DNA from: Eubacteriales bacterium
GTDB lineage: Bacteria; Bacillota; Clostridia; Oscillospirales; CAG-272
Assembly: GCA_045659245.1 (NCBI GenBank)
Contig: JAZOWN010000066.1
Location: 2,213 to 66,212, forward strand
Length of the DNA: 64,000 nt
Direction: 5' to 3'
Part shown: positions 1 through 64,000 of the stretch, piece after piece
How positions within the stretch are numbered: position 1 is the stretch's first letter
How the letters are laid out: every line of letters starts with the position of its first letter
Program-made: the position numbers and the translations under genes
The notes under the pieces: generated by a model
Databases searched by the model: none
What the model was told of the DNA's origin: nothing
What the model saw: the letters and a program-made list of their open reading frames with translations, nothing else

Positions 1-140
1 TCGGTGAGCACGCCGCCGTTTACATAAAGAGCATCCTCCCCGACAGAATGAAAATAAAGCTTGTGCTCATTGATGCGTACCGTGTCGGCAAAAGCATCTC
101 GGAGATAAAATATTTCGTTGACTGCGAGAAGACCTCTCAC
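1..140 (-). CDS. partial CDS, 5' portion only (continues past window start); product not recognised
   Basis: Minus-strand frame open from candidate GTG (138-140) to position 1. The GGAGG box at 163-167 is rather far upstream, so the start is uncertain. Confidence 0.3.
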   Translation of the reverse strand, partial: MRGLLAVNEIFYLRDAFADTVRINEHKLYFHSVGEDALYVNGGVLT

Positions 141-198
141 ATTGATAAATGGGTATATTCTCCTCCCAATTCGAGTAAAATCATAGAAACCTTATTTT

Positions 199-236
199 AA
201 CAAAAAACAAAAAGCGAACGGCATGCCGTTCGCTTT
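199..236 (-). terminator. Rho-independent terminator downstream of queT
   Basis: Perfect palindrome AAAGCGAACGGCATGCCGTTCGCTTT (211-236), followed on the minus strand by a T-rich run (forward A-run 201-210). Confidence 0.75.
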
Positions 237-253
237 TTCTTATTCATTCTTTA

Positions 254-748
254 TTATTTAAGCTTGAAAATTCTGTTTTCATGTTTCTTCAAAGAGAAAT
301 ACAGTCCCGTACCAAGCACGCATACCGAGATCAGCTCACCGATACCAACAGTCAGCATCATAAACGGTATTGCTTCCTCTACACCGTAGCCGTAGGCAAG
401 CACAAACGGAACGATAAGCGCGTTTGCCGCCACGGGGGGCAAGGTAGCGACTATCGGGTGCTTCCTCAAAAAATACGTACCAAGCGCACCTATGAGCGTT
501 GCTATCGGTCCTACGACAATATCAAGCCATACAGCACCCGTCAAGAGGTTTGAAATAAGGCAACCGAGATAAAGACCGGGAATTGCCGCAGGTGTAAAGA
601 TGGGCAATATACAGAGCATCTCCGACACTCTTACCTGAATAACCCCCGAATCAAGTCCGAATAGCTTTGCCACGTAGGTAAGCACGACGTAAAGAGCGGC
701 GATTATAGCGCCTTGGCATAGGAATACTGTTTTTGCGTTGCGTTTCAT
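254..748 (-). CDS. queT: QueT-family queuosine-precursor transporter (ECF S component)
   Basis: Hydrophobic ~164-aa protein starting MKRNAKTVFLCQGAIIAALYVV. The ATG at 746-748 follows GGAG. The longer tracked ORF (to 883) would run through the riboswitch and promoter. A preQ1 riboswitch lies directly upstream. Confidence 0.6.
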   Translation of the reverse strand: MKRNAKTVFLCQGAIIAALYVVLTYVAKLFGLDSGVIQVRVSEMLCILPIFTPAAIPGLYLGCLISNLLTGAVWLDIVVGPIATLIGALGTYFLRKHPIVATLPPVAANALIVPFVLAYGYGVEEAIPFMMLTVGIGELISVCVLGTGLYFSLKKHENRIFKLK

Positions 749-755
749 GTTTATT

Positions 756-798
756 CTCCGTAGTTTTGTTTTTCGTGAGGATGGTTTCGAACTCACGT
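756..798 (-). promoter_or_regulatory. preQ1-I riboswitch candidate
   Basis: Minus strand reads CGUGAG-UUCGAAACCAUC-CUCACG-AAAAACAAAACUA-CGGAG. This gives a 5-6 bp P1, a 12-nt loop and an A-rich tail ending in ACUA just before the SD, like the B. subtilis queC aptamer. Confidence 0.65.
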
Positions 799-805
799 AA
801 GGTAC

Positions 806-834
806 ATTGTACCACAAGGGACAAAAAAAGTCAA
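806..834 (-). promoter_or_regulatory. sigma-A type promoter for the riboswitch-queT unit
   Basis: Minus strand TTGACT (834-829), 17-nt spacer, TACAAT (811-806). Confidence 0.6.
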
Positions 835-840
835 TATATA

Positions 841-2094
841 TTACTTTATTATTTGGCAGTAGGTATAAAGTGAACCGAGGCAAACGAGCGATACTCCGTC
901 GCGGAGCGCCTTTTTCTTTGCGGCGGAAAAAGCTTCGCTGACACCGTCATATGCAAAGCATTCTACTCCGTTTTTGCGAAGAACGTCTGCGTACTCATTA
1001 GCATCAAGTGCGCGTGGATTATCGGGCGTCATAACAAAGGCAACCGAAGCTATCTCCGAAAGTCTTGAGGCGATATATTCGTAATCCTTATCCTTAAGCA
1101 CACCCGTGAGCACGTAGACCTTACCGTTAAAATAATGCTTAATGCTCTTTACGGCGCTGTCTATTCCCTCGGGGTTATGCGCGCCGTCAAAAATTATGAG
1201 CGGCTCTTTTTCAATGATTTCAAATCTCGCCTGCCAGCGCGCCGACAAAAGTCCGTCTCGCACAGCACAGTCGGAAATATCAAGTCCGCCGTCTCGCAGA
1301 ATATCTACTGCGGTAAGCACGGATGAGGCGTTTCTCGGCTGATAAAGTCCGAGAAGATGTATTTTCATGTCACTCCAAGTGCCAAAGTCAAAGCTTGTTC
1401 CATGAAGTGTTGCTTCTTTGATTTTGAGCTTACTATAATCTGTGCGGTAGCACTTACTTCCCTCTTTTTGAGCGGTATCGCTTATTACAGCATATACGGA
1501 CTCCCCCTCACCGCCAAAAAGCACGGGGCGAGTGTCCTTGATTATGCCTGCTTTCTCTGCGGCTATCTTTTCCACCGTATCGCCGAGGAATGCCGTATGG
1601 TCAAGGGCAATTCCCGTAATGACCGAAAGCAGAGGTTCTCTTATTATGTTCGTTGAATCAAGTCTGCCACCCATTCCCGCCTCAAGCACAACAACGTCGC
1701 ACCCGTTACGCTTGAAATACTCAAACGCCACGGCGGTTATAAGCTCAAACTCCGTAGGCTTATCCGTCATGTTTTCAGCTATGGGGCGCACGTAGGTAGT
1801 TATCTCTGCAAGCTCACCGTCGGAGATCGGCTCGCCATTTATACACATTCTCTCGTTAAAAATGCGGATATAGGGAGAGGTATAAAGTCCTGTTTTATAT
1901 CCCGCCTTACAAAGTATACTTGAAAGCATTGAGCAGAATGAGCCCTTGCCGTTAGTGCCTGCGACGTGGATAAATTTAAGTCCCTGCTCGGGGTGACCGA
2001 GTCTATCGCAAAGCTCGCCTATTCTCTCAAGTCCCGGCTTGCAGAAGCACCAGCTTATGCTGTGTATATATTCAAGTGATTCTTCGTAATTCAT
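841..2094 (-). CDS. folC: bifunctional folylpolyglutamate synthase / dihydrofolate synthase
   Basis: 417 aa with HVAGTNGKGS P-loop and a Mur-ligase-like layout. The start overlaps the folT stop (ATGA). Confidence 0.9.
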   Translation of the reverse strand: MNYEESLEYIHSISWCFCKPGLERIGELCDRLGHPEQGLKFIHVAGTNGKGSFCSMLSSILCKAGYKTGLYTSPYIRIFNERMCINGEPISDGELAEITTYVRPIAENMTDKPTEFELITAVAFEYFKRNGCDVVVLEAGMGGRLDSTNIIREPLLSVITGIALDHTAFLGDTVEKIAAEKAGIIKDTRPVLFGGEGESVYAVISDTAQKEGSKCYRTDYSKLKIKEATLHGTSFDFGTWSDMKIHLLGLYQPRNASSVLTAVDILRDGGLDISDCAVRDGLLSARWQARFEIIEKEPLIIFDGAHNPEGIDSAVKSIKHYFNGKVYVLTGVLKDKDYEYIASRLSEIASVAFVMTPDNPRALDANEYADVLRKNGVECFAYDGVSEAFSAAKKKALRDGVSLVCLGSLYTYCQIIK

Positions 2095-2639
2095 AAGCTT
2101 TCTCCCATGGTGTAGTCCACAGCGCGCCTAAACGACGCTCTGTCAAACAAAAGGCAAATAATAAAAATTTCCACAGATGCTATAACGAGATACAGAGGTA
2201 TTCTCCAAAGCACCAATATTCCGTAAAACTGATAAAGACCAATGCTCTTTACTATAATCGAGCCCGTGATGTGCGCAAGAGCACCCGACAGTATTATCTG
2301 TCTCCTACCCTTTTTCCTTACTATAAATCTTGCAACGATGCCAGACACCGCGCCGATCAGCGCCGCGCCTGCCGTAACTATGAGGTTGGGCGGATAAGTC
2401 TGCGGAGACAAAAGATAGCTCACAAGGTCGGAAGCCGCGCCAACGATAGCGCCGACTATCGGTCCGTAAAGAATACCCGAAACGATTATCGGCAGGTTTT
2501 CAAAGGTTATTCTGAAAAGTCCACCGCCGAAATTGAGATAAGTCTTACAGAAAATACCTATCACGACGCTCATGGCAACAAGCATTGCCGCTATGGTCAT
2601 TCCCTTTATGCTTCTGAAAAGCTTAGTTTTATTTTTCAT
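2091..2639 (-). CDS. folT: folate-family ECF transporter S component
   Basis: Multi-TM protein starting MKNKTKLFRSIKGMTIAAMLVAMSVV. The ATG at 2637-2639 follows GGAGG. It is coupled to folC and preceded by a THF riboswitch. Confidence 0.8.
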   Translation of the reverse strand: MKNKTKLFRSIKGMTIAAMLVAMSVVIGIFCKTYLNFGGGLFRITFENLPIIVSGILYGPIVGAIVGAASDLVSYLLSPQTYPPNLIVTAGAALIGAVSGIVARFIVRKKGRRQIILSGALAHITGSIIVKSIGLYQFYGILVLWRIPLYLVIASVEIFIICLLFDRASFRRAVDYTMGESL

Positions 2640-2640
2640 G

Positions 2641-2690
2641 AAAAAAACGCCTCCTTTTCCTCGACTCATAGGTTCGGGATAAAGAAGGCG
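2641..2690 (-). terminator. riboswitch expression-platform terminator that includes the folT SD
   Basis: Minus strand CGCCUUCUUU (2690-2681) pairs with AAAGGAGGCG (2657-2648): 10 bp with one G-U. A U7 run follows directly, ending 1 nt before the ATG. The GGAGG SD sits in the 3' arm. Confidence 0.65.
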
Positions 2691-2723
2691 CGCGTTGCCA
2701 TAAGGACTACCCTTTTACCGTAT

Positions 2724-2822
2724 GAAGCGGGATGCAGACTACGAGCCGCAAATCAAATGATTTTTCGTCCCATGGACAACTCCCCGTCCCACAGGCACTT
2801 CACGCTCGTGATCTTACTCTTC
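2724..2822 (-). promoter_or_regulatory. THF (folT-motif) riboswitch
   Basis: Minus strand GAAGAGUAAG...GAGCGUG...GGGACG...GGACGAAA...GCGGCUCGUAG..UGCAUCCCGCUUC. These blocks match the conserved AGAGUAG / GCGU / GGGA / ACGAA / UGCAUCCGCU blocks of the E. siraeum THF aptamer, with a closing P1 GAAG/CUUC. Confidence 0.75.
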
Positions 2823-2837
2823 TACAATTACGTATTT

Positions 2838-2865
2838 ATTATAGCACTTTTTCGCCGTTTGTCAA
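2838..2865 (-). promoter_or_regulatory. promoter of the THF riboswitch-folT-folC unit
   Basis: Minus strand TTGACA (2865-2860), 16-nt spacer, TGC-TATAAT extended -10 (2843-2838). Confidence 0.65.
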
Positions 2866-2885
2866 TAACTTTAAGGAAAAATCTC

Positions 2886-2914
2886 TTGACTTGTCTATTT
2901 CGATATGCTATAAT
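2886..2914 (+). promoter_or_regulatory. divergent promoter for the esterase gene
   Basis: TTGACT (2886-2891), 17-nt spacer, TGC-TATAAT (2909-2914). RBS AGGAGA at 2934-2939. Confidence 0.65.
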
Positions 2915-2947
2915 ACAAACTAAATAAGTCTTTCAGGAGAAAGTGGT

Positions 2948-3781
2948 ATGTTATATCAAAAATTCAATCTTTGGGATGAATATCCCGAAGCAACTCTTAC
3001 AGCTTACGTTTGCGAGCAGGATATAAAGATAGCTCCCCGTCCCGCAATAGTTATCTGTCCCGGCGGCGGCTACACCTTTCTTTCCCCCCGCGAGGCAGAG
3101 CCCATCGTCAGAAAATTCTTCGGCATGGGTATGAATGCCTATCTGCTCAACTATTCCGTCAAGGAAAGAGCAAAAGACTATGCACCTCTTATTCAGGCTG
3201 CAAAGGCAATAAAGCTCGTTCGTGAGCGCGCGGCAATTGACAACACCGATCCTACAAAAATATTTATTTTGGGCTTTTCCGCAGGCGGACATCTTGCGGC
3301 AAGCGCAGGTACACTTTGGAATTTGCCCATAGTGCGCGATGCGCTCGGTATTACAGCAGGAGAAGCGCCCGAGGGCATTATCCGCCCCGACGGAATGATC
3401 CTCTGCTACCCCGTTATTACCGTTGGCAAATATACTCACAAGAATACTGCAACATACATATGCGGACGCTCCAACATTTCAGAGCTTACGGAAGACGATA
3501 TTAAGAAATTCTCTATGAATCTTAACGTGGATTCCACGACTCCCCCTACCTTCCTCTGGCACACCGTCGCAGACGAGCTGGTTCCCATACAGAACTCAGT
3601 ATTGTTTGTTTCCGCGCTCGTAGAGGCAGGCGTTCCCTTTGAAGCCCATATCTTCCCATACGGCCATCACGGACTTTCCCTTGCGAGCAGCGAGACGGCT
3701 GACGGACATGAGTCGTATTTGGAGCATCATACCGAAATTTGGCCCGAGCTTGGCATTAAGTGGAGCAAAGAGTGCTTTTGA
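2948..3781 (+). CDS. alpha/beta hydrolase, acetyl-esterase/lipase-like
   Basis: 277 aa with GFSAGGHLAA nucleophile elbow, an upstream PGGGY oxyanion-type motif and a C-terminal HGL histidine. Confidence 0.7.
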   Translation: MLYQKFNLWDEYPEATLTAYVCEQDIKIAPRPAIVICPGGGYTFLSPREAEPIVRKFFGMGMNAYLLNYSVKERAKDYAPLIQAAKAIKLVRERAAIDNTDPTKIFILGFSAGGHLAASAGTLWNLPIVRDALGITAGEAPEGIIRPDGMILCYPVITVGKYTHKNTATYICGRSNISELTEDDIKKFSMNLNVDSTTPPTFLWHTVADELVPIQNSVLFVSALVEAGVPFEAHIFPYGHHGLSLASSETADGHESYLEHHTEIWPELGIKWSKECF

Positions 3782-3798
3782 CCCGTAAAATATAATAA

Positions 3799-3850
3799 CC
3801 GCCCTGCGGCTTACCTCTGCTTTCGCAGACTGCCGCAGGGCGGTTTTCTT
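3799..3850. terminator. bidirectional terminator between convergent genes
   Basis: CCGCCCTGCGGC (3799-3810) pairs with GCCGCAGGGCGG (3832-3843). T-run on the plus side and a T-rich run on the minus side. Confidence 0.7.
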
Positions 3851-3909
3851 ATGTTAAGCTTTCAATGCTTACGACCAGCTCATGGTCGTAGGCTTTTCTT
3901 CCTCAATAA

Positions 3910-4758
3910 TTAACTGCGTGCCGCGTTAGAAAAAGTCTTACCCGCGCGCAAATCATTTCCGAGAAGCTCGGAAACGGTGACTACCTCGTAGCCCTCCTCG
4001 TGAAGGCGCTCGAGAATCACGACGGTTGCATCGTATGTACTTTCATAAATATCGTGCATAAGAATTATGCTTCCGTCCTGCACATTTTCCATCACGTTAT
4101 CGACAATTTGCTCGACCTTTTCTTTTTGTACTGCGGCAGAATCTCCGGAAGAATACTTATACTTCCAATCCTCCGAGTCAACGTCCCACATGATCACGGA
4201 ATATTGTGAATTCTTAACCTGAGTCTGGGTTATCCGTCCGCCTACCGGACGCATAAGCCTTACGTTATACCCCTTAGCCTGTGAGCGTATCGCAGAGGCG
4301 GTCAAGGAAAGCTCCGACTTATATACCGAATCGTTGCAGGTATCGTAATAATAATCGTGCGTATACGCATGTATTCCTATCTCGTTTCCGTGATTTGCCG
4401 CGTACTGCATGGCATCTCCGCCTGCATACTCACTTCCGTCAACTCGGTTACCGACCACAAAAAAGGTTGCATGATAGCCGTATTTATCAAGCTCATTGAC
4501 TATTTTTGCCGTTCTCGTCACGTGAGGGCCGTCGTCGTAGGTAATAGCGACTCGCTTTGAATATTTGCCGTCAGTCTTTTTGTTCTCAGTCGTCTCTGAG
4601 GTATTCGTCTGAACGCCGCTGCCGATTATCGGAACAAAAGCGTCATTATCATTTCTGTTTGGTCGCCTCTTGCTTCCTCCGTCGTCACATCCTCCGAGAA
4701 CCGTTACAAGGCAAAGCAGAACACATATGCATACGGTAAATATACTTCTTTTCTTCAT
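3910..4758 (-). CDS. polysaccharide deacetylase (NodB-family) lipoprotein
   Basis: Signal peptide with lipobox LGGC, then a NodB domain with TYDDGP and HAYTH motifs. Confidence 0.8.
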   Translation of the reverse strand: MKKRSIFTVCICVLLCLVTVLGGCDDGGSKRRPNRNDNDAFVPIIGSGVQTNTSETTENKKTDGKYSKRVAITYDDGPHVTRTAKIVNELDKYGYHATFFVVGNRVDGSEYAGGDAMQYAANHGNEIGIHAYTHDYYYDTCNDSVYKSELSLTASAIRSQAKGYNVRLMRPVGGRITQTQVKNSQYSVIMWDVDSEDWKYKYSSGDSAAVQKEKVEQIVDNVMENVQDGSIILMHDIYESTYDATVVILERLHEEGYEVVTVSELLGNDLRAGKTFSNAARS

Positions 4759-4772
4759 ACCGTGCGCTGTCC

Positions 4773-5699
4773 TTAAAAATCCTGCTCCATAAGGCGCTTG
4801 TTGAATTCCTCTGCCGTGTTATATCCCATTTTCTTTTGTCTGTTATTCATAGCGGCAATTTCAAGAACCACTGCAAGGTTTCTACCGGGATGCACGGGAA
4901 TGGTGATAGACGGAACGTCAATACCCAAAATGTTTTCGTGCTGCTCGTCAAGGCCAAATCGGTCGTACATCTTTTCGGGATCCCACTGTTCAAGATTTAT
5001 GACAAGGCCAATTCTCTCAGTCGCCTTTACAGCTCCCATACCAAACAGTCTGCGGACATCAACTATTCCTATTCCGCGAAGCTCGATATAGTAGCGGATA
5101 AGCTCGGGGGCACTTCCGACGAGCGTTCTTGCGGAAACGCGCTTTATCTCGACCGCGTCGTCAGCAATAAGTCGGTGTCCTCTCTTTACAAGCTCGATCG
5201 CCGTTTCGCTCTTTCCTATTCCGCTGTCTCCGAGTATAAGCATACCCTCGCCGTAAACCTCGACCAAAACTCCGTGGCGGGTAATTCTCGGTGCAAGGCT
5301 TGTATTGAGGTTAGCTATCAGGGATGCGAGAAATTCACTCGTTCTCGTAGACGTACCCATGAGCGGAACGCCGTATTCCTTTGCCTTCTGCAGCAGCTCA
5401 TCGCATGGCAAAATATTTGACGTAAGTATAATAAGCACGGGCTTTTGTTTAAGATATGAATCGAGCGCGCTCATACGCTTATCTGACGAAAGCTCTGAAA
5501 GATATTGCTTCTCCACACGTCCTATTACCTGTATTCTCATAGGGTCGAACATCTCAACGAAGCCTGCGAGCGCAAGTCCTGGACGGTCAACCTCAGTACT
5601 TGATATTTGTATCTCCGCTGCAGACGTAGGCATATACAATTCCTCAAGCTGAAATTCTTTAACCAACGACTCAAGGGATATACTGTATTTTGACTTCAT
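4773..5699 (-). CDS. hprK: HPr kinase/phosphorylase
   Basis: 308 aa with GDSGIGKSE Walker A and typical length and order of HprK motifs. Confidence 0.9.
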   Translation of the reverse strand: MKSKYSISLESLVKEFQLEELYMPTSAAEIQISSTEVDRPGLALAGFVEMFDPMRIQVIGRVEKQYLSELSSDKRMSALDSYLKQKPVLIILTSNILPCDELLQKAKEYGVPLMGTSTRTSEFLASLIANLNTSLAPRITRHGVLVEVYGEGMLILGDSGIGKSETAIELVKRGHRLIADDAVEIKRVSARTLVGSAPELIRYYIELRGIGIVDVRRLFGMGAVKATERIGLVINLEQWDPEKMYDRFGLDEQHENILGIDVPSITIPVHPGRNLAVVLEIAAMNNRQKKMGYNTAEEFNKRLMEQDF

Positions 5700-5830
5700 A
5701 TCAACACCTCCGAAAAAAATCCGCGTGCATTACAGCGCACCGTACACACTACGTTTAATTATACCATATATTTGACAAAATTGGAAGAGCTTTTTATAAA
5801 TTTATATACGCACTTTTCTGAGCCCTTTCG

Positions 5831-5867
5831 GAAAAAGGAAAAGAGCCGTCCCTTTATGGGACGGCTC
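5831..5867 (-). terminator. rplS terminator
   Basis: Minus strand GAGCCGTCCC-ATAAA-GGGACGGCTC followed by TTTTCCTTTTT. Confidence 0.75.
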
Positions 5868-5874
5868 AAAGCAC

Positions 5875-6216
5875 TTAGATCTTTTCCTTAACCTTAGATG
5901 CCTTACCAACTCTGTCGCGCAAGTAGTAGAGCTTTGCTCTTCTTACCTTACCCTGACGGATGATGTCCACCTTCTCAACGTTGGGAGAGTGGATCGGGAA
6001 GGTCTTTTCAACGCCGCAGCCGTAAGAAACACGTCTTACAGTGAACGTCTCGGAGATTCCGCCGCCGTGCTTAGCGATAACGGTTCCCTCAAACATCTGA
6101 ATTCTCTCGCGAGAACCCTCCTTGATCTTGTTGTGAACACGGATAGTGTCACCAACGTTGATTACCGGAACCTCGGTCTTCAACTGCTCGTTTGTAAAAG
6201 CCTGAAGCATGTTCAT
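5875..6216 (-). CDS. rplS: 50S ribosomal protein L19
   Basis: 113 aa, [13 protein letters not shown]...[17 protein letters not shown], a clear L19 sequence. Confidence 0.95.
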
Positions 6217-6305
6217 CGTTCAGTCCTCCTAATAAATAATATCCAGACGTTCATGCAGAGCTTCGCAGCGGACCGCCTTTAAGCTGTGTTTTGCACACAG
6301 CGAGA
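6217..6305 (-). promoter_or_regulatory. structured rplS 5' leader (possible L19 autoregulatory leader)
   Basis: ~90-nt leader between the promoter and the RBS, with hairpin GCTGTGT-GCAAA-ACACAGC. Assignment to the Firmicute L19 leader family is by position only. Confidence 0.3.
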
Positions 6306-6308
6306 TAT

Positions 6309-6337
6309 ATTATATCATAACGTTTGCAATTTTGCAA
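6309..6337 (-). promoter_or_regulatory. rplS promoter
   Basis: Minus strand TTGCAA (6337-6332), 17-nt spacer, TATAAT (6314-6309). Confidence 0.6.
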
Positions 6338-6346
6338 TACCTTTTT

Positions 6347-7789
6347 TTAAATTTCTTGGTTTTTTTTGCGTTTTTTTGCTATTTTTCCAAATAATTTTGA
6401 GGCAGTTACTACTATTTCCCTGCCGTTAAAGACAAGCATAAAGGCTACAAGCGCTATTTCAAAATAGATCCAATAATTAAATCCTGCAATAAGGATTACA
6501 GTCTGTATGACCAAAATCGCCGTGTTTATCGCAACCCGTATGCTGTGCATATTGAATTTCAAATAATTTCGCGTATCTATAACGCGAATGAGGTAAACCG
6601 CAAAGTAGCTTATAGCAGTAGCAACAGCCGCACCCATAGCGCCCCTCGTCGGTATAAGAATAAAATTCAGAATGATGTTTATTATCGCACCTGCCATCGA
6701 GGTAAGCATTGACATTACGCTCTTTTTCTCAACGAAATAAACGCTGCCGAGAAAGGTCACGAGCGCTGAAAACGTCATGGCTATAACAAGCACGGGAACG
6801 TATTTATACGAGCTGTAATAGGAGTCCGCAAGCAAAATGCGAGTAAGGATCGTAGCCCCCGCTATGAGCGCAGAAGCACCCATAAATATAACTCCCATAT
6901 AGTTTTTAAACACCTCGCCGAAGAAATCCGCTCTCTCCTTTTCGTCCGCATCCTTTACGACTGAGAACTGCCATGCCTCGATAAACACTCCGCAAATGAG
7001 CAAAAGAAGTGTCGGGAGCTTATATGCCGCGGCATAAAGTCCGTTTTCTGCGGTTCCTTTGTATGCCGTAACGATATATCTGTCACTCGCAGAGGTAACG
7101 AACCACATGATGGTCGTAGGAATATACGGAATACTGAATTTAAGCATTTTGCGTACAGTATTCCTTTTTATACTTTTCGGAGAAAGGTATCTGTATAGCC
7201 TTGCCACAAAGAATATCATTACTGTCATAACAAGGTCGGATATTACAACGGAAAGCACGTAGCCGAGCGTTCCCATATCAAATCCAAGTAAGAACAAGAG
7301 ATTCAGCGCAATGGTAAGCGCGGTATTTATGATACCCTGAACGGCAAAAAGCGTAGTCTTCCCTATGGCGCGAAGAAAGTTCGCCGCCGCAAGGTGGAGA
7401 TTTGCGCATATAACGTAAGCTGCTATCAAAAAAACATAACCGTCAAATACGTTAAAAAATCGCAACAGCTGCACGAGTGCAAGCGTTGCAGCGCCTCCGA
7501 TGATGAGCACCGCAACAGCAGAGCTGAATATTTCCTTTCGTGCAAGAGCGCCGTCGTCCTCTCCGCCTCCCGTATCGAGCACGAAGCGGAATATGGCGTC
7601 GCATATACCGACCGCCGCAAGCGGCATCAAGAGGTTAGCCGTTTGCGTAAGAACGTCCGCAACACCAAATTCAGCGGTAGACAGAACGGCGGTATATAAC
7701 GGCATTAATAGGAAGACAAGCACCTTTGATGCAAAGGTGCCTGCTCCTAAAATTACCGTGTTAGAAAGTAATCTTCTATTTCTTCCCAT
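6347..7789 (-). CDS. MOP-superfamily oligosaccharide/polysaccharide flippase (Wzx/MurJ-like)
   Basis: 480 aa, about 14 predicted TM segments, N-terminus LSNTVILGAGTFASKVLVFLLMPLYT typical of the polysaccharide biosynthesis protein family. Confidence 0.7.
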   Translation of the reverse strand: MGRNRRLLSNTVILGAGTFASKVLVFLLMPLYTAVLSTAEFGVADVLTQTANLLMPLAAVGICDAIFRFVLDTGGGEDDGALARKEIFSSAVAVLIIGGAATLALVQLLRFFNVFDGYVFLIAAYVICANLHLAAANFLRAIGKTTLFAVQGIINTALTIALNLLFLLGFDMGTLGYVLSVVISDLVMTVMIFFVARLYRYLSPKSIKRNTVRKMLKFSIPYIPTTIMWFVTSASDRYIVTAYKGTAENGLYAAAYKLPTLLLLICGVFIEAWQFSVVKDADEKERADFFGEVFKNYMGVIFMGASALIAGATILTRILLADSYYSSYKYVPVLVIAMTFSALVTFLGSVYFVEKKSVMSMLTSMAGAIINIILNFILIPTRGAMGAAVATAISYFAVYLIRVIDTRNYLKFNMHSIRVAINTAILVIQTVILIAGFNYWIYFEIALVAFMLVFNGREIVVTASKLFGKIAKKRKKNQEI

Positions 7790-7795
7790 GGACGG

Positions 7796-8527
7796 TTAAT
7801 CGCAATTTTCGCAGTTGTGATATACGTTCATTACGTCATCGTCGTCCTCGAGCTTCTCAATGAGAAGTCCCATGAACTTAATATCGTCCTCGCTGTCGAG
7901 AGTTACGTAATTGGACGCGATCTTGGTCTTTTCAGCGGAAAGGAGCTCATAGCCTGCTGCTTCAAGCGCCTCCTTGACCGCATAAACGTCGTCCGGCTCG
8001 GTATAGATCTCAAAGACCTCTCCCTCTGCCGCAAAGTCCTCAGCACCTGCCTCAAGTGCTGTTTCCATAAGCTTATCCTCGTCAATATCTCCGTCCTCGT
8101 TACCGATAACGATAAGTCCCTTTTCGGAGAACAGATAGCCAACGCAGCCCGACTGTCCCATATTACCGTGGTACTTGGAGAAGTACGCTCTTACGTTGCC
8201 CGCAGTTCTGTTGCGGTTGTCCGTCGTTGCCTCTACGATAACGGCAATTCCCGCAGGACCGTAGCCCTCGTAAACTACCTCCTCGTAGTTTTCTCCCGTG
8301 TTACCGAGAGCCTTCTTTATGGTTCTCTCAATATTATCGTTAGGAACGTTATTTGCCTTTGCCTTAAGAATAAGGTCGCGAAGCTTGGAGTTAGATGCGG
8401 GATCTCCGCCCCCCTCCTTTACAGCAATAGTTATTTCCTTACCGATCTTCGTAAATACCTTCGCCTTTTGCGCATCGGTCTTTTCTTTTTTGTGCTTGAT
8501 ATTCGCCCATTTGCTATGTCCTGACAT
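7796..8527 (-). CDS. yebC: YebC/PmpR family DNA-binding transcriptional regulator
   Basis: MSGHSKWANIKHKK N-terminus, 243 aa. Confidence 0.9.
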   Translation of the reverse strand: MSGHSKWANIKHKKEKTDAQKAKVFTKIGKEITIAVKEGGGDPASNSKLRDLILKAKANNVPNDNIERTIKKALGNTGENYEEVVYEGYGPAGIAVIVEATTDNRNRTAGNVRAYFSKYHGNMGQSGCVGYLFSEKGLIVIGNEDGDIDEDKLMETALEAGAEDFAAEGEVFEIYTEPDDVYAVKEALEAAGYELLSAEKTKIASNYVTLDSEDDIKFMGLLIEKLEDDDDVMNVYHNCENCD

Positions 8528-8560
8528 TTTCTTTACCTCATTTTATATATACAATATTTA

Positions 8561-10270
8561 TTAAACCTTTTGTGTCTTTGCAAGACAGATAAGTCCGAAT
8601 GCGTTTCCAAGAACGGTATTTGCCGCACGGGTAATCGCGATACGGGTGCTCTTTACGTCCGAGTCGTCCGCACCGAGAATAGTGCAGTTATGATAGAAGC
8701 GGTTGAACGCGCCCGCAACGTCGAGAATGTATCTCGTTATGACAGACGGCTCGTAGGTATCTATCGCGTCACGCACCGTTTCCTCAAATCTGGAGAGCGT
8801 CTTGAGAAGCTCGACCTCCTCGGGTGCGCTTATTTTAAGCTCGCTCTTTGCTTCTCCCTCTGTCTTTGCAAGAACGGAGCAGGTACGCGCATAGGTATAC
8901 TGAACGTAAGGACCTGTGTTGCCCTCAAAATTGAGCGCGTCGTCCATTACGAAGTTTATATCTCTGATTCGGTTATTGGAGAGGTAGTAGAATACTACTG
9001 CGCCGACTCCGATCTGTTCCGCTATTTTCTCTTTACCCTCAAGGTTCGGATTCTTTTCGTTCATTATATCCGCGATCTTTTCAATAGCAAGCGCAAAGAG
9101 GTCGCGTAAAAGAATTACGTTACCCGTTCTCGTTGCAAGCTTTTCGCCGTTTATGCTTACGGTTCCGTAGGGCACGTGTACGAGCTTATCATACCAGTCG
9201 TAGCCCATAAGCTCAACGACCTTGAACCACTGTGCGAAGTGCAAGGACTGGCCTGCGCTCGTAACGTATATCGCCTTATCGAAATCATAGGTATTCTTTC
9301 TGTAAACAGCCGCCGCTATATCTCTTGTGGGATAAAGCGTCGAGCCGTCACGCTTAAGTATAAGGCAAGGCGGCATACCGTATTCCTCAAGGTCAACGAT
9401 AGATGCGCCGTCGTCGATCTTCATAAGTCCCATGTCGCGAAGCTTTTGTACCTCGGCGGGCATCTTATCCGTATAGAACGACTCACCCTTATAGCTGTCA
9501 AACTCGATTCCGAGCTGCGCGTAGGTCTTTTTATATTCGGCAAGGCTTATCTCAACGAACCACTGCCAGAGCGCAATGTTTTCCTCGTCACCCTCCTCGA
9601 GCTTATGGAACTCTGCTCTTGCCGCATCGTTAAGAGAAGCGTCAGCCTCTGCTGCCTCGTGGGACTTAACGTAGAGCTCAACAAGCTTGTCTATTCCACC
9701 CTCTTCTATAAGCTCCTTATTACCCCAGCTGCGGTAAGCAACGATAAGCTTTCCGAACTGCGTTCCCCAGTCGCCAAGATAGTTTATGCCGACGCACTTA
9801 TATCCAGCAAACTCGTGAAGCATCTTAAGCGAATGACCGATAACGGTCGTTCCGAGGTGTCCTATATGGAAGGGCTTTGCCACGTTGGGTGACGAATAGT
9901 CAAGCACAACGGTCCTTCCCTTACCTATATCGGGAGCGCCATATTTCTCACCCTTCTCGTCAACCTCGCTTACTACCTTTTTGGCAAGCGCGCCTCCGTC
10001 AAGGAATATATTGAAATATCCGTTTACAGCCTCCGCACGCTCTACGCAGGGCGCAGAAAAGTCCTCGGCAATAAGCGCGGCGATCTTTACGGGCGCCATA
10101 CGCAAGGTCTTGCTCATCTTAAAGCACGGCAGAGCAAGGTCACCCATCTTGGAGTCGGGCGGGTATTCAAGCATTCCCGCAACGTCACACTCCGTAAGCT
10201 CTATCTGCGGATTTATCGACCGTAGCTTATCAACAATATTTTTAGCAATTGCACTCTTTATTTGAAGCAT
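8561..10270 (-). CDS. argS: arginine--tRNA ligase
   Basis: 569 aa with class I HIGH-type motif (PFHIGHLGTT) and typical ArgS N- and C-terminal domains. Confidence 0.9.
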   Translation of the reverse strand: MLQIKSAIAKNIVDKLRSINPQIELTECDVAGMLEYPPDSKMGDLALPCFKMSKTLRMAPVKIAALIAEDFSAPCVERAEAVNGYFNIFLDGGALAKKVVSEVDEKGEKYGAPDIGKGRTVVLDYSSPNVAKPFHIGHLGTTVIGHSLKMLHEFAGYKCVGINYLGDWGTQFGKLIVAYRSWGNKELIEEGGIDKLVELYVKSHEAAEADASLNDAARAEFHKLEEGDEENIALWQWFVEISLAEYKKTYAQLGIEFDSYKGESFYTDKMPAEVQKLRDMGLMKIDDGASIVDLEEYGMPPCLILKRDGSTLYPTRDIAAAVYRKNTYDFDKAIYVTSAGQSLHFAQWFKVVELMGYDWYDKLVHVPYGTVSINGEKLATRTGNVILLRDLFALAIEKIADIMNEKNPNLEGKEKIAEQIGVGAVVFYYLSNNRIRDINFVMDDALNFEGNTGPYVQYTYARTCSVLAKTEGEAKSELKISAPEEVELLKTLSRFEETVRDAIDTYEPSVITRYILDVAGAFNRFYHNCTILGADDSDVKSTRIAITRAANTVLGNAFGLICLAKTQKV

Positions 10271-10361
10271 CTATCAAATCTCCTTCGCTGACTAATCACA
10301 AATAATAATTATACTACTAAACCTCTCTTTTTTCAAGAGGTTAATTTCTTTTTTATTAAAT

Positions 10362-10838
10362 TCACACCGTCACGTCGCAAAGCACGGCACCTGTAAAGCG
10401 CAAGATGTCCTCGCGCGACAAAAGAAGCTGTATTCCTCTGACTCCCGCGCTCACGGTAAGCTCATCGACATTCTCCGCAGACGCGTCAAAATACGTCGGG
10501 AATTTCTTCTTCATACCTATCGGCGAGCAGCCGCCGCGTATGTATCCCGTTGTTCCGAGCAGCTCCTTGACTGCAAGCGGCTCTATTTTCTTGCTTCTTG
10601 TGGCTACCGCCGCGCGTTTAAGATCTATCTCCTTATGGCAGGGCACGCAGAAAACGTATACGTTTCCCTTATCCGAGCGAGTAACGATAGTTTTAAACAC
10701 TTTTTCATAGGGCAAGCCGATACAGTCTGCTATATGCGTACCCGACAGGTCGTTTTCGTCCACCTCGTATTCACACGGAGTATACTTTATCTTAGCCGCG
10801 TCAAGCTGCCGCATTGCATTGGTTTTATTCATCTTCAC
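10362..10838 (-). CDS. ybaK: Cys-tRNA(Pro)/Cys-tRNA(Cys) deacylase YbaK
   Basis: 158 aa starting NKTNAMRQLDAAKIKY, with a YbaK/ProX editing-domain pattern. Start overlaps the recN stop. Confidence 0.75.
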   Translation of the reverse strand: MKMNKTNAMRQLDAAKIKYTPCEYEVDENDLSGTHIADCIGLPYEKVFKTIVTRSDKGNVYVFCVPCHKEIDLKRAAVATRSKKIEPLAVKELLGTTGYIRGGCSPIGMKKKFPTYFDASAENVDELTVSAGVRGIQLLLSREDILRFTGAVLCDVTV

Positions 10839-12511
10839 GGGTAGGTCTCTCCCTCTCTTATCATTTCCTCGGCAGCCTCCCTTACGGTCTCGGTAATTTC
10901 AATTCCGCCGAGTATTCTTGATATCTCCTCTATTCTTCCCTCTCTGTCAAGAAGCGTAAGCGAGGTGCTTACTCTCTCTCCGTCGTCGGTCTTGAAGATA
11001 CGCAAGTGATTGTGTGCAAGAGAAGCTATCTGTGCCGAGTGAGTAACACAAAGCACCTGTGACGTGCCTGCTATCTCCTTAAGCTTAATACCGACCTTGC
11101 GTGATGTCTTGCCCGAAATACCCGTGTCTATCTCATCGAATATTACGGTTTTTAGTCCATCACACTCGTTAAGCACGTTTTTAAGCGAGAGCATAATTCT
11201 TGCAAGCTCACCGCCCGAAGCGATCTTCTCCATAGGCATAAGCGGCTCACCTGCATTGGTTGCTATCAAGAACTCAACTCTGTCGCGTCCCGTGGAATTA
11301 AAATCGTCCGTAGGCGTAACGCTCACCTCAAAGCGCACCTTGGGCATATCAAGAAACGTCAAGGTCTCGCATACGCGCTTGCTAAGCCTCCTTGCTCCCT
11401 CTCTGCGTGCAGCCGTAAGAGTAGCGGCAAGCTTGTTGGCGCGCTCAACAGCTCCGTTCAGCTCGTCCTCAAGCTCCTCGAGAAGCTCGTCCGAGTTTTC
11501 GATTCCGGAAAGTCTTTGTGCAGCAGATGCTCGAAAATCGAGGATCTCCTCGACCGTACTGCCGTATTTGCGCTTGAGCTTTGATATGGCATTAAGTCTG
11601 CTCTGCGCCTTATCAAGGCTTGATACTACGTCCACCTCACCAAAATCGTTTATATCCCTTGCGCACTCTGCGATATCCTCAAGCTCGTAGGAAACGTCCC
11701 AAAGTCTTTTTGCGATTTCCGTCGCTCCGCTGACCGCGTCACTCACCGATTCAAGCGCCTCTGCCGCCCTCGTTACAAGGTATGCCGCGCCGTGCATTTT
11801 CTCAGATCCCGTTATTGCCTTATCCGCCAAGGCGCACGCGCGGCTTATCTTCTCCGCACTCTGAAGCTTCTTTACAAGCTCCTCAAGCGCTTCCTCCTCG
11901 CCTCTTTTCAACTTAACGACATCTATATCATTTATTTGGAATTTCAGCATCTCGCCAAGACGAGCGCGCTCCATAGCGTCGTTTTTGATCTCGGCTATAC
12001 GCGCACGAATGGACGTAATGCGTCTGTATTCCTCGGTATACTCGGAGAGTCTTTCTCCGTTAACAGAAAAATTATCAAGCAGTCTTACGTGGTTTTTTTG
12101 CTCCATGAGCTGTTGGTTGTCGTTCTGTCCATGAATACCGATGAGCATTCCGCCGATCTCGCGAAGCATAGAAGCAGTAACGCCTCTGCCGTTTATACGA
12201 GCGGCAGACGAGCTCTGCGTGAGTGTCCTTGCGAGCATGACCGTTCCGTCCTCGCATTCGATCCCAAGCTCGTTCATCTTACATTGGACAGCCTCGCCAA
12301 CGTCCGTAAACACAGCGCTTACGCTCGCTCTCTGCTCTCCCGTGCGTATAAGCTCCTTGTCAGCCTTTGCGCCGAGCAACAGAGATATACTGTCAATTAT
12401 TATGGATTTTCCTGCGCCCGTCTCACCCGAAAGCACCGTCATTCCCGAAGAAAATTCGACGTCAAGCGACTTTACGACCGCAATGTTTTCAATATGAAGT
12501 GAGTTTACCAT
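10835..12511 (-). CDS. recN: DNA repair protein RecN
   Basis: 558 aa with N-terminal GETGAGKS Walker A, a long coiled coil and a C-terminal SGGE signature plus Walker B. Confidence 0.95.
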   Translation of the reverse strand: MVNSLHIENIAVVKSLDVEFSSGMTVLSGETGAGKSIIIDSISLLLGAKADKELIRTGEQRASVSAVFTDVGEAVQCKMNELGIECEDGTVMLARTLTQSSSAARINGRGVTASMLREIGGMLIGIHGQNDNQQLMEQKNHVRLLDNFSVNGERLSEYTEEYRRITSIRARIAEIKNDAMERARLGEMLKFQINDIDVVKLKRGEEEALEELVKKLQSAEKISRACALADKAITGSEKMHGAAYLVTRAAEALESVSDAVSGATEIAKRLWDVSYELEDIAECARDINDFGEVDVVSSLDKAQSRLNAISKLKRKYGSTVEEILDFRASAAQRLSGIENSDELLEELEDELNGAVERANKLAATLTAARREGARRLSKRVCETLTFLDMPKVRFEVSVTPTDDFNSTGRDRVEFLIATNAGEPLMPMEKIASGGELARIMLSLKNVLNECDGLKTVIFDEIDTGISGKTSRKVGIKLKEIAGTSQVLCVTHSAQIASLAHNHLRIFKTDDGERVSTSLTLLDREGRIEEISRILGGIEITETVREAAEEMIREGETYP

Positions 12512-12515
12512 GCAC

Positions 12516-12962
12516 TCAACGTCCCTTCATAAGCTCGCGCAGCTGCCAGCAAAGCTCCTCAGCACCCGCTTCCGTGTCGGTGACTATAATGATGGTATCG
12601 TCACCCGCTACACAGCCGAGTATGGTTTTATACTGCAACGAATCAACGCCTGATGCAATTGCCTGCGCCATTCCTGGATAGGTCTTGATAACGACGTTAT
12701 TCATAGCGTATCTTACGTCAACTATCGACTGAACGATAGAATTATTGAGATTCATGTTGACGTAAAAATTATTTGTTCCGTATTTATATCCGCCCTTAGA
12801 GGACATATTCTTGGTAAGCTTTAGCTCGCGCAGATCTCGCGAGACCGTCGCCTGCGTGACCTTAAACCCCTCCGCGCGGAGAAGCTCGGTTATTTCCTCT
12901 TGCGTATGAACCTCGTTTTTAGACAGAATATCAAGTATTCTCGCCTGTCTTTCACCTTTCAT
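12516..12962 (-). CDS. argR: arginine repressor
   Basis: 148 aa, RQARILDIL...TQATVSRDL winged helix plus a C-terminal GTIAGDDT-like oligomerisation domain. Conserved position beside recN. Confidence 0.85.
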   Translation of the reverse strand: MKGERQARILDILSKNEVHTQEEITELLRAEGFKVTQATVSRDLRELKLTKNMSSKGGYKYGTNNFYVNMNLNNSIVQSIVDVRYAMNNVVIKTYPGMAQAIASGVDSLQYKTILGCVAGDDTIIIVTDTEAGAEELCWQLRELMKGR

Positions 12963-12972
12963 TTTGCTCTCC

Positions 12973-13842
12973 TTAAAGAAGCTTTTTAAGTCTTATTTTA
13001 GAACAAAAGCCCTCGTCCTTTACACGAAGAAGCTTTGCTTCGGTCTTTGCTCTCGTTATTACCGCCGTATCGCCGTGATACATCTCGAATGTTGCCTTAC
13101 CGTCAACCGTCAGGTGAAGCATTTTTTCGCGAACGCAAATATTCTTTACGCGAAGCTCTGCCTTGTCGGGAAAAACGAGAGGTCTTGCCAAAAGTGAGTG
13201 GGGGCACACCGGAGTGACGCATATACATGAAAGTCTCGGATCAACGATAGGACCTCCCGCGGAAAGCGAATATGCCGTTGAGCCCGTGGGAGTAGCGATC
13301 ACAAGACCGTCCGCACGATAGGTGCTTACAAGCTCCTTGCCGTCCGACAGCTCAAGGTCGATTATACGTGCGGTCGAGCCGTTTGCGATAACCGCCTCGT
13401 TAAGGGCAAGCGCCGAAAATCTGTTTGCTCCGTTTGATGACACTATCTTAACGGACAGCATCGCTCTCTTGTCAAGCACGTATTTTCCGTTAAAAACGTT
13501 ATCAAGAAGGTCGAGCTCATCCATCTCAAGCTCGGTCATGTATCCAACGCGTCCCATGTTTATTCCAAGCACGGGAATGTCGCAAAGAGACGCGCGTCTT
13601 ACAGCGTCGAGCATAGAGCCGTCGCCGCCTATCACTATCACCAGCTCCGCCGAGGAATATATCTCGTCAAGGGGAGCGTATGTATAAACGCTTTTATGCA
13701 AGTGAGCGCGCATAACTCTATCCTTGTAAATTTCGGGGATAAATATTTGGTCAGCACGATCTCCGATAACGTCAGCGACACGGCTTGCCGACTCAAGCTT
13801 TTCGGTAATATTAAAATTAGTTATAAGAGCAATTTTTTTCAT
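12973..13842 (-). CDS. nadK: NAD(+) kinase
   Basis: 289 aa with the GGDGSML motif and conserved synteny. Confidence 0.9.
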   Translation of the reverse strand: MKKIALITNFNITEKLESASRVADVIGDRADQIFIPEIYKDRVMRAHLHKSVYTYAPLDEIYSSAELVIVIGGDGSMLDAVRRASLCDIPVLGINMGRVGYMTELEMDELDLLDNVFNGKYVLDKRAMLSVKIVSSNGANRFSALALNEAVIANGSTARIIDLELSDGKELVSTYRADGLVIATPTGSTAYSLSAGGPIVDPRLSCICVTPVCPHSLLARPLVFPDKAELRVKNICVREKMLHLTVDGKATFEMYHGDTAVITRAKTEAKLLRVKDEGFCSKIRLKKLL

Positions 13843-13862
13843 GCTTTAGCTCCCTCTTTGCG

Positions 13863-14645
13863 CTACTGCGCAGTAATTCTTTTGATTGTTTTATCGTCTA
13901 CGCGCGGCTTTACACACTCGCGCTTGACAAAATATGCAAGGTATTCCTTATTTCCGTCACCGCCCTCAATGGGGGAACGAATAAGTCCTATGCAGTCAAA
14001 GCCGTGCTCGACAGCAAAGCTTATGACTCTTTTTGCAGCAAGATATCTGTAAGCGCCGCTGCTGACGACTCCGTTTTTGCCGAGAGCAGAGCGCCCAGCC
14101 TCAAACTGCGGCTTGATCAGACTTACAAAAATCCCGTTGTCCTTTAACACGGAAAAAATTCCTTCGATAACGTAGGTCTGCGAGATAAACGACAGGTCAG
14201 CAACCGCAATATCGCAAAGACCCTCGGTTATATCGGGGGTAAGCTCTCTTGCGTTAAACTGCTCAATGCTTCTTACCCGACTGTCCGAAAGAAGCGTCGG
14301 GTGAAGCTGTCCGACTCCCGCGTCAATAGCAAAGACCTCTTTCGCGCCTCTGGACAAAAGGCAGTCCGTAAAGCCGCCCGTTGAAGCGCCCACGTCCACC
14401 GCCTTCATTCGGTTTACGTTGATACGAAACGCATCAAGCGCCGCCTCAAGCTTCATACCGCCTCGGCTGACGTATTTGAAAAGCTGTTCTATCTCGACCT
14501 CATGAGAAACAACCTCATTTATGAGCGCAGATGCCTTTTTAACGGCAACGCCGTCGATCCTTATCGCACCTGCGGCAATAAGGTCCTGTGCCTTCTTTCG
14601 GCTTTCGGTATGCCCGAACGTTGCAAGATAAACGTCCGCCCTCAT
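13863..14645 (-). CDS. tlyA: TlyA-family rRNA (cytidine-2'-O)-methyltransferase
   Basis: S4-like N-terminus (RADVYL...SR..A..LI..G) followed by an FtsJ-type methyltransferase domain (VDVGASTGGFTD). Confidence 0.85.
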   Translation of the reverse strand: MRADVYLATFGHTESRKKAQDLIAAGAIRIDGVAVKKASALINEVVSHEVEIEQLFKYVSRGGMKLEAALDAFRINVNRMKAVDVGASTGGFTDCLLSRGAKEVFAIDAGVGQLHPTLLSDSRVRSIEQFNARELTPDITEGLCDIAVADLSFISQTYVIEGIFSVLKDNGIFVSLIKPQFEAGRSALGKNGVVSSGAYRYLAAKRVISFAVEHGFDCIGLIRSPIEGGDGNKEYLAYFVKRECVKPRVDDKTIKRITAQ

Positions 14646-15133
14646 ATCGTCGCCAACGGTATATTCATAACAAACTTCATTATAATAGCAACTGCCAAAC
14701 CGAGCGCCGCGCCCGCATAGACCTGAGCGTGCGTATGTCCGACAAGCTCCTTAAGTCCCGCGTTTATTTCATTTGCGTCCTCGGAGAAGAGCTTATGGGT
14801 TATGCGCTTAAGAATTATATTCTGCTGTCCCGTCTGATATCTTACTCCGCTTGCGTCAGTCATAACTATTCCCGCAAGATCGAACGTAGCCGCAAACACA
14901 GCAGAGTCAAGTCCCTCTTTGATACCCGTTGCCATGCAAAGTCCCAATACGCTTGAGGAGTGGGAGCTGGGCATGCCGCCCGTCGAAAAGAAGATCTTAA
15001 AAATGTTTTCTCCCCTTTTGGTGAAAAGCCCGATAATGACCTTGATAAGCTGCGCCAAAAACCAGGATATGAGCGCGCTCAAAAACACGTAATTAGTAAA
15101 TAACTGTTTGAAATGTTCCCAAAACTGTACCAT
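14642..15133 (-). CDS. divergent PAP2-family membrane protein (DUF212-type)
   Basis: 163 aa membrane protein with GGMPSSHSS and VGHT motifs. Confidence 0.7.
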   Translation of the reverse strand: MVQFWEHFKQLFTNYVFLSALISWFLAQLIKVIIGLFTKRGENIFKIFFSTGGMPSSHSSSVLGLCMATGIKEGLDSAVFAATFDLAGIVMTDASGVRYQTGQQNIILKRITHKLFSEDANEINAGLKELVGHTHAQVYAGAALGLAVAIIMKFVMNIPLATI

Positions 15134-15159
15134 GTGTCCTCCAAAAGTTGTAAAATTTA

Positions 15160-16062
15160 TTATTTATGTCTTTCAAGCAAATAACATGCAAAATCCGTAA
15201 GAAGCTCCGAGCCCTCGATATCGCTTATCGCGCTTATCGCCCTTTGAGTAAGCTCTCCTGCGAATGCCCTTGCCTCGTCCACCGAATAAAAGGTCAAAAA
15301 CGTCGTCTTATTATTCATCGCGTCAGAGCCTACCGATTTACCAAGCTCCTCCTCGCTGGATACGAGGTCAAGGATATCGTCTATGACCTGAAACGCAAGC
15401 CCGATATTCTTCGCGTATTCGCAGAGCTTTTGCGTTTTAGGCTCTTCCCCGCCGTATCCTGCGGCAAGACACCCAAGCCTTACCGAGCATTCTATAAGTG
15501 CTCCCGTTTTATGGGAATGGAGCCTCAGGAGCGCTTCAAAATCAAGCTCACGGCTCTCACCCATAAGGTCTATTACCTGTCCGCCTATCATTCCGCGCTC
15601 GCCTGCCGCGCTCGACAAAATACGAACAGCCTCGATACGCTCGGACGGTGATAGGCTTTCCGCCTCGGCTATCACACCGAATGCCTTTGTCAGAAGCGCA
15701 TCTCCAGCCAAAAGCGCGTTGGCATATCCGAATTTTTTATGATTTGAGGGCTTCCCACGACGGAAATCGTCGTCGTCCATGCAAGGAAGATCGTCGTGGA
15801 TAAGCGAATACGTGTGGATCATTTCAATGGCACACGCAAGCGGCATTGACTTACTGACGTCTCCACCCAAAAGCTCACAGGCAGAGTTCACAAGAAAAGG
15901 TCTTACCCTTTTTCCGCCGTCAAGCAAGGAATATCTCTCTGCTTCCAGCACCACGCCGTAGTCGTCGTCCTCTCCTGCGGATACCTCGGCAAGCGCCGTC
16001 TCCGTCAGCTTTGCATTTTTGGAAATAGCGTCCTCAAGTCTTTCATACGCATATTTTTCCAT
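15160..16062 (-). CDS. ispA: polyprenyl (farnesyl/geranylgeranyl) diphosphate synthase
   Basis: 300 aa with two Asp-rich motifs (LIHDDLPCMDDDD and VIDDILD). Conserved position next to xseB. Confidence 0.85.
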   Translation of the reverse strand: MEKYAYERLEDAISKNAKLTETALAEVSAGEDDDYGVVLEAERYSLLDGGKRVRPFLVNSACELLGGDVSKSMPLACAIEMIHTYSLIHDDLPCMDDDDFRRGKPSNHKKFGYANALLAGDALLTKAFGVIAEAESLSPSERIEAVRILSSAAGERGMIGGQVIDLMGESRELDFEALLRLHSHKTGALIECSVRLGCLAAGYGGEEPKTQKLCEYAKNIGLAFQVIDDILDLVSSEEELGKSVGSDAMNNKTTFLTFYSVDEARAFAGELTQRAISAISDIEGSELLTDFACYLLERHK

Positions 16063-16066
16063 AAAA

Positions 16067-16327
16067 TTATTCTCCTATACCCGATGCATCGAACGGCGCG
16101 ACAACTATTTCTCCGTCTGCCGTCATTTTAAGCTCATTTATTTTTCTTTGAGCATTCTCAAGCTTTGAGTTGCACTGTCTTACGAGCGCAACGCCCTCCT
16201 CGTAAAGAGCCAAAGACTCCTCAAGGCTTACGTTCTCTCGCGACATAAGCGCGACCACATCTTCAAGACGCTTCATAGCCGTCTCAAGATCGTATTTCTC
16301 TATATTTTTAGTTTTTTCCGACATCAT
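16067..16327 (-). CDS. xseB: exodeoxyribonuclease VII small subunit
   Basis: Short helical protein (LEDVVALMSRENVSLEESLALYEEG). Start placed at the ATG pair after GGAGG, overlapping the end of xseA. Confidence 0.85.
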   Translation of the reverse strand: MMSEKTKNIEKYDLETAMKRLEDVVALMSRENVSLEESLALYEEGVALVRQCNSKLENAQRKINELKMTADGEIVVAPFDASGIGE

Positions 16328-17534
16328 TTTCCTCCGTTTTGCATTCAACTCTCGCTAAAATACTTCCGTCTCTGACGCGCACGGATATGCCGTCGCCCGA
16401 CTTAACGTCGCTTACCGAGCTTACGATATTTCCATTTTCATCGAGCGTCATACTGTATCCGCGCCTTATTACGGACATTGGATTTACGCTTTCAAGTCTG
16501 CCCACAGCCGCGCCAAGCATAAGTCTTTTGCTCTCGATGGCATTCGACATATTCGCAGAAAGCAGCTCACTTGCTCTATTTAATCTCATACCCATGCTTT
16601 CAAGGCGAGCACTCGGCGAGCGTGCATCAAGCTGTAAGGAATATTCATTGATCCTTTTCGCATAGCCTGCGAGAATTCGGTCGATCGCACCCTCAAGCTT
16701 GTCCTCTTTGTCGACAAGCCCCTCCATAAGGGAGAACTTATCGGGAACAGACGTTTCTGCCGCCGCCGACGGCGTGGGCGCACGAAGATCTGCCGCGTAG
16801 TCACAAAGCGTGGTATCCGTTTCATGTCCGACCGCCGAAATTATCGGCACGGGGCACGCCGCTACCGCTCTTACGAGCGCTTCGTCATTAAATGCAAACA
16901 AGTCCTCTGCAGAGCCCCCTCCACGTCCTATTATTATGACGTCGCACTCACCCGTAGCTATCAAAAGCTCAAGTGAGGCACAAAGGCTCTTAGGTGCCTC
17001 AACGCCCTGCACAAGAGCAGGACTTATCAAAAGCTCTGCTGAGGGAAAGCGTCTTCCCGTAACGTTTATTATATCGCGTATCGCCGCGCCCGTAGGCGAG
17101 GTAACGACGCCTATTCTTTTTGGGTACGTCGGCAGCGGTCTCTTTTTCTCGGGTGCGAAAACCCCTTCAGCTTCAAGCCTTGCTTTGAGAAGCAAGAACT
17201 GCCTATACATCTCGCCTATCCCACCGTCGGTCATGGCGCTGACGTAGATCTGGTATTTTCCGCTCGCCTCATATACGGAGACCTTGCCGTAGACTACGAC
17301 GGTCATACCGCTTTTAGGGGCAAAGGCAAGTCTGTCTGCGGCGCTTCTGAACATTATCGCCGATATTTCCGAGCGCTCGTCCTTAAGCGTAAAATACAGG
17401 TGTCCTGACGTATGCCTCTTGAAATTCGATATTTCTCCGCGTATCGCAACACTTGAGAGAAAATCGTCGTTATCCATCATAAGCTTGATGTAGCCGTTGA
17501 GCTGTGTTACGCTAAGCGCTTCTCTTTCATTCAT
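16308..17534 (-). CDS. xseA: exodeoxyribonuclease VII large subunit
   Basis: 408 aa with an OB-fold N-terminus (VRGEISNFKRHTSGHLYFTLKD) and the catalytic core. Confidence 0.9.
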   Translation of the reverse strand: MNEREALSVTQLNGYIKLMMDNDDFLSSVAIRGEISNFKRHTSGHLYFTLKDERSEISAIMFRSAADRLAFAPKSGMTVVVYGKVSVYEASGKYQIYVSAMTDGGIGEMYRQFLLLKARLEAEGVFAPEKKRPLPTYPKRIGVVTSPTGAAIRDIINVTGRRFPSAELLISPALVQGVEAPKSLCASLELLIATGECDVIIIGRGGGSAEDLFAFNDEALVRAVAACPVPIISAVGHETDTTLCDYAADLRAPTPSAAAETSVPDKFSLMEGLVDKEDKLEGAIDRILAGYAKRINEYSLQLDARSPSARLESMGMRLNRASELLSANMSNAIESKRLMLGAAVGRLESVNPMSVIRRGYSMTLDENGNIVSSVSDVKSGDGISVRVRDGSILARVECKTEENDVGKN

Positions 17535-18486
17535 GGCTCACCTCAGCTAAATACTGCCGTCTGCAAAGCAGTGCTATTCCCGCCGCATTGTCCGCCGAAA
17601 ACTCGGGGGCGCAAAAATGCGCATCGCACGACGCTGACAGCCGCTCACGCATTATTTTATTTGACATAACTCCCCCTGCAAACACCGTAGGCATATTGCC
17701 GTAAGAAGCCGTTATATCCTCACACATTTTTTGGAGCGTACGCCCGACAAAGTCAAATACGAACGCCGCCACCGCCGTTTTATCTCCCGTCTTTTCATAA
17801 AGCCTTGCGGCGATATTCTCAATACCCGAAAGGCTGCACACTCCGTTCTTGACCGTAACGGGATGACTATACGGCTTGTCGCCAAAGTCTTTCGCAAGCG
17901 CTTCAAGCGCCGCGCCGCACGGGAAAGAAAATCCCATAGCAACTCCCACTCTGTCGATCGCCTGCCCCGCGTTAATATCCGCCGTATTTCCGACAAGCTC
18001 AACGTCAAAGCCTATCTTCGTCGGCTTTGCGATAACCGCCTCGGTCGTTCCGCCCGACACGTGAAAGGCAAGAAATCTTTCTTTTTCGAGCAAGCCGAGC
18101 TGTCCCGAGGAATAACGCGCCGCCATAATATGCCCGCTCTGGTGAGAAAGCTCAAAGACGGGAAGCGAGGACGACGCCGCAAATGCATAAGCCGCGCTCT
18201 TGCCTGAGAGGAAGCAAGGCATATATGAATCCTCTACGTCTCTCGGTCGCACGGACACACCGACCGCCACGGGCGTATATTCGCGCATCACGTCGTCAAG
18301 CCCCGCCATAAGCACGGGGAGATTGCGAACGTGCTCGAAAACCGCCTCAGACTGTCTGAGTCCTCTCTCCCCTGCCTTTACGGGCAAGGGTATCTTGCGG
18401 TTTGCAACTATTCTGCCCTCTCCGTCCGAAACGGCAACAGAGGTGGTATAGTTGCTCGTATCAAATCCTACAAAGCAGGGCTTCAT
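17527..18486 (-). CDS. Kae1/TsaD-like (ASKHA-fold, peptidase M22 family) protein
   Basis: 319 aa, N-terminus FVGFDTSNYTTSVAV and an H-x3-H motif (SHQSGHI) resembling the TsaD metal site. Shorter than canonical TsaD. Confidence 0.5.
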   Translation of the reverse strand: MKPCFVGFDTSNYTTSVAVSDGEGRIVANRKIPLPVKAGERGLRQSEAVFEHVRNLPVLMAGLDDVMREYTPVAVGVSVRPRDVEDSYMPCFLSGKSAAYAFAASSSLPVFELSHQSGHIMAARYSSGQLGLLEKERFLAFHVSGGTTEAVIAKPTKIGFDVELVGNTADINAGQAIDRVGVAMGFSFPCGAALEALAKDFGDKPYSHPVTVKNGVCSLSGIENIAARLYEKTGDKTAVAAFVFDFVGRTLQKMCEDITASYGNMPTVFAGGVMSNKIMRERLSASCDAHFCAPEFSADNAAGIALLCRRQYLAEVSHE

Positions 18487-18893
18487 TTTGCTTCGAGTGC
18501 GTTTTTAACGGAATTGAGAATGCCGTTTACAAACGGACGAGCCTTTTCGTCGTCAAACTTCTTCGTAAGCTCGACCGCCTCATTTATGGAAACTCTGTAT
18601 GGAATATCCTCGTAAAGCATCTCGTATACGCAAAGACGAAGGATCGAGCGCGACATCTTGGACATACGCTCCGTCTTCCAGCCCTTGGAATGCTCGCCGA
18701 TAAGCGCGTCTATCTCTGCAAGGTTATCGTACACGCCGAAGTATCCTCTTGAAATGTATTCGTCCTCAGGGATTTCTCTGTCCTCGACTGCAAGTGCAAA
18801 AACGGCGTTTACGTCCTCGCCCTGATGAAACTCGGTTCCAAACAGCAAGCCTGCCAAAATCTCTCTCGCTTCTTTTCTACTGATAATTGCCAT
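18483..18893 (-). CDS. nusB: transcription antitermination factor NusB
   Basis: 136 aa, RKEAREILAGLLF N-terminus, conserved synteny. Confidence 0.9.
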   Translation of the reverse strand: MAIISRKEAREILAGLLFGTEFHQGEDVNAVFALAVEDREIPEDEYISRGYFGVYDNLAEIDALIGEHSKGWKTERMSKMSRSILRLCVYEMLYEDIPYRVSINEAVELTKKFDDEKARPFVNGILNSVKNALEAK

Positions 18894-19185
18894 AGCTACC
18901 CTTGCCGTAAATCACTTACGGCATCCTTTCGATCCTTTAAAACGTTGAAAATCTCGCACGCACACGCGCACGTGCGTATAATTACCCATATTACATAATA
19001 TTATAAAACGAATTCCGCAAAATGACAAGGTAAAGAATGAATATTTTAATAATTATTCACTTTTTTATTCATTCGCCCGCATTGATTTTATTAATGCACG
19101 AAAAATTTTAACGTCTACGTTATAACGACAATTTTTTCGGCATACGTATGGTAAAATAGTCTCATAAAAGCATCGGAGGTAAAAA

Positions 19186-19536
19186 ATGGCTAAAAACAGT
19201 TGCCAACTAAACGTAAGCAGTACGGACGGAGTGCTGACGGCGAGTCTTTGCGGAGAGCTCGACCATCACGGAGCCGTTGCCGTACGCACATTGATCGACG
19301 GCGAAATACAGCGCAAAAATCCGCAAAAAACGGTACTTGATCTTACCGATCTCGATTTCATGGACAGCTCGGGGCTCGGGCTTATCATGGGAAGATATGC
19401 GCTTATGCAGCGCCTCGGCGGGGAGTTTGCCGTAAAAAATCCCAACGAACGGGTCGTAAAAATATTCAAGCTTGCAGGCCTTGTGCGCATGGTCAAGGTG
19501 GAATGCGATAAAAAAAGAAAGGAGAAGGCACAATGA
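19186..19536 (+). CDS. spoIIAA: anti-sigma F factor antagonist (STAS domain)
   Basis: 116 aa with the phosphorylatable DFMDSSGLG motif. First gene of a three-gene operon with ATGA coupling. Confidence 0.9.
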   Translation: MAKNSCQLNVSSTDGVLTASLCGELDHHGAVAVRTLIDGEIQRKNPQKTVLDLTDLDFMDSSGLGLIMGRYALMQRLGGEFAVKNPNERVVKIFKLAGLVRMVKVECDKKRKEKAQ

Positions 19537-19991
19537 GGCAAAAATCAAACGGCTTTAACACGCCGACTATCAATATAATCAGCATAAAGCTTCCCTCCTT
19601 GTCCGTCAACGAATCGACAGCTCGAGCGGCGGTCGCGGCATTTTGCGCGCAGACAGATCCTCTTGCGACTGAGATCGCCGACATAAAGTGCGCTGTCTCC
19701 GAGGCTGTCACCAACTGTATCGTGCACGGCTACCGCAACAGCGTCGGCATAATCTACATAACTGTAAGGATTTGCGAGGGCGGAATCGTCCGCATAGATA
19801 TTCGCGACAAGGGCTGTGGGATTGAGGACGTAAAGCAGGCGAGACAGCCTCTGTATACGACCGATGCCGAGAACGAGCGAAGCGGCATGGGCTTTACCGT
19901 TATGGAAAGCTTTTGTGATAAAGTGAGGGTAAGTTCAAAATGTGGGAAAGGTACGACGGTAACACTGTACAAGCGCTTGCAGAGGAAATAG
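19533..19991 (+). CDS. spoIIAB: anti-sigma F factor (serine kinase)
   Basis: 152 aa with the VSEAVTNCIVHGY N-box and GMGF G-box of HATPase_c anti-sigma kinases. Confidence 0.9.
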   Translation: MRQKSNGFNTPTINIISIKLPSLSVNESTARAAVAAFCAQTDPLATEIADIKCAVSEAVTNCIVHGYRNSVGIIYITVRICEGGIVRIDIRDKGCGIEDVKQARQPLYTTDAENERSGMGFTVMESFCDKVRVSSKCGKGTTVTLYKRLQRK

Positions 19992-20764
19992 AAGATACGG
20001 ACAAGTCCTCAAAGGCTGTTTCGGATTTTTCGCGCAACAACGAATTACTGATTCTGGCGCGCGACGGCGACGGTGAGAGCGAGATAGCAATGAGGGCGAT
20101 AGGTGTGCTTGTTGAGCTAAACTACGGACTCGTAAAAAAAATCGCGCTCCGCTTTCGCGAGCGGGGCGTGGAGCTTGAGGACCTTATTCAGATCGGAACT
20201 ATCGGTATGATCAAGGCAATAAGAACCTTTGACTCGGAGCGCGGTACCTGCTTTTCGACCTATGCCGTTCCTCTTATATTCGGAGAAATTCGCCGCCACA
20301 TACGCGATGAGTGCCCTATCAAGGTTGGACGGGGAGTGCGGAAACTCGGTGCGGAGCTTTCGATGCACAGAAACAGAATTCTCGCCGAGGAGGGACGTGA
20401 GCCCCACGTTTTTGAGCTTGCCGAGCTTTGCGGTGTTGATCCCGGTGAGGCGGCAATGGCGCTTGATGCCCTACTCCCTCTTGCCTCCCTTTCGGACAGC
20501 GCCTTTGGCGACGAGGACGGCATTGAGCTTGGAGACACATTAGCGGACACGGAGGCTATTCTTGAGGGGGAGCGCTTTATAGACAAGCTTGCGCTTGCCG
20601 AGGCTATCGGGGGCATGCCCGCCACTTGGCAAAGGATCGTCACTCTGCGCTATTACCGCGGATTTACGCAACAGGCTGTCGCCTCAGTCCTTGGGCTTAC
20701 ACAGGTAAAGGTATCAAGAGAGGAAAAAAAGATCCTTGAGTATTTGAAAAAGGAAATGTCGTAA
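19940..20764 (+). CDS. sigF: RNA polymerase sporulation sigma factor F
   Basis: Sigma-70 regions 2-4 (DLIQIGTIGMIKAIRTFD, STYAVPLIFGEIRRHIRD). The only in-frame ATG lies 52 nt inside spoIIAB and no canonical start follows the spoIIAB stop. Confidence 0.85.
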   Translation: MWERYDGNTVQALAEEIEDTDKSSKAVSDFSRNNELLILARDGDGESEIAMRAIGVLVELNYGLVKKIALRFRERGVELEDLIQIGTIGMIKAIRTFDSERGTCFSTYAVPLIFGEIRRHIRDECPIKVGRGVRKLGAELSMHRNRILAEEGREPHVFELAELCGVDPGEAAMALDALLPLASLSDSAFGDEDGIELGDTLADTEAILEGERFIDKLALAEAIGGMPATWQRIVTLRYYRGFTQQAVASVLGLTQVKVSREEKKILEYLKKEMS

Positions 20765-20810
20765 AATGAAATTTGCGGGATATTTCTCAAAAATTTCCGC
20801 AAAAAAAGCC

Positions 20811-20850
20811 GCTTTCGCTATCAAAAAAGATGGCGAAAGTTGCTTTTATA
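20811..20850 (+). terminator. sigF operon terminator candidate
   Basis: CTTTCGC (20812-20818) pairs with GCGAAAG (20833-20839), followed by TTGCTTTTATATT. Confidence 0.45.
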
Positions 20851-20899
20851 TTAGTTTATTTTTTTGTTTTCATTCTGCGCTAAATGAGGCAGTCCTTTT

Positions 20900-23215
20900 T
20901 TATTTGCCGCGTCTGCGACGATAGTACATTATTCCGCCTGCCGTCATAATTGCAAGAGCCACTACGTCTATCGTCACGGAAATGACGATAGCGGTCATTG
21001 ACGAGATGACTGCCGAGGACGGAACGTAAAGTCTTGCGGGAGGTGTGGGCGCTGCGCTTTCATACTTAATAGTTACCCAATTAAGCGCGTAAGCTACGAA
21101 ATAGTACACGTCCGACGAGACGTCATTGATCGCTTTTCCAGCGGTAAACCAAGCTATCTTTGCTCCGCTTGGCGCTTCGACCGCGCGCGCTACGGTATAG
21201 CTTGCCTCTCCCTCACCCGCGGGAGTTGTCAAAAGCGGAATATCTGTAATAAACTCCGATGCGGTAGCCGTGCTCTGGTCAAACACAATTGGGTTTGCTC
21301 CCTTTAACGTCGACTCAAAGCCGCTGATCGAGGAGAGCAGATAAAACACGTCGTTATCGCTGTTTATAACGGGAACAAATTCGTCGGTCATGCTCGTCGT
21401 TTCGATCTGTTCGCCCTCGTCATTTGTGGTCGTTTCGGTAACGCTCACCTCTACGGTCTTGTTCTCAGCTGAGAGTCCGTAAGCCGCAAGAACGGCGCAA
21501 AGATTAGGCATAGAAAGGTTATCGGGAGTTGTGATAAAGGTAAGCTGTCCACCTCTTTCAAGGTATGCGAGAAGCATATCGCGCTCAGCGTCGCTAAAGT
21601 CGCTCGTTGGCATATTTATAAGTATTGCCGCCACGTCCTCGGGGATCTCTCCCGTATTAGGCAAAGCCGCTATTCCCGCAAAGGGATTAGCCGCGCTGTC
21701 AAGACGCAGCTCACCGTGTCCTTCAAGGTAATACCACGTGGGTATTACGTCTGCCGTCAGATAATCTATGACCTCACAGATAACGCTGTCACCGTTAAAA
21801 TACGTTTCCGTACCAAGCTCAAACTTCATCAGCGTTTCCTCGTCGCTACTGTAATTAACCGCAACCTGATAAGTATACGTGCTATACTCCTCGTAGGTAC
21901 ACTCCGAGATGCCGAACGTAGGATTTGCATACTTACAAAGGCTATAATAGCTTACGTACTGCGCACTCTCGCCGCACTTTATAAGCAAGCTGTTTGAGGA
22001 AACCGATTCATATGCAAGCTCGTTTTCGGCGTAAAACGCGGGATCGCTTGAATAGTATATCTTTTCAAGACTGATGTGGGGACTGCAAGCCGCTATTTTT
22101 TTAAGGTACAATTCGTAATTTTCAATTTTCGTGGACTCCAAGAGATATATCGTAACGTCCTTATCGACAGTCTCAAGATAAGCCTTAGCTTCCCCCGAAA
22201 CGGTGCTTCTCTTTGATCCCGAAATATCGTAGGAGAGCGCTGTATCGGGCGCTATTGACGCCGCGACCGTCACACCGAGTGACAGGGCAACGAGCAGCAC
22301 TGCCAAGAAAAGGGATGTCGTCCTCTTTATACTTATAGGCATGGGGCTTACTCGCTTTTCGTATGAGCGCTCGTGCGCGCTCCACGTAAGGAAAACGAAC
22401 AGCACCGCCACAACGAGATAAAACAATATTCCCTCTATTTCAAATATGCCGTACAAAAAGGTCTCGATATGACAAAAGATGGATATAGAGCGAATAAATG
22501 CTTCAAAAAGGCCCGAAAATTTATCCGTAAAAATAAAGTAGCATGCAACCATTATCGCCTCTGCGACGGCAGCTACGGCAACGGAAAGCACAAGTCGGCG
22601 GCTGACATACCAAAGGAGCACTCCCACTTCGAGAATAAATATCAAGAATGCGATCAAGGATGCAAGCGGAGTCGTAGGAACAAGGAACGTCAGAGTTCCC
22701 GAGAAGAACCACAATAGTCCTACCGCATAGCACCATATTCCCGCGCGCAGGCGGCTTTTTGAAATTCTTGCTATAAAGAAGCAGACAGCGAGCCATGCCG
22801 CCCCAAAAAGCACGAGCGAGAGAAAGGACACGTACGACTGTGCATGACCCTGAAGTCCGAACATTCCCGAAAGGAGCGGAAAGAGCGCCGTGAGTGCGGT
22901 AGGTATCATAACTATCGCGAGAGCGGCAAGATACTTACCGAGGATCACGCCGTGCGTGCTTGTGGGAACTATATCGTATTGCGAGTCGGTATTTCCCCTC
23001 TTTTTGTCCGCGAATGCGCCGAGAGCAACGACGGGGATTATAAGCGCCATGACTACGGAGAACATAGAATACGTGGAATTGACCGTTTCAACTGCGTAAG
23101 TAAGATTATAAAGCGAGAAAATTATTGACGAGGCAATAAGCGCAGCACCTATTGCCATATATCCGTAGAGTCTGGAGAAAGCTGATCTGAATTCTCTTTT
23201 AAATACCGCTATCAT
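20900..23215 (-). CDS. ABC-2 type permease fused to a GldG-like extracytoplasmic domain
   Basis: 771 aa: an N-terminal ~280 aa multi-TM permease, a large soluble domain and a C-terminal TM anchor ending in RRRRGK. Overlaps the upstream ATPase gene. Confidence 0.6.
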   Translation of the reverse strand: MIAVFKREFRSAFSRLYGYMAIGAALIASSIIFSLYNLTYAVETVNSTYSMFSVVMALIIPVVALGAFADKKRGNTDSQYDIVPTSTHGVILGKYLAALAIVMIPTALTALFPLLSGMFGLQGHAQSYVSFLSLVLFGAAWLAVCFFIARISKSRLRAGIWCYAVGLLWFFSGTLTFLVPTTPLASLIAFLIFILEVGVLLWYVSRRLVLSVAVAAVAEAIMVACYFIFTDKFSGLFEAFIRSISIFCHIETFLYGIFEIEGILFYLVVAVLFVFLTWSAHERSYEKRVSPMPISIKRTTSLFLAVLLVALSLGVTVAASIAPDTALSYDISGSKRSTVSGEAKAYLETVDKDVTIYLLESTKIENYELYLKKIAACSPHISLEKIYYSSDPAFYAENELAYESVSSNSLLIKCGESAQYVSYYSLCKYANPTFGISECTYEEYSTYTYQVAVNYSSDEETLMKFELGTETYFNGDSVICEVIDYLTADVIPTWYYLEGHGELRLDSAANPFAGIAALPNTGEIPEDVAAILINMPTSDFSDAERDMLLAYLERGGQLTFITTPDNLSMPNLCAVLAAYGLSAENKTVEVSVTETTTNDEGEQIETTSMTDEFVPVINSDNDVFYLLSSISGFESTLKGANPIVFDQSTATASEFITDIPLLTTPAGEGEASYTVARAVEAPSGAKIAWFTAGKAINDVSSDVYYFVAYALNWVTIKYESAAPTPPARLYVPSSAVISSMTAIVISVTIDVVALAIMTAGGIMYYRRRRGK

Positions 23216-24234
23216 CTTTTGTTCCTCCGTGCAAGCTTCTTTCCTTTGCGGACGCTCGAATCGTTCTCTGTCTTCTCCATTCTCTTTACGTCTGCTAAGG
23301 TGAGCGAATAATATACGTCGTCAATAGTAAGCTTGACCTCTTTATAGGAAAGCATTTGAGAGTTCACTGCATTCAAAGCATTAAATACGTTGTCCTTAAT
23401 AAATGCATCGGGATAGTGCTCGATCACGAGCGTGCTTATCTTATTGGCGCTCGTTGACGTCACCTTAACTCCTATCACGTTTTGAACACCCTTGATAGCT
23501 TCGATTATTTTATCCGTTTCTCCCCTTGCGTTTATGTGCATCTCACGGGTAGCATTAATTTTCTTTTCAATTTCCGCAATATTTCCCTCAATTGCTATTG
23601 CTCCGCCGCTAACGACAGCCATCTGCTCGCAAAGCTCCTTGATCTCGGCAGGCTTGTGCGAAAGCAAAATGATAGTCTTTCTCTTTCCAAGCATTTTTAG
23701 AAGCTCAAGAATATCGGCAGCAGTCTTTCCGTCAAGTCCCGAAAACGCATCGTCAACAACAATGCAGTCGGGGTTCCCGATAAGAGCTGCGGCAATAGAA
23801 AGACGGCATCTCTGTGCCTTGCCGAGTGAGAAAAAGGGGCGGTTTGCGTCCTCGTCCAAGCCCAAAAGCTCGAGCGCTTCACTTACCTGTCGGTATTTTT
23901 TATCCGCGGCAACCTCCAAGGCATCTGCTACAAAATCAAGATACTCGTAAGGCGTCGTCATTCCGTCAATATTCAATTCACGCGGCACAAGTCGGATCTT
24001 CTTTCTCGCCTTTAATGCCTGACGTGTGACCGCCTCTCCGTTTATAAGAACGTCGCCCGATTCCTTATCGGCACAGCCGCATATAACATGCGCTATTGCC
24101 GTTCTGTCCGCAGAATGAGCGCACAAAACTCCAAATATGCCTTTTTCACTCACCGTCAGCGAAAGTCCTTTAACAAAGCCGTCACGGTATTCGGCAACGA
24201 GGTCTTTAATTTCTAACAAAGTATATACCTCCAC
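23212..24234 (-). CDS. ABC transporter ATP-binding-like protein with degenerate catalytic motifs
   Basis: 340 aa with ABC fold order conserved, but Walker A reads CAHSADRT, the signature is FSLGKAQR and Walker B is VVDDAF (no catalytic Glu). The H-loop LSHK is retained. Confidence 0.65.
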   Translation of the reverse strand: MEVYTLLEIKDLVAEYRDGFVKGLSLTVSEKGIFGVLCAHSADRTAIAHVICGCADKESGDVLINGEAVTRQALKARKKIRLVPRELNIDGMTTPYEYLDFVADALEVAADKKYRQVSEALELLGLDEDANRPFFSLGKAQRCRLSIAAALIGNPDCIVVDDAFSGLDGKTAADILELLKMLGKRKTIILLSHKPAEIKELCEQMAVVSGGAIAIEGNIAEIEKKINATREMHINARGETDKIIEAIKGVQNVIGVKVTSTSANKISTLVIEHYPDAFIKDNVFNALNAVNSQMLSYKEVKLTIDDVYYSLTLADVKRMEKTENDSSVRKGKKLARRNKR

Positions 24235-24350
24235 GCTTTAATATGACTATATAATACTACACTTCTGTGTCCTCATTTTGAATATTTTTTGACGTTAATA
24301 TGATATTTTTATTTTTAAGTGAAAAATATGCTACTTATTGGCAGTTTTGA

Positions 24351-24379
24351 TTGACAAAGCACAATAATTGTGTTATAAT
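24351..24379 (+). promoter_or_regulatory. hisS promoter
   Basis: TTGACA (24351-24356), 17-nt spacer, TATAAT (24374-24379). The leader is too short for a T-box. Confidence 0.65.
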
Positions 24380-24418
24380 AAAATTTGAATGTAAATGTCT
24401 TTTTGAAAGGATTTTATT

Positions 24419-25720
24419 ATGTGCGCTCAACTTTTATCAACACAACCCTACAAAGGAACCCGTGACTTTTATCCCGACGATATGCGTCTGCGCAATTGGT
24501 TCTTCGGAAAAATCCGTAACTCTCTTGCTCTTGCCGCATTTGAAGAATATAACGGCCCTATGCTCGAATCTCTTGAAATGTATATTGCAAAGAGCGGTGA
24601 GGAGATCGCAAACGAGCAGACCTACAACTTTACGGACAGAGGCGGAAGAAGACTTGCGGTTCGTCCCGAAATGACTCCTACCGTTGCGCGTCTTGTCGCA
24701 GGTAAGATAGGCGAGCTTAACTTCCCCCTTAAGTGGTTCTCTATTCCCAATCTTTATCGCTACGAGCGTCCCCAGCGCGGACGTCTTCGCGAGCACTGGC
24801 AGGTAAACGTTGATATCTTCGGCTGTGACGGCTACGAGGCTGACCTTGAGGTCATCTCCACCGCTATTATGCTTTTGCGCGGATTTGACGCTGACGAGTC
24901 CATGTTCAAGGTACACATCAACAACCGCCGTTTCTTTAACGACGTTATCGCGGCAATCGCGGGAACGGACGCAGAGGGTGCAAGACGTGTTTCCAAGGTC
25001 GTTGACCGCAAGAACAAGGTCACCCGCGAGGCTTACGAAAAGGATATGGCGGAGCTTGGTATTACTGCGGATAAAATAGCTAAGATCGACGCATTATATA
25101 ACATGAGCGTTGAGGAAGCGGCGGCGCTCTGTCCCGACTCTCGCGGCGCTTGCGAACTTCTCGAGCTTTTCTCGGCACTCAAAGCCGCAGGACTTGACAA
25201 GTATTGCGTATTCGACTTTGGCATAATTCGCGGACTTGACTACTACACGGGTACTGTTTTCGAGGTGTTCGACGAGGCTCCCGAAAACAATCGCGCTATG
25301 TTCGGCGGTGGCCGCTACGATAACCTCGTTGGTCTTTTCGTTAAGAATACCAACATAACGGGCGTCGGCTTCGGATTTGGCGACGTTACCCTTGAAAACT
25401 TCCTTGTAACTCACAAGCTTATTCCCGATATTTATAACGAGGGCACAAAGGTGCTCGTTACGCGCTTTGACGACGTTCCCTATGAGAAATACATCGAGAT
25501 CACGGACAAGCTCCGCTCCTGCGGCATAGTTTCCTCAATGTATATTGGCTCAAAGAAGTTCGGCAAGCAGATCGACTACGCCGTTAAGGGTCACTACTCG
25601 CACGTTCTCATAATGGGCGGCAGTGAGCTTGAGGCAGGAATCGTTAAGATAAAGGATCTCGCTACAAGAGAGGAATCGACCGTCGGCATTTCCGATCTCG
25701 GAGAATTTTTCAGCAAATAA
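24419..25720 (+). CDS. hisS: histidine--tRNA ligase
   Basis: 433 aa with KGTRDFYP near the N-terminus, class II motifs (RYERPQRGR, GGGRYD) and an anticodon-binding C-terminus. Confidence 0.9.
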   Translation: MCAQLLSTQPYKGTRDFYPDDMRLRNWFFGKIRNSLALAAFEEYNGPMLESLEMYIAKSGEEIANEQTYNFTDRGGRRLAVRPEMTPTVARLVAGKIGELNFPLKWFSIPNLYRYERPQRGRLREHWQVNVDIFGCDGYEADLEVISTAIMLLRGFDADESMFKVHINNRRFFNDVIAAIAGTDAEGARRVSKVVDRKNKVTREAYEKDMAELGITADKIAKIDALYNMSVEEAAALCPDSRGACELLELFSALKAAGLDKYCVFDFGIIRGLDYYTGTVFEVFDEAPENNRAMFGGGRYDNLVGLFVKNTNITGVGFGFGDVTLENFLVTHKLIPDIYNEGTKVLVTRFDDVPYEKYIEITDKLRSCGIVSSMYIGSKKFGKQIDYAVKGHYSHVLIMGGSELEAGIVKIKDLATREESTVGISDLGEFFSK

Positions 25721-25732
25721 TCGAGGACTATT

Positions 25733-26272
25733 ATGATATACATGTTTATTGCGGAGGGCTTTGAGGAGATCGAGGCGCTCTGTCCGCTCGATCTTATGCG
25801 CAGAGCGGGACTCACGGTCAAGACCGTCGGTGTAGGCGGAGCTTCCGTTACGGGTGCTCACGGCATCACCGTAAACACCGATCTTACCGACAAGGACACG
25901 CTTGACGAAAACGCCGAGATGATATTTCTCCCAGGAGGTATGCCCGGCACGCTAAATCTTGCGGCAAGTGAGGTTGTTAAAAAAGCAATACTTGACGCAC
26001 ACAAGAATGGCTCTTATATTGCCGCTATATGTGCTGCTCCCTCTATTCTCGGAGACATGGGCTTGCTCCATGGCAAGACTGCCGTATGCTATCCCGGATT
26101 TGAAGAAAGGCTGACGGGCGCTACCGTTTCTTACGACAAGGTAGTGCTTGACGGAAAAATCCTCACGGCGCGCGGTATGGGCGCGGCACTCGAGATGGGA
26201 CTTAAAATAGTTGAGATTTTCTGCGGCAAGAGCGCCGCTGACGACCTACGCCATGCTGTCATTGCCGACTGA
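25733..26272 (+). CDS. DJ-1/PfpI (ThiJ) family protein
   Basis: 179 aa with the AAICAAPSILG nucleophile-elbow cysteine. Confidence 0.8.
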   Translation: MIYMFIAEGFEEIEALCPLDLMRRAGLTVKTVGVGGASVTGAHGITVNTDLTDKDTLDENAEMIFLPGGMPGTLNLAASEVVKKAILDAHKNGSYIAAICAAPSILGDMGLLHGKTAVCYPGFEERLTGATVSYDKVVLDGKILTARGMGAALEMGLKIVEIFCGKSAADDLRHAVIAD

Positions 26273-26900
26273 CAAAAGCAGCAAGGCGGAAGCAAGACGC
26301 CTCTTACTTGACTTGCGCAAGCAAATAGGTGAGGATGCTCACGCCGATAAAAGCGAGAAAATATGCACAAATGCCGAAAGGCTTATTGACGAGATAGGCG
26401 CGAAAACCGTTCTCTCGTTTTTCCCCGTTCGCGGCGAGCCCGATATCCTTCCGCTTGCAAAACGGCTTTTGGAAAAAGGAATTACGGTTGCTTTTCCGAT
26501 TTCTCACAAAGAGGACGTGCGACTTGAGTTTCGTGCGATAAGCGCACTTGATGACTTAAAGCTCGGCACGTATAAAATATGTGAGCCCATCGAAAGCACT
26601 CAAACGCTTTCGGTATTTGAGAACGACACCGTTTGTCTTGTCCCTGCTTTGTCCTTTGACATGCGCGGCATGAGACTCGGCTATGGAATGGGATACTACG
26701 ACAGATTTCTGCAAGGCTTCGGTGGCATTTCCTTAGGAATTGCCTTTTCGGACCTTTTAGTCCGTGAGCTTCCTGCCGATGCCACAGATATCCCCGTTTC
26801 AAAAATAATTACGGAAGGAGGGGTGGTTGTACCCGATGAACTTCGATTCAAAAAAGAAAACGCCGTCGGGCACCAAAGCGCCCCGACCTCAAAGGAATAA
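26253..26900 (+). CDS. 5-formyltetrahydrofolate cyclo-ligase
   Basis: GYGMGYYDRFL motif and FPVRGEPD. Start placed at the internal ATG (MLSLPTDKSS) and is uncertain. Confidence 0.8.
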   Translation: MLSLPTDKSSKAEARRLLLDLRKQIGEDAHADKSEKICTNAERLIDEIGAKTVLSFFPVRGEPDILPLAKRLLEKGITVAFPISHKEDVRLEFRAISALDDLKLGTYKICEPIESTQTLSVFENDTVCLVPALSFDMRGMRLGYGMGYYDRFLQGFGGISLGIAFSDLLVRELPADATDIPVSKIITEGGVVVPDELRFKKENAVGHQSAPTSKE

Positions 26901-27846
26901 AGAAAAGAAAAAAGAAAAGAAAAAGGGCGACGCCATCGTGCTTCAGCCTACCGTGGTAGTGCTTGCAACCTACGTTCTTCTGCTTCTCTCAAAGGTCATT
27001 GATATGACGCTTCTCAACAGAGAGAACGAGTATTTCAGCGTCGTTATTCTTCAAATGATGATATTCCTGCTCCCCGGTGCTATATGGGCGCGCCTTTGGG
27101 GCGACGGATACATCAAGCGTCTGAGAATTAATGCTTTTCGTCCGGGTGCAATCCCCTTGATAATCGCAGCCGCATATATGATGATCTCGGGCGGTCTGCT
27201 TGTCAGCGTGCTTTTCGGCGGGCTTGACAGTCTTTCAAATGGCTTTACTCTATACGATACGTTCGTTTCCAAGGATAACGGCACCGTTCCAACAAAGCTC
27301 TATCTTATTTTAGCATACGCAATTATTCCCGCTATCTGCGAGGAGTTTGTTTTCCGCGGAATACTTTGCCATGAATACGAGCGCGGCGGAGTTATGCGAG
27401 CTATAATCTTCTCCTCTATTTTCTTCGGAATGCTTCATTTCGATATAGTAAATCTTCCCGTTTATATTTTTGCGGGAGCAGTACTCGCGATGACGCTCTA
27501 TGCGACTCGCTCACTGTTCGGCCCTATGATAGTCCACTTCCTTTACAATCTGTTCGGACTTTTCGGTCAGCCATATATGAGCTCGCTCTATAACCTTACG
27601 GGCAGTACGAAATTTTTTGTATTTTTAGTTACCACGGTATTTCTCATTTCAGCCGCGATCTTCTGCAAGGAAGCGGCAAGGCTCTACAAGTCTTACCTTT
27701 ACCGCGGACTTAATGCCGACTACCGAAAGCCCGTGATCAAGGATTCCGCAGAATTCCGCGACTCGTATCTCGACGTCGTTAAATCCCCCTCTGCTATCGC
27801 CTGTGCGGCGCTTTACATAATCGCTCTTATAATTTCGTGGTTATGA
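26827..27846 (+). CDS. CPBP-family intramembrane glutamic endopeptidase (CAAX protease-like)
   Basis: Multi-TM protein with EEFVFRG and FGMLH motifs and a Lys-rich N-terminal tail. Overlaps the preceding gene. Confidence 0.8.
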   Translation: MYPMNFDSKKKTPSGTKAPRPQRNKEKKKEKKKGDAIVLQPTVVVLATYVLLLLSKVIDMTLLNRENEYFSVVILQMMIFLLPGAIWARLWGDGYIKRLRINAFRPGAIPLIIAAAYMMISGGLLVSVLFGGLDSLSNGFTLYDTFVSKDNGTVPTKLYLILAYAIIPAICEEFVFRGILCHEYERGGVMRAIIFSSIFFGMLHFDIVNLPVYIFAGAVLAMTLYATRSLFGPMIVHFLYNLFGLFGQPYMSSLYNLTGSTKFFVFLVTTVFLISAAIFCKEAARLYKSYLYRGLNADYRKPVIKDSAEFRDSYLDVVKSPSAIACAALYIIALIISWL

Positions 27847-27864
27847 CTTTTCGGAGGTTTTCTC

Positions 27865-28215
27865 ATGCACGATAAATACACAAAAAAAGGCGCGATCGCT
27901 ATAAGTCGCGCCTTTTCTATATTGTTGCCGCTCTGTCTTTTTTCAATTCTGCTTGCGGGAATTATTATTTCTTTAGCAAACGACGTCTACGCATTCGTAA
28001 AGCCCAACACCGATATTTCCGTCACGGTTTCCTCTCCCATATCCGACACCGAGCTTTCAAAGCTATTGCAAAAAAACGGAGTAATTAAAAACCCCACAGT
28101 TTTTAAGCTATATCTGCGCTCAAAGGGGCTTTCCCCAAGAGCTTCGGAAATAACGGGCGAATGGGTGCTCAACAGCAATATGAGCTACCGAGAAATAGTT
28201 TCGGAAATTTTTTGA
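27865..28215 (+). CDS. membrane-anchored MltG/YceG N-terminal-domain-only protein
   Basis: 116 aa: a TM helix, then a segment resembling the LysM-like N-domain of MltG (ELSKLLQKNGVIKNPTVFKLYL...MSYREIV). The ORF ends before any catalytic domain. Confidence 0.4.
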   Translation: MHDKYTKKGAIAISRAFSILLPLCLFSILLAGIIISLANDVYAFVKPNTDISVTVSSPISDTELSKLLQKNGVIKNPTVFKLYLRSKGLSPRASEITGEWVLNSNMSYREIVSEIF

Positions 28216-28291
28216 ATTATTTATTTTGGTTGAATAAAATGCACATATCCGAGGAATACTTAATTATCAAGTATTTTTAAGGAGCATTTTT

Positions 28292-28894
28292 ATGAATAAA
28301 GGTATTACCGTTATCGTTTGCATCTGTGCGCTTATTTTAGTCATCGGTCTTTTCCCCGTCCACGGTGAGGCGGAAATTTATGAAGACGTTTTGCGCTTGC
28401 ACGTCGTTGCCAACTCGGATAGTGAGGCTGACCAAGCGCTGAAGCTTGCCGTGCGCGACAAGATAATTTTAATGAGCTCACAGCTTGGCGAGGGGGCTCA
28501 TAGCATTGAGGACGCGGAAAGCATCATTTCCGCTAATATTGACGCCATACGCGAGTGTGCTCAAGCGGAGGTGTATGCGAATGGGTATGACTATCCCGCC
28601 GAGGTACGGCTCGTCCGTGAGGAATATCCTACCAAGACCTACGCCTCACTCTGCTTCCCGTCGGGAGAATATCTGTCCTTGCAGGTGCTAATCGGCGAGG
28701 CGGCGGGACAAAATTGGTGGTGCGTGCTGTTCCCACCTCTTTGCCTTAACGCGGCAAGCAGCACAAATGACGATGCATTTATTTCCGTAGGTCTTACCCC
28801 CGACCAGTATAAGATAATAACAAATACAAATGAGCCTGTTTACGAAGCGCGATTCAAGCTCCTTGAGGTAATTGAGGACGCAGTAAATAAATAA
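28292..28894 (+). CDS. spoIIR: stage II sporulation protein R
   Basis: 200 aa, signal/anchor followed by LRLHVVANSDSEADQALKLAVRD and NWWCVLFPPLC motifs. Confidence 0.9.
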   Translation: MNKGITVIVCICALILVIGLFPVHGEAEIYEDVLRLHVVANSDSEADQALKLAVRDKIILMSSQLGEGAHSIEDAESIISANIDAIRECAQAEVYANGYDYPAEVRLVREEYPTKTYASLCFPSGEYLSLQVLIGEAAGQNWWCVLFPPLCLNAASSTNDDAFISVGLTPDQYKIITNTNEPVYEARFKLLEVIEDAVNK

Positions 28895-28937
28895 AAAATG
28901 CGTTTGATACTCAAAAAGTATCAAACGCATTTTTTTA
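28893..28937. terminator. bidirectional terminator (spoIIR / convergent operon)
   Basis: AATGCGTTTGATAC (28897-28910) pairs with GTATCAAACGCATT (28918-28931), flanked by an A-run and a T-run. Confidence 0.8.
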
Positions 28938-29414
28938 ATTGGTTTCGTAGGATATCGCACTTACCGCTCCGTCTGCAAAAAGAACAGACACGGTAAAATC
29001 ACCCTTTTTGTAATCGATCTGCTTTGCCGTTTCATTATCGGCGTCCCCCAAAAGCGCCTTTGCCTCGTCTATCTCCATACCGATATAAACGCCCTCAGTA
29101 GTCGCTACTATGTCGTCACGGAAAGAGATAGCGTCTATCACGTTACCGTTCTTGCTCTCAAGAACGTATATATCAAGCGAGGGATAGGAATAAAGCACCT
29201 GCGCGCCAAGTCCGCCGCAGTCGCCGATCTCGTAGCTGTCGATAGGCTCGCCGAGCGCGTCTATTATTTCGTCGGCATCTGCTCCCATAACTATCTTTAC
29301 GTTCTTATATTCAACGTAAAGCTCTTCCTTGTCGGTCTTGTTACCGTTACATGCCGCAAGAAGCACCATTGCAAGCACAACTGTAACTACCAAGATCACT
29401 TTGAGTTTTTTCAT
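28935..29414 (-). CDS. lipoprotein of unknown function (last gene of the O-acylation operon)
   Basis: Signal peptide with lipobox LLAAC. 159 aa, no recognised domain. Confidence 0.5.
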   Translation of the reverse strand: MKKLKVILVVTVVLAMVLLAACNGNKTDKEELYVEYKNVKIVMGADADEIIDALGEPIDSYEIGDCGGLGAQVLYSYPSLDIYVLESKNGNVIDAISFRDDIVATTEGVYIGMEIDEAKALLGDADNETAKQIDYKKGDFTVSVLFADGAVSAISYETN

Positions 29415-29425
29415 AGTAACACCTC

Positions 29426-30451
29426 TTATGAATTTCTTTCCTGCTTATATCTTTCGAGTCTGTTCGACCATGCGTTCTTTTCCGCCTCGGTATGCGTAAG
29501 GTCCTTCATTCCGTGGCTGTTGGCAAGAATATTACCGAAATATTCCGTCATTTTCTCCGCACCGTATACGTTCAGGTGTACGCCCCTATCGTACGTATCC
29601 GTAGAAAAATCAATGCCGATCTCATCAACCTCGTCAATGAAATTGTAGTAGGCGAGTCCCTTTTCGTCAGCATATTCCACTATCTGCGCGTCCCACTCGT
29701 CGTACCACCAATACGCAAACGTATTCGTGGGCGCTTTGATAAGAACAAGCTCCGCGCCGTTTTCCTCACACATCACTCGCATTCTCTCAAGGTAGTCCAT
29801 TGAGGTCTGCGGCAGCTCGTATTCGTCTATTTTAAGCGGTCTACCCTCGGTAGGCTCATTCGTCATTGGGACTACTCCCTTTTGCATCAAATATCCACTG
29901 TGCGACGCCGCCTCGGGCGCGCTGAACAGATATCTAAAATCGTCAGCCTCAAGCTCCGTTATGCGCGAATGGAAGCGAAGAAGCGGAAAAACGTAATCGA
30001 GAAGCTTTTCGTCCTCTGTCATTGATGCATTTATCGCATCAAGCTTGTGCTTTGACCAACGCATATCGTCTAGCGTCATACGGTTATACGACTCGCTTTG
30101 CGGCTCTCCGTATTTGAGCGCAAGCACGTTAAAAACAACCACCGACGGCTTTTCATATTCAAAGGTTTCCTCAAGCAGATAATACGAATGCCATATAAGC
30201 TGCTGCGCACTTCCTCGGATATACGAGGAGATTCCGTATTTTTCCCACAGCACAGCGGGAACGAAGCTCTCGTAAACCTCACAGTCACCGACAAAAATAA
30301 CGTCGTGGCCGCCCGCCTCCGCGTAGTACTCTCCAACGAGTCTGCCCTCGGGGTTATCTATATATTTCAGCTGGACAAGCGGTTGCAGGAGTGCAAGTAT
30401 CAAAATGATAGCAATCGCCGCTACTGCAATGCTTATAATTCTTTTCTTCAT
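29426..30451 (-). CDS. membrane-anchored SGNH/DltD-like acyltransferase/esterase
   Basis: N-terminal TM anchor, block-I-like VIFVGDCEV where GDS/GSSE is expected, and a C-terminal DRGVHLN. Sits downstream of the MBOAT gene. Confidence 0.5.
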   Translation of the reverse strand: MKKRIISIAVAAIAIILILALLQPLVQLKYIDNPEGRLVGEYYAEAGGHDVIFVGDCEVYESFVPAVLWEKYGISSYIRGSAQQLIWHSYYLLEETFEYEKPSVVVFNVLALKYGEPQSESYNRMTLDDMRWSKHKLDAINASMTEDEKLLDYVFPLLRFHSRITELEADDFRYLFSAPEAASHSGYLMQKGVVPMTNEPTEGRPLKIDEYELPQTSMDYLERMRVMCEENGAELVLIKAPTNTFAYWWYDEWDAQIVEYADEKGLAYYNFIDEVDEIGIDFSTDTYDRGVHLNVYGAEKMTEYFGNILANSHGMKDLTHTEAEKNAWSNRLERYKQERNS

Positions 30452-30474
30452 TTAATTAGTTATCCTTAAAGCAG

Positions 30475-32064
30475 TTAAAACTGATTGTAAATAAACTGGT
30501 TTGCGTCGTATCCGAAGCCATACGTTCCGAGCATAACCGTCACAAGCAAAAGAGATGCGCAAATTGCCGCAGATGCGACGGGGCGCTCGTAAAGCCACTC
30601 GCGTACGCTTCCCTTTGCCTCGGCACGGCTTACGAAGAAGACGAGCACAACGGAAAGAAGCACGACACAAATATCCGCCGGAGTAAGTCCAAGCTTAAAT
30701 ATTCCGCCACTAAACAGTTCGCAGAAGCCCGAGAACGTAAACATACTTCCCCACATAAGGAAGGTAAGCCCTACGTTTCGGTAGCAGTCGAGAGACCTTA
30801 TAAGTCCCATTAGCAAAAACGTTCTTACGGACATAAAATATCCGTAAAACTTGGACTCTGTAAGACGCGGAAATTTAGCATGGAACTTGCCGTAAATCGG
30901 CTCGAGATTTTCGGAAACCACTATGATAAGGAAATTAAGCATTCCCCATACTATAAAATTCCAACCCGCGCCGTGCCAAACGCCCGTAACGAACCACGTA
31001 ACGGCGCTTGCTATATATGCTACCGTCTTGCTTGCCGCGACTCTGCCGAATTTTCCCGCAAGTCGCTTGTTAAGCTTCATCATAGGCTTGGTTACCGCCA
31101 AGGGGGTGAATATGTAGTCCTTAAACCACGTACCCATGGTGATATGCCAACGGCGCCAATACTCTTTGGTTGATTTCGACGAGAACGGTCTGTCGAAGTT
31201 TTCGGGAAGCTTTATTCCCATGGCCTCGGCAATACCTATCGTAATATCAATTCCGCCCGTAAAGTCTGCGTATATCTGTATCGAATACAGAATTATAAGC
31301 AAGCCGACGTAAGCCCCCTTGTAATTCTCGGGGGCATCGAGCATCGTGTTCATCGCAACGAGAACTCTGTCCGCGATGACAAGCTTTTTAAAATATCCCC
31401 AAAGTATTCTTTGAAGTCCAAAGGTAAACGTCTTACCGTTAAATCTATGGGGTGCGGTAAGCTGTGCTCCTATCTCCGAAAAACGGGAGATAGGTCCTTG
31501 GACAAGCTGCGGGAAGAACGACACGAAAAGCGCAAGCTTTGCAATATTCTTTTCGGGCTGTACCTTCGCGCGGTAAACGTCGATAAGGTATCCCATCGTC
31601 TGGAAGGTATAAAACGATATACCCATGGGAAGCAGAAGATTGGGGATCGTAAATCCCTCTCCGCCAAAAAGTCCTATGATCGAGTTTACGTTATTGACGG
31701 CGAACGCCGTGTATTTAAGCACGGCAAGCACGCCGAAGTTAAGCACGAGTCCGATTATAAGTATACGAAGTCTGTCCTTTTTCTTTCGCGCTCTGTACGC
31801 CTTGCGCGTTTCCTTATCAAGGCTTTCCTTGTTTTCCTCGACGTAAATATCCTCTTTCGTTTTGACTCGGTGCATAAGCACGGAGATAAAGTACGCCGAC
31901 ACCGTCGTAAACAGTATAAATACGAGATATTCAAGTCCCGCGAATGCGTAAAAAACGTAGCTTCCGACAAGAAGCGTTATCCATTGCCATTTTCCGCGAG
32001 TGAGAAAATACGCTAAAAACAGCACGCACAAAAATGCGATAAAGGAATAAGAGGTAAAAAGCAT
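30475..32064 (-). CDS. MBOAT-family O-acyltransferase (DltB/AlgI-like)
   Basis: 529 aa multi-TM protein with the conserved EYWRRWHITMGTWFKDYIF histidine block. Confidence 0.85.
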   Translation of the reverse strand: MLFTSYSFIAFLCVLFLAYFLTRGKWQWITLLVGSYVFYAFAGLEYLVFILFTTVSAYFISVLMHRVKTKEDIYVEENKESLDKETRKAYRARKKKDRLRILIIGLVLNFGVLAVLKYTAFAVNNVNSIIGLFGGEGFTIPNLLLPMGISFYTFQTMGYLIDVYRAKVQPEKNIAKLALFVSFFPQLVQGPISRFSEIGAQLTAPHRFNGKTFTFGLQRILWGYFKKLVIADRVLVAMNTMLDAPENYKGAYVGLLIILYSIQIYADFTGGIDITIGIAEAMGIKLPENFDRPFSSKSTKEYWRRWHITMGTWFKDYIFTPLAVTKPMMKLNKRLAGKFGRVAASKTVAYIASAVTWFVTGVWHGAGWNFIVWGMLNFLIIVVSENLEPIYGKFHAKFPRLTESKFYGYFMSVRTFLLMGLIRSLDCYRNVGLTFLMWGSMFTFSGFCELFSGGIFKLGLTPADICVVLLSVVLVFFVSRAEAKGSVREWLYERPVASAAICASLLLVTVMLGTYGFGYDANQFIYNQF

Positions 32065-32072
32065 ACTCCCTT

Positions 32073-32300
32073 TTATTCCTCGTCAAGCTTGGTTATAAGC
32101 GCCCAAAGCGCCTCTGCCGAGTTGAAGTTTTCGGGGATTATCTCCTCTGCGGGGACGGTCACACCGAACTCCGTATCAATTGCCGCAACAAGAGATACAA
32201 TATCAAGAGAATCAAGTATTCCGTCGTCAATAAGCGACTCCTCGGACGCAAAATCAACGTCGGGATGCAGGTCGGTAAGTATTTCAATTACCTTTTCCAT
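32073..32300 (-). CDS. acyl/D-alanyl carrier protein (DltC-like)
   Basis: 75 aa with a GILDSLDIV phosphopantetheine-attachment motif. Confidence 0.8.
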   Translation of the reverse strand: MEKVIEILTDLHPDVDFASEESLIDDGILDSLDIVSLVAAIDTEFGVTVPAEEIIPENFNSAEALWALITKLDEE

Positions 32301-32332
32301 TTCGTTTTTCCTTTCAAAATGCCAAATATATG

Positions 32333-33832
32333 TCAGTTTTCTTCTGCCATTGACAGAAGCTGTGTTCTGTTTATCTTGCCGTTATCTGTAAGCGGAATTG
32401 CATCAAGCTTACGCGTAAGTGACGGAAGCATGTATCTCGGGAGCATCTCTGCGAGAGCCTTGCTTATCTGTGTCTCCTCAAGCTCGCCTACGTAAAAGAG
32501 CGCGATCGCCTTTTTTTCCTTTGCGTAAACGCACACAGCGCGCGCAACGCCGTCATTTTTCATAGCCGCGCTTTCTATCTCGCCAAGCTCTATTCGGTGC
32601 CCCATGTGCTTTATTTGATTATCCTTGCGGCAAACGAACACAAGCTCGCCGTACTCGTTATAGCGCCCTATGTCGCCCGTTCGGTATATTATCTCCCTAT
32701 ACGCTCGTGCCAAGGGATTTACGACAAACGCCTCGTCCGTTCTCTCAGGATTGTTGTAATATCCCATCGTAACGCACGTTCCTCTAATACAGATCTCTCC
32801 CTCGTCAGCACGCCTATTTTCAGCGTCAAGAAGAATTATCTCGGTATTGTCAAACGGTCTGCCGACGGGGATCGGCTCGTCCTTTGAAAGCTCTCGCAGA
32901 GCCTGCCAATAGCAGGACATACCCGTCGCCTCGGTAGGCCCGTAGAGGTTAAAAAATCTCGCATTTGGCAATGCAGCGCGCCAAAGATCGTACTGCTTGC
33001 GCGGAAAGACCTCGCTGCCAAAGGCTACCGTGGTAAGATATTTGGGGGTATGTGCTTCAAGCGCACCAAGCGAGGAGATCTGCACAAGCGCGGAGACCAC
33101 CCAACAAACGGTATTGATCTTATACGTATCAAGGTACTCAACGAGCTTAACGGGAAACGAGAATAACATTCTCGGCACGAAATAAGTCGTAGCTCCCATT
33201 TTAAGCGTGGGCATAAGCTCCTTGAGAGGCGCGTCAAAATAAAGAGGTGTTTGATTTGCAAAGACCGTATTCTCGTCAAAGCCGAGCGCATCGGTCAAGG
33301 ACTCCGTGTAATCAATTACGGAACGGTGGCATGCAACGACTCCTTTGGGCATTCCCGTAGAGCCTGAGGTGAACACAACGTAAATAGGATCGGTGTCACA
33401 CTGACGGCAGCGAATATCCGCAAGAGCTCTTACGTCTATGGGCGTATCGCAAACGTCGTCGTAAAGCAGCGTATATTCAAGCCCCAGCGCCTCTGCCGCC
33501 TTGAAATTGCGCTTGTCCGCGATTATTGCGCGAGGCTTTAGGTTTTCTATGATCGAGTCAATTCTCGCGCGGGGCATCTTTTCGTCAAGGCAGGCATAAA
33601 AGCAGCCTGCGTATATAACGCCCCAAAAGGCGGTAACCGTCCTCGGATGCTTGTCCATTAGAATAACGACACTCTCACCGTAAAGTCCGAGAGCGGCAAG
33701 CTTTGAGCCTATTGCGCGCGACTCGGAATATACCTCGCCAAAGGTCATATCCTCCTTGCCAGTAGAAAACGCAAGCTTGTCGGGAACTCGCACTGCCGTA
33801 TTCTCGAGATATTCAAGTATGTTTTTTTGCAT
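32333..33832 (-). CDS. AMP-dependent amino-acid--carrier-protein ligase (DltA-like adenylation enzyme)
   Basis: 499 aa with the adenylation motifs VVFTSGSTGMPKGV, YGPTE, YRTGD and GKINR. Confidence 0.8.
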   Translation of the reverse strand: MQKNILEYLENTAVRVPDKLAFSTGKEDMTFGEVYSESRAIGSKLAALGLYGESVVILMDKHPRTVTAFWGVIYAGCFYACLDEKMPRARIDSIIENLKPRAIIADKRNFKAAEALGLEYTLLYDDVCDTPIDVRALADIRCRQCDTDPIYVVFTSGSTGMPKGVVACHRSVIDYTESLTDALGFDENTVFANQTPLYFDAPLKELMPTLKMGATTYFVPRMLFSFPVKLVEYLDTYKINTVCWVVSALVQISSLGALEAHTPKYLTTVAFGSEVFPRKQYDLWRAALPNARFFNLYGPTEATGMSCYWQALRELSKDEPIPVGRPFDNTEIILLDAENRRADEGEICIRGTCVTMGYYNNPERTDEAFVVNPLARAYREIIYRTGDIGRYNEYGELVFVCRKDNQIKHMGHRIELGEIESAAMKNDGVARAVCVYAKEKKAIALFYVGELEETQISKALAEMLPRYMLPSLTRKLDAIPLTDNGKINRTQLLSMAEEN

Positions 33833-33841
33833 AAGATCTCC

Positions 33842-34849
33842 TTAATAGAGGCTCTTCGTTGCCGTCTTGGGATAATCCTTGTCATCGAAGGCATAAAATC
33901 CCGTGCCACTCTTGTTCGGCTTATAATTATCGATTTCCCCACGAGTTCTTAACCAACCGTTAGCCGTTCCATCAGAAAAAGTTCCTCCAAGACGTGTAGC
34001 ATCGTAAAAATACCAGCTTGGATTACTTGAGATTCCTATGTTCACCATGCACCAAAAATGCGTATTGATACCATCAATCGTGCATTTGGAATTATCTTGC
34101 TGAATATCCTCATGCTCTATTCCAAGTCTTACAAAAAACGCTTTTGAGAGAGAAAAATACGAATAACAATCGCCCTTTTCATTCTGGAGCGTTCGCGTTG
34201 CTTCCTCTATCCAATCATTCCGCCAATTTTCGCGGTTATTCGTTACTCCCGGGGTGTTAGATTGTGCTTGTACCTGTGTGCCTTTGTTAAGGGAACTATT
34301 CACGTATGCGTAAACCGCTTCTACCTTTTCCTTGGTCGTAGGAAGCTTGTCTATTCCAAGCTCCGCTATTTTTTGGTCTATAATCGCCATAAGCGTCGAA
34401 TAGGAATATTCCTTTTTCGTTACGTGAACCGTAACGGTCTTTTGAGTTTTCTTCCCCGACGAATCGGTCGCGGAAAAAGTCAACGAGTAAATTCCCTCCT
34501 TGTCGAGGTTAACGTTCGACTCAATTTGGGGTGTAAGCGTTCCGTCTTCATCGTCGATAGCCTGAACGTACTTCCTCCAGCTTATGTTCTCGCCCGCGTA
34601 AACGTATATGGTATCTCCTCCGCCGACGAGCGAAATAACGGGAGAGCTGTTGGAGCTTCCGCCGACCCCGCCAGAGCCACCCTTACCGGAAGAGCCCGAT
34701 GCCGACGCAACGTCAACGATTACTGTAACAGTCGTAGCAACAAGAGCGAGAGCCAAGGCTACAACCGTAATTTTTACTGCTAAAATAACTGTTTTTATAA
34801 GCTTTGAGCGTTGCTTTGCGAACGCTTTAAGATCATCTCTGTATGACAA
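33842..34849 (-). CDS. membrane-anchored Ig-like (DUF5011-type) plus transglutaminase-like cysteine protease domain protein
   Basis: TM anchor, Gly/Ser linker, an Ig-like segment (LTPQIESNVNLDKEGIYSLTFSATDSSGK) and a C/H/D core (GDCYSY...HFWCMV...YDAT). The tracked ATG (34897) lies inside the promoter, so the start is placed at TTG 34849 after AAGGGGA. Confidence 0.55.
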   Translation of the reverse strand: MSYRDDLKAFAKQRSKLIKTVILAVKITVVALALALVATTVTVIVDVASASGSSGKGGSGGVGGSSNSSPVISLVGGGDTIYVYAGENISWRKYVQAIDDEDGTLTPQIESNVNLDKEGIYSLTFSATDSSGKKTQKTVTVHVTKKEYSYSTLMAIIDQKIAELGIDKLPTTKEKVEAVYAYVNSSLNKGTQVQAQSNTPGVTNNRENWRNDWIEEATRTLQNEKGDCYSYFSLSKAFFVRLGIEHEDIQQDNSKCTIDGINTHFWCMVNIGISSNPSWYFYDATRLGGTFSDGTANGWLRTRGEIDNYKPNKSGTGFYAFDDKDYPKTATKSLY

Positions 34850-34885
34850 AATACAATCCCCTTCAAGAAAAAGATATACACAATT

Positions 34886-34914
34886 ATTATACACCAAGAC
34901 ACTGTTTTTGTCAA
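34886..34914 (-). promoter_or_regulatory. promoter of the six-gene surface-acylation operon
   Basis: Minus strand TTGACA (34914-34909), 17-nt spacer, TATAAT (34891-34886). Confidence 0.7.
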
Positions 34915-34949
34915 TGGAAATAAACGTGAATTTTATATATTTTTAATCA

Positions 34950-35004
34950 CTAAAAAAGCCAAAAAACGCTTATGCTACCATTTTAAAATAGCAAAAGCGT
35001 TTTT
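34950..35004 (-). terminator. native spoVT terminator
   Basis: 15-bp stem AAAACGCTTATGCTA / TAGCAAAAGCGTTTT (34963-35003, one mismatch), followed on the minus strand by TTTTTTGGCTTTTTT. Confidence 0.75.
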
Positions 35005-35038
35005 CCTTTTTCTCTGAATTTTCTCTAAAAAAATATGC

Positions 35039-35509
35039 CTAAGCCTCGGTGTGTCTGCCGAGAAAGCCTGCGGCTGTTTGAATGAGCTTGGCTTCCGCAT
35101 CAACCCCAAATACATTATCCCTTTGAGGTTTATCAGCTTCGCTGTCGGATACTGATGCAACACAGCCGATAACGTCTCCCTCGCTTATAATGGGCATAGC
35201 ACATCTTACAAAATGATTTTTGGAGTCGGCAATAACGGGAAGCTTGTCCGTACCCTCTCGCCAACTGTAAAAACCCCTGCCCTCAATAATTTTTTCGATC
35301 TCCTCGGATAAGTTCTTATCGGTATATTCCTTTTTGGAAACACCCGCGCTTGCAATGACCGCATCTCTGTCACTGATTATGACGGAAAGGTTGCAGGTCT
35401 TGTAAAGCGTTTCTGCGTACTTTGATGCGAAGCTTGACAACTCGCCTATGGGAGAGTATTTTTTGAATATGACCTCTCCCTCTCTGTCGGTATATATTTC
35501 AAGCGGGTC
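35039..35509 (-). pseudogene. spoVT: spoVT 3' fragment (about codon 32 to stop) detached from its 5' end by insertion
   Basis: 156 aa DPLEIYTDREGEVIFKKYSPIGELSSFASKYAETLY...PIISEGDVIGCVA...IQTAAGFLGRHTEA. These align by eye with B. subtilis SpoVT from D32 to the C-terminus. The AbrB-type first ~31 codons are missing here. Confidence 0.8.
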
Positions 35510-37270
35510 AACCACGCTGACAACATTGACGCGAAAAACCTTGTCGTGCTGCTTATTCGCACGCTGGACTACCTTGATTTCATAGAAATCTTCGGTTTTT
35601 TCGATATTTTCCGCGTCCTGATCAAAATTTACGGGTATCTCGCTTTCTGTATCGCCAATATTTGCGATCGTTCCGGTTCGGAGTAGCTCGTCCACCTCGG
35701 CTCTTAGCTTGACCTCGATATGATCCTCAAAAACAACCATATGGCTGATAATCAGGTTAATGTCGTTTTTGTCAAGATGATCCTTTTCGAGAATCTCGTT
35801 GAAAACGTCGATGACGGTCTTGGCTACACGGTTGACACGAATCATCGTATTGGTTGTGTCAGATGCCAGCTCAAGCTGATGATGCAACCCCTCAATGTGA
35901 TTCTCGGACTTTTCGATCTCAACGTCGTAAGCCTCTACCGTAACCGAATTTTCCCCGGATTTTGCCGCCGCCTTTGCGCGTTGCTTGACGAGTGAACGCA
36001 AAACCTCGCGCTCTTCTTCAATCTCTTCCATCAGCGCAGCAATTGCATTCTTTCCGGAATCCATGTGCTTCGGTTCGTTCTTGATGACCTCCTCCAGTAT
36101 CTTAATCATAGAGGCAGAGTTATCACGGACCTTTCGGATATACTCCTTTAGCACCTCATCAAGAAAATCAACGTCAACCTTATGGGTTGTGCATCCGCTC
36201 TTCAAGCCGCGTCTGTGATAGTTACCACAGATATAGGAACGGCTCAGGTTCTCTCGGTTTCTGGCAAACATCGGTGCGCCGCAATCACCGCAAACAAGAA
36301 ATCCAGAATAGTTATTTTCGTTTTTCTTGATGCCGCGGTAGTGCGCCTTTGCCCTTAGCTTCAACTGCTCCTGCACCGTCGTAAACGTGCGATAATCCAC
36401 AATGGGCGTGTGGAAATTCTCGAACACAATCTGCTCACTTTCGTGAACAGGAACCATCGGTCCATTGATGGTCTTGCGCTGATACTTTCTCGAGCGAAGC
36501 GTTCCGATATAAAAATCGTTTTTCAGAATCTCTCCCACCGTCTGGATGCTCCAAACATCCTTGACCACTGCGTGATACTCATCTCCCATCGCCTCCTTTC
36601 GAGCCTTTTCTCGCATTCTGGCTGTGGGGATTTTTTGCGCGGTTAGGTGTTCGGCAATCTTCTTGTAGCCCCAACCGTTTATGTAGAGGCGGAAAATCTC
36701 GCGAACCACCTCGGCGGCGGGCTCGTCAACCTCGTAGATCATCTTCTTGGTGTTCTTCATTACGTAGCCATAAGGTACGGAACAAATCCACTCTCCGCGC
36801 TGCTGACGGCTCGCAATAACTGCCGAGACCTTTTCACTGGCATCGGTTACGGGCATTTCGTTGAACATGAAGAACATCTTCGTCTTCATAAGATCGCCCT
36901 TCTTCATAGAGTTCGTGTCAAGCGAATCTCCAATCGAAATAATGCGAAGCCCAAGCTCCATAAAATCCTCAAACTCGGACATGCCCTTGCTGAGTCTTCT
37001 TGAAAAACGGCTCAGATCCTTTACGATTAAAATATCATACTCACCGTTTATCAGCTTTGGTCTCAGCTCTCCGTGATAACACGGACGCTTTTCAAAGCTG
37101 TATCCCGACTTATCGCGGTCTTCAAAGTAATCAACCGTACTCGTGGGAAAGTGAAGCTTGCAATACTCGTCAATGATTGCCTTCTGGTTTTCAATACTCG
37201 TATTCGTTCCGTTTCGCTCTTCATCGACCGAAATACGGGTATAAGCGGCAATTTTGTATCTTTCCACCAT
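35039..37270 (-). CDS. large serine recombinase (resolvase + recombinase + zinc-ribbon + DUF4368-like regions), reading in frame into the spoVT 3' fragment
   Basis: N-terminus AAYTRISVDEE...DRDKSGYSFEKRP...VKDLSRFSR (catalytic Ser/Arg pattern), Cys-rich zinc ribbon (CGDCGAP...CGNYHRRG), coiled coil, and DINLIISHMVVFEDHIEVKL. No stop codon before the junction at about 35510. Confidence 0.85.
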   Translation of the reverse strand: MVERYKIAAYTRISVDEERNGTNTSIENQKAIIDEYCKLHFPTSTVDYFEDRDKSGYSFEKRPCYHGELRPKLINGEYDILIVKDLSRFSRRLSKGMSEFEDFMELGLRIISIGDSLDTNSMKKGDLMKTKMFFMFNEMPVTDASEKVSAVIASRQQRGEWICSVPYGYVMKNTKKMIYEVDEPAAEVVREIFRLYINGWGYKKIAEHLTAQKIPTARMREKARKEAMGDEYHAVVKDVWSIQTVGEILKNDFYIGTLRSRKYQRKTINGPMVPVHESEQIVFENFHTPIVDYRTFTTVQEQLKLRAKAHYRGIKKNENNYSGFLVCGDCGAPMFARNRENLSRSYICGNYHRRGLKSGCTTHKVDVDFLDEVLKEYIRKVRDNSASMIKILEEVIKNEPKHMDSGKNAIAALMEEIEEEREVLRSLVKQRAKAAAKSGENSVTVEAYDVEIEKSENHIEGLHHQLELASDTTNTMIRVNRVAKTVIDVFNEILEKDHLDKNDINLIISHMVVFEDHIEVKLRAEVDELLRTGTIANIGDTESEIPVNFDQDAENIEKTEDFYEIKVVQRANKQHDKVFRVNVVSVVDPLEIYTDREGEVIFKKYSPIGELSSFASKYAETLYKTCNLSVIISDRDAVIASAGVSKKEYTDKNLSEEIEKIIEGRGFYSWREGTDKLPVIADSKNHFVRCAMPIISEGDVIGCVASVSDSEADKPQRDNVFGVDAEAKLIQTAAGFLGRHTEA

Positions 37271-37300
37271 ATTAAATGCTCCTTTCTTTTTTCAAACAAC

Positions 37301-37329
37301 ATTGTAACATATTTTCATTTCGAAGTCAA
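37301..37329 (-). promoter_or_regulatory. recombinase promoter
   Basis: Minus strand TTGACT (37329-37324), 17-nt spacer, TACAAT (37306-37301). The palindrome ACAATATTGT at 37349-37358 lies just upstream. Confidence 0.6.
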
Positions 37330-37358
37330 TATGACAGAAAGAAAATTTACAATATTGT

Positions 37359-37595
37359 CTATCCATCCGCCACTGCCTCCTGTCTTGCTTGAAGCAGATG
37401 ATTGTGAGAAAGAAGATTTTGGGTAAGAGTAGCCAGATCGCCGTTGCCGGATTCAAAAACCACAACCTTGTAGTCTTTGACTTTATATTGGCTGAAGATT
37501 GGTTTCAAGCTTTCGCGAAGCGCATCGTCACGTGACTCACTGCGAGTGAGCCATATAGACACATATTTCTTTTCATCATAAACGTTCATTTCCAT
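37359..37595 (-). CDS. small hypothetical protein upstream of the recombinase (possible directionality factor)
   Basis: 78 aa from the ATG after AAGGGGTG (MEMNVYDEKKYVSIWLTRSE...). No recognised domain. The functional role is suggested by position only. Confidence 0.4.
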   Translation of the reverse strand: MEMNVYDEKKYVSIWLTRSESRDDALRESLKPIFSQYKVKDYKVVVFESGNGDLATLTQNLLSHNHLLQARQEAVADG

Positions 37596-37692
37596 ATAAC
37601 TCACCCCTTTCACTGAATTATTGACAATGATATGATTTTGTATTCAGATAATACTTATAGTAAAAACATTGGTTTTCGTTTATTCAAGCATT

Positions 37693-37721
37693 ATTATATC
37701 ATATAATATATTTTTTGTCAT
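37693..37721 (-). promoter_or_regulatory. promoter candidate for the 78-aa gene / recombinase unit
   Basis: Minus strand ATGACA (37721-37716), 17-nt spacer, TATAAT (37698-37693), in a very AT-rich context. Confidence 0.35.
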
Positions 37722-37777
37722 CGGCGCAGGTATGCCGAGAATGTGCAATATAAATTTCAAATATTTTATAACGCTGA

Positions 37778-38110
37778 TCAACCGCAACGTGCGTCCTTTT
37801 TAAAAGTGCTAATAATACTTTCCATCACACTCAAATCTCTTCCTTTCATTGTGAGGCATAGTCTTTCAAGCAATTCTACTTGTTCATCAGTTAAAAACTT
37901 CATTCCAAGCCTATACCCATCCATAACGTGTATTCCGCCTCCACCACCTTGAGTCGTATAAATTGGATACGAGCATTCGAGAACTTTAATATCATACCTT
38001 ATTGTTCTCTCACTTACGCAAAATTCGTTGCTAAGACTTTTTACAGTATCATGTCTACGAATACATAATCTTTCAAGAATTTTCATTCTTCTCTCTGCTG
38101 TATCTCTCAT
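37778..38110 (-). CDS. HTH_11 (YafY N-terminal-like) transcriptional regulator without a WYL domain
   Basis: 110 aa: ILERLCIRRHDTVKSLSNEFCVSERTIRYDIKVLE...PIYTTQGGGGGIHV. Same architecture as the protein at 63175-63540. Confidence 0.6.
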   Translation of the reverse strand: MRDTAERRMKILERLCIRRHDTVKSLSNEFCVSERTIRYDIKVLECSYPIYTTQGGGGGIHVMDGYRLGMKFLTDEQVELLERLCLTMKGRDLSVMESIISTFKKDARCG

Positions 38111-38133
38111 ACACTCCTATCCTCCTTTCAACA

Positions 38134-38195
38134 AATCAAAAAAAGGACGCCGATAAAAAGATACCCAAAATTGAGTACCTATTTATCGGCGTCCT
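38134..38195 (-). terminator. strong terminator after the zinc-ribbon gene
   Basis: 14-bp perfect stem AGGACGCCGATAAA / TTTATCGGCGTCCT (38144-38195), followed on the minus strand by T7. Confidence 0.75.
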
Positions 38196-38312
38196 CTCGT
38201 GTATGTCCGGTTTAAACGTCTCGATTTGTCGTGTATGACCTGATAAGGATTTACATAGGCTCTGTTTCAACCCGACCTTACCGTCGTTACACCATTCAGT
38301 TTTTTTGCTTGA

Positions 38313-38516
38313 TTAAAAGATTGTTACCTGCTCCACAGGCGCGTAAATGTCAACTTGCGTGTGCCGTCTTCCCATTTGTTTCGATACGATAGCGCATCGG
38401 CATCTTGGACATTCGTATTTTGTAATACCCTCGTTATTCATAAATCCAATGAGCTTTTGCGAACAGTTACTACAATAAATCTCCGCAGGTTTCCAATCGT
38501 TATTTACTCGCTTCAT
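38313..38516 (-). CDS. small zinc-ribbon protein
   Basis: 67 aa with CSNC...CPRC cysteine pairs. Confidence 0.5.
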   Translation of the reverse strand: MKRVNNDWKPAEIYCSNCSQKLIGFMNNEGITKYECPRCRCAIVSKQMGRRHTQVDIYAPVEQVTIF

Positions 38517-38532
38517 ATTTCCTCCCGAAAGG

Positions 38533-39129
38533 TCAATACATCTTTATACAACTGACAAGCACACCCTGTATATCACACTCTTTCACTATTATATCTTTCA
38601 TGGTTTTATTTTCAGGGTGGAGTATTATTTTACTTCCGTCTTTGAAAAATCGTTTTAGCGTTGTTTCTCCGTCTACAAGAGCCACGATTATATCTCCATC
38701 ATTGGCGTAGTTTTGTTTCTTGACTACAATAAGATCACCTTTTCTTATTCCTATATCTATCATACTGTCACCGTATGTGCGAAGCATAAACATCTCACCC
38801 TCGCCAAACAGCTCAGTTGGGAAGGCGTATGTTTCCTCTATCTCCTCAACGCCTATATTTGGCGCTCCGCAAGCGACAGAACCTACGAGGGGTATCATAG
38901 TAGTCCCACCGTGCTTTAGATTTGACGGTATTTCTATATTGCCGAGATTGGTACGTGTAATGCGTCCTGCGTTCTCAAGGGCGTTTACATATCGGAATAC
39001 GGAGCTTAACGTCGTCATTCCCGTTTCGTGCATTATCTGACGGTAGCTTGGAGACTTTCCTTTTTCCATTTGATACGTTGTTATATAACGCTCCACTTTT
39101 TCAAGCATATCCTGGTTTAATGTTCTCAT
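38533..39129 (-). CDS. LexA-like S24 peptidase repressor
   Basis: 198 aa from the ATG after GGAGAG. Winged HTH (SPSYRQIMHETGMTTLSSVFRYVNALE), VACGAP cleavage-site region, GDSM serine and VVKK lysine. Confidence 0.8.
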   Translation of the reverse strand: MRTLNQDMLEKVERYITTYQMEKGKSPSYRQIMHETGMTTLSSVFRYVNALENAGRITRTNLGNIEIPSNLKHGGTTMIPLVGSVACGAPNIGVEEIEETYAFPTELFGEGEMFMLRTYGDSMIDIGIRKGDLIVVKKQNYANDGDIIVALVDGETTLKRFFKDGSKIILHPENKTMKDIIVKECDIQGVLVSCIKMY

Positions 39130-39147
39130 AAAATGCTCTCCTTTCAC

Positions 39148-39170
39148 AAAGAGAACTTTGCGTTCTCTTT
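39148..39170 (-). promoter_or_regulatory. operator palindrome in the lexA-like leader
   Basis: AAAGAGAAC-N5-GTTCTCTTT: perfect 9-bp inverted repeat with a GAAC/GTTC core, between the -10 and the RBS. Confidence 0.6.
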
Positions 39171-39183
39171 AAGCGGTGAGCAT

Positions 39184-39212
39184 ATTATAGCATCTTTCTA
39201 TACTAATGTCAA
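39184..39212 (-). promoter_or_regulatory. lexA-like gene promoter
   Basis: Minus strand TTGACA (39212-39207), 17-nt spacer, TATAAT (39189-39184). Confidence 0.65.
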
Positions 39213-39242
39213 AAAACACTGCACAATGAACTGTGCAGTGTT
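39209..39242 (-). terminator. terminator of the WYL regulator gene
   Basis: AACACTGCACA / TGTGCAGTGTT stem (39215-39242) followed on the minus strand by T6. Overlaps the next -35. Confidence 0.7.
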
Positions 39243-39250
39243 TTAGAATT

Positions 39251-40234
39251 TTAAATATATGCTTTTGATATCTCTTTAACAAAATCCTCGAACTGTTCTC
39301 TTACAGTATTGGGAGTTAATATTTTTACCTTTCCTCTTGTACCCGCAAGCCATGAGAAGAACGTGGGACTTATCTGAATTTCAACGTTACTTTTGAGGCT
39401 ATCGTCTGATGCCCTTTGAATCTTGATGTCCTCTCCAAACTTATCGTATATATCGTCCAGCATATCTCGTTCAAACTGAAGCTCTATATATTTCAGTTCG
39501 CCGCCAAACATAGAAAATACTTGCTTACGGTATTTTTCTACGCTGAAGTTCGACAATTCGGGACGAGGCGTAACGGGCGTTATTTCTACCCTTACGTTCT
39601 CGATCCTATCCATACGATAATTTGTGATTCCGTCATGATTATCGTGGTAACATACAAGATAATAGTTATCTCTGTTCCAAACCATAACCAAGGGATTTAC
39701 TATGTAACGAGCTCCGTCTTTGCGATACACTCTTTGCTTATTCTCATCAAGTGAAAAATACTTGAAGGATATTTGCATACCTTCTTTAATAGCTTTTTCT
39801 ATTGCATCAATATTATATATTATCTGACTGTTGCTTCGCTTGGGCATATCAAAGAATATAATATTTGATGAAATATCTTCGGCTTGATATTTTCCTACGA
39901 GTCCTGACAAGTTTTCAGCAATAACGCTCTTTTGCCCTACTGTGAGCTTTGAAGCTGCGAGTGCGTTTGCGAACATAGAAAGCTCTGCCGTGGCAAATTT
40001 GCGGTCAACAACGTAATAGCAATTCTGTATGCGTTTGTATGACAGCACCTCATAACCGTATTCATTAAGCAGGTTAATATCGTCATACAACGTATTTCGA
40101 GATACCTCGATTCCGCTTTGAGCGAGCATTTCCATTATTTCACTCGTGCTTAATACGTGTTCCTCGTCCGTATATCTGCAAAGGAGATCGTAGAGGACAA
40201 GTAATCTTATTTTTTGCTCTCTGTTAGTTGGCAT
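39251..40234 (-). CDS. HTH-WYL domain transcriptional regulator (BrxR/CapW/YafY-like architecture)
   Basis: 327 aa: N-terminal wHTH (STSEIMEMLAQSGIEVSRNTLYDDINLL), central WYL core (WNRDNYYLVCYHDNHDGITNYRMDRIENV) and a C-terminal extension. Confidence 0.75.
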   Translation of the reverse strand: MPTNREQKIRLLVLYDLLCRYTDEEHVLSTSEIMEMLAQSGIEVSRNTLYDDINLLNEYGYEVLSYKRIQNCYYVVDRKFATAELSMFANALAASKLTVGQKSVIAENLSGLVGKYQAEDISSNIIFFDMPKRSNSQIIYNIDAIEKAIKEGMQISFKYFSLDENKQRVYRKDGARYIVNPLVMVWNRDNYYLVCYHDNHDGITNYRMDRIENVRVEITPVTPRPELSNFSVEKYRKQVFSMFGGELKYIELQFERDMLDDIYDKFGEDIKIQRASDDSLKSNVEIQISPTFFSWLAGTRGKVKILTPNTVREQFEDFVKEISKAYI

Positions 40235-40328
40235 ACATACACTCCATATATTATAAAGATTTACTGTTTAAGCATTTTGTGAGTGTCGAAGTACTTATTG
40301 TCATTTTTTGTATTTTGTATATAAAATC

Positions 40329-40357
40329 ATTTTACCACACCGGTTTCTAAAAGTCAA
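40329..40357 (-). promoter_or_regulatory. WYL regulator promoter
   Basis: Minus strand TTGACT (40357-40352), 17-nt spacer, TGG-TAAAAT (40334-40329). Confidence 0.55.
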
Positions 40358-40390
40358 GTGTTAGGTTGTTGTTTTACTTTTTACTTATTG

Positions 40391-41449
40391 TTACTCTTGT
40401 TTTAAATTAGCATATATGTAATCATCCAAGCCCTTATACTTCGCATCCCAGACGTAAGTTCCAAACTTGAAGTCCATACTGTCGAGAAGTTCCATGAGAG
40501 AGAGAAAACCGTTTCGAACGTTTGGATTTGTCAGCATATCCATATCAAATGCTGTTTTTATCTCGTGCAGTCCCCTGCTCTTCAGTATCTCAAGAGTTTT
40601 CCTCAAATGAGAAAGCGTGTTGACACCCGGAACGGAAATGACTGTCAAGCCTGTAAGTACGTGAACGACGTCTGCCTTCAGCGGTCCTTCTGTAAGTACG
40701 GCAAAATCCTTAATCTCGCCGACTACGTGAACCCAGCCTTCTGCCTTACATCCGTCTTTTCGCTCCGAGCTTGATACCCATCTGTACTTTCTGTTATCCG
40801 TCTCATCACGCCTTACTTGAAGCCCCTGTATATTTCCGTCAGCATCACGAACAGGTATGAGTATTCCGCGTTTACCTGAAACAAACGTCCACACATCTTG
40901 ATCGTTTTTGTAAAATCCCGGAACACCTGCGAGATAGTGACCTTCCATAAGTAACTGTTTTGCAAGTATATTCATGCCTACTATCGGCGTGGTTTTGTAT
41001 CCAAAGCGCTGTATATCTCTGTCTGTCAACCCTCTGTTTATAAGATTTTCTCTGTGGTCGGGAGCAAGAGAAAGCTTTTGGAGCAATGCAGAATAAGTTT
41101 TGTTCCTCGTTACCACATCGGTCAATGGATATTCCGTAACTGTTTCCACAACAGCCTTATCTTTATACGGATTTGAATATCCGTTTGAAGAAATATGTGC
41201 CTTAACAATTTCTCTTGCCTTTTCGTATGACACGCCCATAATCAAGGAATACAGATCTATTACTCCACCGCTTATGCCGCATTTAGGACAGCGATATACG
41301 TTCTTAATGAGATTTATATTCAAATGCTTATCTCTCGTATTATAATCACAGCACGGACAATGCACATAATATGAGCTTCGTCCGCTTTCGGGATACGGTA
41401 TTCCAATAAGAGGAATAATATCCCACATAGTGTATTCCGGTTTATACAT
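40391..41449 (-). CDS. phage/plasmid primase-like protein (zinc-ribbon + Toprim-like)
   Basis: 352 aa with N-terminal CPCC...CPKCG zinc ribbon (VHCPCCDYNTRDKHLNINL..YRCPKCGISGGVIDLY) and a C-terminal VLTEGPLKADV Toprim-like acidic motif. Confidence 0.6.
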   Translation of the reverse strand: MYKPEYTMWDIIPLIGIPYPESGRSSYYVHCPCCDYNTRDKHLNINLIKNVYRCPKCGISGGVIDLYSLIMGVSYEKAREIVKAHISSNGYSNPYKDKAVVETVTEYPLTDVVTRNKTYSALLQKLSLAPDHRENLINRGLTDRDIQRFGYKTTPIVGMNILAKQLLMEGHYLAGVPGFYKNDQDVWTFVSGKRGILIPVRDADGNIQGLQVRRDETDNRKYRWVSSSERKDGCKAEGWVHVVGEIKDFAVLTEGPLKADVVHVLTGLTVISVPGVNTLSHLRKTLEILKSRGLHEIKTAFDMDMLTNPNVRNGFLSLMELLDSMDFKFGTYVWDAKYKGLDDYIYANLKQE

Positions 41450-41461
41450 ATTTTCCTTTCC

Positions 41462-41492
41462 GGAGAGTGACAGTACGCCACTCTCCTTTTTT
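41462..41492 (+). terminator. plus-oriented hairpin + T-run inside the minus-strand operon (possible antisense insulator)
   Basis: GGAGAGTG (41462-41469) pairs with CACTCTCC (41479-41486), followed by T6 on the plus strand only. On the minus-sense RNA the hairpin abuts the primase RBS. Confidence 0.35.
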
Positions 41493-41493
41493 A

Positions 41494-42195
41494 TTATGCC
41501 ACTACTCTATTCTCAAGAATACATGTGGCTGCTTCTTTAGCCGCAATGTTTTTAGTCTGCCCGTTTGCAAGATGATTTATTGCCGCCATATCTATCTCCA
41601 TAACCTCGCCCAACGTTTTGCCGGAATACTTTGCTAACGGATACATAAAAGCAAGCGCCTTGTTGTATTTCTCACCAGAAGTTATTTCTTTGTCGGTTTG
41701 CTCTTGCTCAGAGGCATTTATTGTATCCTCTATCGCTTTCAAGGTCTCGTTTTTCCTTTCATCATCAAACAAAGAGCCGTCAAACCCGTCCGTCGGTTCT
41801 TCATCCTCGTTACTGTCAAATACAGAATACTGCGAACCGAATCCTGCATAATTCAACGCAAATCCGATAGCCGAGGACTGCGCCCAAAAGGCTCTCTCAC
41901 TATATGCCGTAGCCTCGGATACGTAAGCATCCACTGCATCCTTATAGTTGAAATACACTCTCGCACGAGCCATAAAGTTTTCTTTTAGTGGAGTGACCTG
42001 TACCGCAATTCTTCCCTCGGGATATTTGAGTCTGAACCAAGCTATCTTTATGGGTGTGGGCAGTTTTTTCCAGCTACTCCCCGTAGTAAGATCGGTTCGT
42101 TCCTCTGCAAACACCGACGGATCAAATCCGTGTGTCTGATTGAGTCCCGCAAGTATTTTAAATTGCGCCGCTTTCGCCTTTTCAACGTCTGTCAT
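41494..42195 (-). CDS. hypothetical protein (candidate ssDNA-annealing partner of the YqaJ exonuclease; unproven)
   Basis: 233 aa in the recombination/replication operon. No motif recognised with confidence. Confidence 0.35.
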   Translation of the reverse strand: MTDVEKAKAAQFKILAGLNQTHGFDPSVFAEERTDLTTGSSWKKLPTPIKIAWFRLKYPEGRIAVQVTPLKENFMARARVYFNYKDAVDAYVSEATAYSERAFWAQSSAIGFALNYAGFGSQYSVFDSNEDEEPTDGFDGSLFDDERKNETLKAIEDTINASEQEQTDKEITSGEKYNKALAFMYPLAKYSGKTLGEVMEIDMAAINHLANGQTKNIAAKEAATCILENRVVA

Positions 42196-42659
42196 TTCTT
42201 CTCCTCCGCAGGTATCTTAATAAGGATAAGCGTATCACGGTACTGAAGCCAAACGGGGATAAATCCGTTGATTACATTGATTATCTGCTCCTTATAGGAA
42301 TTTTGAGAGGTTGCTTTAAAATGTCCGAAAACGTTCGCTATACCTTTATAAGAATCTCCCAAAGCTGATTTTGCGGTCTTACGCGCATTGTTTATTGCAT
42401 CGTCCTTACTGTCTTTTACAAGATGCTCCTTTTCAAGACCGCCCAAGTAATCAAACACCTGATTGAAGTGCTTGAGCATCGTTTCAATATTGTCGGTTAC
42501 AGGCGCGGTCATACAATAAATTCGCAGTGACTCTATAACACCTATGCGGTATCTGAGCTCCTGTACTCTTTCAAGATCCGAAAGTGGAAGCATATTTTGC
42601 TTCACAGCCTGCTCAACTATATTCTGTTTTTCTTTGTAAATATCAAGTATTTTTGCCAT
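42192..42659 (-). CDS. hypothetical helical protein
   Basis: 155 aa, translationally coupled (ATGA) to the next gene. No recognised domain. Confidence 0.4.
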   Translation of the reverse strand: MAKILDIYKEKQNIVEQAVKQNMLPLSDLERVQELRYRIGVIESLRIYCMTAPVTDNIETMLKHFNQVFDYLGGLEKEHLVKDSKDDAINNARKTAKSALGDSYKGIANVFGHFKATSQNSYKEQIINVINGFIPVWLQYRDTLILIKIPAEEKK

Positions 42660-42660
42660 A

Positions 42661-44847
42661 TTATATCCTTTCGTTTATGTCCAGCTCCTCAAGGCGTTTT
42701 GCCAAGCAGGTGCCTCGCTTTTCTGTGTCGTTTTTTTGAATTGATATACACAACGCTCTGCGTTCTCCAACAATGGTAACTTTATCTTTTCCACGGGTAA
42801 TTGCGGTGTATATCAGAGGACGGTTAAGCATAGTGTAGTGGGCGCATTGCAAATTGATAATGACAGACTTGTACTCTGATCCTTGGGATTTGTGTATAGT
42901 AGAAGCATATCCAAGGTCAAGCATATCAAGGTCTGACGAGTCATATTCCTTAATTCTTCCGTCTCCGAAATCAACAAGAACGTATGCCTCGTTTTCGACT
43001 GCCGTAATCTTCTTTACGTATCCCACGTCACCGTTGCTAACGTCCTCAAAATTTTTTATTTGCATTACCTTATCACCCTCACGAAAAATTCGCTTTCCAA
43101 GAGTCACCTCAGCTTTTCCTTTTTTGTGAGGATTTATTATATTTTGAATGTGAGTGTTAAGAGCGTTTACACCCGTCTCCGTCTTCTGTCTGAACGGTGA
43201 GAGAAGTACCACGTTATCAATGCCGTGTTTCTCCGTTTCCTTTATGTAGAGGTTGGCAATAAGCCCTGCCGATTCACTCAGATTGGGAGAGTCAATAAAA
43301 CGAAAATCCTCTCCGTACTCAAGATGGAACGTACCGTTTCGTATAAGCTTTGCATTAACTGCGATTCGCCTTCCTGCGTTTTGTCTGAAGACCTTATCAA
43401 GTCTTACAAAAGGAATGCAACACGATGACAGCATCTCACTGAGTACTGCACCCGGTCCTACCGAGGGGAGCTGTCCCGCATCTCCAACCAATACGAGCTG
43501 TGCACCGTCTTTTTCTGACTCCAGTAAGCGACACGCAAGATAAATATCAAGCATTGATACCTCGTCAACAAGTATCAGCTCAGCATCAAGCTCCGATACC
43601 TCTCCAAGATATCCGTCGTCTCCCGCAAAGAGTCCAAGCGCTTTGTGAACGGTATAGGCAACGTGTCCCGTGGATTGCTCAAGTCTGCGAGCTGCACGTC
43701 CCGTGGGAGCGCAACAGCATATAGCTTTGTCTGGATATTTTCGTTTGAATATATCAAGTATCGCTCTCTGTATAAGTGTTTTTCCCGTTCCGGGACCTCC
43801 AGTTATGATGCACAGACCGTTTGTGAGCGCTGTCTTAACGGCAGAACGCTGTTCAGGTGCCAGCTTCAATCCGAGCAGTCCTTCTTCAGCGTCAAGCTCT
43901 GCTTCAATATTCCCATCGAAGCGAACCTTAGTATTCCATAGCTTTGCGTGTATCATATTGGCAAGAGCTTCTTCCTTTTCGGCGGTTTCTGTTCTATATG
44001 CATTGCCAAGATAAGATTTCAGTTTTCCTGTATTCTGAAGCAGATAGGCTCTTTCAACCACCTTTTCCATAGTAAGCTCGGGAGTGTCTAACAGCTTTAT
44101 TGCGGAATTTATAAAATCGTGCTTTTCAAGACAGAGGTGTCCCCTGCTCTCCGCATCCCGAAGAGCATATAACAGCCCCTCGTCTATTCGTTCCGCCGCC
44201 GTCTTACTCATTCCCATGCTCTGCGCTATTTTGTCAGCCGTCTGAAATCCTATCCCCGTAAGCTCACAAAGTCTGTACGGGTGCTTTTGCGCTATCTCCA
44301 TAGCCTTGCTTCCATATTCGGTATATAGCTTTACAGCTCTGTTGGCAGAGATCCCGTGGGGCGTTAAAAACGCCACCACGTCACGCGCTCCACGGTTAGC
44401 AATATACGAATCGCATATTTTTCTAAGCTTACCCTCACTGATACCGTGTATCTCCAATAGTCTTTTCGGATCTTTATCCAACACCTCAAGCGTATCGTCA
44501 CCGAACGTATCGTAGATTCGTTGAGCAATAACGGGACCTATTCCCTTTATCTGCCCAGACGTCAGATACGACACTATGCTGTCTCGATTTGGTATAATTT
44601 TCTCCTCGTAGGACTCAACCTCAAATTGCAGACCGAACTTGGGATTTTTGCTCCATTCCCCCTTCATTTGATATTTCAGATTTTCTGATATGGGAAGGCA
44701 ATAACCCACTGCCTTTATCTGTTCTAAGAGCCGTCCTGTTTTATCCCGTATATTCTCGCAAGGCTTATATACCGCTACCATATACGAGCTTGGCAGTATC
44801 TCCTGCGGACTTGACGGATACAGTAGCTTTTCAAAGGTACAAAGCAT
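42661..44847 (-). CDS. RecD-like SF1 DNA helicase (RecD2-type)
   Basis: Walker A ITGGPGTGKT, Walker B LILVDEVSM, HhH-like N-terminal region and a C-terminal SH3-like plus YASTIHKSQGSE motif. Start placed at the ATG after AAAGGAGA (the tracked start is a TTG inside the previous gene end). Confidence 0.85.
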   Translation of the reverse strand: MLCTFEKLLYPSSPQEILPSSYMVAVYKPCENIRDKTGRLLEQIKAVGYCLPISENLKYQMKGEWSKNPKFGLQFEVESYEEKIIPNRDSIVSYLTSGQIKGIGPVIAQRIYDTFGDDTLEVLDKDPKRLLEIHGISEGKLRKICDSYIANRGARDVVAFLTPHGISANRAVKLYTEYGSKAMEIAQKHPYRLCELTGIGFQTADKIAQSMGMSKTAAERIDEGLLYALRDAESRGHLCLEKHDFINSAIKLLDTPELTMEKVVERAYLLQNTGKLKSYLGNAYRTETAEKEEALANMIHAKLWNTKVRFDGNIEAELDAEEGLLGLKLAPEQRSAVKTALTNGLCIITGGPGTGKTLIQRAILDIFKRKYPDKAICCCAPTGRAARRLEQSTGHVAYTVHKALGLFAGDDGYLGEVSELDAELILVDEVSMLDIYLACRLLESEKDGAQLVLVGDAGQLPSVGPGAVLSEMLSSCCIPFVRLDKVFRQNAGRRIAVNAKLIRNGTFHLEYGEDFRFIDSPNLSESAGLIANLYIKETEKHGIDNVVLLSPFRQKTETGVNALNTHIQNIINPHKKGKAEVTLGKRIFREGDKVMQIKNFEDVSNGDVGYVKKITAVENEAYVLVDFGDGRIKEYDSSDLDMLDLGYASTIHKSQGSEYKSVIINLQCAHYTMLNRPLIYTAITRGKDKVTIVGERRALCISIQKNDTEKRGTCLAKRLEELDINERI

Positions 44848-44864
44848 TTTTCTCCTTTCTGAAC

Positions 44865-45902
44865 TCAAACCGCCTCACGCATTATTTTAAGTTTCCTGCC
44901 CGTCGATGTCTGGACAAGCTCCTGATATATCTCGGGGTATTCCTTTTTAAGTCTTGCCGTATCGGTTCTGTTCTGTGTTTTTGTTACGTAATCAATAAGT
45001 ACTCTGCCATCGGGTGACTCAAACACACCGTGCTCGTGAGAACCCATTGCATCAATTATCCGCACTGAATGTGCTTCAATAGCCTCCTGTATTCTTTTTA
45101 TTTCTTTATTGTGCGCCTCAACTTCATCCTGAAGCGTTAAAATTCTTCTGATTGGCTTTGCGAATTTGCCTGAAAATTCTATTGTAGGAAGACTCGGATC
45201 ACTGACGGGATATATACGTGCCAAGGACTCAAGAGCAAGACCGGGATCAACGTCGTCCATATTGGGTGGCTTGTCCTTCTCCAAACTCCATATCCACTCC
45301 TCAAGCTTACTGAAAATTATCCCTTCCTTTACGCTATCTCTTTCTATGCAGGGATATGCATGATCCTTTTCGGGATTGTTGCCCCACACGGTGGAAAATG
45401 CGCCTATATTAACGTCTGCTACGGCAAGATAATATCTCAGCTGAAGCTCGTAATAAATAGGATATGCTCCCTTTGCCCACTCGTGAGCTTTATGATAACT
45501 ACAGCTTTTACACTCAAGTATGCCTTTTTCACCGTCACTCTTTCTTATATAGCGGCGGTCAAAATCTGCAAGCGCGTACGGAATGTCTGCGTGACGGTAC
45601 ATTATTTTATCGTCAATGACCTTATCGCCTGTTTTTCTTCCGTACCAATGAGCCGCTATGGGTTCAAGAAGATTACCCATTTCAAGCTGTGTCTCATTCA
45701 TTTTCTTGGCAGGACTCATCCTACCTTTCTTTATAAGCCAAAGTTCTTTTGGTGTTATCCACGGTGAAACTCCGAATATTGCCGCAATATCACTGCCGCC
45801 AACGGTATACGGAATATCTCCTCTCGGTCCGTGCATGCGGCATTCGAGCCAACGCTTTCGGGACATTCCCGTGGTATCACACAGCGGTATAGGTGCCGAC
45901 AT
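44865..45902 (-). CDS. YqaJ-like viral recombinase exonuclease (PD-(D/E)XK)
   Basis: TVGGSDIAAIFGVSPWITPKELW N-terminal signature. 345 aa. Confidence 0.75.
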   Translation of the reverse strand: MSAPIPLCDTTGMSRKRWLECRMHGPRGDIPYTVGGSDIAAIFGVSPWITPKELWLIKKGRMSPAKKMNETQLEMGNLLEPIAAHWYGRKTGDKVIDDKIMYRHADIPYALADFDRRYIRKSDGEKGILECKSCSYHKAHEWAKGAYPIYYELQLRYYLAVADVNIGAFSTVWGNNPEKDHAYPCIERDSVKEGIIFSKLEEWIWSLEKDKPPNMDDVDPGLALESLARIYPVSDPSLPTIEFSGKFAKPIRRILTLQDEVEAHNKEIKRIQEAIEAHSVRIIDAMGSHEHGVFESPDGRVLIDYVTKTQNRTDTARLKKEYPEIYQELVQTSTGRKLKIMREAV

Positions 45903-47044
45903 CAGTAATCCACCGGCTTTGCGAGATCGTAATCACGCCAATTCAGCTTCAAAGCGCGAGCCATACTCTCCTCAAGAGCAATAAGCTTACTTTCAGGAGT
46001 CTTGTCGCACTTCAACTGATACGGTATTTCCTGCAAAGCAAAGAAAACGTCGTGAGCAGTAGCCACACCACCGCCATAGGTCATCTCAAACCGCGAAATT
46101 GCTTCAACAGCCTGCTTTTTAGGCATAGCCAGTTTCTTGCAAATACGTGTCATGGCATTTATGGGATAGCTCAGAACTGTTTTCTCAAGCTCTTCGAGAC
46201 GATGAATACCGTCTTCGTATTGAGCAAATAGCTGTTCGAGGGCTTTTTCAAAGTCTGCAACCGTCTTTTTATTGCGATGATCTACATCAATACAACCACC
46301 TATGTTTATCGAATATCCGTTTCCAACCAGCAAAGCCGAAACCTTAGCTGAAGATATTCCTATATCCGATGTTGTAAATCTTACCCCAGGAGTCATACGG
46401 CGAATTATTCCGCCTTTGCCGCGAGACTCAAGCAATCTTGAATATGTGTCAAGAAGGTCATTTCGCTGGTCGGGCAAGCTCCAAGAAGCGCTTGTAATAG
46501 CATGGTCGCTATATCCGCTATTAAACTCATTGCCGGGGAAACGCTCATCAAGCTTTTGCTGTAAAGCGGTCAGAAGCTCCTTTATGGGCAATACCGAATA
46601 GTCTGATTCATCACCGGAATGAATAGCCGAAACCTTTTCGTCACGTATCAGCACCAGTGCGTCTGTTGTCGAAAGATTCAGACAATCGTTCACTACGCGA
46701 GCAAGAAGCGGACGCTCAAGTCTTGGCAGAGATGAGCCATTTATCTTTGCGCGGTCAAGCATAGTTTTGTATGCTGTTGATCGCATAGGATAAACATCGC
46801 CGCCAACGGCTATCGCAAGACCGAGGTTTTTTACCGTATCCTTAACTGCCTCCTCGCTTATCCCGAAAGCAAATCTGTCGGGGTTCAAGTAAAGTTCAGA
46901 TTCCTCATGCAAGGGTTCTACCTGAAGATCCTTTATCTTGCACCGAAACCATTTTGAATTTTCGTTTTGTTCTCTATGAAAGTTCATTATCATAGGGAAC
47001 GAATTGAAGGTTGTGGAATAATTATCCATACATACGTTTTGCAT
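45902..47044 (-). CDS. conserved phage/plasmid protein, possibly DUF932-like
   Basis: 380 aa, first gene after promoter/leader module A. The family assignment is a weak recollection only. Confidence 0.3.
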   Translation of the reverse strand: MQNVCMDNYSTTFNSFPMIMNFHREQNENSKWFRCKIKDLQVEPLHEESELYLNPDRFAFGISEEAVKDTVKNLGLAIAVGGDVYPMRSTAYKTMLDRAKINGSSLPRLERPLLARVVNDCLNLSTTDALVLIRDEKVSAIHSGDESDYSVLPIKELLTALQQKLDERFPGNEFNSGYSDHAITSASWSLPDQRNDLLDTYSRLLESRGKGGIIRRMTPGVRFTTSDIGISSAKVSALLVGNGYSINIGGCIDVDHRNKKTVADFEKALEQLFAQYEDGIHRLEELEKTVLSYPINAMTRICKKLAMPKKQAVEAISRFEMTYGGGVATAHDVFFALQEIPYQLKCDKTPESKLIALEESMARALKLNWRDYDLAKPVDY

Positions 47045-47082
47045 TTTTATGCTCCTTTCTTTTTTGCGGTGTTTCCACTTTA

Positions 47083-47120
47083 ATATATAACAAAAACCGC
47101 CAATCCACAGACTGACGGTT
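47083..47120 (-). terminator. second leader hairpin + U-run of module A
   Basis: Minus strand AACCGTC-N12-GGCGGTT followed by TTTTGTTATAT, about 70 nt upstream of the ATG at 47044. Confidence 0.45.
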
Positions 47121-47144
47121 TATGCTTTTATTTGCCTGTAAACG

Positions 47145-47184
47145 AAAAGTGCCAATATCACCCTTGGGCAATACTGGCACTTTT
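47145..47184 (-). promoter_or_regulatory. conserved leader hairpin of module A
   Basis: Minus-sense AAAAGUGCCAGUAU...AUAUUGGCACUUUU forms 14 bp including one G-U that pairs only in the minus-sense RNA. Its base is shared with the module B hairpin. Confidence 0.55.
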
Positions 47185-47221
47185 AAAATCTGATAAACTT
47201 TAATTATTCTTAGATAATTTT

Positions 47222-47310
47222 GATACTTTACGTAGATATTATACCAAAGAAAATTTACTCCGTCAAGGCTTTGCCTAAAGTTTGCGTACTATTGGCGTAA
47301 TATTGGCGAA
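47222..47310 (-). repeat. promoter/iteron module A (copy 1 of 2)
   Basis: Minus strand: 11-bp tandem repeats CGCCAATATTA / CGCCAATAGTA / CGCAAACTTTA (47308-47276), TTGACG (47266-47261), 17 nt, TGG-TATAAT (47243-47238), 5 nt, box CGTAAAGTATC (47232-47222). Confidence 0.8.
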
Positions 47311-47315
47311 ATACT

Positions 47316-47579
47316 TTAATATGGAACCATATCATTCATGAAACTCCAATTCTCGATGGGCAATTTCACAAAATCAGGATTATTGGCTTTACACACATCC
47401 TCTAATGCTTCGCGAATGCCACAACGGCTGCAAACGTATATATCTGCGCGCCTACTCAGCGCATTACGAAGAAGTGTCGGCGTCATTATGTCACCACACC
47501 TCGGGCAAGGTAAAATTTCTCCTGACTTTTGTCTCATGTAGTAATTTTTCACTATTTCGTTAGTACGTAAAAAACTCAT
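47316..47579 (-). CDS. small zinc-ribbon protein
   Basis: 87 aa with CPRCG...CSRCG. Confidence 0.5.
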   Translation of the reverse strand: MSFLRTNEIVKNYYMRQKSGEILPCPRCGDIMTPTLLRNALSRRADIYVCSRCGIREALEDVCKANNPDFVKLPIENWSFMNDMVPY

Positions 47580-48025
47580 AATTGTTCCTCCACCGATTCT
47601 ATTTGATCCTCAAACTCTTCATAGGTTTCGGGAATAACTCCGTATTCCGCTCTGACGTTACCTAATTCTTCGTCCCAAACTGAAAGATAACATTTTTCTT
47701 TTTTGAGCTTGTCGTTCTCATTAAGCTCTTTATAAAAGATTCGTTTCTCTTCCTCGTCAAATGGCTTCGGCAAGGAATAGCACACGCCAACACCGTCAAA
47801 CTGAAAATATGCGGCTCCGTAACCTATGAGGTCATCGGATTCTTTTTGTGGCTGTTTATCCTCGTCTAATATTTTTTCTCCGTCTTCATTGCGAACATAG
47901 TGCCAACCGCTACGTCTACCGCAACGGTTACACGATTCCCATTCTTCGAAAGTCCTGCAATCAAATTCTACCGTAAGTACTCCGCCACAGCGGGGACACC
48001 TTTCATATGTAATACTTGAGCTCAC
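47576..48025 (-). CDS. zinc-ribbon protein
   Basis: 149 aa with CPRCGG...CNRCG at the N-terminus. Coupled to its neighbours by overlapping start and stop codons. Confidence 0.5.
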   Translation of the reverse strand: MSSSITYERCPRCGGVLTVEFDCRTFEEWESCNRCGRRSGWHYVRNEDGEKILDEDKQPQKESDDLIGYGAAYFQFDGVGVCYSLPKPFDEEEKRIFYKELNENDKLKKEKCYLSVWDEELGNVRAEYGVIPETYEEFEDQIESVEEQL

Positions 48026-48225
48026 GATGCACGCTCCTTCCCTTTTTTATCGAAGTTAAGCTCGTAAACGATCTCACTTATAGCCTTGTCGTCGTCCCAT
48101 TTAGCCGTTGCTGTTTCTCTTGTGGGGCCCGCGCCGTAGTGAACTGAAACTATGCCATTATGTATTTGCATAAGCACGTCTTTTCTTACAGCACAAACCA
48201 CCGCCAAATTACCAAGTTGTTTCAT
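48022..48225 (-). CDS. hypothetical protein
   Basis: 67 aa, overlaps the next start. No recognised domain. Confidence 0.35.
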   Translation of the reverse strand: MKQLGNLAVVCAVRKDVLMQIHNGIVSVHYGAGPTRETATAKWDDDKAISEIVYELNFDKKGKERAS

Positions 48226-48240
48226 ATATGCTCCTTTCTT

Positions 48241-50415
48241 TTATGCAGCTTCCATCAAGTCTGCCATAAGCACGTCCACGAGACGTTGACCTTGAAGCTG
48301 TCCTGTGTTGATAATTATATTCTTTTTGCTGAGCTCCTTGAAATTTTCAAAGCGAAGAATACGGCTGGTCTTAGCAAGCTCACGGTCCTTGTCCGTCATT
48401 CGCTCCTTGATCACCTTCTGCCATTCTCGCAAAAAATCTGACGCATCGGATATGTCCTTTTCCTGCCTATCATACATCGTTCGCTTCTGACGAACCGTAC
48501 CGCAAGGCTCTACCTCAAGCGTATAATATGCCTGCCTGGGACTCTCACTCTTACGCAAGAAGAACACATATGCCTCGTTTCTGTCAATCCTATCCCAATA
48601 CTTGTCAATATTGGCAACACAGTGATGTAACGCACGTCCCTCGGATAATATCTGCTCAATTTTGGTGGGAACGATAATGGTATAGTCGCTGTTTGCATAC
48701 TCATACTTATCCTTGACATCAAGTAGATTGGTTTCTAAGTTAGAAAACTTCGCTCGTATTTCTTTTGCCCGTGTTTCATCGTCTTCTTGATTACAAAGAT
48801 CAACAAGTTCATCGTGACGTTGCTTTAACTTTCGTACACGGTAAACTATCTCATCGTTAATGTCGTATCCAAAACGCTCTGCCATTGACAAATAATCCTG
48901 CCACGTATCAATAACTTCTCGAAGTTTCATAGAGTTATCCGTCATTTGCCTCTTGACGTAGCTCTCGATTTGAAGAACATTCATTCTGTCGCTTATAAAG
49001 TCAAACGTCTTGGGAGTTATGCTATTCTCTAAAAGCCAAAGCAGTGTTTCTTCCGGAATTTCCTTTTTGGTGTCAGTCTCATGTTGCAACCACGTAAGCA
49101 TATCCATATTTCCGTTATACTTCCGCAATTTTCGAAATGCCGTCGGTGTAAGCTTGAGAATTTTTATTATACTTTTTTGAACGTTTTCTTCAGTAACGGG
49201 CAAAAGCTTATTTTTATTCCACGTATACGACTCTATAAGTTCATCGGAAAGTTTAAGCAATCCCACCTTTACCGTTTTTTCCAAAAAAGGGCACGCAGTA
49301 AATGCAGTTAAATATTTTTCCGGATTTATATCCGATATATACTGCATATATTCCTTAAGCCCAGTCGACTTTAGTTCTCCTTTGAATAATGTCGGAAGCG
49401 TTTTTCCATATACCTTACCTGTTTTATTTACCAGATAATATGCAGGAGCATCCGCACTACGTATCCAACGATACTCTACGTTTTTATATGAGCCGTAATA
49501 ATATGCCCTATGGGTACGATCTTTCATATTTCCTATGGTTCTTCGGTATTCAAACACACTTACCTCGGGATTTTTATAGTTATCAAAGGTATATCTTCTG
49601 TATCCCTCGAATTTCCTTATCATATATCCGTCCTTGCATTTCTGTATAAGACACATAATGTATCGATCTGTAAAAAGGCGTTTGAAACGTCCAACGGACT
49701 TAAATACTATTTTCCTATGACAATGTGGACATATACCTTCTGCATTATGATGTGGCGGGCTTACCTTTACCGTGTTTTCGCAATACGTGCAGTAGCCGTC
49801 TCTCACCTTATTTCTTGAATATCTGTAAAAAATATAATTTTCAGGAATACCGACCTTATTCACCCACCTTTTCCAATCCTTGGGCAGAGGTGGCGTGTGC
49901 TTCAAATCCTCATCCCAAGGATCCGATTGCTTTTTGTGTCTTTGCTTCAGCCGTTCATTCATTATCTCACCTTGAGAACGAGATATTAAAGTAACCACGT
50001 CCGTACTTTCATCACCAAAATAACTGCGTACTGTTTTTTGAGTTTCAGGACAACAGTATACTTTAGGCGCATAGAAATATGACGGCCATTTCAAATTTCG
50101 AAATGAGCCTGTCAGCCAATGATTATTTTCGGTATTGTAGGTAAGATAAGTTTTTTCATATTTGTCGAAATAGATCTCGTACAGCGGCTTCTTTACGTTG
50201 GTACGAATATCCTCTGTAATAAAACACGCTAACTTCAGAATACCGTCTTTCACACAACACCGCAGATAAACTGCGGTGTTGTGTGATCGTGTTTCATACT
50301 TACATCCATTCCAACTCCGATGCACGGTAATTTGAGGCTTATCTTCCATCGCCATACGGTACATAGATGGAGTAACTTTCAGCTTTGGCATTTCATGTAA
50401 TTGTTTTTTATTCAC
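48241..50415 (-). CDS. PcfJ-like protein
   Basis: 724 aa. The C-terminal block EGRALHHCVANIDKYWDRIDRNEAYVFFLRK resembles the PcfJ domain. Cys-rich motifs (CTYC...CPHC) lie mid-protein. Adjacent to a PcfK-like gene, as on pCF10. Confidence 0.55.
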   Translation of the reverse strand: MNKKQLHEMPKLKVTPSMYRMAMEDKPQITVHRSWNGCKYETRSHNTAVYLRCCVKDGILKLACFITEDIRTNVKKPLYEIYFDKYEKTYLTYNTENNHWLTGSFRNLKWPSYFYAPKVYCCPETQKTVRSYFGDESTDVVTLISRSQGEIMNERLKQRHKKQSDPWDEDLKHTPPLPKDWKRWVNKVGIPENYIFYRYSRNKVRDGYCTYCENTVKVSPPHHNAEGICPHCHRKIVFKSVGRFKRLFTDRYIMCLIQKCKDGYMIRKFEGYRRYTFDNYKNPEVSVFEYRRTIGNMKDRTHRAYYYGSYKNVEYRWIRSADAPAYYLVNKTGKVYGKTLPTLFKGELKSTGLKEYMQYISDINPEKYLTAFTACPFLEKTVKVGLLKLSDELIESYTWNKNKLLPVTEENVQKSIIKILKLTPTAFRKLRKYNGNMDMLTWLQHETDTKKEIPEETLLWLLENSITPKTFDFISDRMNVLQIESYVKRQMTDNSMKLREVIDTWQDYLSMAERFGYDINDEIVYRVRKLKQRHDELVDLCNQEDDETRAKEIRAKFSNLETNLLDVKDKYEYANSDYTIIVPTKIEQILSEGRALHHCVANIDKYWDRIDRNEAYVFFLRKSESPRQAYYTLEVEPCGTVRQKRTMYDRQEKDISDASDFLREWQKVIKERMTDKDRELAKTSRILRFENFKELSKKNIIINTGQLQGQRLVDVLMADLMEAA

Positions 50416-50416
50416 A

Positions 50417-50959
50417 TCACTGCCCTTGCCTTTCTTTGAAATCTACGTCGTACCATACGTTTGGCTGGATATTCTTGCCATCTACTCGAGTAAGCGCTAT
50501 TCTCTCAATAGATTGACCGCTTGCATCTTCCTTTGCAAATGCAAGAATATCTCCAAGGTGTCCTTTAGCTATTGGATCTTTGCCTCTTACTACTGCGTAA
50601 CCACGGCTGGCAATAGCTCGATTTTTTGAAACGTGACTGCTCCAAATACGTTTTGGGTGGTCAACCATAAACGCAAGTCCGTGAAGAAACAACTGCTCGA
50701 CACTTAACTGCTTTATAATTCGAAGCTCCGTGCTTGCAATCTTACTATCTCTATCGTCCTCGTCTATATCCCCACCTGCCTCAACAATACAATAAACAGA
50801 TTTATTGATATTTCCGTAATAAGTAATACAGTCAAGAGGATTTTCTGCGCTATGAAAACCGTTCTTCGCGCAGTTTGCCTCCACAGTAACATTTTCTCCC
50901 ATAGTAAACTGATACCCTCTGCAAACAAGTCCTTCATCAAATCCTTTGTATGCTATCAT
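50417..50959 (-). CDS. conserved hypothetical phage/plasmid protein
   Basis: 180 aa, N-terminus MIAYKGFDEGLVCRGYQF...NGFHSAENPLDCITYY resembles a widespread uncharacterised family. Confidence 0.4.
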   Translation of the reverse strand: MIAYKGFDEGLVCRGYQFTMGENVTVEANCAKNGFHSAENPLDCITYYGNINKSVYCIVEAGGDIDEDDRDSKIASTELRIIKQLSVEQLFLHGLAFMVDHPKRIWSSHVSKNRAIASRGYAVVRGKDPIAKGHLGDILAFAKEDASGQSIERIALTRVDGKNIQPNVWYDVDFKERQGQ

Positions 50960-51900
50960 GCTGCGAAGTCACCTCCAAGCATTGAGAACAGATCAAGCTG
51001 TCCCTCAGCTTCAAACACCTTGGGCTTTGGCATTTCCTTAGTAGGTTCAGGTTTGTTTTCAGCCACATTATCAAGCTTCTTTTCACCCTTTTTCTCTGTT
51101 TTCTTATTGGTTTTGGACACAGTTTTTCCAAGATACGGCTTGGGAACGAATTTTTCTTCGTTTTCATCCTTATCCTCCGGTGCGTCCATATCAAAGAAAT
51201 ATTCTCTTGCCCATTGATAACAAATTTCATCGGGAACATCGCTACCATAGCCTTCAGCGGTTGGCTTGATGTCATTATCCTTCATTTCCTGAACGACAAA
51301 TTCCTTTGCCTTGCGGGTTATGTAACGGAAACAATTTACCATATTCTTACGGGGATGCATAGCTTGCTTTGCAAGCTCGGTATCCTCACAGAATAACTTT
51401 TGCAACCTTTCGGTAACGCATTCCTTCATATTTCGCCGCGTCAGACGTTCGGTTGCGTCACCAATACGCTTTTTTGATGCGGCAATAAGCGCATCATTGT
51501 CAAGTGATATTGCCTCTTCCCACTCGGCCTTCTCTGCATCGTCCTTGGCTTTCTTTTTTGCCTCCCACTCCGCCTTTCTTTTCGCCTCTGCCTCCTCATG
51601 CTCTTTACGCTTTTGATCCTCGCTTACCGCTTTGGTAGATTGAACAGTAGAATGCTGTTCGGAAGTCTCAGGCATCGTATCCATCATTTCGTCAGGCTTC
51701 ACTTTTGGCTCTATTACAGGCAAACTTGCTTTTTCGCTTTCCGTAGGCTTGGGCTCTTCCTTTTTCTGTTCGATAGATTTGTTTTCCGCAACCTTCGCAG
51801 GTTTGCTAAAGCCTTCCATCATTGCAAAAAAGTCTATTTCTTCTACTTCATCATTTACAGGCATACGCATATCAATATCTGTTTCTGAAAAATATCCCAT
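50956..51900 (-). CDS. PcfK-like protein (family named Cas9 inhibitor AcrIIA9 in public annotation)
   Basis: 314 aa: a charged Lys/Glu-rich centre and a C-terminal block MVNCFRYITRKAKEF...GYGSDVPDEICYQWAREYFFD typical of PcfK-like proteins. Confidence 0.5.
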   Translation of the reverse strand: MGYFSETDIDMRMPVNDEVEEIDFFAMMEGFSKPAKVAENKSIEQKKEEPKPTESEKASLPVIEPKVKPDEMMDTMPETSEQHSTVQSTKAVSEDQKRKEHEEAEAKRKAEWEAKKKAKDDAEKAEWEEAISLDNDALIAASKKRIGDATERLTRRNMKECVTERLQKLFCEDTELAKQAMHPRKNMVNCFRYITRKAKEFVVQEMKDNDIKPTAEGYGSDVPDEICYQWAREYFFDMDAPEDKDENEEKFVPKPYLGKTVSKTNKKTEKKGEKKLDNVAENKPEPTKEMPKPKVFEAEGQLDLFSMLGGDFAA

Positions 51901-51919
51901 TTACTTTCTCCTTTTCTTA

Positions 51920-52192
51920 CTATGCGCATTTTAAACTCTGCGCTACATTCGAATGCGGAATCAGAGAGACGTCATAAACACATCGCTCCGTTTCAAAGCA
52001 TACCTTGGTTTCACTTTGCTGAAGTATTTTTGTCACTTGCGGTGTTCGAATAATCCTACCGCAATAAAGAATAACTGATCTCGCACCTTCCTTTATAGGA
52101 AACACGAGACTGCCGCTGATGTGCATTATACTCTTTGCACTGAGTTTTTTTACATGTAATCCGCCGGAGTTTATATTTTTAAGTTCCAGCAT
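51920..52192 (-). CDS. hypothetical protein
   Basis: 90 aa from the ATG after AAAGGAGAG. No recognised domain. Confidence 0.35.
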   Translation of the reverse strand: MLELKNINSGGLHVKKLSAKSIMHISGSLVFPIKEGARSVILYCGRIIRTPQVTKILQQSETKVCFETERCVYDVSLIPHSNVAQSLKCA

Positions 52193-52251
52193 AATCTTCT
52201 CTCCTTTCACTTTGTATCATTAAAGGGCAACTCTTACAGTTGCCCTCATCT

Positions 52252-54813
52252 TTATACTCTGATATACTTTTTTACAATAGACGTGAGTTTGGTCGGAAGC
52301 TCATCGAGATTTGTAATATCCAAAAATGAGTTTCCGTATATTCTTTCGATATTCCCCTTATCCTCACCAATAGCCGCTACTACGTAAACGAGTCCTCTAC
52401 GCTCATACTCAATTTTGATACCCGTAAGGTCTGCCTCCGCACTTGCTCCGCCATACCTTTCCGCATACGGTTGTCCATCGCATATCTGTATGAGGAGCTT
52501 TATTTCTTCGGAACGTTTTGAAAGCTGCTCGGAAACAAAACGGAGTGCCGCACCGTCACGGTTATTATTCCTTGCGGTAATATCCATAAGACGATATTTA
52601 TCGTCGCTGTCATAAGACTCGAACTCCGCATAAGAGTACAACGCAACAGGCTCTCGATCACCGCGACAGTAATCGGTAGAATGTCCGTAGATCATAATAG
52701 GAATACTGAGTCTCTCGCAAAAATCCTGCAAAATAATAGAAACTGCTCTCGCATAAACACATCTCTCGCTGCTCCACATAGAGCCTGATTCATCAACAAG
52801 CAACGCCACAGCAATTTCCGAACGTTCATCGGGAGCATTCTTTTTATAAAACATCTTACCGTCACTTCTGTGTACCGCAGATGTATCAAGTCTTCGTCCC
52901 ATCATAAGACCGCCAACCTTTCCGCCCCTTCGTTTGTCCTCAATATGCTTTTGCAAAGCTCTTGCGAGTCTCTTAGATATGTCAACAAGCGGCTCGGAGA
53001 TGCTTTCGTATTCTTCCTTTAAGGAATCTGGCACCTCTGATATACGGTGCACCTTAACGTCCACACCCTCGTGAATATCTCCGTAGGATATTTCCCTTGC
53101 CAACTCATTAAGCTCGCTTATACGCTCTTCCTCAAGCTCATTGCACGCCGCGCGCTCTGCCATAGTATCCAGAAGATCCTGAATTTCGGCAGCGGCTCGT
53201 ATATTGTGCAAATGCTCATATTCCTCATCACGCTCAACTGATCCGCCCTCACTGTATTCGGCGCAGTCCTCATCCGATATCTTGTCCTCACCGTCACGGT
53301 CAGGCAGTTTAAGACGATCGTCAGCATCATACGAAGGTTCTTCGCTGTCCGCTTCTTGTGTTTTCTCCGTGTCGTCCGGCTCATCATCAAAGTCATCATC
53401 CGTCTCGTCAGAACTTTCATCGTCTGTTCCATCTTCAACGTCATCGAGAGAGAGCTGTTCTTCGTCAATTTCGGATCTTTCTTCATCACCGTCAACGTCG
53501 CTCTCCTCTTCCTCGGACATTTCTTCATTGCCGATCTCAGGAGTAGGTTCTTCATCAACAGATTCTTCAGACGATTCTTCTGCTTCGCCGTCTGTATCAC
53601 CTGATACCGATTTCTCACCGTCTTCTCCGTCTGTCTCGCCTTCATCAGACTCAATTTCCACATCATCGGATTTTGAAGATTCCTCTGCAACAGAACTCTC
53701 ACTTGCGCAATCCTCTGTTTGAGCTTCAGTTTCGGTTTCATCTTCCCTTTCTGTTTTCTCCGCAATTTCGGATATCGTCTTTTTTCTGTTCTCCATAGTT
53801 ATAAGCATAGGCTTTTCATCATCAGAGGCGCTAACGGGAGAGGTATCTCCCTTACCTGCCATACTGATACCGATCAAAGAGCTGAACGCTTCTTCGATAA
53901 CAGCCGTTGTATCCTTACCTATCTTCGCCATTTCTTTGCTTCGTTCGCAAAATGCCTTCAGATGATCCCAACAGCATATCATTATCTCATTGACAATGCA
54001 AAGCCTGTCTTTATAATCTCTGCTCATTATGGAATAATCTATTTTCGTAAGAAGCTTATATACTGCTTGTACTCGCTCGTCGTCCGAGGACTCTTCACCG
54101 TACTTTATATCTCCGTACAACGCGTAAGATAGCATTATCTGCATAATGCTAAAAAAAGTCAGTCCCTTGTCGCCGTCTTCCTTTTCCTTAAGCTGTGTTA
54201 TAGTTGGAAGCTGTTCCTTAAACTCGACACGCATCTTATCAAGAGCATAACCGAGCGTACCGGGAAAATTGCAAAGCATTCGGTTTTCAACGTAACCGTC
54301 CTCAATGATATTTATAATATTCTTGGCAATCTTCATAAGAGCATCTCTGTTTTCGGGATCGGCTCTTGCGTAATCCCAAAATGCTCCCGCGCTCTCTATA
54401 TACTTTCTATCGGTCAATTCGGGAGAGGTTGGATACCATCTGTATTCCATAAAATTCTCAAAATACCGCTTTGACTCTTTGTAATCGGTATAAAGTACCT
54501 GACCAAGCTCATGGACTACAAGACCGACTATAACATGATACCTATCCGTTCTGCTCTCCTCTTTGGTAACAAGAGGATTGCCTGCGTTTACCATAATAAC
54601 CGTATGGTCCGTCGCAGCTATAAACGGATCCTTCGTGTCCCAGAATATCTTTATTCGCACACGGCGTCTGTACTTATATCTGTTCAACTGAACGGCAACT
54701 ATCTCCTCAAGGTGAGCCACAAAGATACGTGACGTAAAAAAAGTCTCGTCACTTATTGCGCTTCTTTTGGACGCTATTCGTTCCCTTATCTTTTTGTGAT
54801 TTACCCATCCCAT
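52252..54813 (-). CDS. vWA-domain protein with N-terminal metallopeptidase-like region and long acidic tract (CobT/DUF2201-like partner of the AAA ATPase)
   Basis: 853 aa with VVHELGQVLY (HExxH-like, second His replaced by Gln), a D/E/S-rich low-complexity tract of roughly 170-200 aa, and a C-terminal MIDAS VDESGSM vWA domain. Confidence 0.7.
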   Translation of the reverse strand: MGWVNHKKIRERIASKRSAISDETFFTSRIFVAHLEEIVAVQLNRYKYRRRVRIKIFWDTKDPFIAATDHTVIMVNAGNPLVTKEESRTDRYHVIVGLVVHELGQVLYTDYKESKRYFENFMEYRWYPTSPELTDRKYIESAGAFWDYARADPENRDALMKIAKNIINIIEDGYVENRMLCNFPGTLGYALDKMRVEFKEQLPTITQLKEKEDGDKGLTFFSIMQIMLSYALYGDIKYGEESSDDERVQAVYKLLTKIDYSIMSRDYKDRLCIVNEIMICCWDHLKAFCERSKEMAKIGKDTTAVIEEAFSSLIGISMAGKGDTSPVSASDDEKPMLITMENRKKTISEIAEKTEREDETETEAQTEDCASESSVAEESSKSDDVEIESDEGETDGEDGEKSVSGDTDGEAEESSEESVDEEPTPEIGNEEMSEEEESDVDGDEERSEIDEEQLSLDDVEDGTDDESSDETDDDFDDEPDDTEKTQEADSEEPSYDADDRLKLPDRDGEDKISDEDCAEYSEGGSVERDEEYEHLHNIRAAAEIQDLLDTMAERAACNELEEERISELNELAREISYGDIHEGVDVKVHRISEVPDSLKEEYESISEPLVDISKRLARALQKHIEDKRRGGKVGGLMMGRRLDTSAVHRSDGKMFYKKNAPDERSEIAVALLVDESGSMWSSERCVYARAVSIILQDFCERLSIPIMIYGHSTDYCRGDREPVALYSYAEFESYDSDDKYRLMDITARNNNRDGAALRFVSEQLSKRSEEIKLLIQICDGQPYAERYGGASAEADLTGIKIEYERRGLVYVVAAIGEDKGNIERIYGNSFLDITNLDELPTKLTSIVKKYIRV

Positions 54814-54825
54814 AGCTTACTCCTC

Positions 54826-56712
54826 TTATCTTGCAGAAGCAAATCTTCCACCTTTAAGCGTTTTTGGCGCAAACATTGGTTCGAGTATTGTAGAGATCAA
54901 GGATTCTCTCGCTTTTGCATCAGTGGTTGCTTTGCTTACAACCGTTTCAAGAGCTGACTTATGAGGATCCCCCGTCACCTGTGTACTGTTTATCCAATCA
55001 ATGAGTCCTCTCATTCCTACCACTCCGTCGTCGATGTGCTTACTGTCACAGTATTCCTTGATTTGATTTACCACCGTGACCATATTCTCAACCATCTCCT
55101 CGTCATCACATTCAGTTACCTTCATAGCTCGTTTTTTGAGTGTTTCGGCTGACGGTAGCTCCATATCCTTTACTATACTCATTCTGTCGATAAAGGACTG
55201 GTTCATAGCTCTACAGCCCTCATAGTCGAGGTTGGTAGTAACGATAACTACGGTATCGGGGTGACGCTTTATAGTCTCTCCCGTAGGAAGTAATATAGAA
55301 CCGTCCTGCTCCATAAGCGAGTTAAGTCCTACCATAACACCGGGACGGGTTATCATTGACGGCTCACGGATCTCAATGACGTATCCGTTTTTTATAGCCT
55401 GCATAAAACCTGTTTCCACATATTTGAAAGACTGCCCATTTGACCTTTGAGCTACTTCGTGCTTCATAAGCTCGGTTATCTTATCCGACACCTTATTAAG
55501 CACTACCTCCATACAGTCCTGCGGTGAAGCTTTTGCCCTTGACATTCCCGTAAGCATCTCGTATACGCTCTCTGAATCGTATTCGATATCGTCAAGCTCG
55601 GGAAGATTTAAAAGCCGCTTTACGTTCTCATAGGTGATACCGCCCATTGCCTTTACTGACTCAAGCTCTTTATCAAGTGCGGTCATCGCTCTTGAATCAG
55701 ATGAGCCTGTTTCCGGAAACACCTGACCGATAAAATCGAATATTTCCGTACCGTCAGAGCAGGTGTACTCAAAATAAGGAAGTCCAAGTCCTGCCGCAAC
55801 TGCTTTTGCGCCCTCGGTCTTTCCCGTTCCCGCAGGACCTCGAAACATAAAGTTTCTCATCTGCGACGGTTTTCCCGTGGTCTTTGCGGCGTGCTTGCAT
55901 ACGTCCACCACGTCTTCGGGTATTACGTACCAATATGGGAGCTTGGGTATGTGCATCTGCTCCGTAGGCGTAAAGGTTCGCTCGTTAAACCGATATTTAT
56001 TTACGAAATCGGCGTGTTCTACCAATATCTCTTCCTCTGCCGCGCTATCATCCCCGACAAATATTTTGAACTTCCCCACCAACGTATCCGACGGAACGAA
56101 GCTACCTGCCTCTATCTGCACTCTTGAGAGTCGAATAAGGTTACCCGCCTCATCAAGAGTTAGCTTCAAGTGTGCGGAGCAAGTCTCATTCTTTATACGC
56201 CTGTATGCGTTATCGCAAAGTATAGCCATAGCCTCTGTCGCCTTGTCCATATCAGCAAATCCTGCAATATACTGGTCGTAATATTTGGAGTAATTCTGTG
56301 AGAACTCTAAGTCCTTCATAAAGAACGGAAACATTGCCATTATAACGGCAACTCCGTCCTGCCCCTTACTGTTCAACGTATAGTTACTGGGATTTTCCGT
56401 TTCCGCATCATAAACTGACGCAAGAATATTCCCCGTCGTACTGTCATACACGGCAATATGATACCCATTGGGATCCGTATCGACCTTATATTCTGCGATA
56501 CCCTTACCGTCAAGAGTTCCAACAGCACCGAGCGCTCCTCTGTTTACTATGTTGCAAATGGAGTTTATGGCGGTTATAACGCTCATACACAAGGTTGAGC
56601 GTGTACCGTCTCCATATACTGATGTTGTTGAAACTATCTTTTTTGTAAGACCGTCAAACGGTGCAGGTAGATCCTTTGAAAAACTAAACAAATTTGAAAT
56701 GACCGCTGCCAT
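54826..56712 (-). CDS. MoxR/CbbQ-like AAA+ ATPase (AAA_5) with a ~280-aa unknown N-terminal domain
   Basis: 628 aa with Walker A FRGPAGTGKTEGA and a conserved pairing with the downstream vWA gene. Confidence 0.7.
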   Translation of the reverse strand: MAAVISNLFSFSKDLPAPFDGLTKKIVSTTSVYGDGTRSTLCMSVITAINSICNIVNRGALGAVGTLDGKGIAEYKVDTDPNGYHIAVYDSTTGNILASVYDAETENPSNYTLNSKGQDGVAVIMAMFPFFMKDLEFSQNYSKYYDQYIAGFADMDKATEAMAILCDNAYRRIKNETCSAHLKLTLDEAGNLIRLSRVQIEAGSFVPSDTLVGKFKIFVGDDSAAEEEILVEHADFVNKYRFNERTFTPTEQMHIPKLPYWYVIPEDVVDVCKHAAKTTGKPSQMRNFMFRGPAGTGKTEGAKAVAAGLGLPYFEYTCSDGTEIFDFIGQVFPETGSSDSRAMTALDKELESVKAMGGITYENVKRLLNLPELDDIEYDSESVYEMLTGMSRAKASPQDCMEVVLNKVSDKITELMKHEVAQRSNGQSFKYVETGFMQAIKNGYVIEIREPSMITRPGVMVGLNSLMEQDGSILLPTGETIKRHPDTVVIVTTNLDYEGCRAMNQSFIDRMSIVKDMELPSAETLKKRAMKVTECDDEEMVENMVTVVNQIKEYCDSKHIDDGVVGMRGLIDWINSTQVTGDPHKSALETVVSKATTDAKARESLISTILEPMFAPKTLKGGRFASAR

Positions 56713-56714
56713 TT

Positions 56715-57461
56715 TTATTCCCTTTCTGCATTCTTTTGCAATAATTTTATGACTATTCCGTCCTCTGTTGATTCTGCATTTTCTATACCGACCTTGTTAA
56801 GCTCGTCACACACCTCTTTCCAACTCTCGCGAACAGGCAACTCATCTGCGTTCAAACGAACCTCGATTTCATAACGTCCTATCGCTTCGTTTATTAGGTT
56901 GTTTAAAGCAACAACGTTTTCCTCAACCCACTCAAACGCAATGAGACCGTAGTTTTCTTGCTTGGGCGTATCTGGTATTTCGGTATCCGCCGGATCTCCT
57001 TGTTTTTTATCCTGCGCACTCTCAAATGCTATATTCGTAACGGTAACATCCTGATAAGCCACCTCGGCTCTGCGGTATCCCCCTGCTCTATTGAGTCGTA
57101 TATATACCGGGTCACCATCAGCTATGAGTTTTTTTGCACGTGGACTTTCCCAAACCCATTTTGCGTTAGGGTATTCTTTGGACACCATAGCGCTTATCTG
57201 CTGTTGTATAAGTGAAAATTTAATATTCAAAACGTCGTCTTTCGTTCGAGGTGAAGGCAATCCGAGAATGTCAATATCCACTGCCTTTTTATTTGTTTCT
57301 CTGATTTTTATTACAAACAAAATTATGCTTGTTACAAACACACCTAAAATTGCGGGGATAATAACAATCCAAAATCTGAAGATAAACGATACAACAGCAA
57401 TAGTACCAAGGATAATTCTTGCATCTCTGAGCATCTGTTTCTTTGCTATGTTTTCATTCAT
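56715..57461 (-). CDS. membrane protein, unknown function
   Basis: 248 aa from the ATG after AAAGGAGAG, with two N-terminal TM helices. Confidence 0.4.
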   Translation of the reverse strand: MNENIAKKQMLRDARIILGTIAVVSFIFRFWIVIIPAILGVFVTSIILFVIKIRETNKKAVDIDILGLPSPRTKDDVLNIKFSLIQQQISAMVSKEYPNAKWVWESPRAKKLIADGDPVYIRLNRAGGYRRAEVAYQDVTVTNIAFESAQDKKQGDPADTEIPDTPKQENYGLIAFEWVEENVVALNNLINEAIGRYEIEVRLNADELPVRESWKEVCDELNKVGIENAESTEDGIVIKLLQKNAERE

Positions 57462-57462
57462 A

Positions 57463-57840
57463 TCACACTCTCCTTTGGGCATACGTACGAGGGATATATA
57501 TGTGTATCCTATTAAGACCGTTAATATCCGCCACGTTGTTTACTATAACTGCTGCCGCACGGGTTTCGTCATATAACTCACCCGGACGCTCCGCCGTTCT
57601 CGAAAGTGCCTGACCGAATACGGTTTTTCCTCTGTACCCTTGAGTAAGAGTTAAAATGCTTCTGAAATCCTTCGTATTTTCATATACTTGGATCTCGTAC
57701 TGCCTATTAAGTCTGACACCCGATAGAATGGATTCGGTCTCATACGAATTCAGTCTGTTCCCCGTCTTGTTTCTTATAACGCTTTTTAATTTTGTCTGTC
57801 TTTCGTTATCCGATAAGACAGAAAATATTTCATTTTCCAT
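57463..57840 (-). CDS. hypothetical protein
   Basis: 125 aa from the ATG after AAGGAGG (MENEIFSVLSD...). Confidence 0.4.
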   Translation of the reverse strand: MENEIFSVLSDNERQTKLKSVIRNKTGNRLNSYETESILSGVRLNRQYEIQVYENTKDFRSILTLTQGYRGKTVFGQALSRTAERPGELYDETRAAAVIVNNVADINGLNRIHIYIPRTYAQRRV

Positions 57841-57926
57841 TATTATTCCTCCTTGAAAGAAACATAGGACGCACACCACCCAAATTCAGATGATGTGCGC
57901 CCCTTGCGCTATTTACCTTTTGACCG

Positions 57927-58397
57927 TTACGTATCGAAGAATGCTCCGTTGCCAAACGCCTCAAAGCCCTGCCAATTTTCAGATTGCTTTTGTGTCTGCT
58001 TTGCTTCGGACGTTTCTTCTACGTTAGAGCCATTGTCAGAATTTTTGGCTTTTGATGCTCCTCCGCCAGCATAGCTGGCGGACGCAAGATACATAACGTA
58101 GCCCTCCTTTTCCTCTTTTGTGGTCTGATCCTGCCACGCCTCGATTTTCACCTCGCCCTTGAGATTTACCCAAGAGCCCTCCTTAAGCTGCATTCGTTTT
58201 ATCTGCTCGATAAGATCGGGGCGGTCTGTCTTGACCTGAAGGTTTACCCACTTGGTTTTATCGTCGGCTCTGGGATGATACATCTTTTTACCTACGCTAA
58301 ACCGAGCAAGGCTTCCCTTCTCTCCATCATTGAAACGAATTGTGGGGTTGCTGCCGTATCCCTTTGAGATGACGGCGTTTTCCAAAATAAGAAACAT
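57927..58397 (-). CDS. single-stranded DNA-binding-like (OB-fold) protein
   Basis: 156 aa with a beta-rich N-terminal ~110 aa, then a Gly/Ser/Gln-rich tail ending in aromatic/acidic residues (GAFFDT), as in SSB tails. First gene after module B. Confidence 0.45.
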   Translation of the reverse strand: MFLILENAVISKGYGSNPTIRFNDGEKGSLARFSVGKKMYHPRADDKTKWVNLQVKTDRPDLIEQIKRMQLKEGSWVNLKGEVKIEAWQDQTTKEEKEGYVMYLASASYAGGGASKAKNSDNGSNVEETSEAKQTQKQSENWQGFEAFGNGAFFDT

Positions 58398-58469
58398 AAT
58401 TTTTCCTTTCCGCAGTTTTTACTGCAATAAATATATTTTATTTCTCCCGAAATGTTCGGGCTGAAATCT

Positions 58470-58515
58470 AAGAAAACAAAAAGTGCCAATCAGCACATAT
58501 GTGCTAACTGACACT
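58470..58515 (-). terminator. conserved leader hairpin + U-run of module B
   Basis: Minus-sense AGUGUCAGUUAGCACAU/AUGUGCUGAUUGGCACU forms 17 bp (three G-U pairs valid only in the minus sense), followed by UUUUUGUUUUC. Confidence 0.6.
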
Positions 58516-58558
58516 GTGAATTAACTCGGATAAACTTTTATTGCTCAATGGCAAATAA

Positions 58559-58646
58559 GATACTTTACGCTCTTATTATACCAAATCTGAATGTATCCGT
58601 CAATAGCTTTCGCCAATGTCGGCGGAATATTGGCGGAATGTTGGCG
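58559..58646 (-). repeat. promoter/iteron module B (copy 2 of 2)
   Basis: Minus strand: CGCCAACATTC / CGCCAATATTC / CGCCGACATTG (58646-58614), TTGACG (58603-58598), 17 nt, TGG-TATAAT (58580-58575), 5 nt, CGTAAAGTATC (58569-58559). Same spacing as module A. Confidence 0.8.
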
Positions 58647-58653
58647 AAAGCTA

Positions 58654-59091
58654 TTATGTTATATCTAAAGCATAATAATCACATACCGTTTTCCCGCCAT
58701 TATGCTCATACACCTTTGCATTATGCGGAATATATATTGTGACCGTATCTCCAACATTTACCTTATTTCTTCTGATCCGAATAAATATCTTAATTCGAAT
58801 GTCCTCTGCTTTTATGCAAACGTAGCTTACCTTTTTGCGCATCACCGTATATCCTATATCCACACATACACCGCTTAGCACTACGTATCTTCCCGAGAGA
58901 CAATTTCGCAGCATGAATATTCCGCTCACAAGTGATATTACAGCAATTCCCATAAACGGTATTATCAGCGCAACGTCTTCAAGGAAGATAAGTATCAGCA
59001 CAACGCCAATAATAGCAGCTATACCAATAAACATCCTCTCAATTATTATTCTCCTTAATGCTATTGGTATGTCTTTAAATTTTTCTCTCAT
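58654..59091 (-). CDS. membrane protein, unknown function
   Basis: 145 aa from the ATG after GGAGG, two TM helices plus a beta-rich C-terminus. ATGA-coupled to the upstream 68-aa gene. Confidence 0.4.
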   Translation of the reverse strand: MREKFKDIPIALRRIIIERMFIGIAAIIGVVLILIFLEDVALIIPFMGIAVISLVSGIFMLRNCLSGRYVVLSGVCVDIGYTVMRKKVSYVCIKAEDIRIKIFIRIRRNKVNVGDTVTIYIPHNAKVYEHNGGKTVCDYYALDIT

Positions 59092-59294
59092 ATTCCCTCG
59101 CCTCCGAGCAAAACAAGCACTGCTACGCATGCGGATAAAACAAGAACGACAAAAAATCCAAGTATTATAATTCTCAGAGTAAGTGCATTATCCTTTACAC
59201 CGATATTCACTTCATCTGCATCATCGGGCAGTATATCGTCGTAATAACTTCCGAGATCAAATTTTCTTTTTTCTTCTATGGGCGTTTTTTTCAT
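59088..59294 (-). CDS. small single-pass membrane protein
   Basis: 68 aa from the ATG after AGGAGAGG (MKKTPIEEKRKFDLGSYYDD...), with a C-terminal TM helix. Confidence 0.4.
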   Translation of the reverse strand: MKKTPIEEKRKFDLGSYYDDILPDDADEVNIGVKDNALTLRIIILGFFVVLVLSACVAVLVLLGGEGI

Positions 59295-59303
59295 ATCCTC
59301 TCC

Positions 59304-59360
59304 TAAAAAAATAAAGTACCGTAAAAAGCAAAGCAAAAACTCACTTTACCTTTTACGGTA
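59304..59360 (-). terminator. terminator of the DUF4160-DUF2442-XRE-58aa unit
   Basis: 10-bp perfect stem TACCGTAAAA / TTTTACGGTA (59317-59360), followed on the minus strand by CTTTATTTTTTT. Confidence 0.55.
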
Positions 59361-59362
59361 TA

Positions 59363-59391
59363 ATTTTATCATATTTTCTTTTGGTTGTCAC
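59363..59391 (-). promoter_or_regulatory. promoter candidate overlapping the terminator
   Basis: Minus strand GTGACA (59391-59386), 17-nt spacer, TAAAAT (59368-59363). The predicted TSS falls inside the terminator 5' arm. Confidence 0.35.
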
Positions 59392-59428
59392 TCGCGCGGG
59401 TGCGCCGACTTTACGCCTGATTTATGAC

Positions 59429-59605
59429 CTATGATTCCGATATATTCATCTTTTCTTTAAGGTCGCCAAGACTTTTGTCATATTGCTCTCTGGATATTGC
59501 ATTACGCTCAAGAAATAAATCAAGTGTTTTCTTTTGATTTAAAAACAATTGTTTTTTCTTTTCTATTGACGTCAGCTTTTCCCAATCAGCTTGTATCTGT
59601 TCCAT
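59429..59605 (-). CDS. small conserved helical protein (58 aa, below the ORF-track cutoff)
   Basis: My own translation: MEQIQADWEKLTSIEKKKQLFLNQKKTLDLFLERNAISREQYDKSLGDLKEKMNISES. The start lies 2 nt after the XRE gene stop. Confidence 0.45.
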   Translation of the reverse strand: MEQIQADWEKLTSIEKKKQLFLNQKKTLDLFLERNAISREQYDKSLGDLKEKMNISES

Positions 59606-59607
59606 AA

Positions 59608-59814
59608 TTACACCGCCTTGATCTCTATGTCACATCCAAGGGCATAGATTACTTTCATCAAGGTATCCAACTGGGGCATTGCTTTCTTACTTTCTATGCG
59701 CGCGATCACTGATTGCGTAAGATGAGAAGCATCAGCGAGTTCCTTTTGCGTAAGACCTAATTCTTTACGTTTTTCAATTAAAGTATCAATGATTCTCGAA
59801 CACTGTTCAGGCAC
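59608..59814 (-). CDS. XRE-family HTH protein
   Basis: 68 aa: LGLTQKELADASHLTQSVIARIE. Confidence 0.75.
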   Translation of the reverse strand: MPEQCSRIIDTLIEKRKELGLTQKELADASHLTQSVIARIESKKAMPQLDTLMKVIYALGCDIEIKAV

Positions 59815-60106
59815 CTATAGTACCTCCAACCGGAATGCTTTGCTCGTAAAGAGTTTCGGGGGCTATATCAATATCACCGTCATTCCAAACAGGAACACCG
59901 TAATCGATATACACACCTCTGAAAACATCCATATCCGAAAGAGGTGCAAAAGCAGGCATTGACAAAAGAGGTGTAAAATCAAACAATCTTGCTTCACCGG
60001 TATTAAAGCGAAGCCATAATTTGTGATTTTCAAGAGGACGAACACCATTCACTTTAAGCATTGGCGCTACCTCTCCAGCGTAAGCGATACCATCTTTAAT
60101 ATACAT
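59807..60106 (-). CDS. DUF2442 domain protein
   Basis: 99 aa: VRPLENHKLWLRFNTGEARLFDFTPLL...DIAPETLY pattern. Confidence 0.65.
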   Translation of the reverse strand: MYIKDGIAYAGEVAPMLKVNGVRPLENHKLWLRFNTGEARLFDFTPLLSMPAFAPLSDMDVFRGVYIDYGVPVWNDGDIDIAPETLYEQSIPVGGTIGA

Positions 60107-60130
60107 ACTGTTATACTCCTTTCGAAATCA

Positions 60131-60397
60131 TTACTGTAGCGGCTCTATCTTTCCGAATGCAACACCTTGGATTGCTTTATTCCACGCTGCATACAGTTCA
60201 TCCTCATGAATAAGAGCCCATGCTTGAACAAGTCTCAACTGCTTAAGAGGAAGACTTCCCACGATCAACTCCCCGTCGATTCCAACCGAGGCTTCATATT
60301 CTGCAAAATAAACATGGAAATGCGGTTTATAGTGCTGACTATTATCATTATAAATCATCTTGATAACGATATTATAAAATCTACATAATTCGGGCAT
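60131..60397 (-). CDS. DUF4160 domain protein
   Basis: 88 aa: FYNIVIKMIYNDNSQHYKPHFHVYF signature. Confidence 0.65.
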   Translation of the reverse strand: MPELCRFYNIVIKMIYNDNSQHYKPHFHVYFAEYEASVGIDGELIVGSLPLKQLRLVQAWALIHEDELYAAWNKAIQGVAFGKIEPLQ

Positions 60398-60430
60398 CTT
60401 TGCTGTCCTCCATTATTATTTCTTTTTTAT

Positions 60431-60475
60431 ATTATATCATACTTTTTAATATCGGTCAATAGCGAATTCGCTATT
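60431..60475 (-). promoter_or_regulatory. promoter with overlapping 18-bp perfect palindrome operator
   Basis: Minus strand TTGACC (60459-60454), 17-nt spacer, TATAAT (60436-60431). The palindrome AATAGCGAATTCGCTATT (60458-60475) abuts and overlaps the -35. Confidence 0.6.
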
Positions 60476-60509
60476 TATTTCAAATAGCTCTATATCAAAC
60501 GATTATTCC

Positions 60510-60539
60510 CCTCTGCGATTTAAATATAAATCGCAGAGG
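60510..60539. other. isolated perfect 13-bp stem / 4-nt loop hairpin
   Basis: CCTCTGCGATTTA-AATA-TAAATCGCAGAGG. No U-run on either strand. Confidence 0.5.
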
Positions 60540-60693
60540 ACCTGTTATGAAAAAAATGATGCTATATATGTTATTAAATTTTAAAAATAAGCCTCTCACA
60601 AATAAACATTTTTTAAAAATGTTATTTTTTTCAAATTTTTTCTAATCTCGATTGTTATATATTAATGAATACTGTAGAAAGGAGGAAAATAAA

Positions 60694-61101
60694 ATGAAAA
60701 AAGCTATTATTGCAATGCTTGCTGTCATATTGTTGGTTTCTTGTGTAGTACTCCCGGTCAGTGCCGCTGAAACTGAAACAGTTATACAGCCCAGATGGTC
60801 AAATATTGCCAGCATAGATGTTACGCTTACGGTTATTGATGGTGTAGGTCACGCAGATTGTGTAAGTTCCGCACAATTCGGCTCAACATCAATCCAAACT
60901 GATATTTACGTATATGAATATGTTGGAGATGAATGGGTATACATAACAGAAATGCACGACATAAAGTATAAGATTGTCTCTGGTGTGTGCTGTACATTCC
61001 CTGCACGAAGCAACGGCTATTATTGTGCAGTGTATACATTCACGATGGTTAAATCAGGTGTTCCCGAAACCGTAGAAAGAATTGCATACTATAACGTATA
61101 A
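60694..61101 (+). CDS. secreted protein of unknown function
   Basis: 135 aa from the ATG after AAAGGAGG. Signal peptide MKKAIIAMLAVILLVSCVVLPVSA followed by a beta-rich mature part. Confidence 0.5.
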   Translation: MKKAIIAMLAVILLVSCVVLPVSAAETETVIQPRWSNIASIDVTLTVIDGVGHADCVSSAQFGSTSIQTDIYVYEYVGDEWVYITEMHDIKYKIVSGVCCTFPARSNGYYCAVYTFTMVKSGVPETVERIAYYNV

Positions 61102-61133
61102 AAAAAGTGGTGGCTTGATAATCAAGCCACCAC
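61100..61133 (-). terminator. terminator between convergent genes
   Basis: GTGGTGGCTTGAT (61107-61119) pairs with ATCAAGCCACCAC (61121-61133), followed on the minus strand by T7. Confidence 0.7.
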
Positions 61134-61139
61134 ATACCT

Positions 61140-61937
61140 CTACTGTAATATTAGACCTTCAGCTACTTTTATTATTTCATTAATACTAGAAAACTCGCCC
61201 ATTATTCTATACTCATATTGATTGTCTTGCCATACTATAGTGTAGACGCTCGTATTACTTAAATCCTTTGTAATTATTGCATCATAATTATTTATACTGG
61301 TTTTATAAATTTCTTGAGATTCTGAATTAGTCCAATGTAATTCTGAAGTTATAACATTTTGAGAAAGATAAAAAATGCAATTCTCTTCATAAAGAAAACT
61401 AACCACATAATATGTTTCATCTTCAAAATCAACTACCATATCATATTCTCCTGGTAAATATGATAAAGTTGCCTTCTTCGTTATAGTTGTAGGATAAACA
61501 ATACTTTCTGCTGTAGCCTCGTTATTTTCAGAATTTTTTGTTTCTGTCATATTTGCTTCTGTTGTATCCATACTGGGTTCTATAAACTCGTATTTAGGTT
61601 GACTACCGTCATTATCACCAAATCCAATTGCAATATAATCTTCATACCACTCCACCAAAAATGCTTTTATTGCATTCCTTATCTTGGGGATAGACACACA
61701 TGCGGTAAGAGCTATAACAACAGATATAATACAAGCTACAGCAATCCATTTTGTAGCAATTGTTTTTCTTTTGCCGCCTGAAATATATCCTTTTGCAATT
61801 CTATTCATTCTTTTTTGCTGTGAAGGAGTGATCTCAAATCCTGTACCGTCAACATTCAAAAACTCGTCTGCCATTTGATCGCAACTTTTTTCAGCAGCAG
61901 CATACATAAGCAGTTCAAAATTATTGTATGTACTCAC
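61140..61937 (-). CDS. single-pass membrane protein, putative anti-sigma factor (DUF4367-like)
   Basis: 265 aa, overlaps the sigma gene stop. Cytoplasmic N-terminus, TM helix WIAVACIISVVIALTAC and an extracytoplasmic C-terminus. Confidence 0.45.
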   Translation of the reverse strand: MSTYNNFELLMYAAAEKSCDQMADEFLNVDGTGFEITPSQQKRMNRIAKGYISGGKRKTIATKWIAVACIISVVIALTACVSIPKIRNAIKAFLVEWYEDYIAIGFGDNDGSQPKYEFIEPSMDTTEANMTETKNSENNEATAESIVYPTTITKKATLSYLPGEYDMVVDFEDETYYVVSFLYEENCIFYLSQNVITSELHWTNSESQEIYKTSINNYDAIITKDLSNTSVYTIVWQDNQYEYRIMGEFSSINEIIKVAEGLILQ

Positions 61938-62503
61938 TTTACATTCCTCCCTGCCTTCAGCTTCTCTTTTAGGATCTTCTTCGCTCTGAAAATACGACCG
62001 TTAACCGTATTTGTAACAACCCCAAGCATTCTTGCAATGTCAATATTTTTCATATGCATGTTGTATTTTAAAAGAATTGGAATTTTATACATATCATCCA
62101 ATTCATTAATCGCTTTGGCTAGAGCATCTTTATTTTCTTCGGTTACTGAAATATCAAATAACGAACTTTCTTCTGTCGTATTTTCATCACAGATACACTC
62201 TATATCCTCACCGGAGGAAAACATTTCACTTTTACGCTGATTTCTTCTATAAATGTTAATTGCCTTACTTCGTACACATACAAAAATCAAACTAATTGTT
62301 TTCTTGCTTTTATAATCAACAAAATTTTCCGCATGCTCACAGATATATTTCATTACTTCCATAGCTGCATCTTCGGCATCTTGCTTATTATTTAAGATAC
62401 TGTAAGCGACACTCTCCATTTTAGGAAAGTATCTTTGAAATATTTCGTTTACCGCATATCGCTCATCATCCGTTTCGATAATTTGCATTAATTCCAGTAT
62501 CAT
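61934..62503 (-). CDS. ECF-type sigma-70 family RNA polymerase sigma factor
   Basis: 189 aa with region 2 (SILNNKQDAEDAAMEVM) and a region 4 HTH (MKNIDIARMLGVVTNTVNGRIFRAKKIL). Confidence 0.7.
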   Translation of the reverse strand: MILELMQIIETDDERYAVNEIFQRYFPKMESVAYSILNNKQDAEDAAMEVMKYICEHAENFVDYKSKKTISLIFVCVRSKAINIYRRNQRKSEMFSSGEDIECICDENTTEESSLFDISVTEENKDALAKAINELDDMYKIPILLKYNMHMKNIDIARMLGVVTNTVNGRIFRAKKILKEKLKAGRNVK

Positions 62504-62514
62504 ACGAACACCTA

Positions 62515-62877
62515 TCAGTCAGGAAGATTTACTTCGAGCTCTATATGCGCTTCAATTCGTCTCAACTGCTCATCTGATGCTTTCTCTAATTTTCGAGATA
62601 TGCTATTATATATAACATTGGGATCGTGAGCTGTAACATAATCATATAACAACTCATCTGCTGAAATATTTAACGCATTTATAATTTCAATCAATGTTTT
62701 AAAACTTGGATATTTGTATCCCGCTTCTATTTGACTTATAAAATTTCTTTCGACACCGACACAGTTTGCTAATTTTTGCACAGATATTCCCTTTTCTTTT
62801 CTTATAGCTTTAATCCGTATTCCCAGTGCCTTCGGAGTGATATTATTTGCGCGAAGCTCTTTATTTCTTTTTGGCAT
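62515..62877 (-). CDS. XRE-family HTH regulator
   Basis: 120 aa: IKAIRKEKGISVQKLANCVGVERNFISQIEAG. Confidence 0.75.
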   Translation of the reverse strand: MPKRNKELRANNITPKALGIRIKAIRKEKGISVQKLANCVGVERNFISQIEAGYKYPSFKTLIEIINALNISADELLYDYVTAHDPNVIYNSISRKLEKASDEQLRRIEAHIELEVNLPD

Positions 62878-62951
62878 ACTATTCTCCTGTAGTTTTTTTA
62901 TATACTAATAGTATAATACCGCTTTTCAAAATACGCTACAAACTGCAAGAT

Positions 62952-62978
62952 AATATTGTTACTGTCAGTAACAATATT
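62952..62978. promoter_or_regulatory. 27-bp perfect palindrome (operator candidate) upstream of the XRE gene
   Basis: AATATTGTTACTG-T-CAGTAACAATATT: 13-bp arms around one central base. Confidence 0.6.
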
Positions 62979-62994
62979 GTGTTTTATTATTAGC

Positions 62995-63111
62995 ATACCA
63001 TCTTAATTTTATATAAAACTTCAATATATATTGTTTGGTTAAAGATACTTTTCGTACAGCAACCGAAAAAAACATGAATATACATGTTTTTTGGTTGCTT
63101 ATTTTTTTTTT
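62995..63111 (+). ncRNA. candidate small RNA ending at an orphan strong terminator
   Basis: Plus-strand hairpin GCAACCGAAAAAAACATG/CATGTTTTTTGGTTGC (63059-63098) plus a T-rich run (63099-63111) with no plus-strand ORF upstream. A possible promoter CTGTCA-17-TATTAT (62962-62990) overlaps the palindrome. The 5' end is a guess. Confidence 0.3.
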
Positions 63112-63112
63112 G

Positions 63113-63139
63113 AAACCCTGACATATTTTGTCAGGGTTT
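63113..63139. other. second hairpin immediately after the T-run
   Basis: AAACCCTGACA-N5-TGTCAGGGTTT: 11-bp stem with no U-run. Confidence 0.45.
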
Positions 63140-63174
63140 AATGTTAAAATCACGATAGAAAGGAGGTGACGATT

Positions 63175-63540
63175 TTGAGTGCAGGAGACCGCCGTGAACG
63201 TTTATTAAGAATTTTAACTTTAAAAGGACATGCAACCATATCCGAACTCGCCAACGAATTGGAAGTATCCGAAAGAACAATTATGCGCGATATAGAAGTT
63301 ATTAGTTTTGAAAAACCTATTTTTACTGTTATGGGCAAAAATGGGGGAGTTTACATAGATAATTACTATTTATTAAATCAACTACATCTTAAAGCACACG
63401 AGATTGACTTGTTATATAAGATTATTTTCGATATTGAAAATTACTCTTACTGCAGCCTTAATGAGTCGGAACTGAATCTGCTCAAAGAAATCGTCACCAT
63501 ATATTCTAAAAAAACATATAGAAAGGAAAAAACAAAATGA
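63175..63540 (+). CDS. HTH_11 (YafY N-terminal-like) regulator without a WYL domain
   Basis: RLLRILTLKGHATISELANELEVSERTIMRDIEVI...GKNGGVYI. Start placed at TTG 63175, 8 nt after AGGAGG (the tracked GTG lies inside the RBS). The stop overlaps the next ATG (ATGA). Confidence 0.6.
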   Translation: MSAGDRRERLLRILTLKGHATISELANELEVSERTIMRDIEVISFEKPIFTVMGKNGGVYIDNYYLLNQLHLKAHEIDLLYKIIFDIENYSYCSLNESELNLLKEIVTIYSKKTYRKEKTK

Positions 63541-64000
63541 AAAATTCAGAAAAACAATTATTTTTTAATCTTTGCTCTTTCATATCTCCTGACAAGGATA
63601 AAATAGGAGCACTCGTTGAAAACGGGGCTGCGACGCCGGAACTCATTGGGTATCTACTTACCAATCGCATGGGAGGCGTTGCATATGATGTTCTTATGAG
63701 AACAAGATACTTGGGTACAGTAGACAGAGAAATCAAAGGCTCCTTGAAGTGTGCAAGATTCTATTGTGAAAAGTACAATGAGGATTTCTTCGGATGCTTG
63801 AACTATCTGTCCACCCTTCTTGATGCCTGCGGAGCCCCATATGCGCTTCTAAAAGGAGCGTATCTGTGCGGAAAGTATCCTATTGGTTACCGTACTTCAA
63901 ATGATATAGATGTACTGATTAGTCCAGAGGACGTAGGAACGGTATCAGCAAAGCTCAAGCTGGCAGGATTTAAGCAGGGTTACATCAAAAACGGTAAATT
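63537..64000 (+). CDS. nucleotidyltransferase-family protein (NTP_transf_5-like), 5' partial
   Basis: My own translation is open to the window end: MKNSEKQLFFNLCSF...PYALLKGAYLCGKYPIGYRTSNDIDVLISPEDV, which resembles the uncharacterised nucleotidyltransferase family motif R.s.DiDlL. Not in the ORF track because it runs off the window. Confidence 0.55.
   Translation, partial: MKNSEKQLFFNLCSFISPDKDKIGALVENGAATPELIGYLLTNRMGGVAYDVLMRTRYLGTVDREIKGSLKCARFYCEKYNEDFFGCLNYLSTLLDACGAPYALLKGAYLCGKYPIGYRTSNDIDVLISPEDVGTVSAKLKLAGFKQGYIKNGK

Follow-up and report, generated by a model that had tools for sequence, protein, structure and literature searches.

The window, the whole 64-kb stretch of DNA that we analysed from a contig of 66.7 kb, carries on its minus strand an open reading frame (ORF) of 743 amino acids in which a large serine recombinase runs in frame into the sporulation protein SpoVT. 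The features at this locus are as follows.

34950–35012 (about), minus strand: native intrinsic terminator of spoVT (hairpin, −27.9 kcal/mol, z = −4.1)
35039–35509, minus strand: 3' part of the host spoVT, codons 32–187 and the stop codon (Pfam, TIGR02851, tblastn, alignment to intact spoVT)
35039–37270, minus strand: 743-aa ORF at the right junction (attR), recombinase residues 1–587 in frame with SpoVT residues 32–187
35508–35509, minus strand: putative crossover dinucleotide GA, the first two bases of the Asp codon D588, which is D32 of SpoVT
35510–37270, minus strand: element-encoded large serine recombinase without its native tail of ~26 aa (Pfam; PHROG 95 integrase, E 1e-83)
35510–64000, minus strand: portion of the integrated element inside the window, at least 28.5 kb, with the far end beyond the window (gene annotation and G+C)
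35519–35530, minus strand: 12-nt arm GTCAATGTTGTC of the attP-derived half-site, repeated in inverted orientation as the opposite arm of attP
37301–37329, minus strand: TG-extended promoter resembling the sigma-A type, TTGACT-17-TACAAT, 30 nt ahead of the recombinase ATG (consensus match only)
37359–37613, minus strand: orf84, a small protein of ~80 aa that travels with the recombinase
37693–37721, minus strand: ATGACA-17-TATAAT, a promoter-like site ahead of orf84 (consensus match only)
38533–39147, minus strand: LexA/CI-type S24 peptidase repressor of the element

The Pfam search divided the ORF into Resolvase (residues 7–161), Recombinase (185–305), Zn_ribbon_recom (322–379) and SpoVT_C (610–742, E 1e-33) domains, with no match to PF04014. 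TIGR02851, the profile of stage V sporulation protein T, aligned residues 586–741 with its positions 29–179/180 (E 5e-41), and the score of 140.6 stays below the trusted cut-off of 235.9 solely because the first 28 profile positions are missing. The ORF is not a full-length SpoVT, which comprises an AbrB-type N-terminal domain and SpoVT_C; it holds the last two strands of the former and the whole GAF-like latter. By tblastn, residues 32–177 of Bacillus subtilis SpoVT matched 35509–35045 with 42% identity (E 3e-31), and no SpoVT N-terminal piece was detected within the whole 64-kb window. When SpoVT was reconstructed from residues 1–31 and window residues 588–743, it shared 88–91% identity, end to end, with intact SpoVT proteins of 187 aa. 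An exact-protein look-up of the fusion ORF and of the ORF at 63166–63540 returned no entry on record.

The first-pass annotation had recognised SpoVT from about D32 in the last 156 codons of the ORF, and the boundary turned out to be exact: D32 is D588, at 35509–35507, and DNA homology to intact spoVT begins exactly at this codon. Its observation that the first ~31, AbrB-type codons are absent agrees with both the tblastn search of the 64 kb and the TIGR02851 alignment. The recombinase sequence that it saw upstream belongs to a large serine recombinase with YxRxS at residues 10–14, and the terminator that it regarded as kept corresponds to the hairpin computed past the stop codon (~34950–35012), down to which the spoVT 3' part is uninterrupted. 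Its central proposal that an integrated element splits spoVT also holds, with the cut after codon 31 and a serine recombinase at the junction. The 743-aa ORF is an integration junction, not a stand-alone gene.

The recombinase consists, in order, of Resolvase, Recombinase, zinc ribbon and coiled-coil regions and a C-terminal extension. PF00239, PF07508 and PF13408 all scored over their cut-offs, the catalytic motif reads YTRIS, and DUF4368 is absent from the family according to Pfam. The GA at 35508–35509 marks the border between element and host DNA. The arm GTCAATGTTGTC is conserved in attR sites (87 listed of the 88 found), and the reverse complement of the attP-derived arm occurs at attL. 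Because the left junction of the window's own element was not found, the evidence for attL, attP and attB is taken from other lineages, and it is from sites pooled in this way that attL and attR appear as hybrids of a dyad-symmetric attP and attB with a common GA. The sequence GGCGACCC recurs in attP, in each of the eight attB sequences, which come from intact spoVT genes, and in L102 among three distinct attL sequences; the other two are off by one or two bases, L100/L101 having GGTGACAC and the decayed L096/L097 scar lacking the A. GA is also the centre of symmetry of the attP in L103, and this symmetry together with the shared sequence points to GA as the probable crossover point. In the window lineage, the base preceding GA differs from that of the usual attB (GTT GA versus GGC GA).

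The missing 5' piece of spoVT could be followed in relatives. The best 120 matches to SpoVT residues 1–31 were ORFs of 34–70 aa, and of the 102 among them whose foreign tail exceeds 6 aa, 80 matched a simple pattern of the tail motif, D-P-x-L-x-T-L-T-x-x-E/D-K/R-F-x-x-A-I/M-x-x-L/V-x-x-R. This motif is the tail of the recombinase, so that the attL product, found in more than 80 protein clusters, consists of SpoVT 1–31 and a conserved foreign tail of ~26 aa. At the DNA level, the window element's own attL would be expected to join spoVT codons 1–31 to ...GA(Y)CCN-N9-A(A/T)C(A/G)TTGAC. In L100, attL, ~10 kb of the element and a family recombinase lie on one contig, examined without its last 255 nt, where the attR core falls. 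The contig L103 has the attP form, with a family recombinase 52% identical to that of the window and ending in ...NVISNGDPTQITLT before its stop. Its attP shows perfect dyad geometry: two 12-bp inverted arms, GTCAATGTTATC ... GATAACGTTGAC, flank a 20-bp spacer that has the GA of an Asp codon at its midpoint, inside the recombinase gene and ~26 codons ahead of the native stop. L103, the sole attP-form contig found, does not close into a circle and has a second recombinase aboard. In the more distant P0365 and P0364 (42% and 44% identity, respectively), the tail is likewise contiguous with the recombinase, as in the free form. An attP-specific DNA pattern (12 N) matched no viral contig and one metagenome contig. 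The attP core is GTCAATGTTGTCAGCGTGGTT GA ... and the attB core ...CGCGAGGGC GA CCCGCTTGAAATA..., the latter being the conserved ...CGC GAG GGC GAC CCN... of spoVT (Gly31-Asp32-Pro33). With attP inside the recombinase ORF, integration swaps the 3' ends of two genes, and the fusion is obligatory, reciprocal and in frame on both sides.

The two halves of the ORF have different histories. In P0006–P0009, the recombinase is 98% identical versus 57–65% for the SpoVT part, and the reverse holds for P0011 (74% versus 97%) and P0018 (62% versus 93%). Synonymous divergence leaps at the junction, from 0.09 in the recombinase to 1.74 in the SpoVT part for L062/L064 and from 0.17 to 0.64 for L016/L017, with the recombinase dS far under the spoVT-part dS within the same pairs. 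By this dS comparison, no element is as old as the divergence of its hosts, and together with the uncoupled identities the comparison documents horizontal mobility between hosts. Recombinases 97–98% identical in hosts whose SpoVT parts share 57–65% identity argue that the window recombinase lineage moved recently. In L003/L004, the recombinase is 98% identical to that of the window and the interior diverges more than 360 bp upstream of it. The SpoVT part follows the host: the intact P0122 and the fused P0034, from one species group, are nearly identical there.

The element has a G+C content of 0.33–0.45, versus 0.45–0.51 in the host flank. Besides the S24 repressor, which suggests SOS-type induction, its genes encode HTH regulators, a WYL protein, a DUF3854 primase-like protein, RecD2 helicase, YqaJ exonuclease, PcfJ, DUF7666, PcfK, a VWA/CobT-like protein, an AAA_5 ATPase, a DUF4160/DUF2442 pair and a sigma factor with DUF4367. 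No virion structural or packaging genes were seen in the visible 28.5 kb of an element that runs past the window, and PADLOC reported no complete defence system among ten of its proteins. The recombinase and orf84 form the sole module common to the elements, whose cargo varies widely and often includes defence systems; by tblastx, the window element interior had essentially no cargo in common with any of the loci. Beside the recombinase in 23 related loci lie mainly restriction and defence genes and two relaxases, and across the family the cargo includes restriction systems, Wadjet, AbiH and CRISPR-Cas. The elements of this family appear to be mostly defence or mobilizable islands rather than classical prophages. 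No spoVT 5' piece occurred in the 10 kb upstream of the recombinase in any of 80 genome loci, which puts every one of these elements above 10 kb in length. Homologues of orf84 adjoin the recombinase in 66 other loci (29–89% identity) and also in L100 and L103, which makes orf84 a candidate directionality factor or accessory protein. It had no match in Pfam or PHROG, and its AlphaFold model from the single sequence had a pLDDT of 52, too low for a fold search. No sporulation-type promoter was identified; the sigma-F and sigma-G consensus patterns used missed even native spoVT promoters and are therefore uninformative about timing.

The insertion is not a one-off; spoVT insertions are a very widespread family. 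All of the 120 best homologues (60–100% identity, 734–790 aa) have the four-domain fusion. A set of species-representative genomes, one per bacterial species, contained 506 related loci, and the best 80 of these were all fusions, including Ruminococcus flavefaciens 007c and ATCC 19208. Ruminococcus sp. YRD2003 and Marseille-P6503 are further cultured carriers, and carriers are mostly gut and rumen Clostridia. A scan of IMG/VR with the single protein gave no match, and one with an alignment gave six loci, among them one full fusion (L088) and five that stop at the contig end. The phage collection contained just two related virome scaffolds, MT836658.1, an attR fusion beside host DNA, and MT839487.1, which ends within the recombinase at about residue 580; matches in the plasmid collection reached at most 32% identity. 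Our literature search retrieved no paper in which spoVT is linked to an intervening element, to attB or to a serine recombinase.

On the host side, the flank encodes an Ig-like protein, dltA, dltC and dltB in an order syntenic with L003/L004. It also contains an intact ORF matching the sporulation sigma factor SigF and an intact spoIIR; we read two small ORFs beside the SigF-like ORF as spoIIAA and spoIIAB by their position. SpoVT is a forespore regulator in B. subtilis. It has the same role in Clostridioides difficile, where a spoVT mutant formed zero heat-resistant spores (PMC3789822), and homology suggests a forespore role in the present host as well. The cut bisects the AbrB-type DNA-binding domain, so neither fusion product should be able to act as SpoVT, and the host presumably lacks SpoVT function while the element is resident. 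A second spoVT copy may exist elsewhere in this genome. Precise excision, performed in silico, would rebuild an intact spoVT ORF.

We documented the anatomy, mosaic origin and distribution of the insertion, and the ORF is very probably the attR of a mobile element that was put into spoVT by a large serine recombinase with attP in its own gene. The recombinase would integrate the element at spoVT codon 32 by attP x attB recombination with the crossover at GA, leaving recombinase 1–587 joined to SpoVT 32–187 at attR and SpoVT 1–31 joined to the recombinase's own tail at attL. The host would be without its forespore regulator as long as the element is resident, and precise excision would restore spoVT exactly. 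Since the integrated state has no other copy of the recombinase gene, the fused protein would have to be the excising enzyme, presumably with a directionality factor for which orf84 is a candidate; the recombinase-SpoVT_C fusion should accordingly be expected to be active. As for when excision might occur, the S24 repressor makes us lean toward conditional excision, upon transfer or SOS, rather than a programme in the forespore.

Some doubt about the ORF itself could arise from relatives whose contigs often break near the junction (L100, L091), as might be expected if a recombinase contig and a spoVT contig had been joined in assembly. The junction is base-identical in many independent assemblies (ENA, NCBI, JGI, Logan) and in cultured isolates, which contradicts a chimera and renders it vanishingly improbable. 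It is scarcely more credible that SpoVT_C was recruited as a sensor into a vertically inherited recombinase-GAF gene. Over 100 lineages, with identity as low as 47%, have the complete in-frame fusion, which could resemble the result of selection, and the first-pass annotation had named such a stand-alone gene as the case that would overturn its proposal. This case failed on the different evolutionary histories of the halves, visible in identity and dS uncoupled across the junction and in a SpoVT part that tracks the host (P0122 versus P0034). It is equally contradicted by the 5' piece in reciprocal attL ORFs at the other junction in relatives, by native-tail recombinases in the unintegrated attP form, and by the retained spoVT terminator and downstream host synteny. 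That the element is a fixed relic, unable to excise, with spoVT dead for good, an asporogenous host lineage and a pseudogene-like ORF, we judge very unlikely. Decayed relatives do exist, such as the attL scar with a 1-nt core deletion (L096/L097), an attR with a truncated recombinase (P0215) and attL ORFs with neither recombinase nor SpoVT_C within 10 kb (L105–L116). The window argues against such decay: its recombinase ORF is complete and keeps the catalytic motif and every domain, the spoVT 3' part runs uninterrupted to its stop and terminator, the SigF-like and spoIIR ORFs in the flank are intact, and nearly identical recombinases in hosts with diverged SpoVT parts indicate recent movement.

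The element might be a developmental intervening element that excises in the forespore when spoVT is due for expression and thereby rebuilds the gene; the excised circle would stay in the spore, because the forespore does not divide, and would re-integrate at germination through the native-tail recombinase, expressed from the circle, or else be lost from that spore lineage. Precedents exist in SPbeta, skin and gin, which occupy other sporulation genes (PMC4191935, PMC5595907). Precise excision would give back the reading frame, and with SigF-like and spoIIR ORFs intact in the flank, next to putative spoIIAA and spoIIAB, spoVT should matter to the host. In addition, attL places the recombinase tail behind the spoVT promoter and start codon, which could give a forespore-timed product, and the two states encode two recombinase isoforms, a ready-made directionality switch. 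However, the promoters of the recombinase and orf84 resemble sigma-A promoters, as far as consensus matches tell, the S24 repressor is typical of SOS induction, and several hosts are ruminococci, none of which is known to us to sporulate; we consider developmental excision unlikely. The fuller proposition that this is the first forespore, or germ-line, intervening element, in which forespore excision activates spoVT, the circle rides in the spore and re-integrates at germination, and the tail swap sets the direction, appears quite unlikely to us. The integrated state would then make the recombinase-SpoVT_C fusion, while the spoVT promoter would drive a SpoVT(1–31)-tail peptide in the forespore, and the excised state would make the native-tail recombinase, which would integrate.

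Insertion into spoVT by a large serine recombinase shares features with several known systems. The sporulation intervening elements comprise skin (sigK, SpoIVCA), SPbeta (spsM, SprA/SprB), vfbin (spoVFB), vrin (spoVR) and gin (gerE) (PMC4191935, PMC5595907, PMC6957869). Like skin and SPbeta, the spoVT element lies inside the coding sequence of a sporulation gene with a large serine recombinase gene at its end, and precise excision would rebuild the gene; cargo of that type ranges from prophage to non-phage (PMC4191935, PMC5595907, PMC6957869). Mother-cell genes are the only targets described so far, as had been pointed out on first inspection of this DNA and as Abe 2014 confirms, and the elements are excised nowhere but in the terminally differentiated mother cell (PMC4191935). 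By contrast, spoVT is not a mother-cell target but a forespore regulator, so that the genome affected is the inherited one. A further difference from skin and SPbeta is the attP inside the recombinase ORF, with reciprocal in-frame chimeras. The integrases of myxophage Mx8 and of SSV are tyrosine recombinases aimed at tRNA genes. Integration alters the integrase gene of Mx8 (IntP/IntX), to judge from the titles of Tojo 1996 and Magrini 1999 in PMC6070905, and attP lies inside the int gene for SSV-type archaeal integrases; see also an archaeal review (PMC8371274). Integration in all these systems changes or splits the integrase gene, and the free and integrated states encode different enzymes. 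Unlike Mx8 and SSV, the spoVT family uses a serine recombinase in which the last ~26 codons alone are exchanged and which acquires an entire folded domain from the host (SpoVT_C, 156 aa).

Listeria phage phi10403S in comK is an example of active lysogeny. The spoVT element similarly sits inside a regulatory gene and could be a reversible on/off switch of a host programme, but the recombinase type and the programme differ, and reversible non-lytic excision of the spoVT element is conjectural. Tn5397 (TndX) and Tn4451 (TnpX), from Clostridia, are large serine recombinase elements that cross over at a GA dinucleotide. The spoVT elements resemble them in the clostridial large serine recombinase, the central GA and a cargo of integrative mobilizable or conjugative type. 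TndX-like enzymes accept multiple targets and usually have DUF4368 (PMC10083194), whereas the spoVT family lacks DUF4368 and strictly targets a single codon in a single gene. The family also resembles the site-specific clusters hitting one conserved gene in the catalogue of Durrant et al. 2022 (PMC10083194), in that a conserved intragenic site is the shared target of many diverged recombinases and unrelated elements have the recombination unit in common. The text of that study and its accessible supplements make no mention of spoVT as a target (PMC10083194).

In summary, the insertion in spoVT breaks the rule in the literature that sporulation intervening elements reside in mother-cell genes only. 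The family represents many diverged recombinase/att pairs aimed at one highly conserved 40-bp site, which is a hotspot for defence cargo. When attP lies inside the ORF of a serine recombinase, the free element and the integrated one encode different isoforms, a natural design for direction control; such an isoform switch has, to our knowledge, been known so far only for tyrosine integrases (Mx8, SSV). Given about 500 related loci, an occupied spoVT may commonly, and reversibly, account for patchy sporulation in gut and rumen Clostridia, for which the ability to sporulate matters in transmission and culturing. If the element did act as a germ-line element in the forespore, the sporulation of many gut and rumen Oscillospirales would depend on a mobile element that carries defence islands.

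The 743-aa ORF at the spoVT locus joins Resolvase, Recombinase and Zn_ribbon_recom domains (Pfam, aa 7–379) to SpoVT_C (aa 610–742, E 1e-33), and its aa 586–741 match positions 29–179 of 180 in the NCBIfam profile for stage V sporulation protein T. Nucleotides 35509–35045 match Bacillus subtilis SpoVT from residue 32 to the end. The SpoVT remnant is as the first-pass annotation had described it, and lies to the base where that annotation had put it. That annotation also held that the AbrB-type N-terminus is absent and the native terminator retained; indeed, the B. subtilis query found no SpoVT N-terminal piece anywhere within the 64-kb window, and a strong hairpin with a U-run lies 3' of the stop codon. 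The junction comprises:

35039–37270, minus strand: recombinase–SpoVT fusion, 743 aa (ORF call)
35509–35508, minus strand: GA core, the putative crossover dinucleotide shared with attP (free element) and attB (uninterrupted spoVT)
35530–35519, minus strand: attP-derived arm GTCAATGTTGTC
37359–37613, minus strand: orf84, with homologues in 66 other loci plus contigs L100 and L103

All of the best 120 database homologues (60–100% identity, many independent assemblies) share this architecture. When their two parts were scored separately against the window, identity was uncoupled: database proteins P0006–P0009 have a 98% identical recombinase and a SpoVT part of just 57–65%, whereas the values are 74% and 97% in P0011, 62% and 93% in P0018, and 58% and 90% in P0034. 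In every tested pair of loci, dS steps at the junction, from 0.09 in the recombinase to 1.74 in the SpoVT part (L062/L064), from 0.17 to 0.64 (L016/L017), and from 0.50 to saturation (window/L003); the split of the hosts therefore predates the recombinases. Host genes 3' of spoVT (Ig-like protein, dltA, dltC, dltB and others) are common to the window and P0002 loci at about 72% DNA identity, and the shared element part comprises only the recombinase and 360 bp upstream. Alignment of the window with intact 187-aa spoVT genes from related organisms begins only at nucleotide 86. The uncoupled identity and the dS step contradict a stand-alone fusion gene, and the 743-aa ORF is an integration junction (attR). 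The fusion is in frame because att-site geometry dictates the reading frame, and this alone is no evidence of selection for the fusion.

The reciprocal junction (attL) was searched with the spoVT 5' piece MKATGIVRRIDDLGRVVIPKEIRRTMRIREG of the related contigs L096/L097, where foreign sequence follows it. The best 120 matches are all ORFs of 34–70 aa; a foreign tail extends more than 6 aa past the break in 102, and the other 18 continue into spoVT sequence or stop within 6 residues. Eighty of the 102 tails fit the simple pattern D-P-x-L-x-T-L-T-x-x-(E/D)-(K/R)-F-x-x-A-(I/M)-x-x-(L/V)-x-x-R, and 83 tails of at least 20 aa could be aligned. Contig L100, from a Ruminococcus sp. assembly, holds a complete element of about 10.3 kb: the attL ORF, AbiH, an MmeI-type restriction enzyme, an HTH protein, DUF3987, HTH_17, a Mob_Pre relaxase, an orf84 homologue, and a family recombinase up to the contig end.

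A DNA pattern for attP (conserved left arm, GA, right arm) matched one metagenome contig, L103, as GTCAATGTTATC-AGTAACGGCG|ACCCGACACA-GATAACGTTGAC, two 12-bp inverted arms around a 20-bp spacer with GA at its centre. Its recombinase ends in ...DKVYDVNVISNG DP TQITLT*. Two proteins from a 50%-identity representative library, P0365 (...SEGDPSQTTLEAMDGFVFSLHSMVKRCAIS) and P0364 (...VVREGEGFVTTLSLIERYCYAIVLLSSRIPDYIQQ), match almost end to end (42% and 44% identity), with the tail contiguous with the enzyme. The left arm is kept across attR sites (87 listed of 88 found), and attL contains its reverse complement. Because attP sits inside the recombinase gene, and GA and arm are placed likewise in the window, integration would give the recombinase gene and spoVT each other's 3' end, with the reading frame kept at both junctions. 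T-L-T in the tail is the translation of the right arm; the remainder of the tail varies in sequence, and its persistent amphipathic pattern suggests a role as protein. L103 (1–12455), the sole attP-form contig found and not closed into a circle, also has a second large serine recombinase (5584–7161), a rolling-circle-type Rep (REP_ORF2-G2P, 1420–2415), an RNA ligase, and its orf84 homologue on the opposite strand; its tail is ended early by TGA directly after T-L-T.

Several loci carry altered junctions. L096 (2904–3011 and 4166–4729; same in L097) has a decayed attL scar in which SpoVT 1–31 runs into a frameshifted tail and the GA core lacks its A (1-nt deletion); 1.2 kb downstream of the scar lies a fully intact spoVT that has its own promoter. 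Identity to this functional copy is just 83% in the spoVT piece of the scar, against 96% between the flanks and the scar-free contigs L094/L095, and a 116-aa gene of the locus recurs in L098/L099. Here an old insertion was apparently followed by repair or replacement of spoVT. An attR relic, P0215 (172 aa, NCBI, 26-kb contig), starts with MALQNFCSSVNVICGG and continues into intact SpoVT 32–187, with the recombinase lost and the half-site-encoded VNVI retained. In L111–L116, a MatE/polysaccharide-synthesis gene lies at most 245 bp 3' of the attL ORF (longer in L113), followed by sugar-transport genes, and no recombinase or SpoVT_C was found within 10 kb of that ORF. This junction belongs either to a very large element or to a fossil in a non-sporulating lineage; the hosts carry cohesin/dockerin genes and are therefore cellulolytic ruminococci.

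The cut separates the helix from the third strand of the AbrB-type fold, and since it splits that fold, we infer that neither chimera can be a SpoVT. SpoVT has been described as the key ancillary forespore regulator in Clostridioides difficile, in which a spoVT mutant formed no heat-resistant spores (PMC3789822). The host flank includes:

19186–19536 and 19533–19991, plus strand: two small ORFs upstream of the sigma factor gene, putative spoIIAA and spoIIAB by position only
19940–20764, plus strand: intact SigF/SigG-family sporulation sigma factor ORF (family match to SigF)
28292–28894, plus strand: intact spoIIR
29426–34897, minus strand: Ig-like surface protein, then dlt (D-alanylation) operon, directly downstream of spoVT

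The intact SigF-type ORF and spoIIR indicate that the sporulation programme survives, at least in part, in the host lineage. The usual spoVT neighbours, as in L001 (a polysaccharide-synthesis/MurJ-type gene, mazG, an S4-domain gene and hbs), are absent from the window's spoVT flank.

The integrated state has no second recombinase gene copy, yet the lineage clearly moved between hosts, so that the fusion protein itself would be the excising enzyme. Programmed excision in the forespore would accord with the logic of spoVT as target gene, the two recombinase isoforms, and the fact that attL puts the conserved tail behind the spoVT promoter; however, putative sigma-A-like promoters before the recombinase and orf84 (consensus match) and an SOS-type repressor on the element favour a conditional trigger, and we consider developmental timing unlikely. 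The sigma-F/sigma-G consensus patterns scanned for missed even native spoVT promoters.

Known intervening elements rebuild mother-cell genes, with excision confined to the mother cell (Abe 2014, PMC4191935), as also stated for gerE in the gin paper (PMC5595907), in agreement with the first-pass claim. Open-access literature yielded nothing relevant on spoVT with an intervening element, prophage, serine recombinase, attB or integrase, and spoVT is unmentioned in the text and searched supplements of a large recombinase atlas (PMC10083194). Across GTDB species, each represented by one genome, 506 related loci were found, with the fusion in all of the best 80; the hosts, among them four cultured Ruminococcus strains, belong to Oscillospiraceae, Ruminococcaceae, Acutalibacteraceae and other Clostridia of gut and rumen. 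We know of no other serine recombinase with attP inside its own gene. An attP within the integrase gene is known for Mx8 (Tojo 1996 and Magrini 1999, cited in PMC6070905) and for SSV-type enzymes (archaeal review, PMC8371274), which are tyrosine integrases, whereas that of the window is a serine recombinase.

Two MAGs carry two attR junctions each, identical at the junction in RGIG3903 (L009 and L035) and different in RGIG6172 (L012 and L033), which points either to two copies of spoVT or to a bin of mixed strains. Several contigs, including L100 and L091, end within a few codons of the junction, which might reflect the presence, in one sample, of the integrated form beside an empty or excised one, a situation in which assemblers break contigs. 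L104 (MT836658.1, 'Bacteriophage sp.', human faecal virome), deposited as phage, is actually a host chromosome fragment with an orf84 homologue, a 700-aa recombinase–SpoVT_C fusion and host genes.

The unit common to the elements is the recombinase and its small neighbour ORF, orf84 in the window, which has no family match in Pfam or PHROG; cargo varies between loci. The visible window element (28.5 kb) encodes S24 repressor, HTH and WYL regulators, a primase-like protein, RecD2 helicase, YqaJ exonuclease, PcfJ, PcfK, a VWA protein, an AAA ATPase and a putative sigma/anti-sigma pair, and its interior resembles none of the other loci. The commonest neighbour families in 23 related loci are type I/III restriction and helicase domains, SWI2/SNF2 and DUF4391, together with Wadjet JetA, Fic and two relaxases. 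Type I restriction genes lie on the attL side of L102, and a complete type I-E CRISPR-Cas operon (Cas3, Cse1, Cse2, Cas7, Cas5, Cas6e, Cas1, Cas2; at 11.4–20 kb) starts 1.2 kb past the attL ORF in L106–L109. L105 shares their left flank and first element gene, with unrelated genes in place of CRISPR-Cas, which may be cargo of such an element. IMG/VR gave only six matches.

The very AT-rich end of the window (G+C 0.33–0.36) holds a DUF4160/DUF2442 pair, taken as toxin–antitoxin-like (59807–60397, minus strand), and an XRE regulator, an ECF-type sigma factor and a DUF4367 protein, a possible anti-sigma factor (61140–62877, minus strand). A sigma factor carried by an element within a sporulation gene deserves attention. 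A recombination unit common to defence and mobilizable islands, possibly with some prophages also among its carriers, is the best description of the family.

Follow-up and report, generated by a model that had tools for sequence, protein, structure and literature searches.

The window analysed here, a 64,000-nucleotide stretch of DNA from an Eubacteriales bacterium, carries an open reading frame (ORF) of 743 amino acids (aa) made up of a large serine recombinase (aa 1-587), SpoVT residues 32 to the end, and the spoVT stop codon (Table 1). Its Pfam domains are Resolvase (aa 7-161), Recombinase (185-305), Zn_ribbon_recom (322-379), and SpoVT_C (610-742); PF00239, PF07508, and PF13408 all score above their Pfam cut-offs, as is characteristic of large serine recombinases, and the nearest solved relative is the SPbeta integrase YokA (PDB sequence match, E = 3e-19). 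SpoVT homology begins at SpoVT Asp32, equivalent to ORF residue 588 and window position 35509, both in tblastn with B. subtilis SpoVT and in phmmer against PDB 2W1T. The initial annotation had described a stop-free frame across the junction (...VVSVV|DPLEIY) and the acquisition of 156 aa of SpoVT, and both observations hold: there is a single ORF in which SpoVT homology starts exactly at the junction, and the 156-aa SpoVT-derived part is recovered by the SpoVT_C match and by the alignments from Asp32. A SpoVT transcription factor requires a complete AbrB-like swapped-hairpin domain together with the GAF-like domain, and only residues 32 to the end are present; lacking the first half of the AbrB-like domain, the 743-aa ORF is not a functional SpoVT. 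In the AF2 model of the window protein, long, paired helices are predicted at residues 367-495; pLDDT stays below 50 over residues 538-603 and reaches 85-90 in the SpoVT_C domain. In this predicted structure, the GAF-like domain hangs on a flexible, low-confidence linker of ~65 aa.

Table 1. Features of the recombinase-spoVT locus, with positions in the window.
Feature	Position	Strand	Basis
Terminator-like hairpin 3' of the spoVT stop	34961..35005	-	Strand folding, z = -3.7
Fused recombinase-SpoVT ORF, 743 aa, attL junction	35039..37270	-	ORF list, Pfam, tblastn, phmmer
Host spoVT codon 32 to stop: second half of AbrB-like domain and GAF-like SpoVT_C	35039..35507	-	Pfam, tblastn, phmmer
B' half-site of attB, first ~23 bases of host spoVT part	35485-35507		Part of 35039..35507
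Inferred crossover dinucleotide GA, first two bases of the Asp588/SpoVT Asp32 codon	35508..35509	-	Inferred from relatives
P' half-site of attP kept in attL (GTCAATGTTGTCAGCGTGGTT), overlapping the last 7 recombinase codons	35510..35530	-	Consensus of 79 junctions
Recombinase part: resolvase catalytic domain, recombinase domain, zinc ribbon, coiled coil, variable linker, attP-arm-encoded ...DKVFRVNVVSVV	35510..37270	-	Pfam, PDB match, AF2
Integrated mobile element, left end at the junction, right end (attR) beyond the window	35510..64000		GC drop, no spoVT N-terminus, gene content
Sigma-70-like promoter match TTGACT-17-TG-TACAAT just 5' of the recombinase start	37301..37329	-	Consensus match only
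Conserved ORF of 84 aa just 5' of the recombinase	37359..37613	-	tblastn in relatives

Inside the element, the GC content falls from ~0.47 to 0.34-0.45. Neither a regular-expression search nor tblastn found the spoVT N-terminus (first 31 codons) in the 64-kb window, indicating that the right end of the element lies outside it. The host gene is split at codon 31/32, and the 31-codon and C-terminal halves, when rejoined, read ...RIREG|DPLEIY..., matching intact spoVT (L207, positions 6502-7032; PDB 2W1T); the element thus interrupts a sporulation gene that its precise excision would restore. Among the closest relatives, identity to the window is 94-98.5% over the recombinase part and only 57-92% over the SpoVT part, a mosaic boundary at the junction that indicates the same element in the spoVT of different hosts. 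We found no report of spoVT as an attachment site in the literature. In B. subtilis, spoVT is a forespore (sigma-G) gene.

Ten large ORFs between 38.5 and 56.7 kb encode a repressor, a WYL protein, a primase, RecD-like, RecE-like, and PcfJ-like proteins, and AAA5/vWA proteins (PHROGs, Pfam). The same searches of these ten ORFs identified no capsid, tail, or terminase gene, and the element extends past the window; it is not clearly a phage. One relative, L066, is an 11.6-kb non-phage island, and the relatives in viral contigs and phage databases were all prophage ends carrying the fusion, with no free genomes among them. On the host side of the junction, the hairpin after the spoVT stop is predicted also to end the recombinase transcript in the integrated state. 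In ~70 loci, inverted-core and free-form ones (described below) among them, a homolog of the 84-aa ORF sits next to the recombinase on its upstream side. This small protein matches no Pfam family and is a candidate partner of the recombinase, either a directionality factor or a regulator; were it a conventional directionality factor, a change of recombinase isoform would be unnecessary for direction control.

The initial annotation had proposed examining whether homologous elements keep the fusion, and they do. The same in-frame fusion is present in ~215 of 238 homologous proteins. Of the 80 best genome loci (46-98% identity), 75 have SpoVT-C directly downstream of the recombinase, and one of these 75, L078, contains an internal frameshift. 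SpoVT-C is intact in all fused loci, and the linker before it varies widely in length and sequence between relatives. Across 45-100% divergence, no stop codon occurs between the zinc-ribbon domain and the crossover in ~240 proteins and 90 loci, except in the frameshifted L078. Carriers include the cultured Ruminococcus flavefaciens strains ATCC 19208 and 007c. A stop just before the att core or a read-through error had been named as observations that would count against the fusion; there is no such stop, and the junction and frame recur in hundreds of independent assemblies, these cultured strains included, leaving a practically negligible chance of a sequencing or assembly artifact. The fusion design is real and widespread. 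Database entries for it are routinely mis-annotated: some are named "stage V sporulation protein T", others simply a recombinase.

The att sites could be delineated in relatives. In the complete relatives L066, L054, L211, and L213, attP is a near-perfect palindrome of ~2 x 21 bp centered on a GA dinucleotide, located inside the coding end of the recombinase, 23-28 codons before its true stop. Both junctions of one element are present in L066, where they share the core GGCGACCCGTT and allow attP to be reconstructed as a palindrome; intact attP DNA is seen in L054, L211/L212, and L213. The sites in relatives agree with those expected of large serine recombinases, which are short (~40-50 bp), with imperfect inverted-repeat arms around a 2-bp crossover and only a short identity between attP and attB. 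The window itself carries only the P' and B' halves. Its P' half-site mirrors the P arm of L066, L054, L211, and L213, and its GA is as far from the conserved distal motif as is the symmetry center of the reconstructed or intact palindromes. A consensus built from 79 distinct attL junctions shows conservation of at least 80-90% for GTCAATGTTATCAG, third codon positions included, and third positions on the host side are variable. The recombinase ORF reads through attP as ...VNVIS-x-Gly-Asp-Pro, and spoVT, read over that core in a matching frame, encodes Gly31-Asp32-Pro33, so that integration yields two in-frame hybrids. The placement of attP within the 3' coding end of the recombinase, as proposed in the initial annotation, is therefore borne out in L066, L054, L211/L212, and L213, and by homology in the window. 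The accompanying claim that the recombinase has no stop of its own needs correction, as the stop exists on the far side of attP.

A minority of homologs (~8 of 238) carry attP variants with an inverted core, whose symmetry center is TC instead of the GA of the other class. These variants insert in the opposite orientation and gain no SpoVT domain; the orientation has arisen at least five times and stays rare and shallow. The different centers, GA versus TC, rule out the idea that the two orientations stem from a crossover dinucleotide that is itself palindromic. Homologs of 622-652 aa that could be taken for free forms are in fact opposite-orientation insertions that read into antisense spoVT codons 1-31. 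Because inverted-core forms gain no SpoVT domain, what the two orientations have in common is the loss of the original C-terminal tail and not the gain of a GAF-like domain. This bears on the possibility that the acquired domain is functional on the recombinase, either as a built-in directionality factor or as a sensor or oligomerization module tying excision to sporulation. A recombinase followed by a ~65-aa linker and a folded domain does resemble the engineered integrase-RDF fusions that drive excision (PDB 9DXD), and the strong predominance of the in-frame orientation, like the uniform integrity of SpoVT-C, would fit such a role. However, elements without the domain exist in several lineages, the joining of recombinases more than 94% identical to SpoVT parts of 57-92% identity argues against a co-adapted interface, and no docking is seen in the AF2 model, making a functional SpoVT domain very unlikely. 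The suggestion in the initial annotation that the fusion might bias directionality or act through SpoVT oligomerization is weakened likewise, by the inverted-core variants and by the low-confidence linker.

In free forms, the recombinase ends in GDP followed by 23-28 aa and a stop, forming a ~25-aa, putatively helical tail (P0241, P0242, P0312 with 217 member sequences, P0316, and P0329), and the same tails occur on free forms (P0312, P0241, P0316, P0329) and at 93 attR junctions, as anticipated by the proposal that the excised form takes a different tail from the other element end. The crossover accordingly falls within the recombinase coding region, upstream of the stop, in the free forms and at the 93 attR junctions, and in the window by homology. 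Near-identical elements occur in metagenomes in both free (attP) and integrated forms, implying that the recombinase is probably active. For the window element, we infer the tail from relatives whose recombinases are 46-75% identical, and expect it to follow the pattern F-x-x-A-hydrophobic-x-x-L-x-x-R. For a free-form enzyme, AF2 gave a model of low quality (mean pLDDT 55, shallow alignment), with the tail as a low-confidence helix and no docking seen. L066 has a strong terminator directly behind the tail, L211 and L054 have none there, and such a terminator is thus not taken as a feature of the family.

For tail codons beyond the att arm, dN/dS is 0.16 in pairs less than 10% divergent and 0.32 in pairs 10-25% divergent, and the tail has a constant length and one invariant Arg. 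Judged by these ratios, the tail is under purifying selection. This counts against a neutral account, in which the recombinase needs only its residues up to about aa 535, the linker, the arm-encoded strand, and the tail or SpoVT part are all dispensable, and the att site merely overlaps the ORF. The low AF2 confidence and high variability of the linker (residues 538-603) agree with this account, as does the persistence of inverted-core elements with a junk, antisense-encoded tail, and constraint acting on the att arm as DNA accounts for the conservation of ...VNVIS. The account also has to contend with the absence of stops between the zinc ribbon and the crossover, and with the repeated origin yet continued rarity of the inverted orientation, which suggests that orientation matters. 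We consider the neutral account unlikely, if still worth weighing.

In the integrated element, the tail is encoded at the other end. At attR, SpoVT codons 1-31 are fused to the tail (93 examples, 60 distinct tails, mostly 26-31 aa with GDP counted). A DNA pattern search for attP/attR returned 120 metagenome loci, ~25 of which were false positives from the tetrapyrrole-methylase motif GPGDPELMTLKA, and gave no match in viral contigs; in the protein database there were 679 matches, the best 120 of which were all ~58-aa SpoVT(1-31)+tail hybrids. It could in principle be this hybrid on which tail selection acts, if it were made from the spoVT promoter in lysogens, for instance as a mini AbrB-like protein acting against SpoVT or in its place, with the recombinase tail being incidental. 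Hundreds of such ORFs exist, many still scoring as an AbrB/SpoVT-type domain (PF04014), and in the scar loci L153 and L207 the hybrid is kept beside an intact spoVT without any recombinase. However, half of an AbrB swapped-hairpin domain would be unlikely to fold, and the hybrid cannot form in inverted-core elements such as L160, where the spoVT N-terminus reads into antisense recombinase, yet the inverted-core free form P0290 retains the conserved tail. This last argument rests on P0290 as a single inverted-core free form. Selection for the hybrid is, in our judgment, a highly doubtful explanation.

Because the tail is under purifying selection and is retained in inverted-core elements, where it can be expressed only on the recombinase, it would be a functional part of the free, integration-state enzyme. 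Taken together, we consider it quite probable that the window holds a spoVT-targeting element with attP in the 3' end of its recombinase gene, the isoforms being set by integration state, the tail being functional, and the gain of the SpoVT domain appearing to be mainly a by-product of frame and orientation. In this model, the large serine recombinase would target spoVT at codon 31/32, producing recombinase(1-587)+SpoVT(32-end) at attL, of which the window ORF would be an example, and SpoVT(1-31)+tail (~58 aa) at attR. Two recombinase isoforms would thereby be set purely by the state of the DNA: a free form with a conserved, putatively amphipathic-helix tail, and an integrated form with no tail and a flexibly tethered GAF-like domain. 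Such a switch would probably adjust how active or stable the recombinase is, or how it binds partners, from one state to the other.

Large serine recombinases are prized for genome engineering, and the directionality factors of most are unknown. These elements represent a large natural family that, on integrating, exchanges a C-terminal peptide under selection for a domain of the host, and with their free, integrated, and inverted-core forms it can be tested directly whether activity or direction is under C-terminal control. In Oscillospiraceae and Ruminococcus, spoVT, the gene of a forespore regulator, also emerges as a common target of insertion: among the 80 best species-level genome matches, 75 are fused. 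Its interruption bears on the sporulation ability of these gut bacteria.

Several known systems share parts of this design. The type I (SSV-type) archaeal integrases likewise carry attP inside the integrase ORF, and integration disrupts or alters the gene (PMC6972569). They are tyrosine recombinases that target tRNA genes, and their "suicidal" integration splits the gene into two non-functional parts, whereas the spoVT elements exchange only the last ~25 codons and leave all catalytic and DNA-binding domains intact. Integration-dependent immunity is described, in a summary of the original work, for mycobacteriophages BPs and Brujita and for M. abscessus prophages (Broussard et al., 2013, summarized in PMC8092301). 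As summarized there, the remodeled protein is a repressor, the integrase is a tyrosine integrase, and an ssrA-like degradation tag is removed upon integration; by contrast, the spoVT elements remodel the serine recombinase itself, with no degradation tag evident. In the phiC31 integrase, the extreme C-terminus contacts the directionality factor, and C-terminal Int-RDF fusions reverse the direction of recombination.

The skin/SpoIVCA element, which bears a serine recombinase, interrupts sigK. The SPbeta/SprA-SprB element interrupts spsM. Both resemble the spoVT elements in having a large serine recombinase at one element end and in interrupting a sporulation ORF that precise excision would restore. 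Their targets are mother-cell genes, and the genome of the mother cell is not passed on, whereas spoVT is forespore-specific in B. subtilis, so that developmental excision would strip the element from the germ line unless it persisted and re-integrated. One can imagine, as a rather improbable scenario, that the tailed enzyme of the free circle is integration-competent and the tail-less, SpoVT-fused enzyme of the integrated copy excision-competent or permissive, with the element leaving spoVT at sporulation, riding in the spore as a circle, and re-integrating at germination via the tailed isoform. If true, the state of the DNA would set the direction of recombination, amounting to a self-contained directionality switch, widespread in gut Clostridia, with reversible interruption of spoVT.

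A state-dependent C-terminus in large serine recombinases is not new, the precedent being the SPbeta-like phage Goe14, whose SprA-like serine integrase inserts into B. subtilis spoVK and changes its C-terminus upon integration; its authors speculated that integration falls to the long form and excision to the prophage form (bioRxiv 10.1101/2021.11.22.469490). Both systems combine a large serine recombinase, attP in its own C-terminal coding region, a state-dependent C-terminus, and a sporulation-gene target. They differ in that target (spoVK versus spoVT) and in host, with the spoVT family found in Oscillospiraceae/Ruminococcus-type Clostridia, and the YokA match indicates that recombinases of the SPbeta type and of the spoVT elements are only distantly related. 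In addition, the prophage form of Goe14 is truncated, whereas that of the spoVT elements is extended in frame by 156 host residues including a folded domain, and the spoVT elements form a large family with a tail that appears to be under purifying selection and with recurrent inverted-core variants.

In the window, the recombinase gene of the element and host spoVT are read as a single ORF, in which SpoVT_C follows the full domain set of a large serine recombinase (Resolvase, Recombinase and Zn_ribbon_recom). Homology to SpoVT starts exactly at Asp32, which is ORF residue 588 at position 35509 (tblastn; PDB 2W1T), so that the junction of the initial annotation (...VVSVV/DPLEIY) and its 156-aa host part are correct. 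No spoVT codons 1-31 were found within the window by pattern search or tblastn. GC content falls right of the junction and remains low up to the window end, and the element therefore reaches past base 64000.

The attachment site was rebuilt in silico on a relative, L066, which is present in its entirety (11.6 kb) with both junctions, the right end of the window's own element lying outside the window. From the far junction, attR (...CGCGAGGGCGACCCGTTGCAGACAACGTTGAA...), and the recombinase junction, attL (...GTCAACGTTATCTGTAACGGCGACCCGTTAGAAATC...), attP is reconstructed as GTCAACGTTATCTGTAACGGC-GA-CCCGTTGCAGACAACGTTGAA, a near-perfect palindrome of about 2 x 21 bp with GA at its center. Intact attP DNA of this form is present in loci L054, L211/L212, and L213, and the two halves of the L211/L212 site match the two ends of L066. 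The recombinase frame crosses attP in the reconstruction, which, together with the intact sites, bears out the proposal that attP lies inside the 3' end of the recombinase coding sequence. The arm on the recombinase side, GTCAATGTTATCAG, shows 80-90% conservation over 79 distinct attL junctions, third codon positions included, whereas third positions on the host side vary freely, a pattern that would be expected of a protein-binding DNA site overlapping coding sequence.

Coordinates of the fused ORF, its attachment site, and associated features in the window and in related loci
Feature	Locus	Position	Strand	Basis or remark
Fused recombinase-SpoVT ORF	window	35039..37270	-	ORF listing; single ORF, 743 aa
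Resolvase domain	743-aa ORF	aa 7-161		Pfam
Recombinase domain	743-aa ORF	aa 185-305		Pfam
Zn_ribbon_recom domain	743-aa ORF	aa 322-379		Pfam
SpoVT_C domain	743-aa ORF	aa 610-742		Pfam
attP arm	window	35530-35510	-	comparison with attL junctions of relatives
Inferred crossover GA	window	35509-35508	-	comparison with relatives
Element, part in window	window	35510-64000		left end at junction
Small ORF upstream of recombinase	window	37359-37613	-	
Upstream-ORF homologue	L066	9581-9796		
Upstream-ORF homologue	L211	2204-2410		
Upstream-ORF homologue	L009	8855-9142		
LexA/CI-type S24 repressor	window	38533-39147		
WYL protein	window	39251-40234		
RecD-like helicase	window	42661-44868		
PcfJ-like protein	window	48241-50415		
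AAA5 ATPase and vWA/CobT-like pair	window	52252-56712		
Inverted-core site	L001	11776-11905		
Inverted-core site	L002	3410-3554		
Inverted-core site	L214	2140-2349		
Inverted-core site	L213	1850-1970		

The fusion is kept across homologous elements. With residues 1-587 as query, more than 100 protein clusters of 60-98% identity were retrieved, nearly all of about 740 aa with SpoVT_C, and a second search seeded from another branch gave the same result; in total, in-frame fusions make up about 215 of the 238 proteins. Scanning species-representative genomes gave 554 relatives, and SpoVT-C lies directly 3' of the recombinase in 75 of the 80 best (46-98% identity). Homologues that stop just before the att core, considered in the initial annotation, were not encountered among these 80 loci, where only L078, which has an internal frameshift, shows a stop ahead of the junction. 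A sequencing artefact as the source of the read-through, or a peculiarity of a single genome, is ruled out by these counts, the same fusion occurring in many genomes of Oscillospiraceae, Ruminococcus, and other Clostridia, among them R. flavefaciens ATCC 19208 and 007c, both cultured. Identity to the window in the nine closest relatives is 94-98.5% over the recombinase part but only 57-92% over the SpoVT part, and the same element therefore sits in spoVT of different hosts. On these sequence comparisons, the mosaic boundary is the junction. Separately, two contigs of MAG RGIG3903 (L012 and L014) each carry such a fusion with identical identity values, which could reflect either two copies of spoVT or heterogeneity among strains.

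The free-form ORF runs 23-28 codons beyond Gly-Asp-Pro, and the database contains such proteins (P0241, P0242, P0312, P0316, and P0329; the P0312 cluster has 217 member sequences). A metagenome scan for Gly-Asp-Pro plus the P arm gave 120 loci, 93 of which join spoVT codons 1-31 to the same kind of tail, with 60 distinct tails among them, mostly of 26-31 aa (GDP counted). Among 679 proteins from a profile search, the best 120 are all SpoVT(1-31)-tail hybrids of about 58 aa. These proteins and junctions confirm for relatives that the excised form has a different C-terminal tail, taken from the other element end. Identical tails (e.g., GDPLQTTLNTDFDFLLAFLRLADRLYIK) occur on the free-form recombinase and on SpoVT(1-31), which is direct evidence of the two states of the element. 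The native tail of the window's own element, whose right end lies beyond the window, is presumably of the kind found in relatives. Past the residues that the att arm encodes, tails follow the pattern [FY]-x-x-A-hydrophobic-x-x-L-x-x-R, in which the Arg is invariant. Their dN/dS, 0.16 in close pairs and 0.32 for pairs that are 10-25% divergent, marks the tail as a selected peptide, not run-on translation. A functional significance of its loss on integration is likely but unproven.

An ending ...VNVISxG-SPSRIRIVLLISLG..., which is spoVT codons 31-1 read in antisense and in a shifted frame, is shared by eight protein clusters and by loci L001, L002, and L036. The attP center of these inverted-core relatives is TC where the main class of in-frame fusions has GA, and they lie in the opposite orientation in spoVT because the core reads GGG-TC-GCC, not GGC-GA-CCC. 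They are nested within main-class clades at no fewer than five places, and the inverted P0116 and main-class P0112 share 99% protein and 94% DNA identity, the DNA alignment breaking exactly after ...GTCAGT (AACGGG-TC in one, GACCCT-GA in the other). The simplest reading would be that the attP core has repeatedly been inverted between its palindromic arms. Since inverted-core elements exist without the SpoVT domain, the domain is not needed for the element's existence, and a specific role for it on the recombinase is unlikely. The rarity of the inverted orientation (about 8 of 238) despite its recurrent origin hints that the in-frame orientation may be favored. Comparison of both orientations indicates that tail loss on integration is common to the two. 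The tail might act on the enzyme or in the SpoVT(1-31)-tail hybrid; the inverted-core free form P0290 (L213), with a palindromic attP centered on TC, reads GSP followed by PLITLDNADAFLLTMLALGERLYIKTQ, the conserved tail, and so keeps it where only the recombinase can express it, an argument from a single inverted-core free form that favors the enzyme.

The AF2 model of the window protein (52 aligned sequences, mean pLDDT 70) has a well-folded GAF-like domain (residues 604-743, pLDDT 85-90) and, between it and the recombinase domains, a linker (538-603) with pLDDT below 50; the half AbrB-like domain has no predicted folding onto anything. As modeled, the fusion resembles an enzyme to which an additional domain is flexibly tethered. 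The free-form model is poor (10 sequences, mean pLDDT 55), with the tail helical at low confidence. In phiC31 integrase, the extreme C-terminus contacts the directionality factor, and direction is reversed in integrases with a C-terminally fused RDF; by analogy, a C-terminal swap could plausibly matter. The small ORF directly upstream of the recombinase (68-95 aa; motif ...WL[ST]..E...K..VF.SG..DL...T.NLL.HN) is a conserved module at this place in about 70 related loci, inverted-core and free forms included, and matched no Pfam family. As a candidate directionality factor or regulator, this ORF is the main reason against assuming that the isoform switch alone sets direction.

The element further encodes a primase-like protein and a RecE-like exonuclease; no virion genes (capsid, tail, terminase) were recognized in its part within the window, and it is perhaps not a phage. 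The relative L066, a small non-phage island, encodes a RepA-like ATPase. The free-form (attP) scaffold of an L066-type element, L211, runs 10 kb past the tail (4551-14453) into metabolic genes (MlrC, P-II, ABC transporter, M28 peptidase, and arginase), so that elements whose recombinase modules are 91% identical carry very different cargo.

Other observations concern the spoVT locus. In metagenome loci L207 (204-290; 6502-7032) and L153 (926-1010; ~1541 onward), a SpoVT(1-31)-tail junction is followed by an intact spoVT about 6 and 0.5 kb away, respectively, with no recombinase between them; the 6-kb island of L207 encodes an acyltransferase, an XRE regulator, and a 589-aa ATPase. In L102 (~6020-6118), L152, L142, and L149, spoVT has a further break at about codon 11/12 (.../DDLGRVV..., spoVT forward), after unrelated sequence ending ...TTTTTGGATTCYACTTGACAYAAG, which suggests another type of insertion site within its first codons. 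The window (28935-34897) and L002 (3783-9641) are syntenic in the neighbors of spoVT, which encode a 351-aa protein (surface or transglutaminase-like) and include a dltA/dltC/dltB/dltD-like operon. The orientation of spoVT relative to them is opposite in the two hosts, and each has the element's recombinase end adjoining the dlt-like operon.

The closest precedent is the SPbeta-like phage Goe14 (bioRxiv 10.1101/2021.11.22.469490), where integration brings truncation, whereas the window element gains a folded host domain in frame. In integration-dependent immunity, the repressor gene contains attP, and a tyrosine recombinase serves as integrase (PMC8092301); here, by contrast, the recombinase gene holds attP. 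Integration of SSV-type archaeal elements splits the integrase gene (PMC6972569). We did not find spoVT as an attachment target in the literature. New relative to these systems are spoVT as the insertion target, the in-frame gain of a folded host domain rather than truncation, natural variants with an inverted attP core, and an exchanged tail that, on family-wide evidence, is under selection.

Follow-up and report, generated by a model that had tools for sequence, protein, structure and literature searches.

The window analysed here, a stretch of 64 kb at its full length, holds one end of an uncharacterised integrated element. Between 35 kb and 64 kb every gene lies on the minus strand, and a large serine recombinase gene (35039-37270, minus strand) marks one end of the element. 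Two long operons are apparent. Operon B (58397 to 47316) opens with an SSB-like gene (57927-58397, minus strand, 156 aa) and continues with two small proteins, an AAA_5 ATPase, a vWA protein, a PcfK-like protein, DUF7666, a PcfJ-like protein and small zinc-ribbon proteins. Operon A (47044 to ~38500) opens with a gene for a 380-aa protein of an unannotated family (45902-47044, minus strand), followed by YqaJ, a RecD2-type helicase, two unknowns, a DUF3854 primase, a WYL protein and a LexA-like S24 protein. Public data contain over 1,500 relatives of the 380-aa protein at E<=1e-20, none of them functionally named, and related elements are spread over Lachnospiraceae, Oscillospiraceae, Ruminococcaceae and other gut Clostridia. 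Cultured bacteria with a related element include Schaedlerella arabinosiphila DSM 106076 (L006), Eubacterium sp. 14-2 (L013) and Brotocaccenecus cirricatena CLA-AA-H272 (L034). A protein scan of IMG/VR with the same 380-aa query gave no relatives, which indicates that the element is not a recognised virus, and PHROGs gave no useful matches for the element proteins. PLSDB returned a single, uninformative tblastn match at 22% identity, a metagenome scan with the PcfJ-like protein found one 5-kb locus only, which lacks the modules described below, and look-ups of three window proteins found no exact record. Among the Pfam domain matches of the element, none pointed to a Rep, Par or relaxase gene.

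Each operon is headed by a promoter module, as the initial annotation had recognised: module B precedes the genes from the SSB-like protein to an 87-aa zinc-ribbon protein, and module A those from the 380-aa protein through the primase and further. The minus strand carries both modules, and all coordinates of their parts refer to it. The core promoter of module A (47238-47266) consists of TTGACG (47266-47261), a spacer of 17 nt and TGgTATAAT (47246-47238), and that of module B (58575-58603) of TTGACG (58603-58598), again 17 nt, and TGgTATAAT with the -10 at 58580-58575. A promoter scan gave 11/12 matches plus an extended -10 TG for each, and both of these predicted promoters have the hexamers and the 16-18 nt spacing of the sigma-70/SigA type. 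Upstream of the core lies an array of 11-bp units that read CGCCAAyaTTn on the sense strand. In module A (47270-47308) four units start in exact 11-bp steps at 47308 (CGCCAA), 47297 (CGCCAA), 47286 (CGCAAA) and 47275 (GGCAAA), and the array ends 3 bp 5' of the -35. Module B (58611-58646) has three units, starting at 58646 (CGCCAA), 58635 (CGCCAA) and 58624 (CGCCGA), together with an inverted TTGGCG at 58616-58611. Arrays with a period of 11 were called by Tandem Repeats Finder at 47284-47313 and 58621-58646. The pattern GCCRA-N6-GCCRA occurs four times in the 64 kb, against 0.49 expected, with three of the four inside the modules, and module B is the sole place in the window with at least three TYGGCR/YGCCRA hexamers per 40 nt. 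On the other side of the core, 5 nt 3' of the -10, both modules carry the same 11-mer, CGTAAAGTATC (box1; 47222-47232 in A and 58559-58569 in B), which is found as an exact copy nowhere else in the window.

The likeness of the two modules (178 nt, 72% identity, E=1.2e-16 by blastn within the window) continues for ~95 nt into the transcribed leader, as far as the U-tract of a terminator. Some details of the earlier description change as a result of closer comparison. The modules had been said to share the same parts in the same order and with identical spacing; parts and order hold, but the gap between array and -35 differs by 1 bp, the distance from unit 3 to the -35 being 20 nt in A and 21 nt in B. 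Three to four tandem repeats had been counted per copy, and an 11-bp phase is indeed common to both, but copy A is made up of two good and two degenerate units. The invariant box after the -10 is an exact 11-mer at both modules as described, but it is better viewed as the first element of the transcribed leader.

That leader is built in the same order in both modules, with box1 (AGTATC), a hairpin P1, box2 (CAGTTtATC.GAGTT), a terminator hairpin T1 and a U-tract. Box1 would occupy about +1 to +10 of the predicted transcript and its nAGTWTC core about +4 to +9. In module A, P1 (47202-47219) pairs AATTAT with ATAATT; family-wide its sequence is variable and its pairing is kept. It is followed by box2 (AAAGTTTATCAGATT, 47187-47201), which is predicted to be single-stranded, and by T1 (47140-47184), where the hairpin base AGUGcCA/UGGCACU precedes UUUUCGUUU. 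Further downstream are a second terminator-like hairpin, T2 (47084-47121; AAACCGTCAG..TGGCGGTTT plus TTGTTATAT), and a small hairpin (47078-47066) 5' of the ribosome-binding site of the 380-aa gene. The hairpin of T2 lies at 47121-47094. In module B, P1 (58538-58558; TTATT-T-GC/GCAATAA) is unlike copy A in sequence, box2 is AAGTTTATCCGAGTT (58523-58537) and T1 (58472-58515) is AGTGTCAGTTAGCAC..GTGCTGATTGGCACT plus TTTTGTTTTC. The box2 pattern common to the A and B leaders is AAAGTTTATC.GA.TT. The downstream part of the B leader (58411-58467) contains a bipartite hairpin (58467-58440) and another hairpin (~58426-58411) just 5' of the ribosome-binding site. An intrinsic terminator (57856-57903) then follows the SSB-like gene, 5' of the next ribosome-binding site, and was called by the scan at 57903-57866. 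Both leaders fold far better than shuffled sequences (z = -6.5 for A and -4.8 for B), T1 of B and T2 of A being called as intrinsic terminators by scan and T1 of A by RNAfold. A sigma-54 reading of the TGGCAC in T1 was ruled out by inspection, there being no TTGC at the right spacing.

The main feature at the head of both operons is a conserved promoter-leader-terminator cassette that lies outside Rfam. When the whole window was compared with Rfam 15 at the gathering threshold, the sole match was a THF riboswitch at 2723-2823, with none at the modules, and scans of both modules at E<=10 gave a best score of 22 bits against a gathering score of 60, which is chance level. A genome scan with the vWA protein yielded 38 related loci in gut Clostridia at 40-71% identity, and nhmmer with a profile of nine leaders found ~48 leader copies (E<1e-3) in loci L004-L041. 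All of these copies are on the gene strand and they occupy two syntenic positions, one 5' of the SSB-like gene and the other 5' of the 380-aa gene; in L005 a third copy of the cassette heads an upstream operon of small genes. An element carries 2-3 cassettes, in the sense orientation and at operon heads. The 5' part of the family reads gGATTGAC(T/G), 17 nt, TGnTATAAT, ~10 nt, nAGTWTC and P1, and the 3' part, from P1 onwards, CAGTT(T)ATC.GAGTT and then A(A/C)AGTGTCA...TGGCACTTTTTTTGTTT. This promoter architecture is kept across the ~48 copies and is always 5' of T1. The composite pattern TATAAT-N5-CGTAAAGTATC had three chance matches only in IMG/VR, all inside coding sequence.

Covariation was assessed on a structure-blind MAFFT alignment of 45 distinct leaders, which was used in place of an earlier MAFFT alignment of 9 leaders that was too poor for RNAalifold. 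Both P1 and T1 were recovered by RNAalifold from the larger alignment. Paired cells amount to 92.2%, compared with 75.0% after shuffling and 36-48% when the partners are slid by 1-3 columns, and double-change cells number 141, compared with 50 and 28-47, respectively; none of 500 shuffles matched any observed pairing measure. The upper part of T1 and the entire P1 covary freely, and the lowest 7 bp of T1 (AGUGUCA/UGGCACU) are almost invariant in sequence. T1 has the form of an intrinsic (Rho-independent) terminator, a covarying hairpin followed by a U-tract, in 45/45 leaders. Its base contains a U·G wobble in 37 of the 45 (columns 63/91), and such an abundance of U·G pairs indicates that the fold belongs to the sense strand. 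The spacing between the invariant half-sites of T1 varies among leaders, which favours a hairpin over a duplex operator. P1 differs in sequence between copies of one element, as in A and B of the window and also in L017 and L021, and so seems to be a structural spacer, with the linear boxes as the specific part.

A near-consensus promoter with a strong terminator ~90 nt further on is also the anatomy of a small-RNA gene, and a conserved, unpaired box2 is what such an RNA might use to act in trans. The cassette could then specify a transcript of ~85-90 nt, from promoter to T1, that serves as a regulator or decoy, with read-through into the operon being incidental. This explanation appears decidedly unlikely, as the cassette always heads the same two operons, which have no other promoter, and conserved structures continue beyond T1 to the ribosome-binding site. 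No complementarity to a target was found and no Rfam small-RNA family was matched.

The structures downstream of T1 are themselves conserved. A-type leaders contain T2 as a second terminator-like hairpin (AAGCCrGCAGTCC..GGCTTTTGTTATAT) and the small hairpin before the ribosome-binding site, and B-type leaders contain the bipartite hairpin and the hairpin at the ribosome-binding site. Directly 3' of the SSB-like gene, a strong hairpin and its U-tract (GGCGCACATG..CATGTGCGCCTTTTTT) are present at every related locus examined, and the ribosome-binding site of the next gene adjoins this terminator, leaving no room for a promoter. Terminators therefore stand in series within one transcription unit, T1 and T2 in the A-type and T1 and the post-SSB terminator in operon B. 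A structured, covarying leader that ends in a terminator would suit a riboswitch-like or self-sensing attenuator, in which alternative folds respond to a ligand, to temperature or to translation of a leader peptide. However, among 45 nascent-leader folds no conserved antiterminator partner competes with T1 for its 5' arm, the only pairs being local ones within the arm, and no conserved ATG or leader open reading frame was seen in the leaders. P1 is small and sequence-variable, Rfam gives no match, and the pLS20 zipper attenuator is set apart from the leader by its complementary antiterminator segment (PMC13401043). We regard self-sensing attenuation as very improbable. With neither an alternative fold nor a leader peptide, and with serial terminators that leave no room for a promoter, factor-dependent and probably processive antitermination is the most likely way of expressing these operons. 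The position of the promoter, always 5' of the terminator, likewise makes a need for antitermination most likely.

The arrays have a far narrower distribution than the leader. They are confined to the clade of the window and were found, besides A and B, in L004, L005 (three copies), L046, L049 and L050, giving nine distinct modules in six elements, with near-identical extra copies in L043-45. The initial annotation had made its regulatory reading depend on conservation of the repeats in homologous elements, and within this clade the units are indeed kept: all nine modules retain nGCCrAnwTTn at an 11-bp phase. Information per unit position peaks at GCC (2-4), A6 and TT (9-10) and is low at 7 and 11, a profile which indicates that unit and phase are both under selection. 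In ~30 more distant elements the promoter and leader are kept with no array, and coding or unrelated sequence lies 5' of the -35. The 11-bp arrays are a clade-specific addition; they probably form a second layer of control and probably serve as operator sites for a DNA-binding protein that reads TYGGCR half-sites. The proposal that a dedicated activator or repressor works through them draws partial support from units kept in homologous elements, but it would apply to one clade only, and a near-consensus core with an extended -10 does not need an activator. An array-bound repressor is more likely than an activator for the same reason, the core promoter being already close to consensus. The arrays sit 5' of the -35 and not over it, which is unusual for a simple repressor.

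In R1 parC, iterons of 11 bp are arranged around a promoter. Among the products of the element are a primase, a helicase and an SSB-like protein, and a hairpin with a sequence-invariant base resembles the recognition sites of primases and relaxases, so that the cassette might act as single-stranded DNA (a single-strand origin, a primase site, or a transfer or nicking site) or its units as replication iterons or a partition centromere. Against this, the distance from a duplex promoter to the hairpin 3' of it is fixed, a U-tract invariably comes after the hairpin, and the 2-3 copies per element are all on the sense strand at operon heads. Iterons or a centromere would be expected to comprise at least 5-10 units alongside Rep or ParR/ParM, whereas the arrays have 3-4 units each, occur at three promoters and are accompanied by no Rep or Par in Pfam scans; nor was a relaxase gene seen. 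A replicative, transfer or partition role has, in our estimation, only a slight chance of being correct.

The TYGGCR half-site extends beyond the two modules to a third type of promoter, P_C. In the window (59308-59428, minus strand) it consists of an operator at 59428-59380, TCGGCG-N6-CGCGAG, abutting the -35 GTGACA, 17 nt, TGaTAAAAT and a short leader with a terminator-like hairpin (59360-59317), and it lies 5' of small transmembrane-protein genes upstream of module B. P_C is found family-wide, 0.8-1.8 kb upstream of module B. The family operator has two or three (T)TGGCA units at an 11-bp phase and an inverted TGCCGA abutting the TGACA -35, followed by TGnTATAAT, an ATATCGT box and a short AAGUGGG..CCCACUU hairpin with Us. 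Its leader follows a logic like that of the module leaders, an (A/T)ATC box and then a hairpin with Us. A P_C-like promoter in the window (37690-37746, minus strand; TCGGCA-N6-CGCCGA-TGACAA, 17 nt, TGATATAAT) has no leader hairpin and precedes an 84-aa gene and the serine recombinase. The half-site is common to the arrays, to the P_C operator in at least 20 loci and to the window promoter at 37746-37690, and in the clade of the window the P_C half-site (..GGCG, compared with ..GGCA elsewhere) is the array half-site in opposite orientation. From these shared half-sites we infer that a single regulator binds TYGGCR and that modules A and B acquired its sites in the window lineage. The arrays would in this way tie the replication and recombination operons to the regulon of P_C and the recombinase promoter.

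Several element proteins were considered as binders of the arrays or as factors acting on the leader. Perfect co-occurrence with the arrays holds for one protein only, the 87-aa zinc-ribbon protein (47316-47579), and extends to the minimal array-bearing L046, an element limited to an integrase, a zinc-ribbon fusion, AAA_14, the module, the 380-aa gene, YqaJ and the helicase. The zinc-ribbon domain family is widespread and often fused, with 544 representatives, one of them fused to YodL. An earlier AF2 model of the 87-aa protein from a 5-sequence alignment (pLDDT 63) was too poor to use; a model with pLDDT 89 matches 'large polyvalent protein-associated domain 18' (LPD18) in BFVD (E=3e-6), and no significant PDB match was obtained by sequence or fold. 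The LPD18 match, the lack of a PDB match and the widespread, often fused domain make this protein a weak candidate only, LPD18 being a fold not known as a transcription factor. Homologues of the WYL, LexA-like and DeoR-HTH (110 aa) proteins were detected only in the near-identical element L043, and none was called on minimal L046; L004, L005, L049 and L050 end before the region where these genes would lie. Genes of the Xre-type HTH are often near P_C, which makes their products further candidates, and the window has two, an HTH_3 protein of 68 aa (59608-59814) and an HTH_19 protein of 120 aa (62515-62877). A 158-aa gene upstream of module B was ruled out as a Q-like regulator, since it encodes a protein with two transmembrane helices. 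No NusG/LoaP-, N-, Q- or ConAn1-like protein was found among the Pfam or PHROG matches of the element.

Whether the operons might instead be controlled at initiation alone deserves separate consideration. In such a scheme an array-bound regulator sets promoter output, and the hairpins serve only as terminators of the upstream operon and as mRNA stabilisers that impose a fixed partial attenuation, with high SSB and low downstream expression. No separate terminator lies between the upstream operon and either module, so T1 must end upstream transcripts too, and this suits the scheme, as do the conservation of arrays within the clade and a post-SSB terminator that could serve differential expression. 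Nevertheless most family members have the cassette with no array, and the promoter is always 5' of T1 and never after it. The sequence conservation of box1, box2 and the T1 base goes far beyond the needs of a generic terminator, and A-type leaders have two tandem terminators. Control by initiation alone is on balance unlikely, if less so than a small RNA.

Our results are best accommodated by a cassette of three layers with factor-dependent, probably processive read-through, on which the arrays were superimposed as clade-specific operators; judged from sequence comparison, we assign this reading a probability of about 0.5. The first layer, evident from the sequence, is a near-consensus housekeeping-sigma promoter with an extended -10. 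The second, established through conservation and covariation, is a structured 5' leader of ~90 nt, comprising box1, P1, single-stranded box2 and T1. In the third, expression of the operon would depend on regulated read-through of T1, of T2 in the A-type and of the terminator after the SSB-like gene. Box1-P1-box2, possibly together with the invariant base of T1, may form a recognition site resembling nut or put, and the part of the factor could be played by an element protein or by the leader RNA, acting on RNA polymerase. A point against the proposal is that each of the promoters seen in the core element comes with a terminator, leaving no obvious source for a first factor. As a simple alternative, T1 could be a leaky constitutive attenuator. 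A more specific and more tentative suggestion, to which we give somewhat less than an even chance, is that the cassette belongs to a new processive antitermination system of this large family of elements in gut Clostridia. A ~50-nt signal at each operon head would make RNA polymerase resistant to T1, T2 and the internal terminators, acting alone, as put and canT do, or with an element protein that may also read the invariant T1 base, and it would be combined with a TYGGCR initiation switch. The kind of regulation, leader termination and antitermination, is known; the signal is new, unusually compact and present in multiple copies. With its consensus, covariation and invariant terminator base, the ~90-nt leader provides a searchable marker for this family of elements, as well as a directly testable handle on a possibly new antitermination factor or RNA.

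Helically phased units that are bound cooperatively are known from ParR/parC of R1, from the 6+5 direct repeats of OmpR/PhoB and from the omega heptads of pSM19035. The arrays resemble these operators in having units one helical turn apart beside a promoter. They differ in comprising 3-4 units only, in occurring at three promoters and in a half-site that is also found as an inverted repeat at P_C, and the element has no recognised ParR/ParM, response-regulator or ribbon-helix-helix gene. At lambda PR', with its 6S RNA and tR', Q and qut provide an example of a short terminated transcript that is made unless a promoter-loaded factor permits read-through. The cassette has a strong promoter, a predicted short terminated transcript and DNA repeats of a protein-binding type adjoining the promoter, all reminiscent of Q/qut, and box1 would fit nAnnnT, the minimal -10-like pattern of a sigma-dependent pause element. 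Unlike Q/qut, most family members are without arrays, several cassettes are present per element and no Q-like gene was found.

A parallel in layout is lambda N/nut, in which a linear box and a hairpin form an RNA signal just downstream of each early promoter, at nutL and nutR (PMC11658703). In both systems a box-plus-hairpin signal is repeated after promoters and terminators stand in the path of each operon. The two show no similarity in sequence, however; the P1 loop is variable whereas the boxB loop is conserved, T1 comes directly after the signal, the host is a Firmicute and an N-like protein was not found. Other leader RNAs, from mobile elements or from operons, make RNA polymerase terminator-resistant, including HK022 put, B. 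subtilis EAR, canT of Tn916 and conAn2/ConAn1 of pLS20 (PMC11658703, PMC8191782). In Tn916, terminators insulate the element genes during the integrated state (PMC11658703, PMC8191782). Precedents in Gram-positive mobile elements exist in canT of Tn916 (PMC11658703), conAn of pLS20 (PMC8191782) and the pLS20 zipper (PMC13401043). The zipper-type attenuator of pLS20 (cATT) shares with the cassette a leader terminator that precedes the opening gene in a long operon of a Gram-positive mobile element, but contains complementary segments that form an antiterminator (PMC13401043), whereas the leaders described here have no conserved alternative pairing. Compared with put, EAR, canT and conAn, the candidate signal is only ~50 nt long, occurs 2-3 times per element, has no Rfam match and has a function that is predicted. 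If processive antitermination is indeed its role, a very short, multi-copy signal would join the small set of known systems, N, Q, put, EAR, canT and conAn.

A third promoter type of the element, P_C, lies on the minus strand at 59308-59428 and is family-wide, recurring in the related loci L005, L006, L008, L010, L013-L017, L021, L024, L025, L027-L030, L032-L034, L037 and L041. Its upstream part is built of 11-bp-phased TGGCA units and an inverted TGCCGA that adjoins the -35 TGACA; downstream comes a short leader that contains an (A/T)ATC box and an AAGUGGG..CCCACUU terminator-like hairpin. It stands before the genes for a small zinc-ribbon/transmembrane protein and for a two-transmembrane-helix protein of 158 aa. 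At 37690-37746 (minus strand), a P_C-like promoter (TCGGCA-N6-CGCCGA-TGACAA, 17 nt, TGATATAAT) is found immediately before an 84-aa gene and the serine recombinase. This placement suggests that the excision/integration genes too share the putative operator with half-site TYGGCR. At aa 610-742, the recombinase ORF (743 aa; 35039-37270, minus strand) closes with a complete SpoVT_C domain (E=1e-33). The insertion site of the element is probably within spoVT, the recombinase frame running on into the 3' portion of this gene, whose N-terminal part falls outside the window.

Within operon B, a strong intrinsic terminator (GGCGCACATG..CATGTGCGCC plus Us; 57856-57903, minus strand) separates the SSB-like gene from the gene that follows it. 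Its sequence is conserved in all examined loci that have an SSB-like gene.

The 87-aa CxxC..CxxC protein (47316-47579, minus strand) has no significant Pfam match by sequence, and its modelled fold corresponds to 'large polyvalent protein-associated domain 18'. The family is large, with 544 representatives at E<=1e-3; among its members are fusions to YodL-like domains and repeats within a 1995-aa protein. The 380-aa protein encoded by the first gene of operon A (45902-47044, minus strand) has more than 1,500 relatives in public data at E<=1e-20. These relatives are without a Pfam domain, and the fullest name among the 120 listed is 'hypothetical protein'.

Elsewhere in the window, a THF riboswitch (Rfam RF01831, 81.9 bits; 2723-2823, minus strand) belongs to the chromosomal part. 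The region 60400-64000 has a lower GC content (0.34) and holds a DUF4160/DUF2442 pair behind a plain consensus promoter (60459-60431), a secreted-protein ORF on the opposite strand, an ECF-type sigma factor together with its DUF4367 partner, and an Xre-type HTH gene. The region probably represents cargo, or else a separate module of the element.

L043, a 35.6-kb ENA scaffold, is a copy of the element (window 37-57 kb) with 99% identity by the 380-aa protein, and the two share WYL, S24 and DeoR-HTH genes. At its end L043 has tyrosine integrases in place of the window's serine recombinase, and thus the integration module has been exchanged. A minimal relative (L046-L048), which may represent a satellite-like derivative, adjoins a tRNA gene. 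Its single array-bearing module is accompanied by genes for a tyrosine integrase, a zinc-ribbon fusion of 161 aa, AAA_14/DUF4143, the 380-aa protein, YqaJ and a helicase of reduced length.
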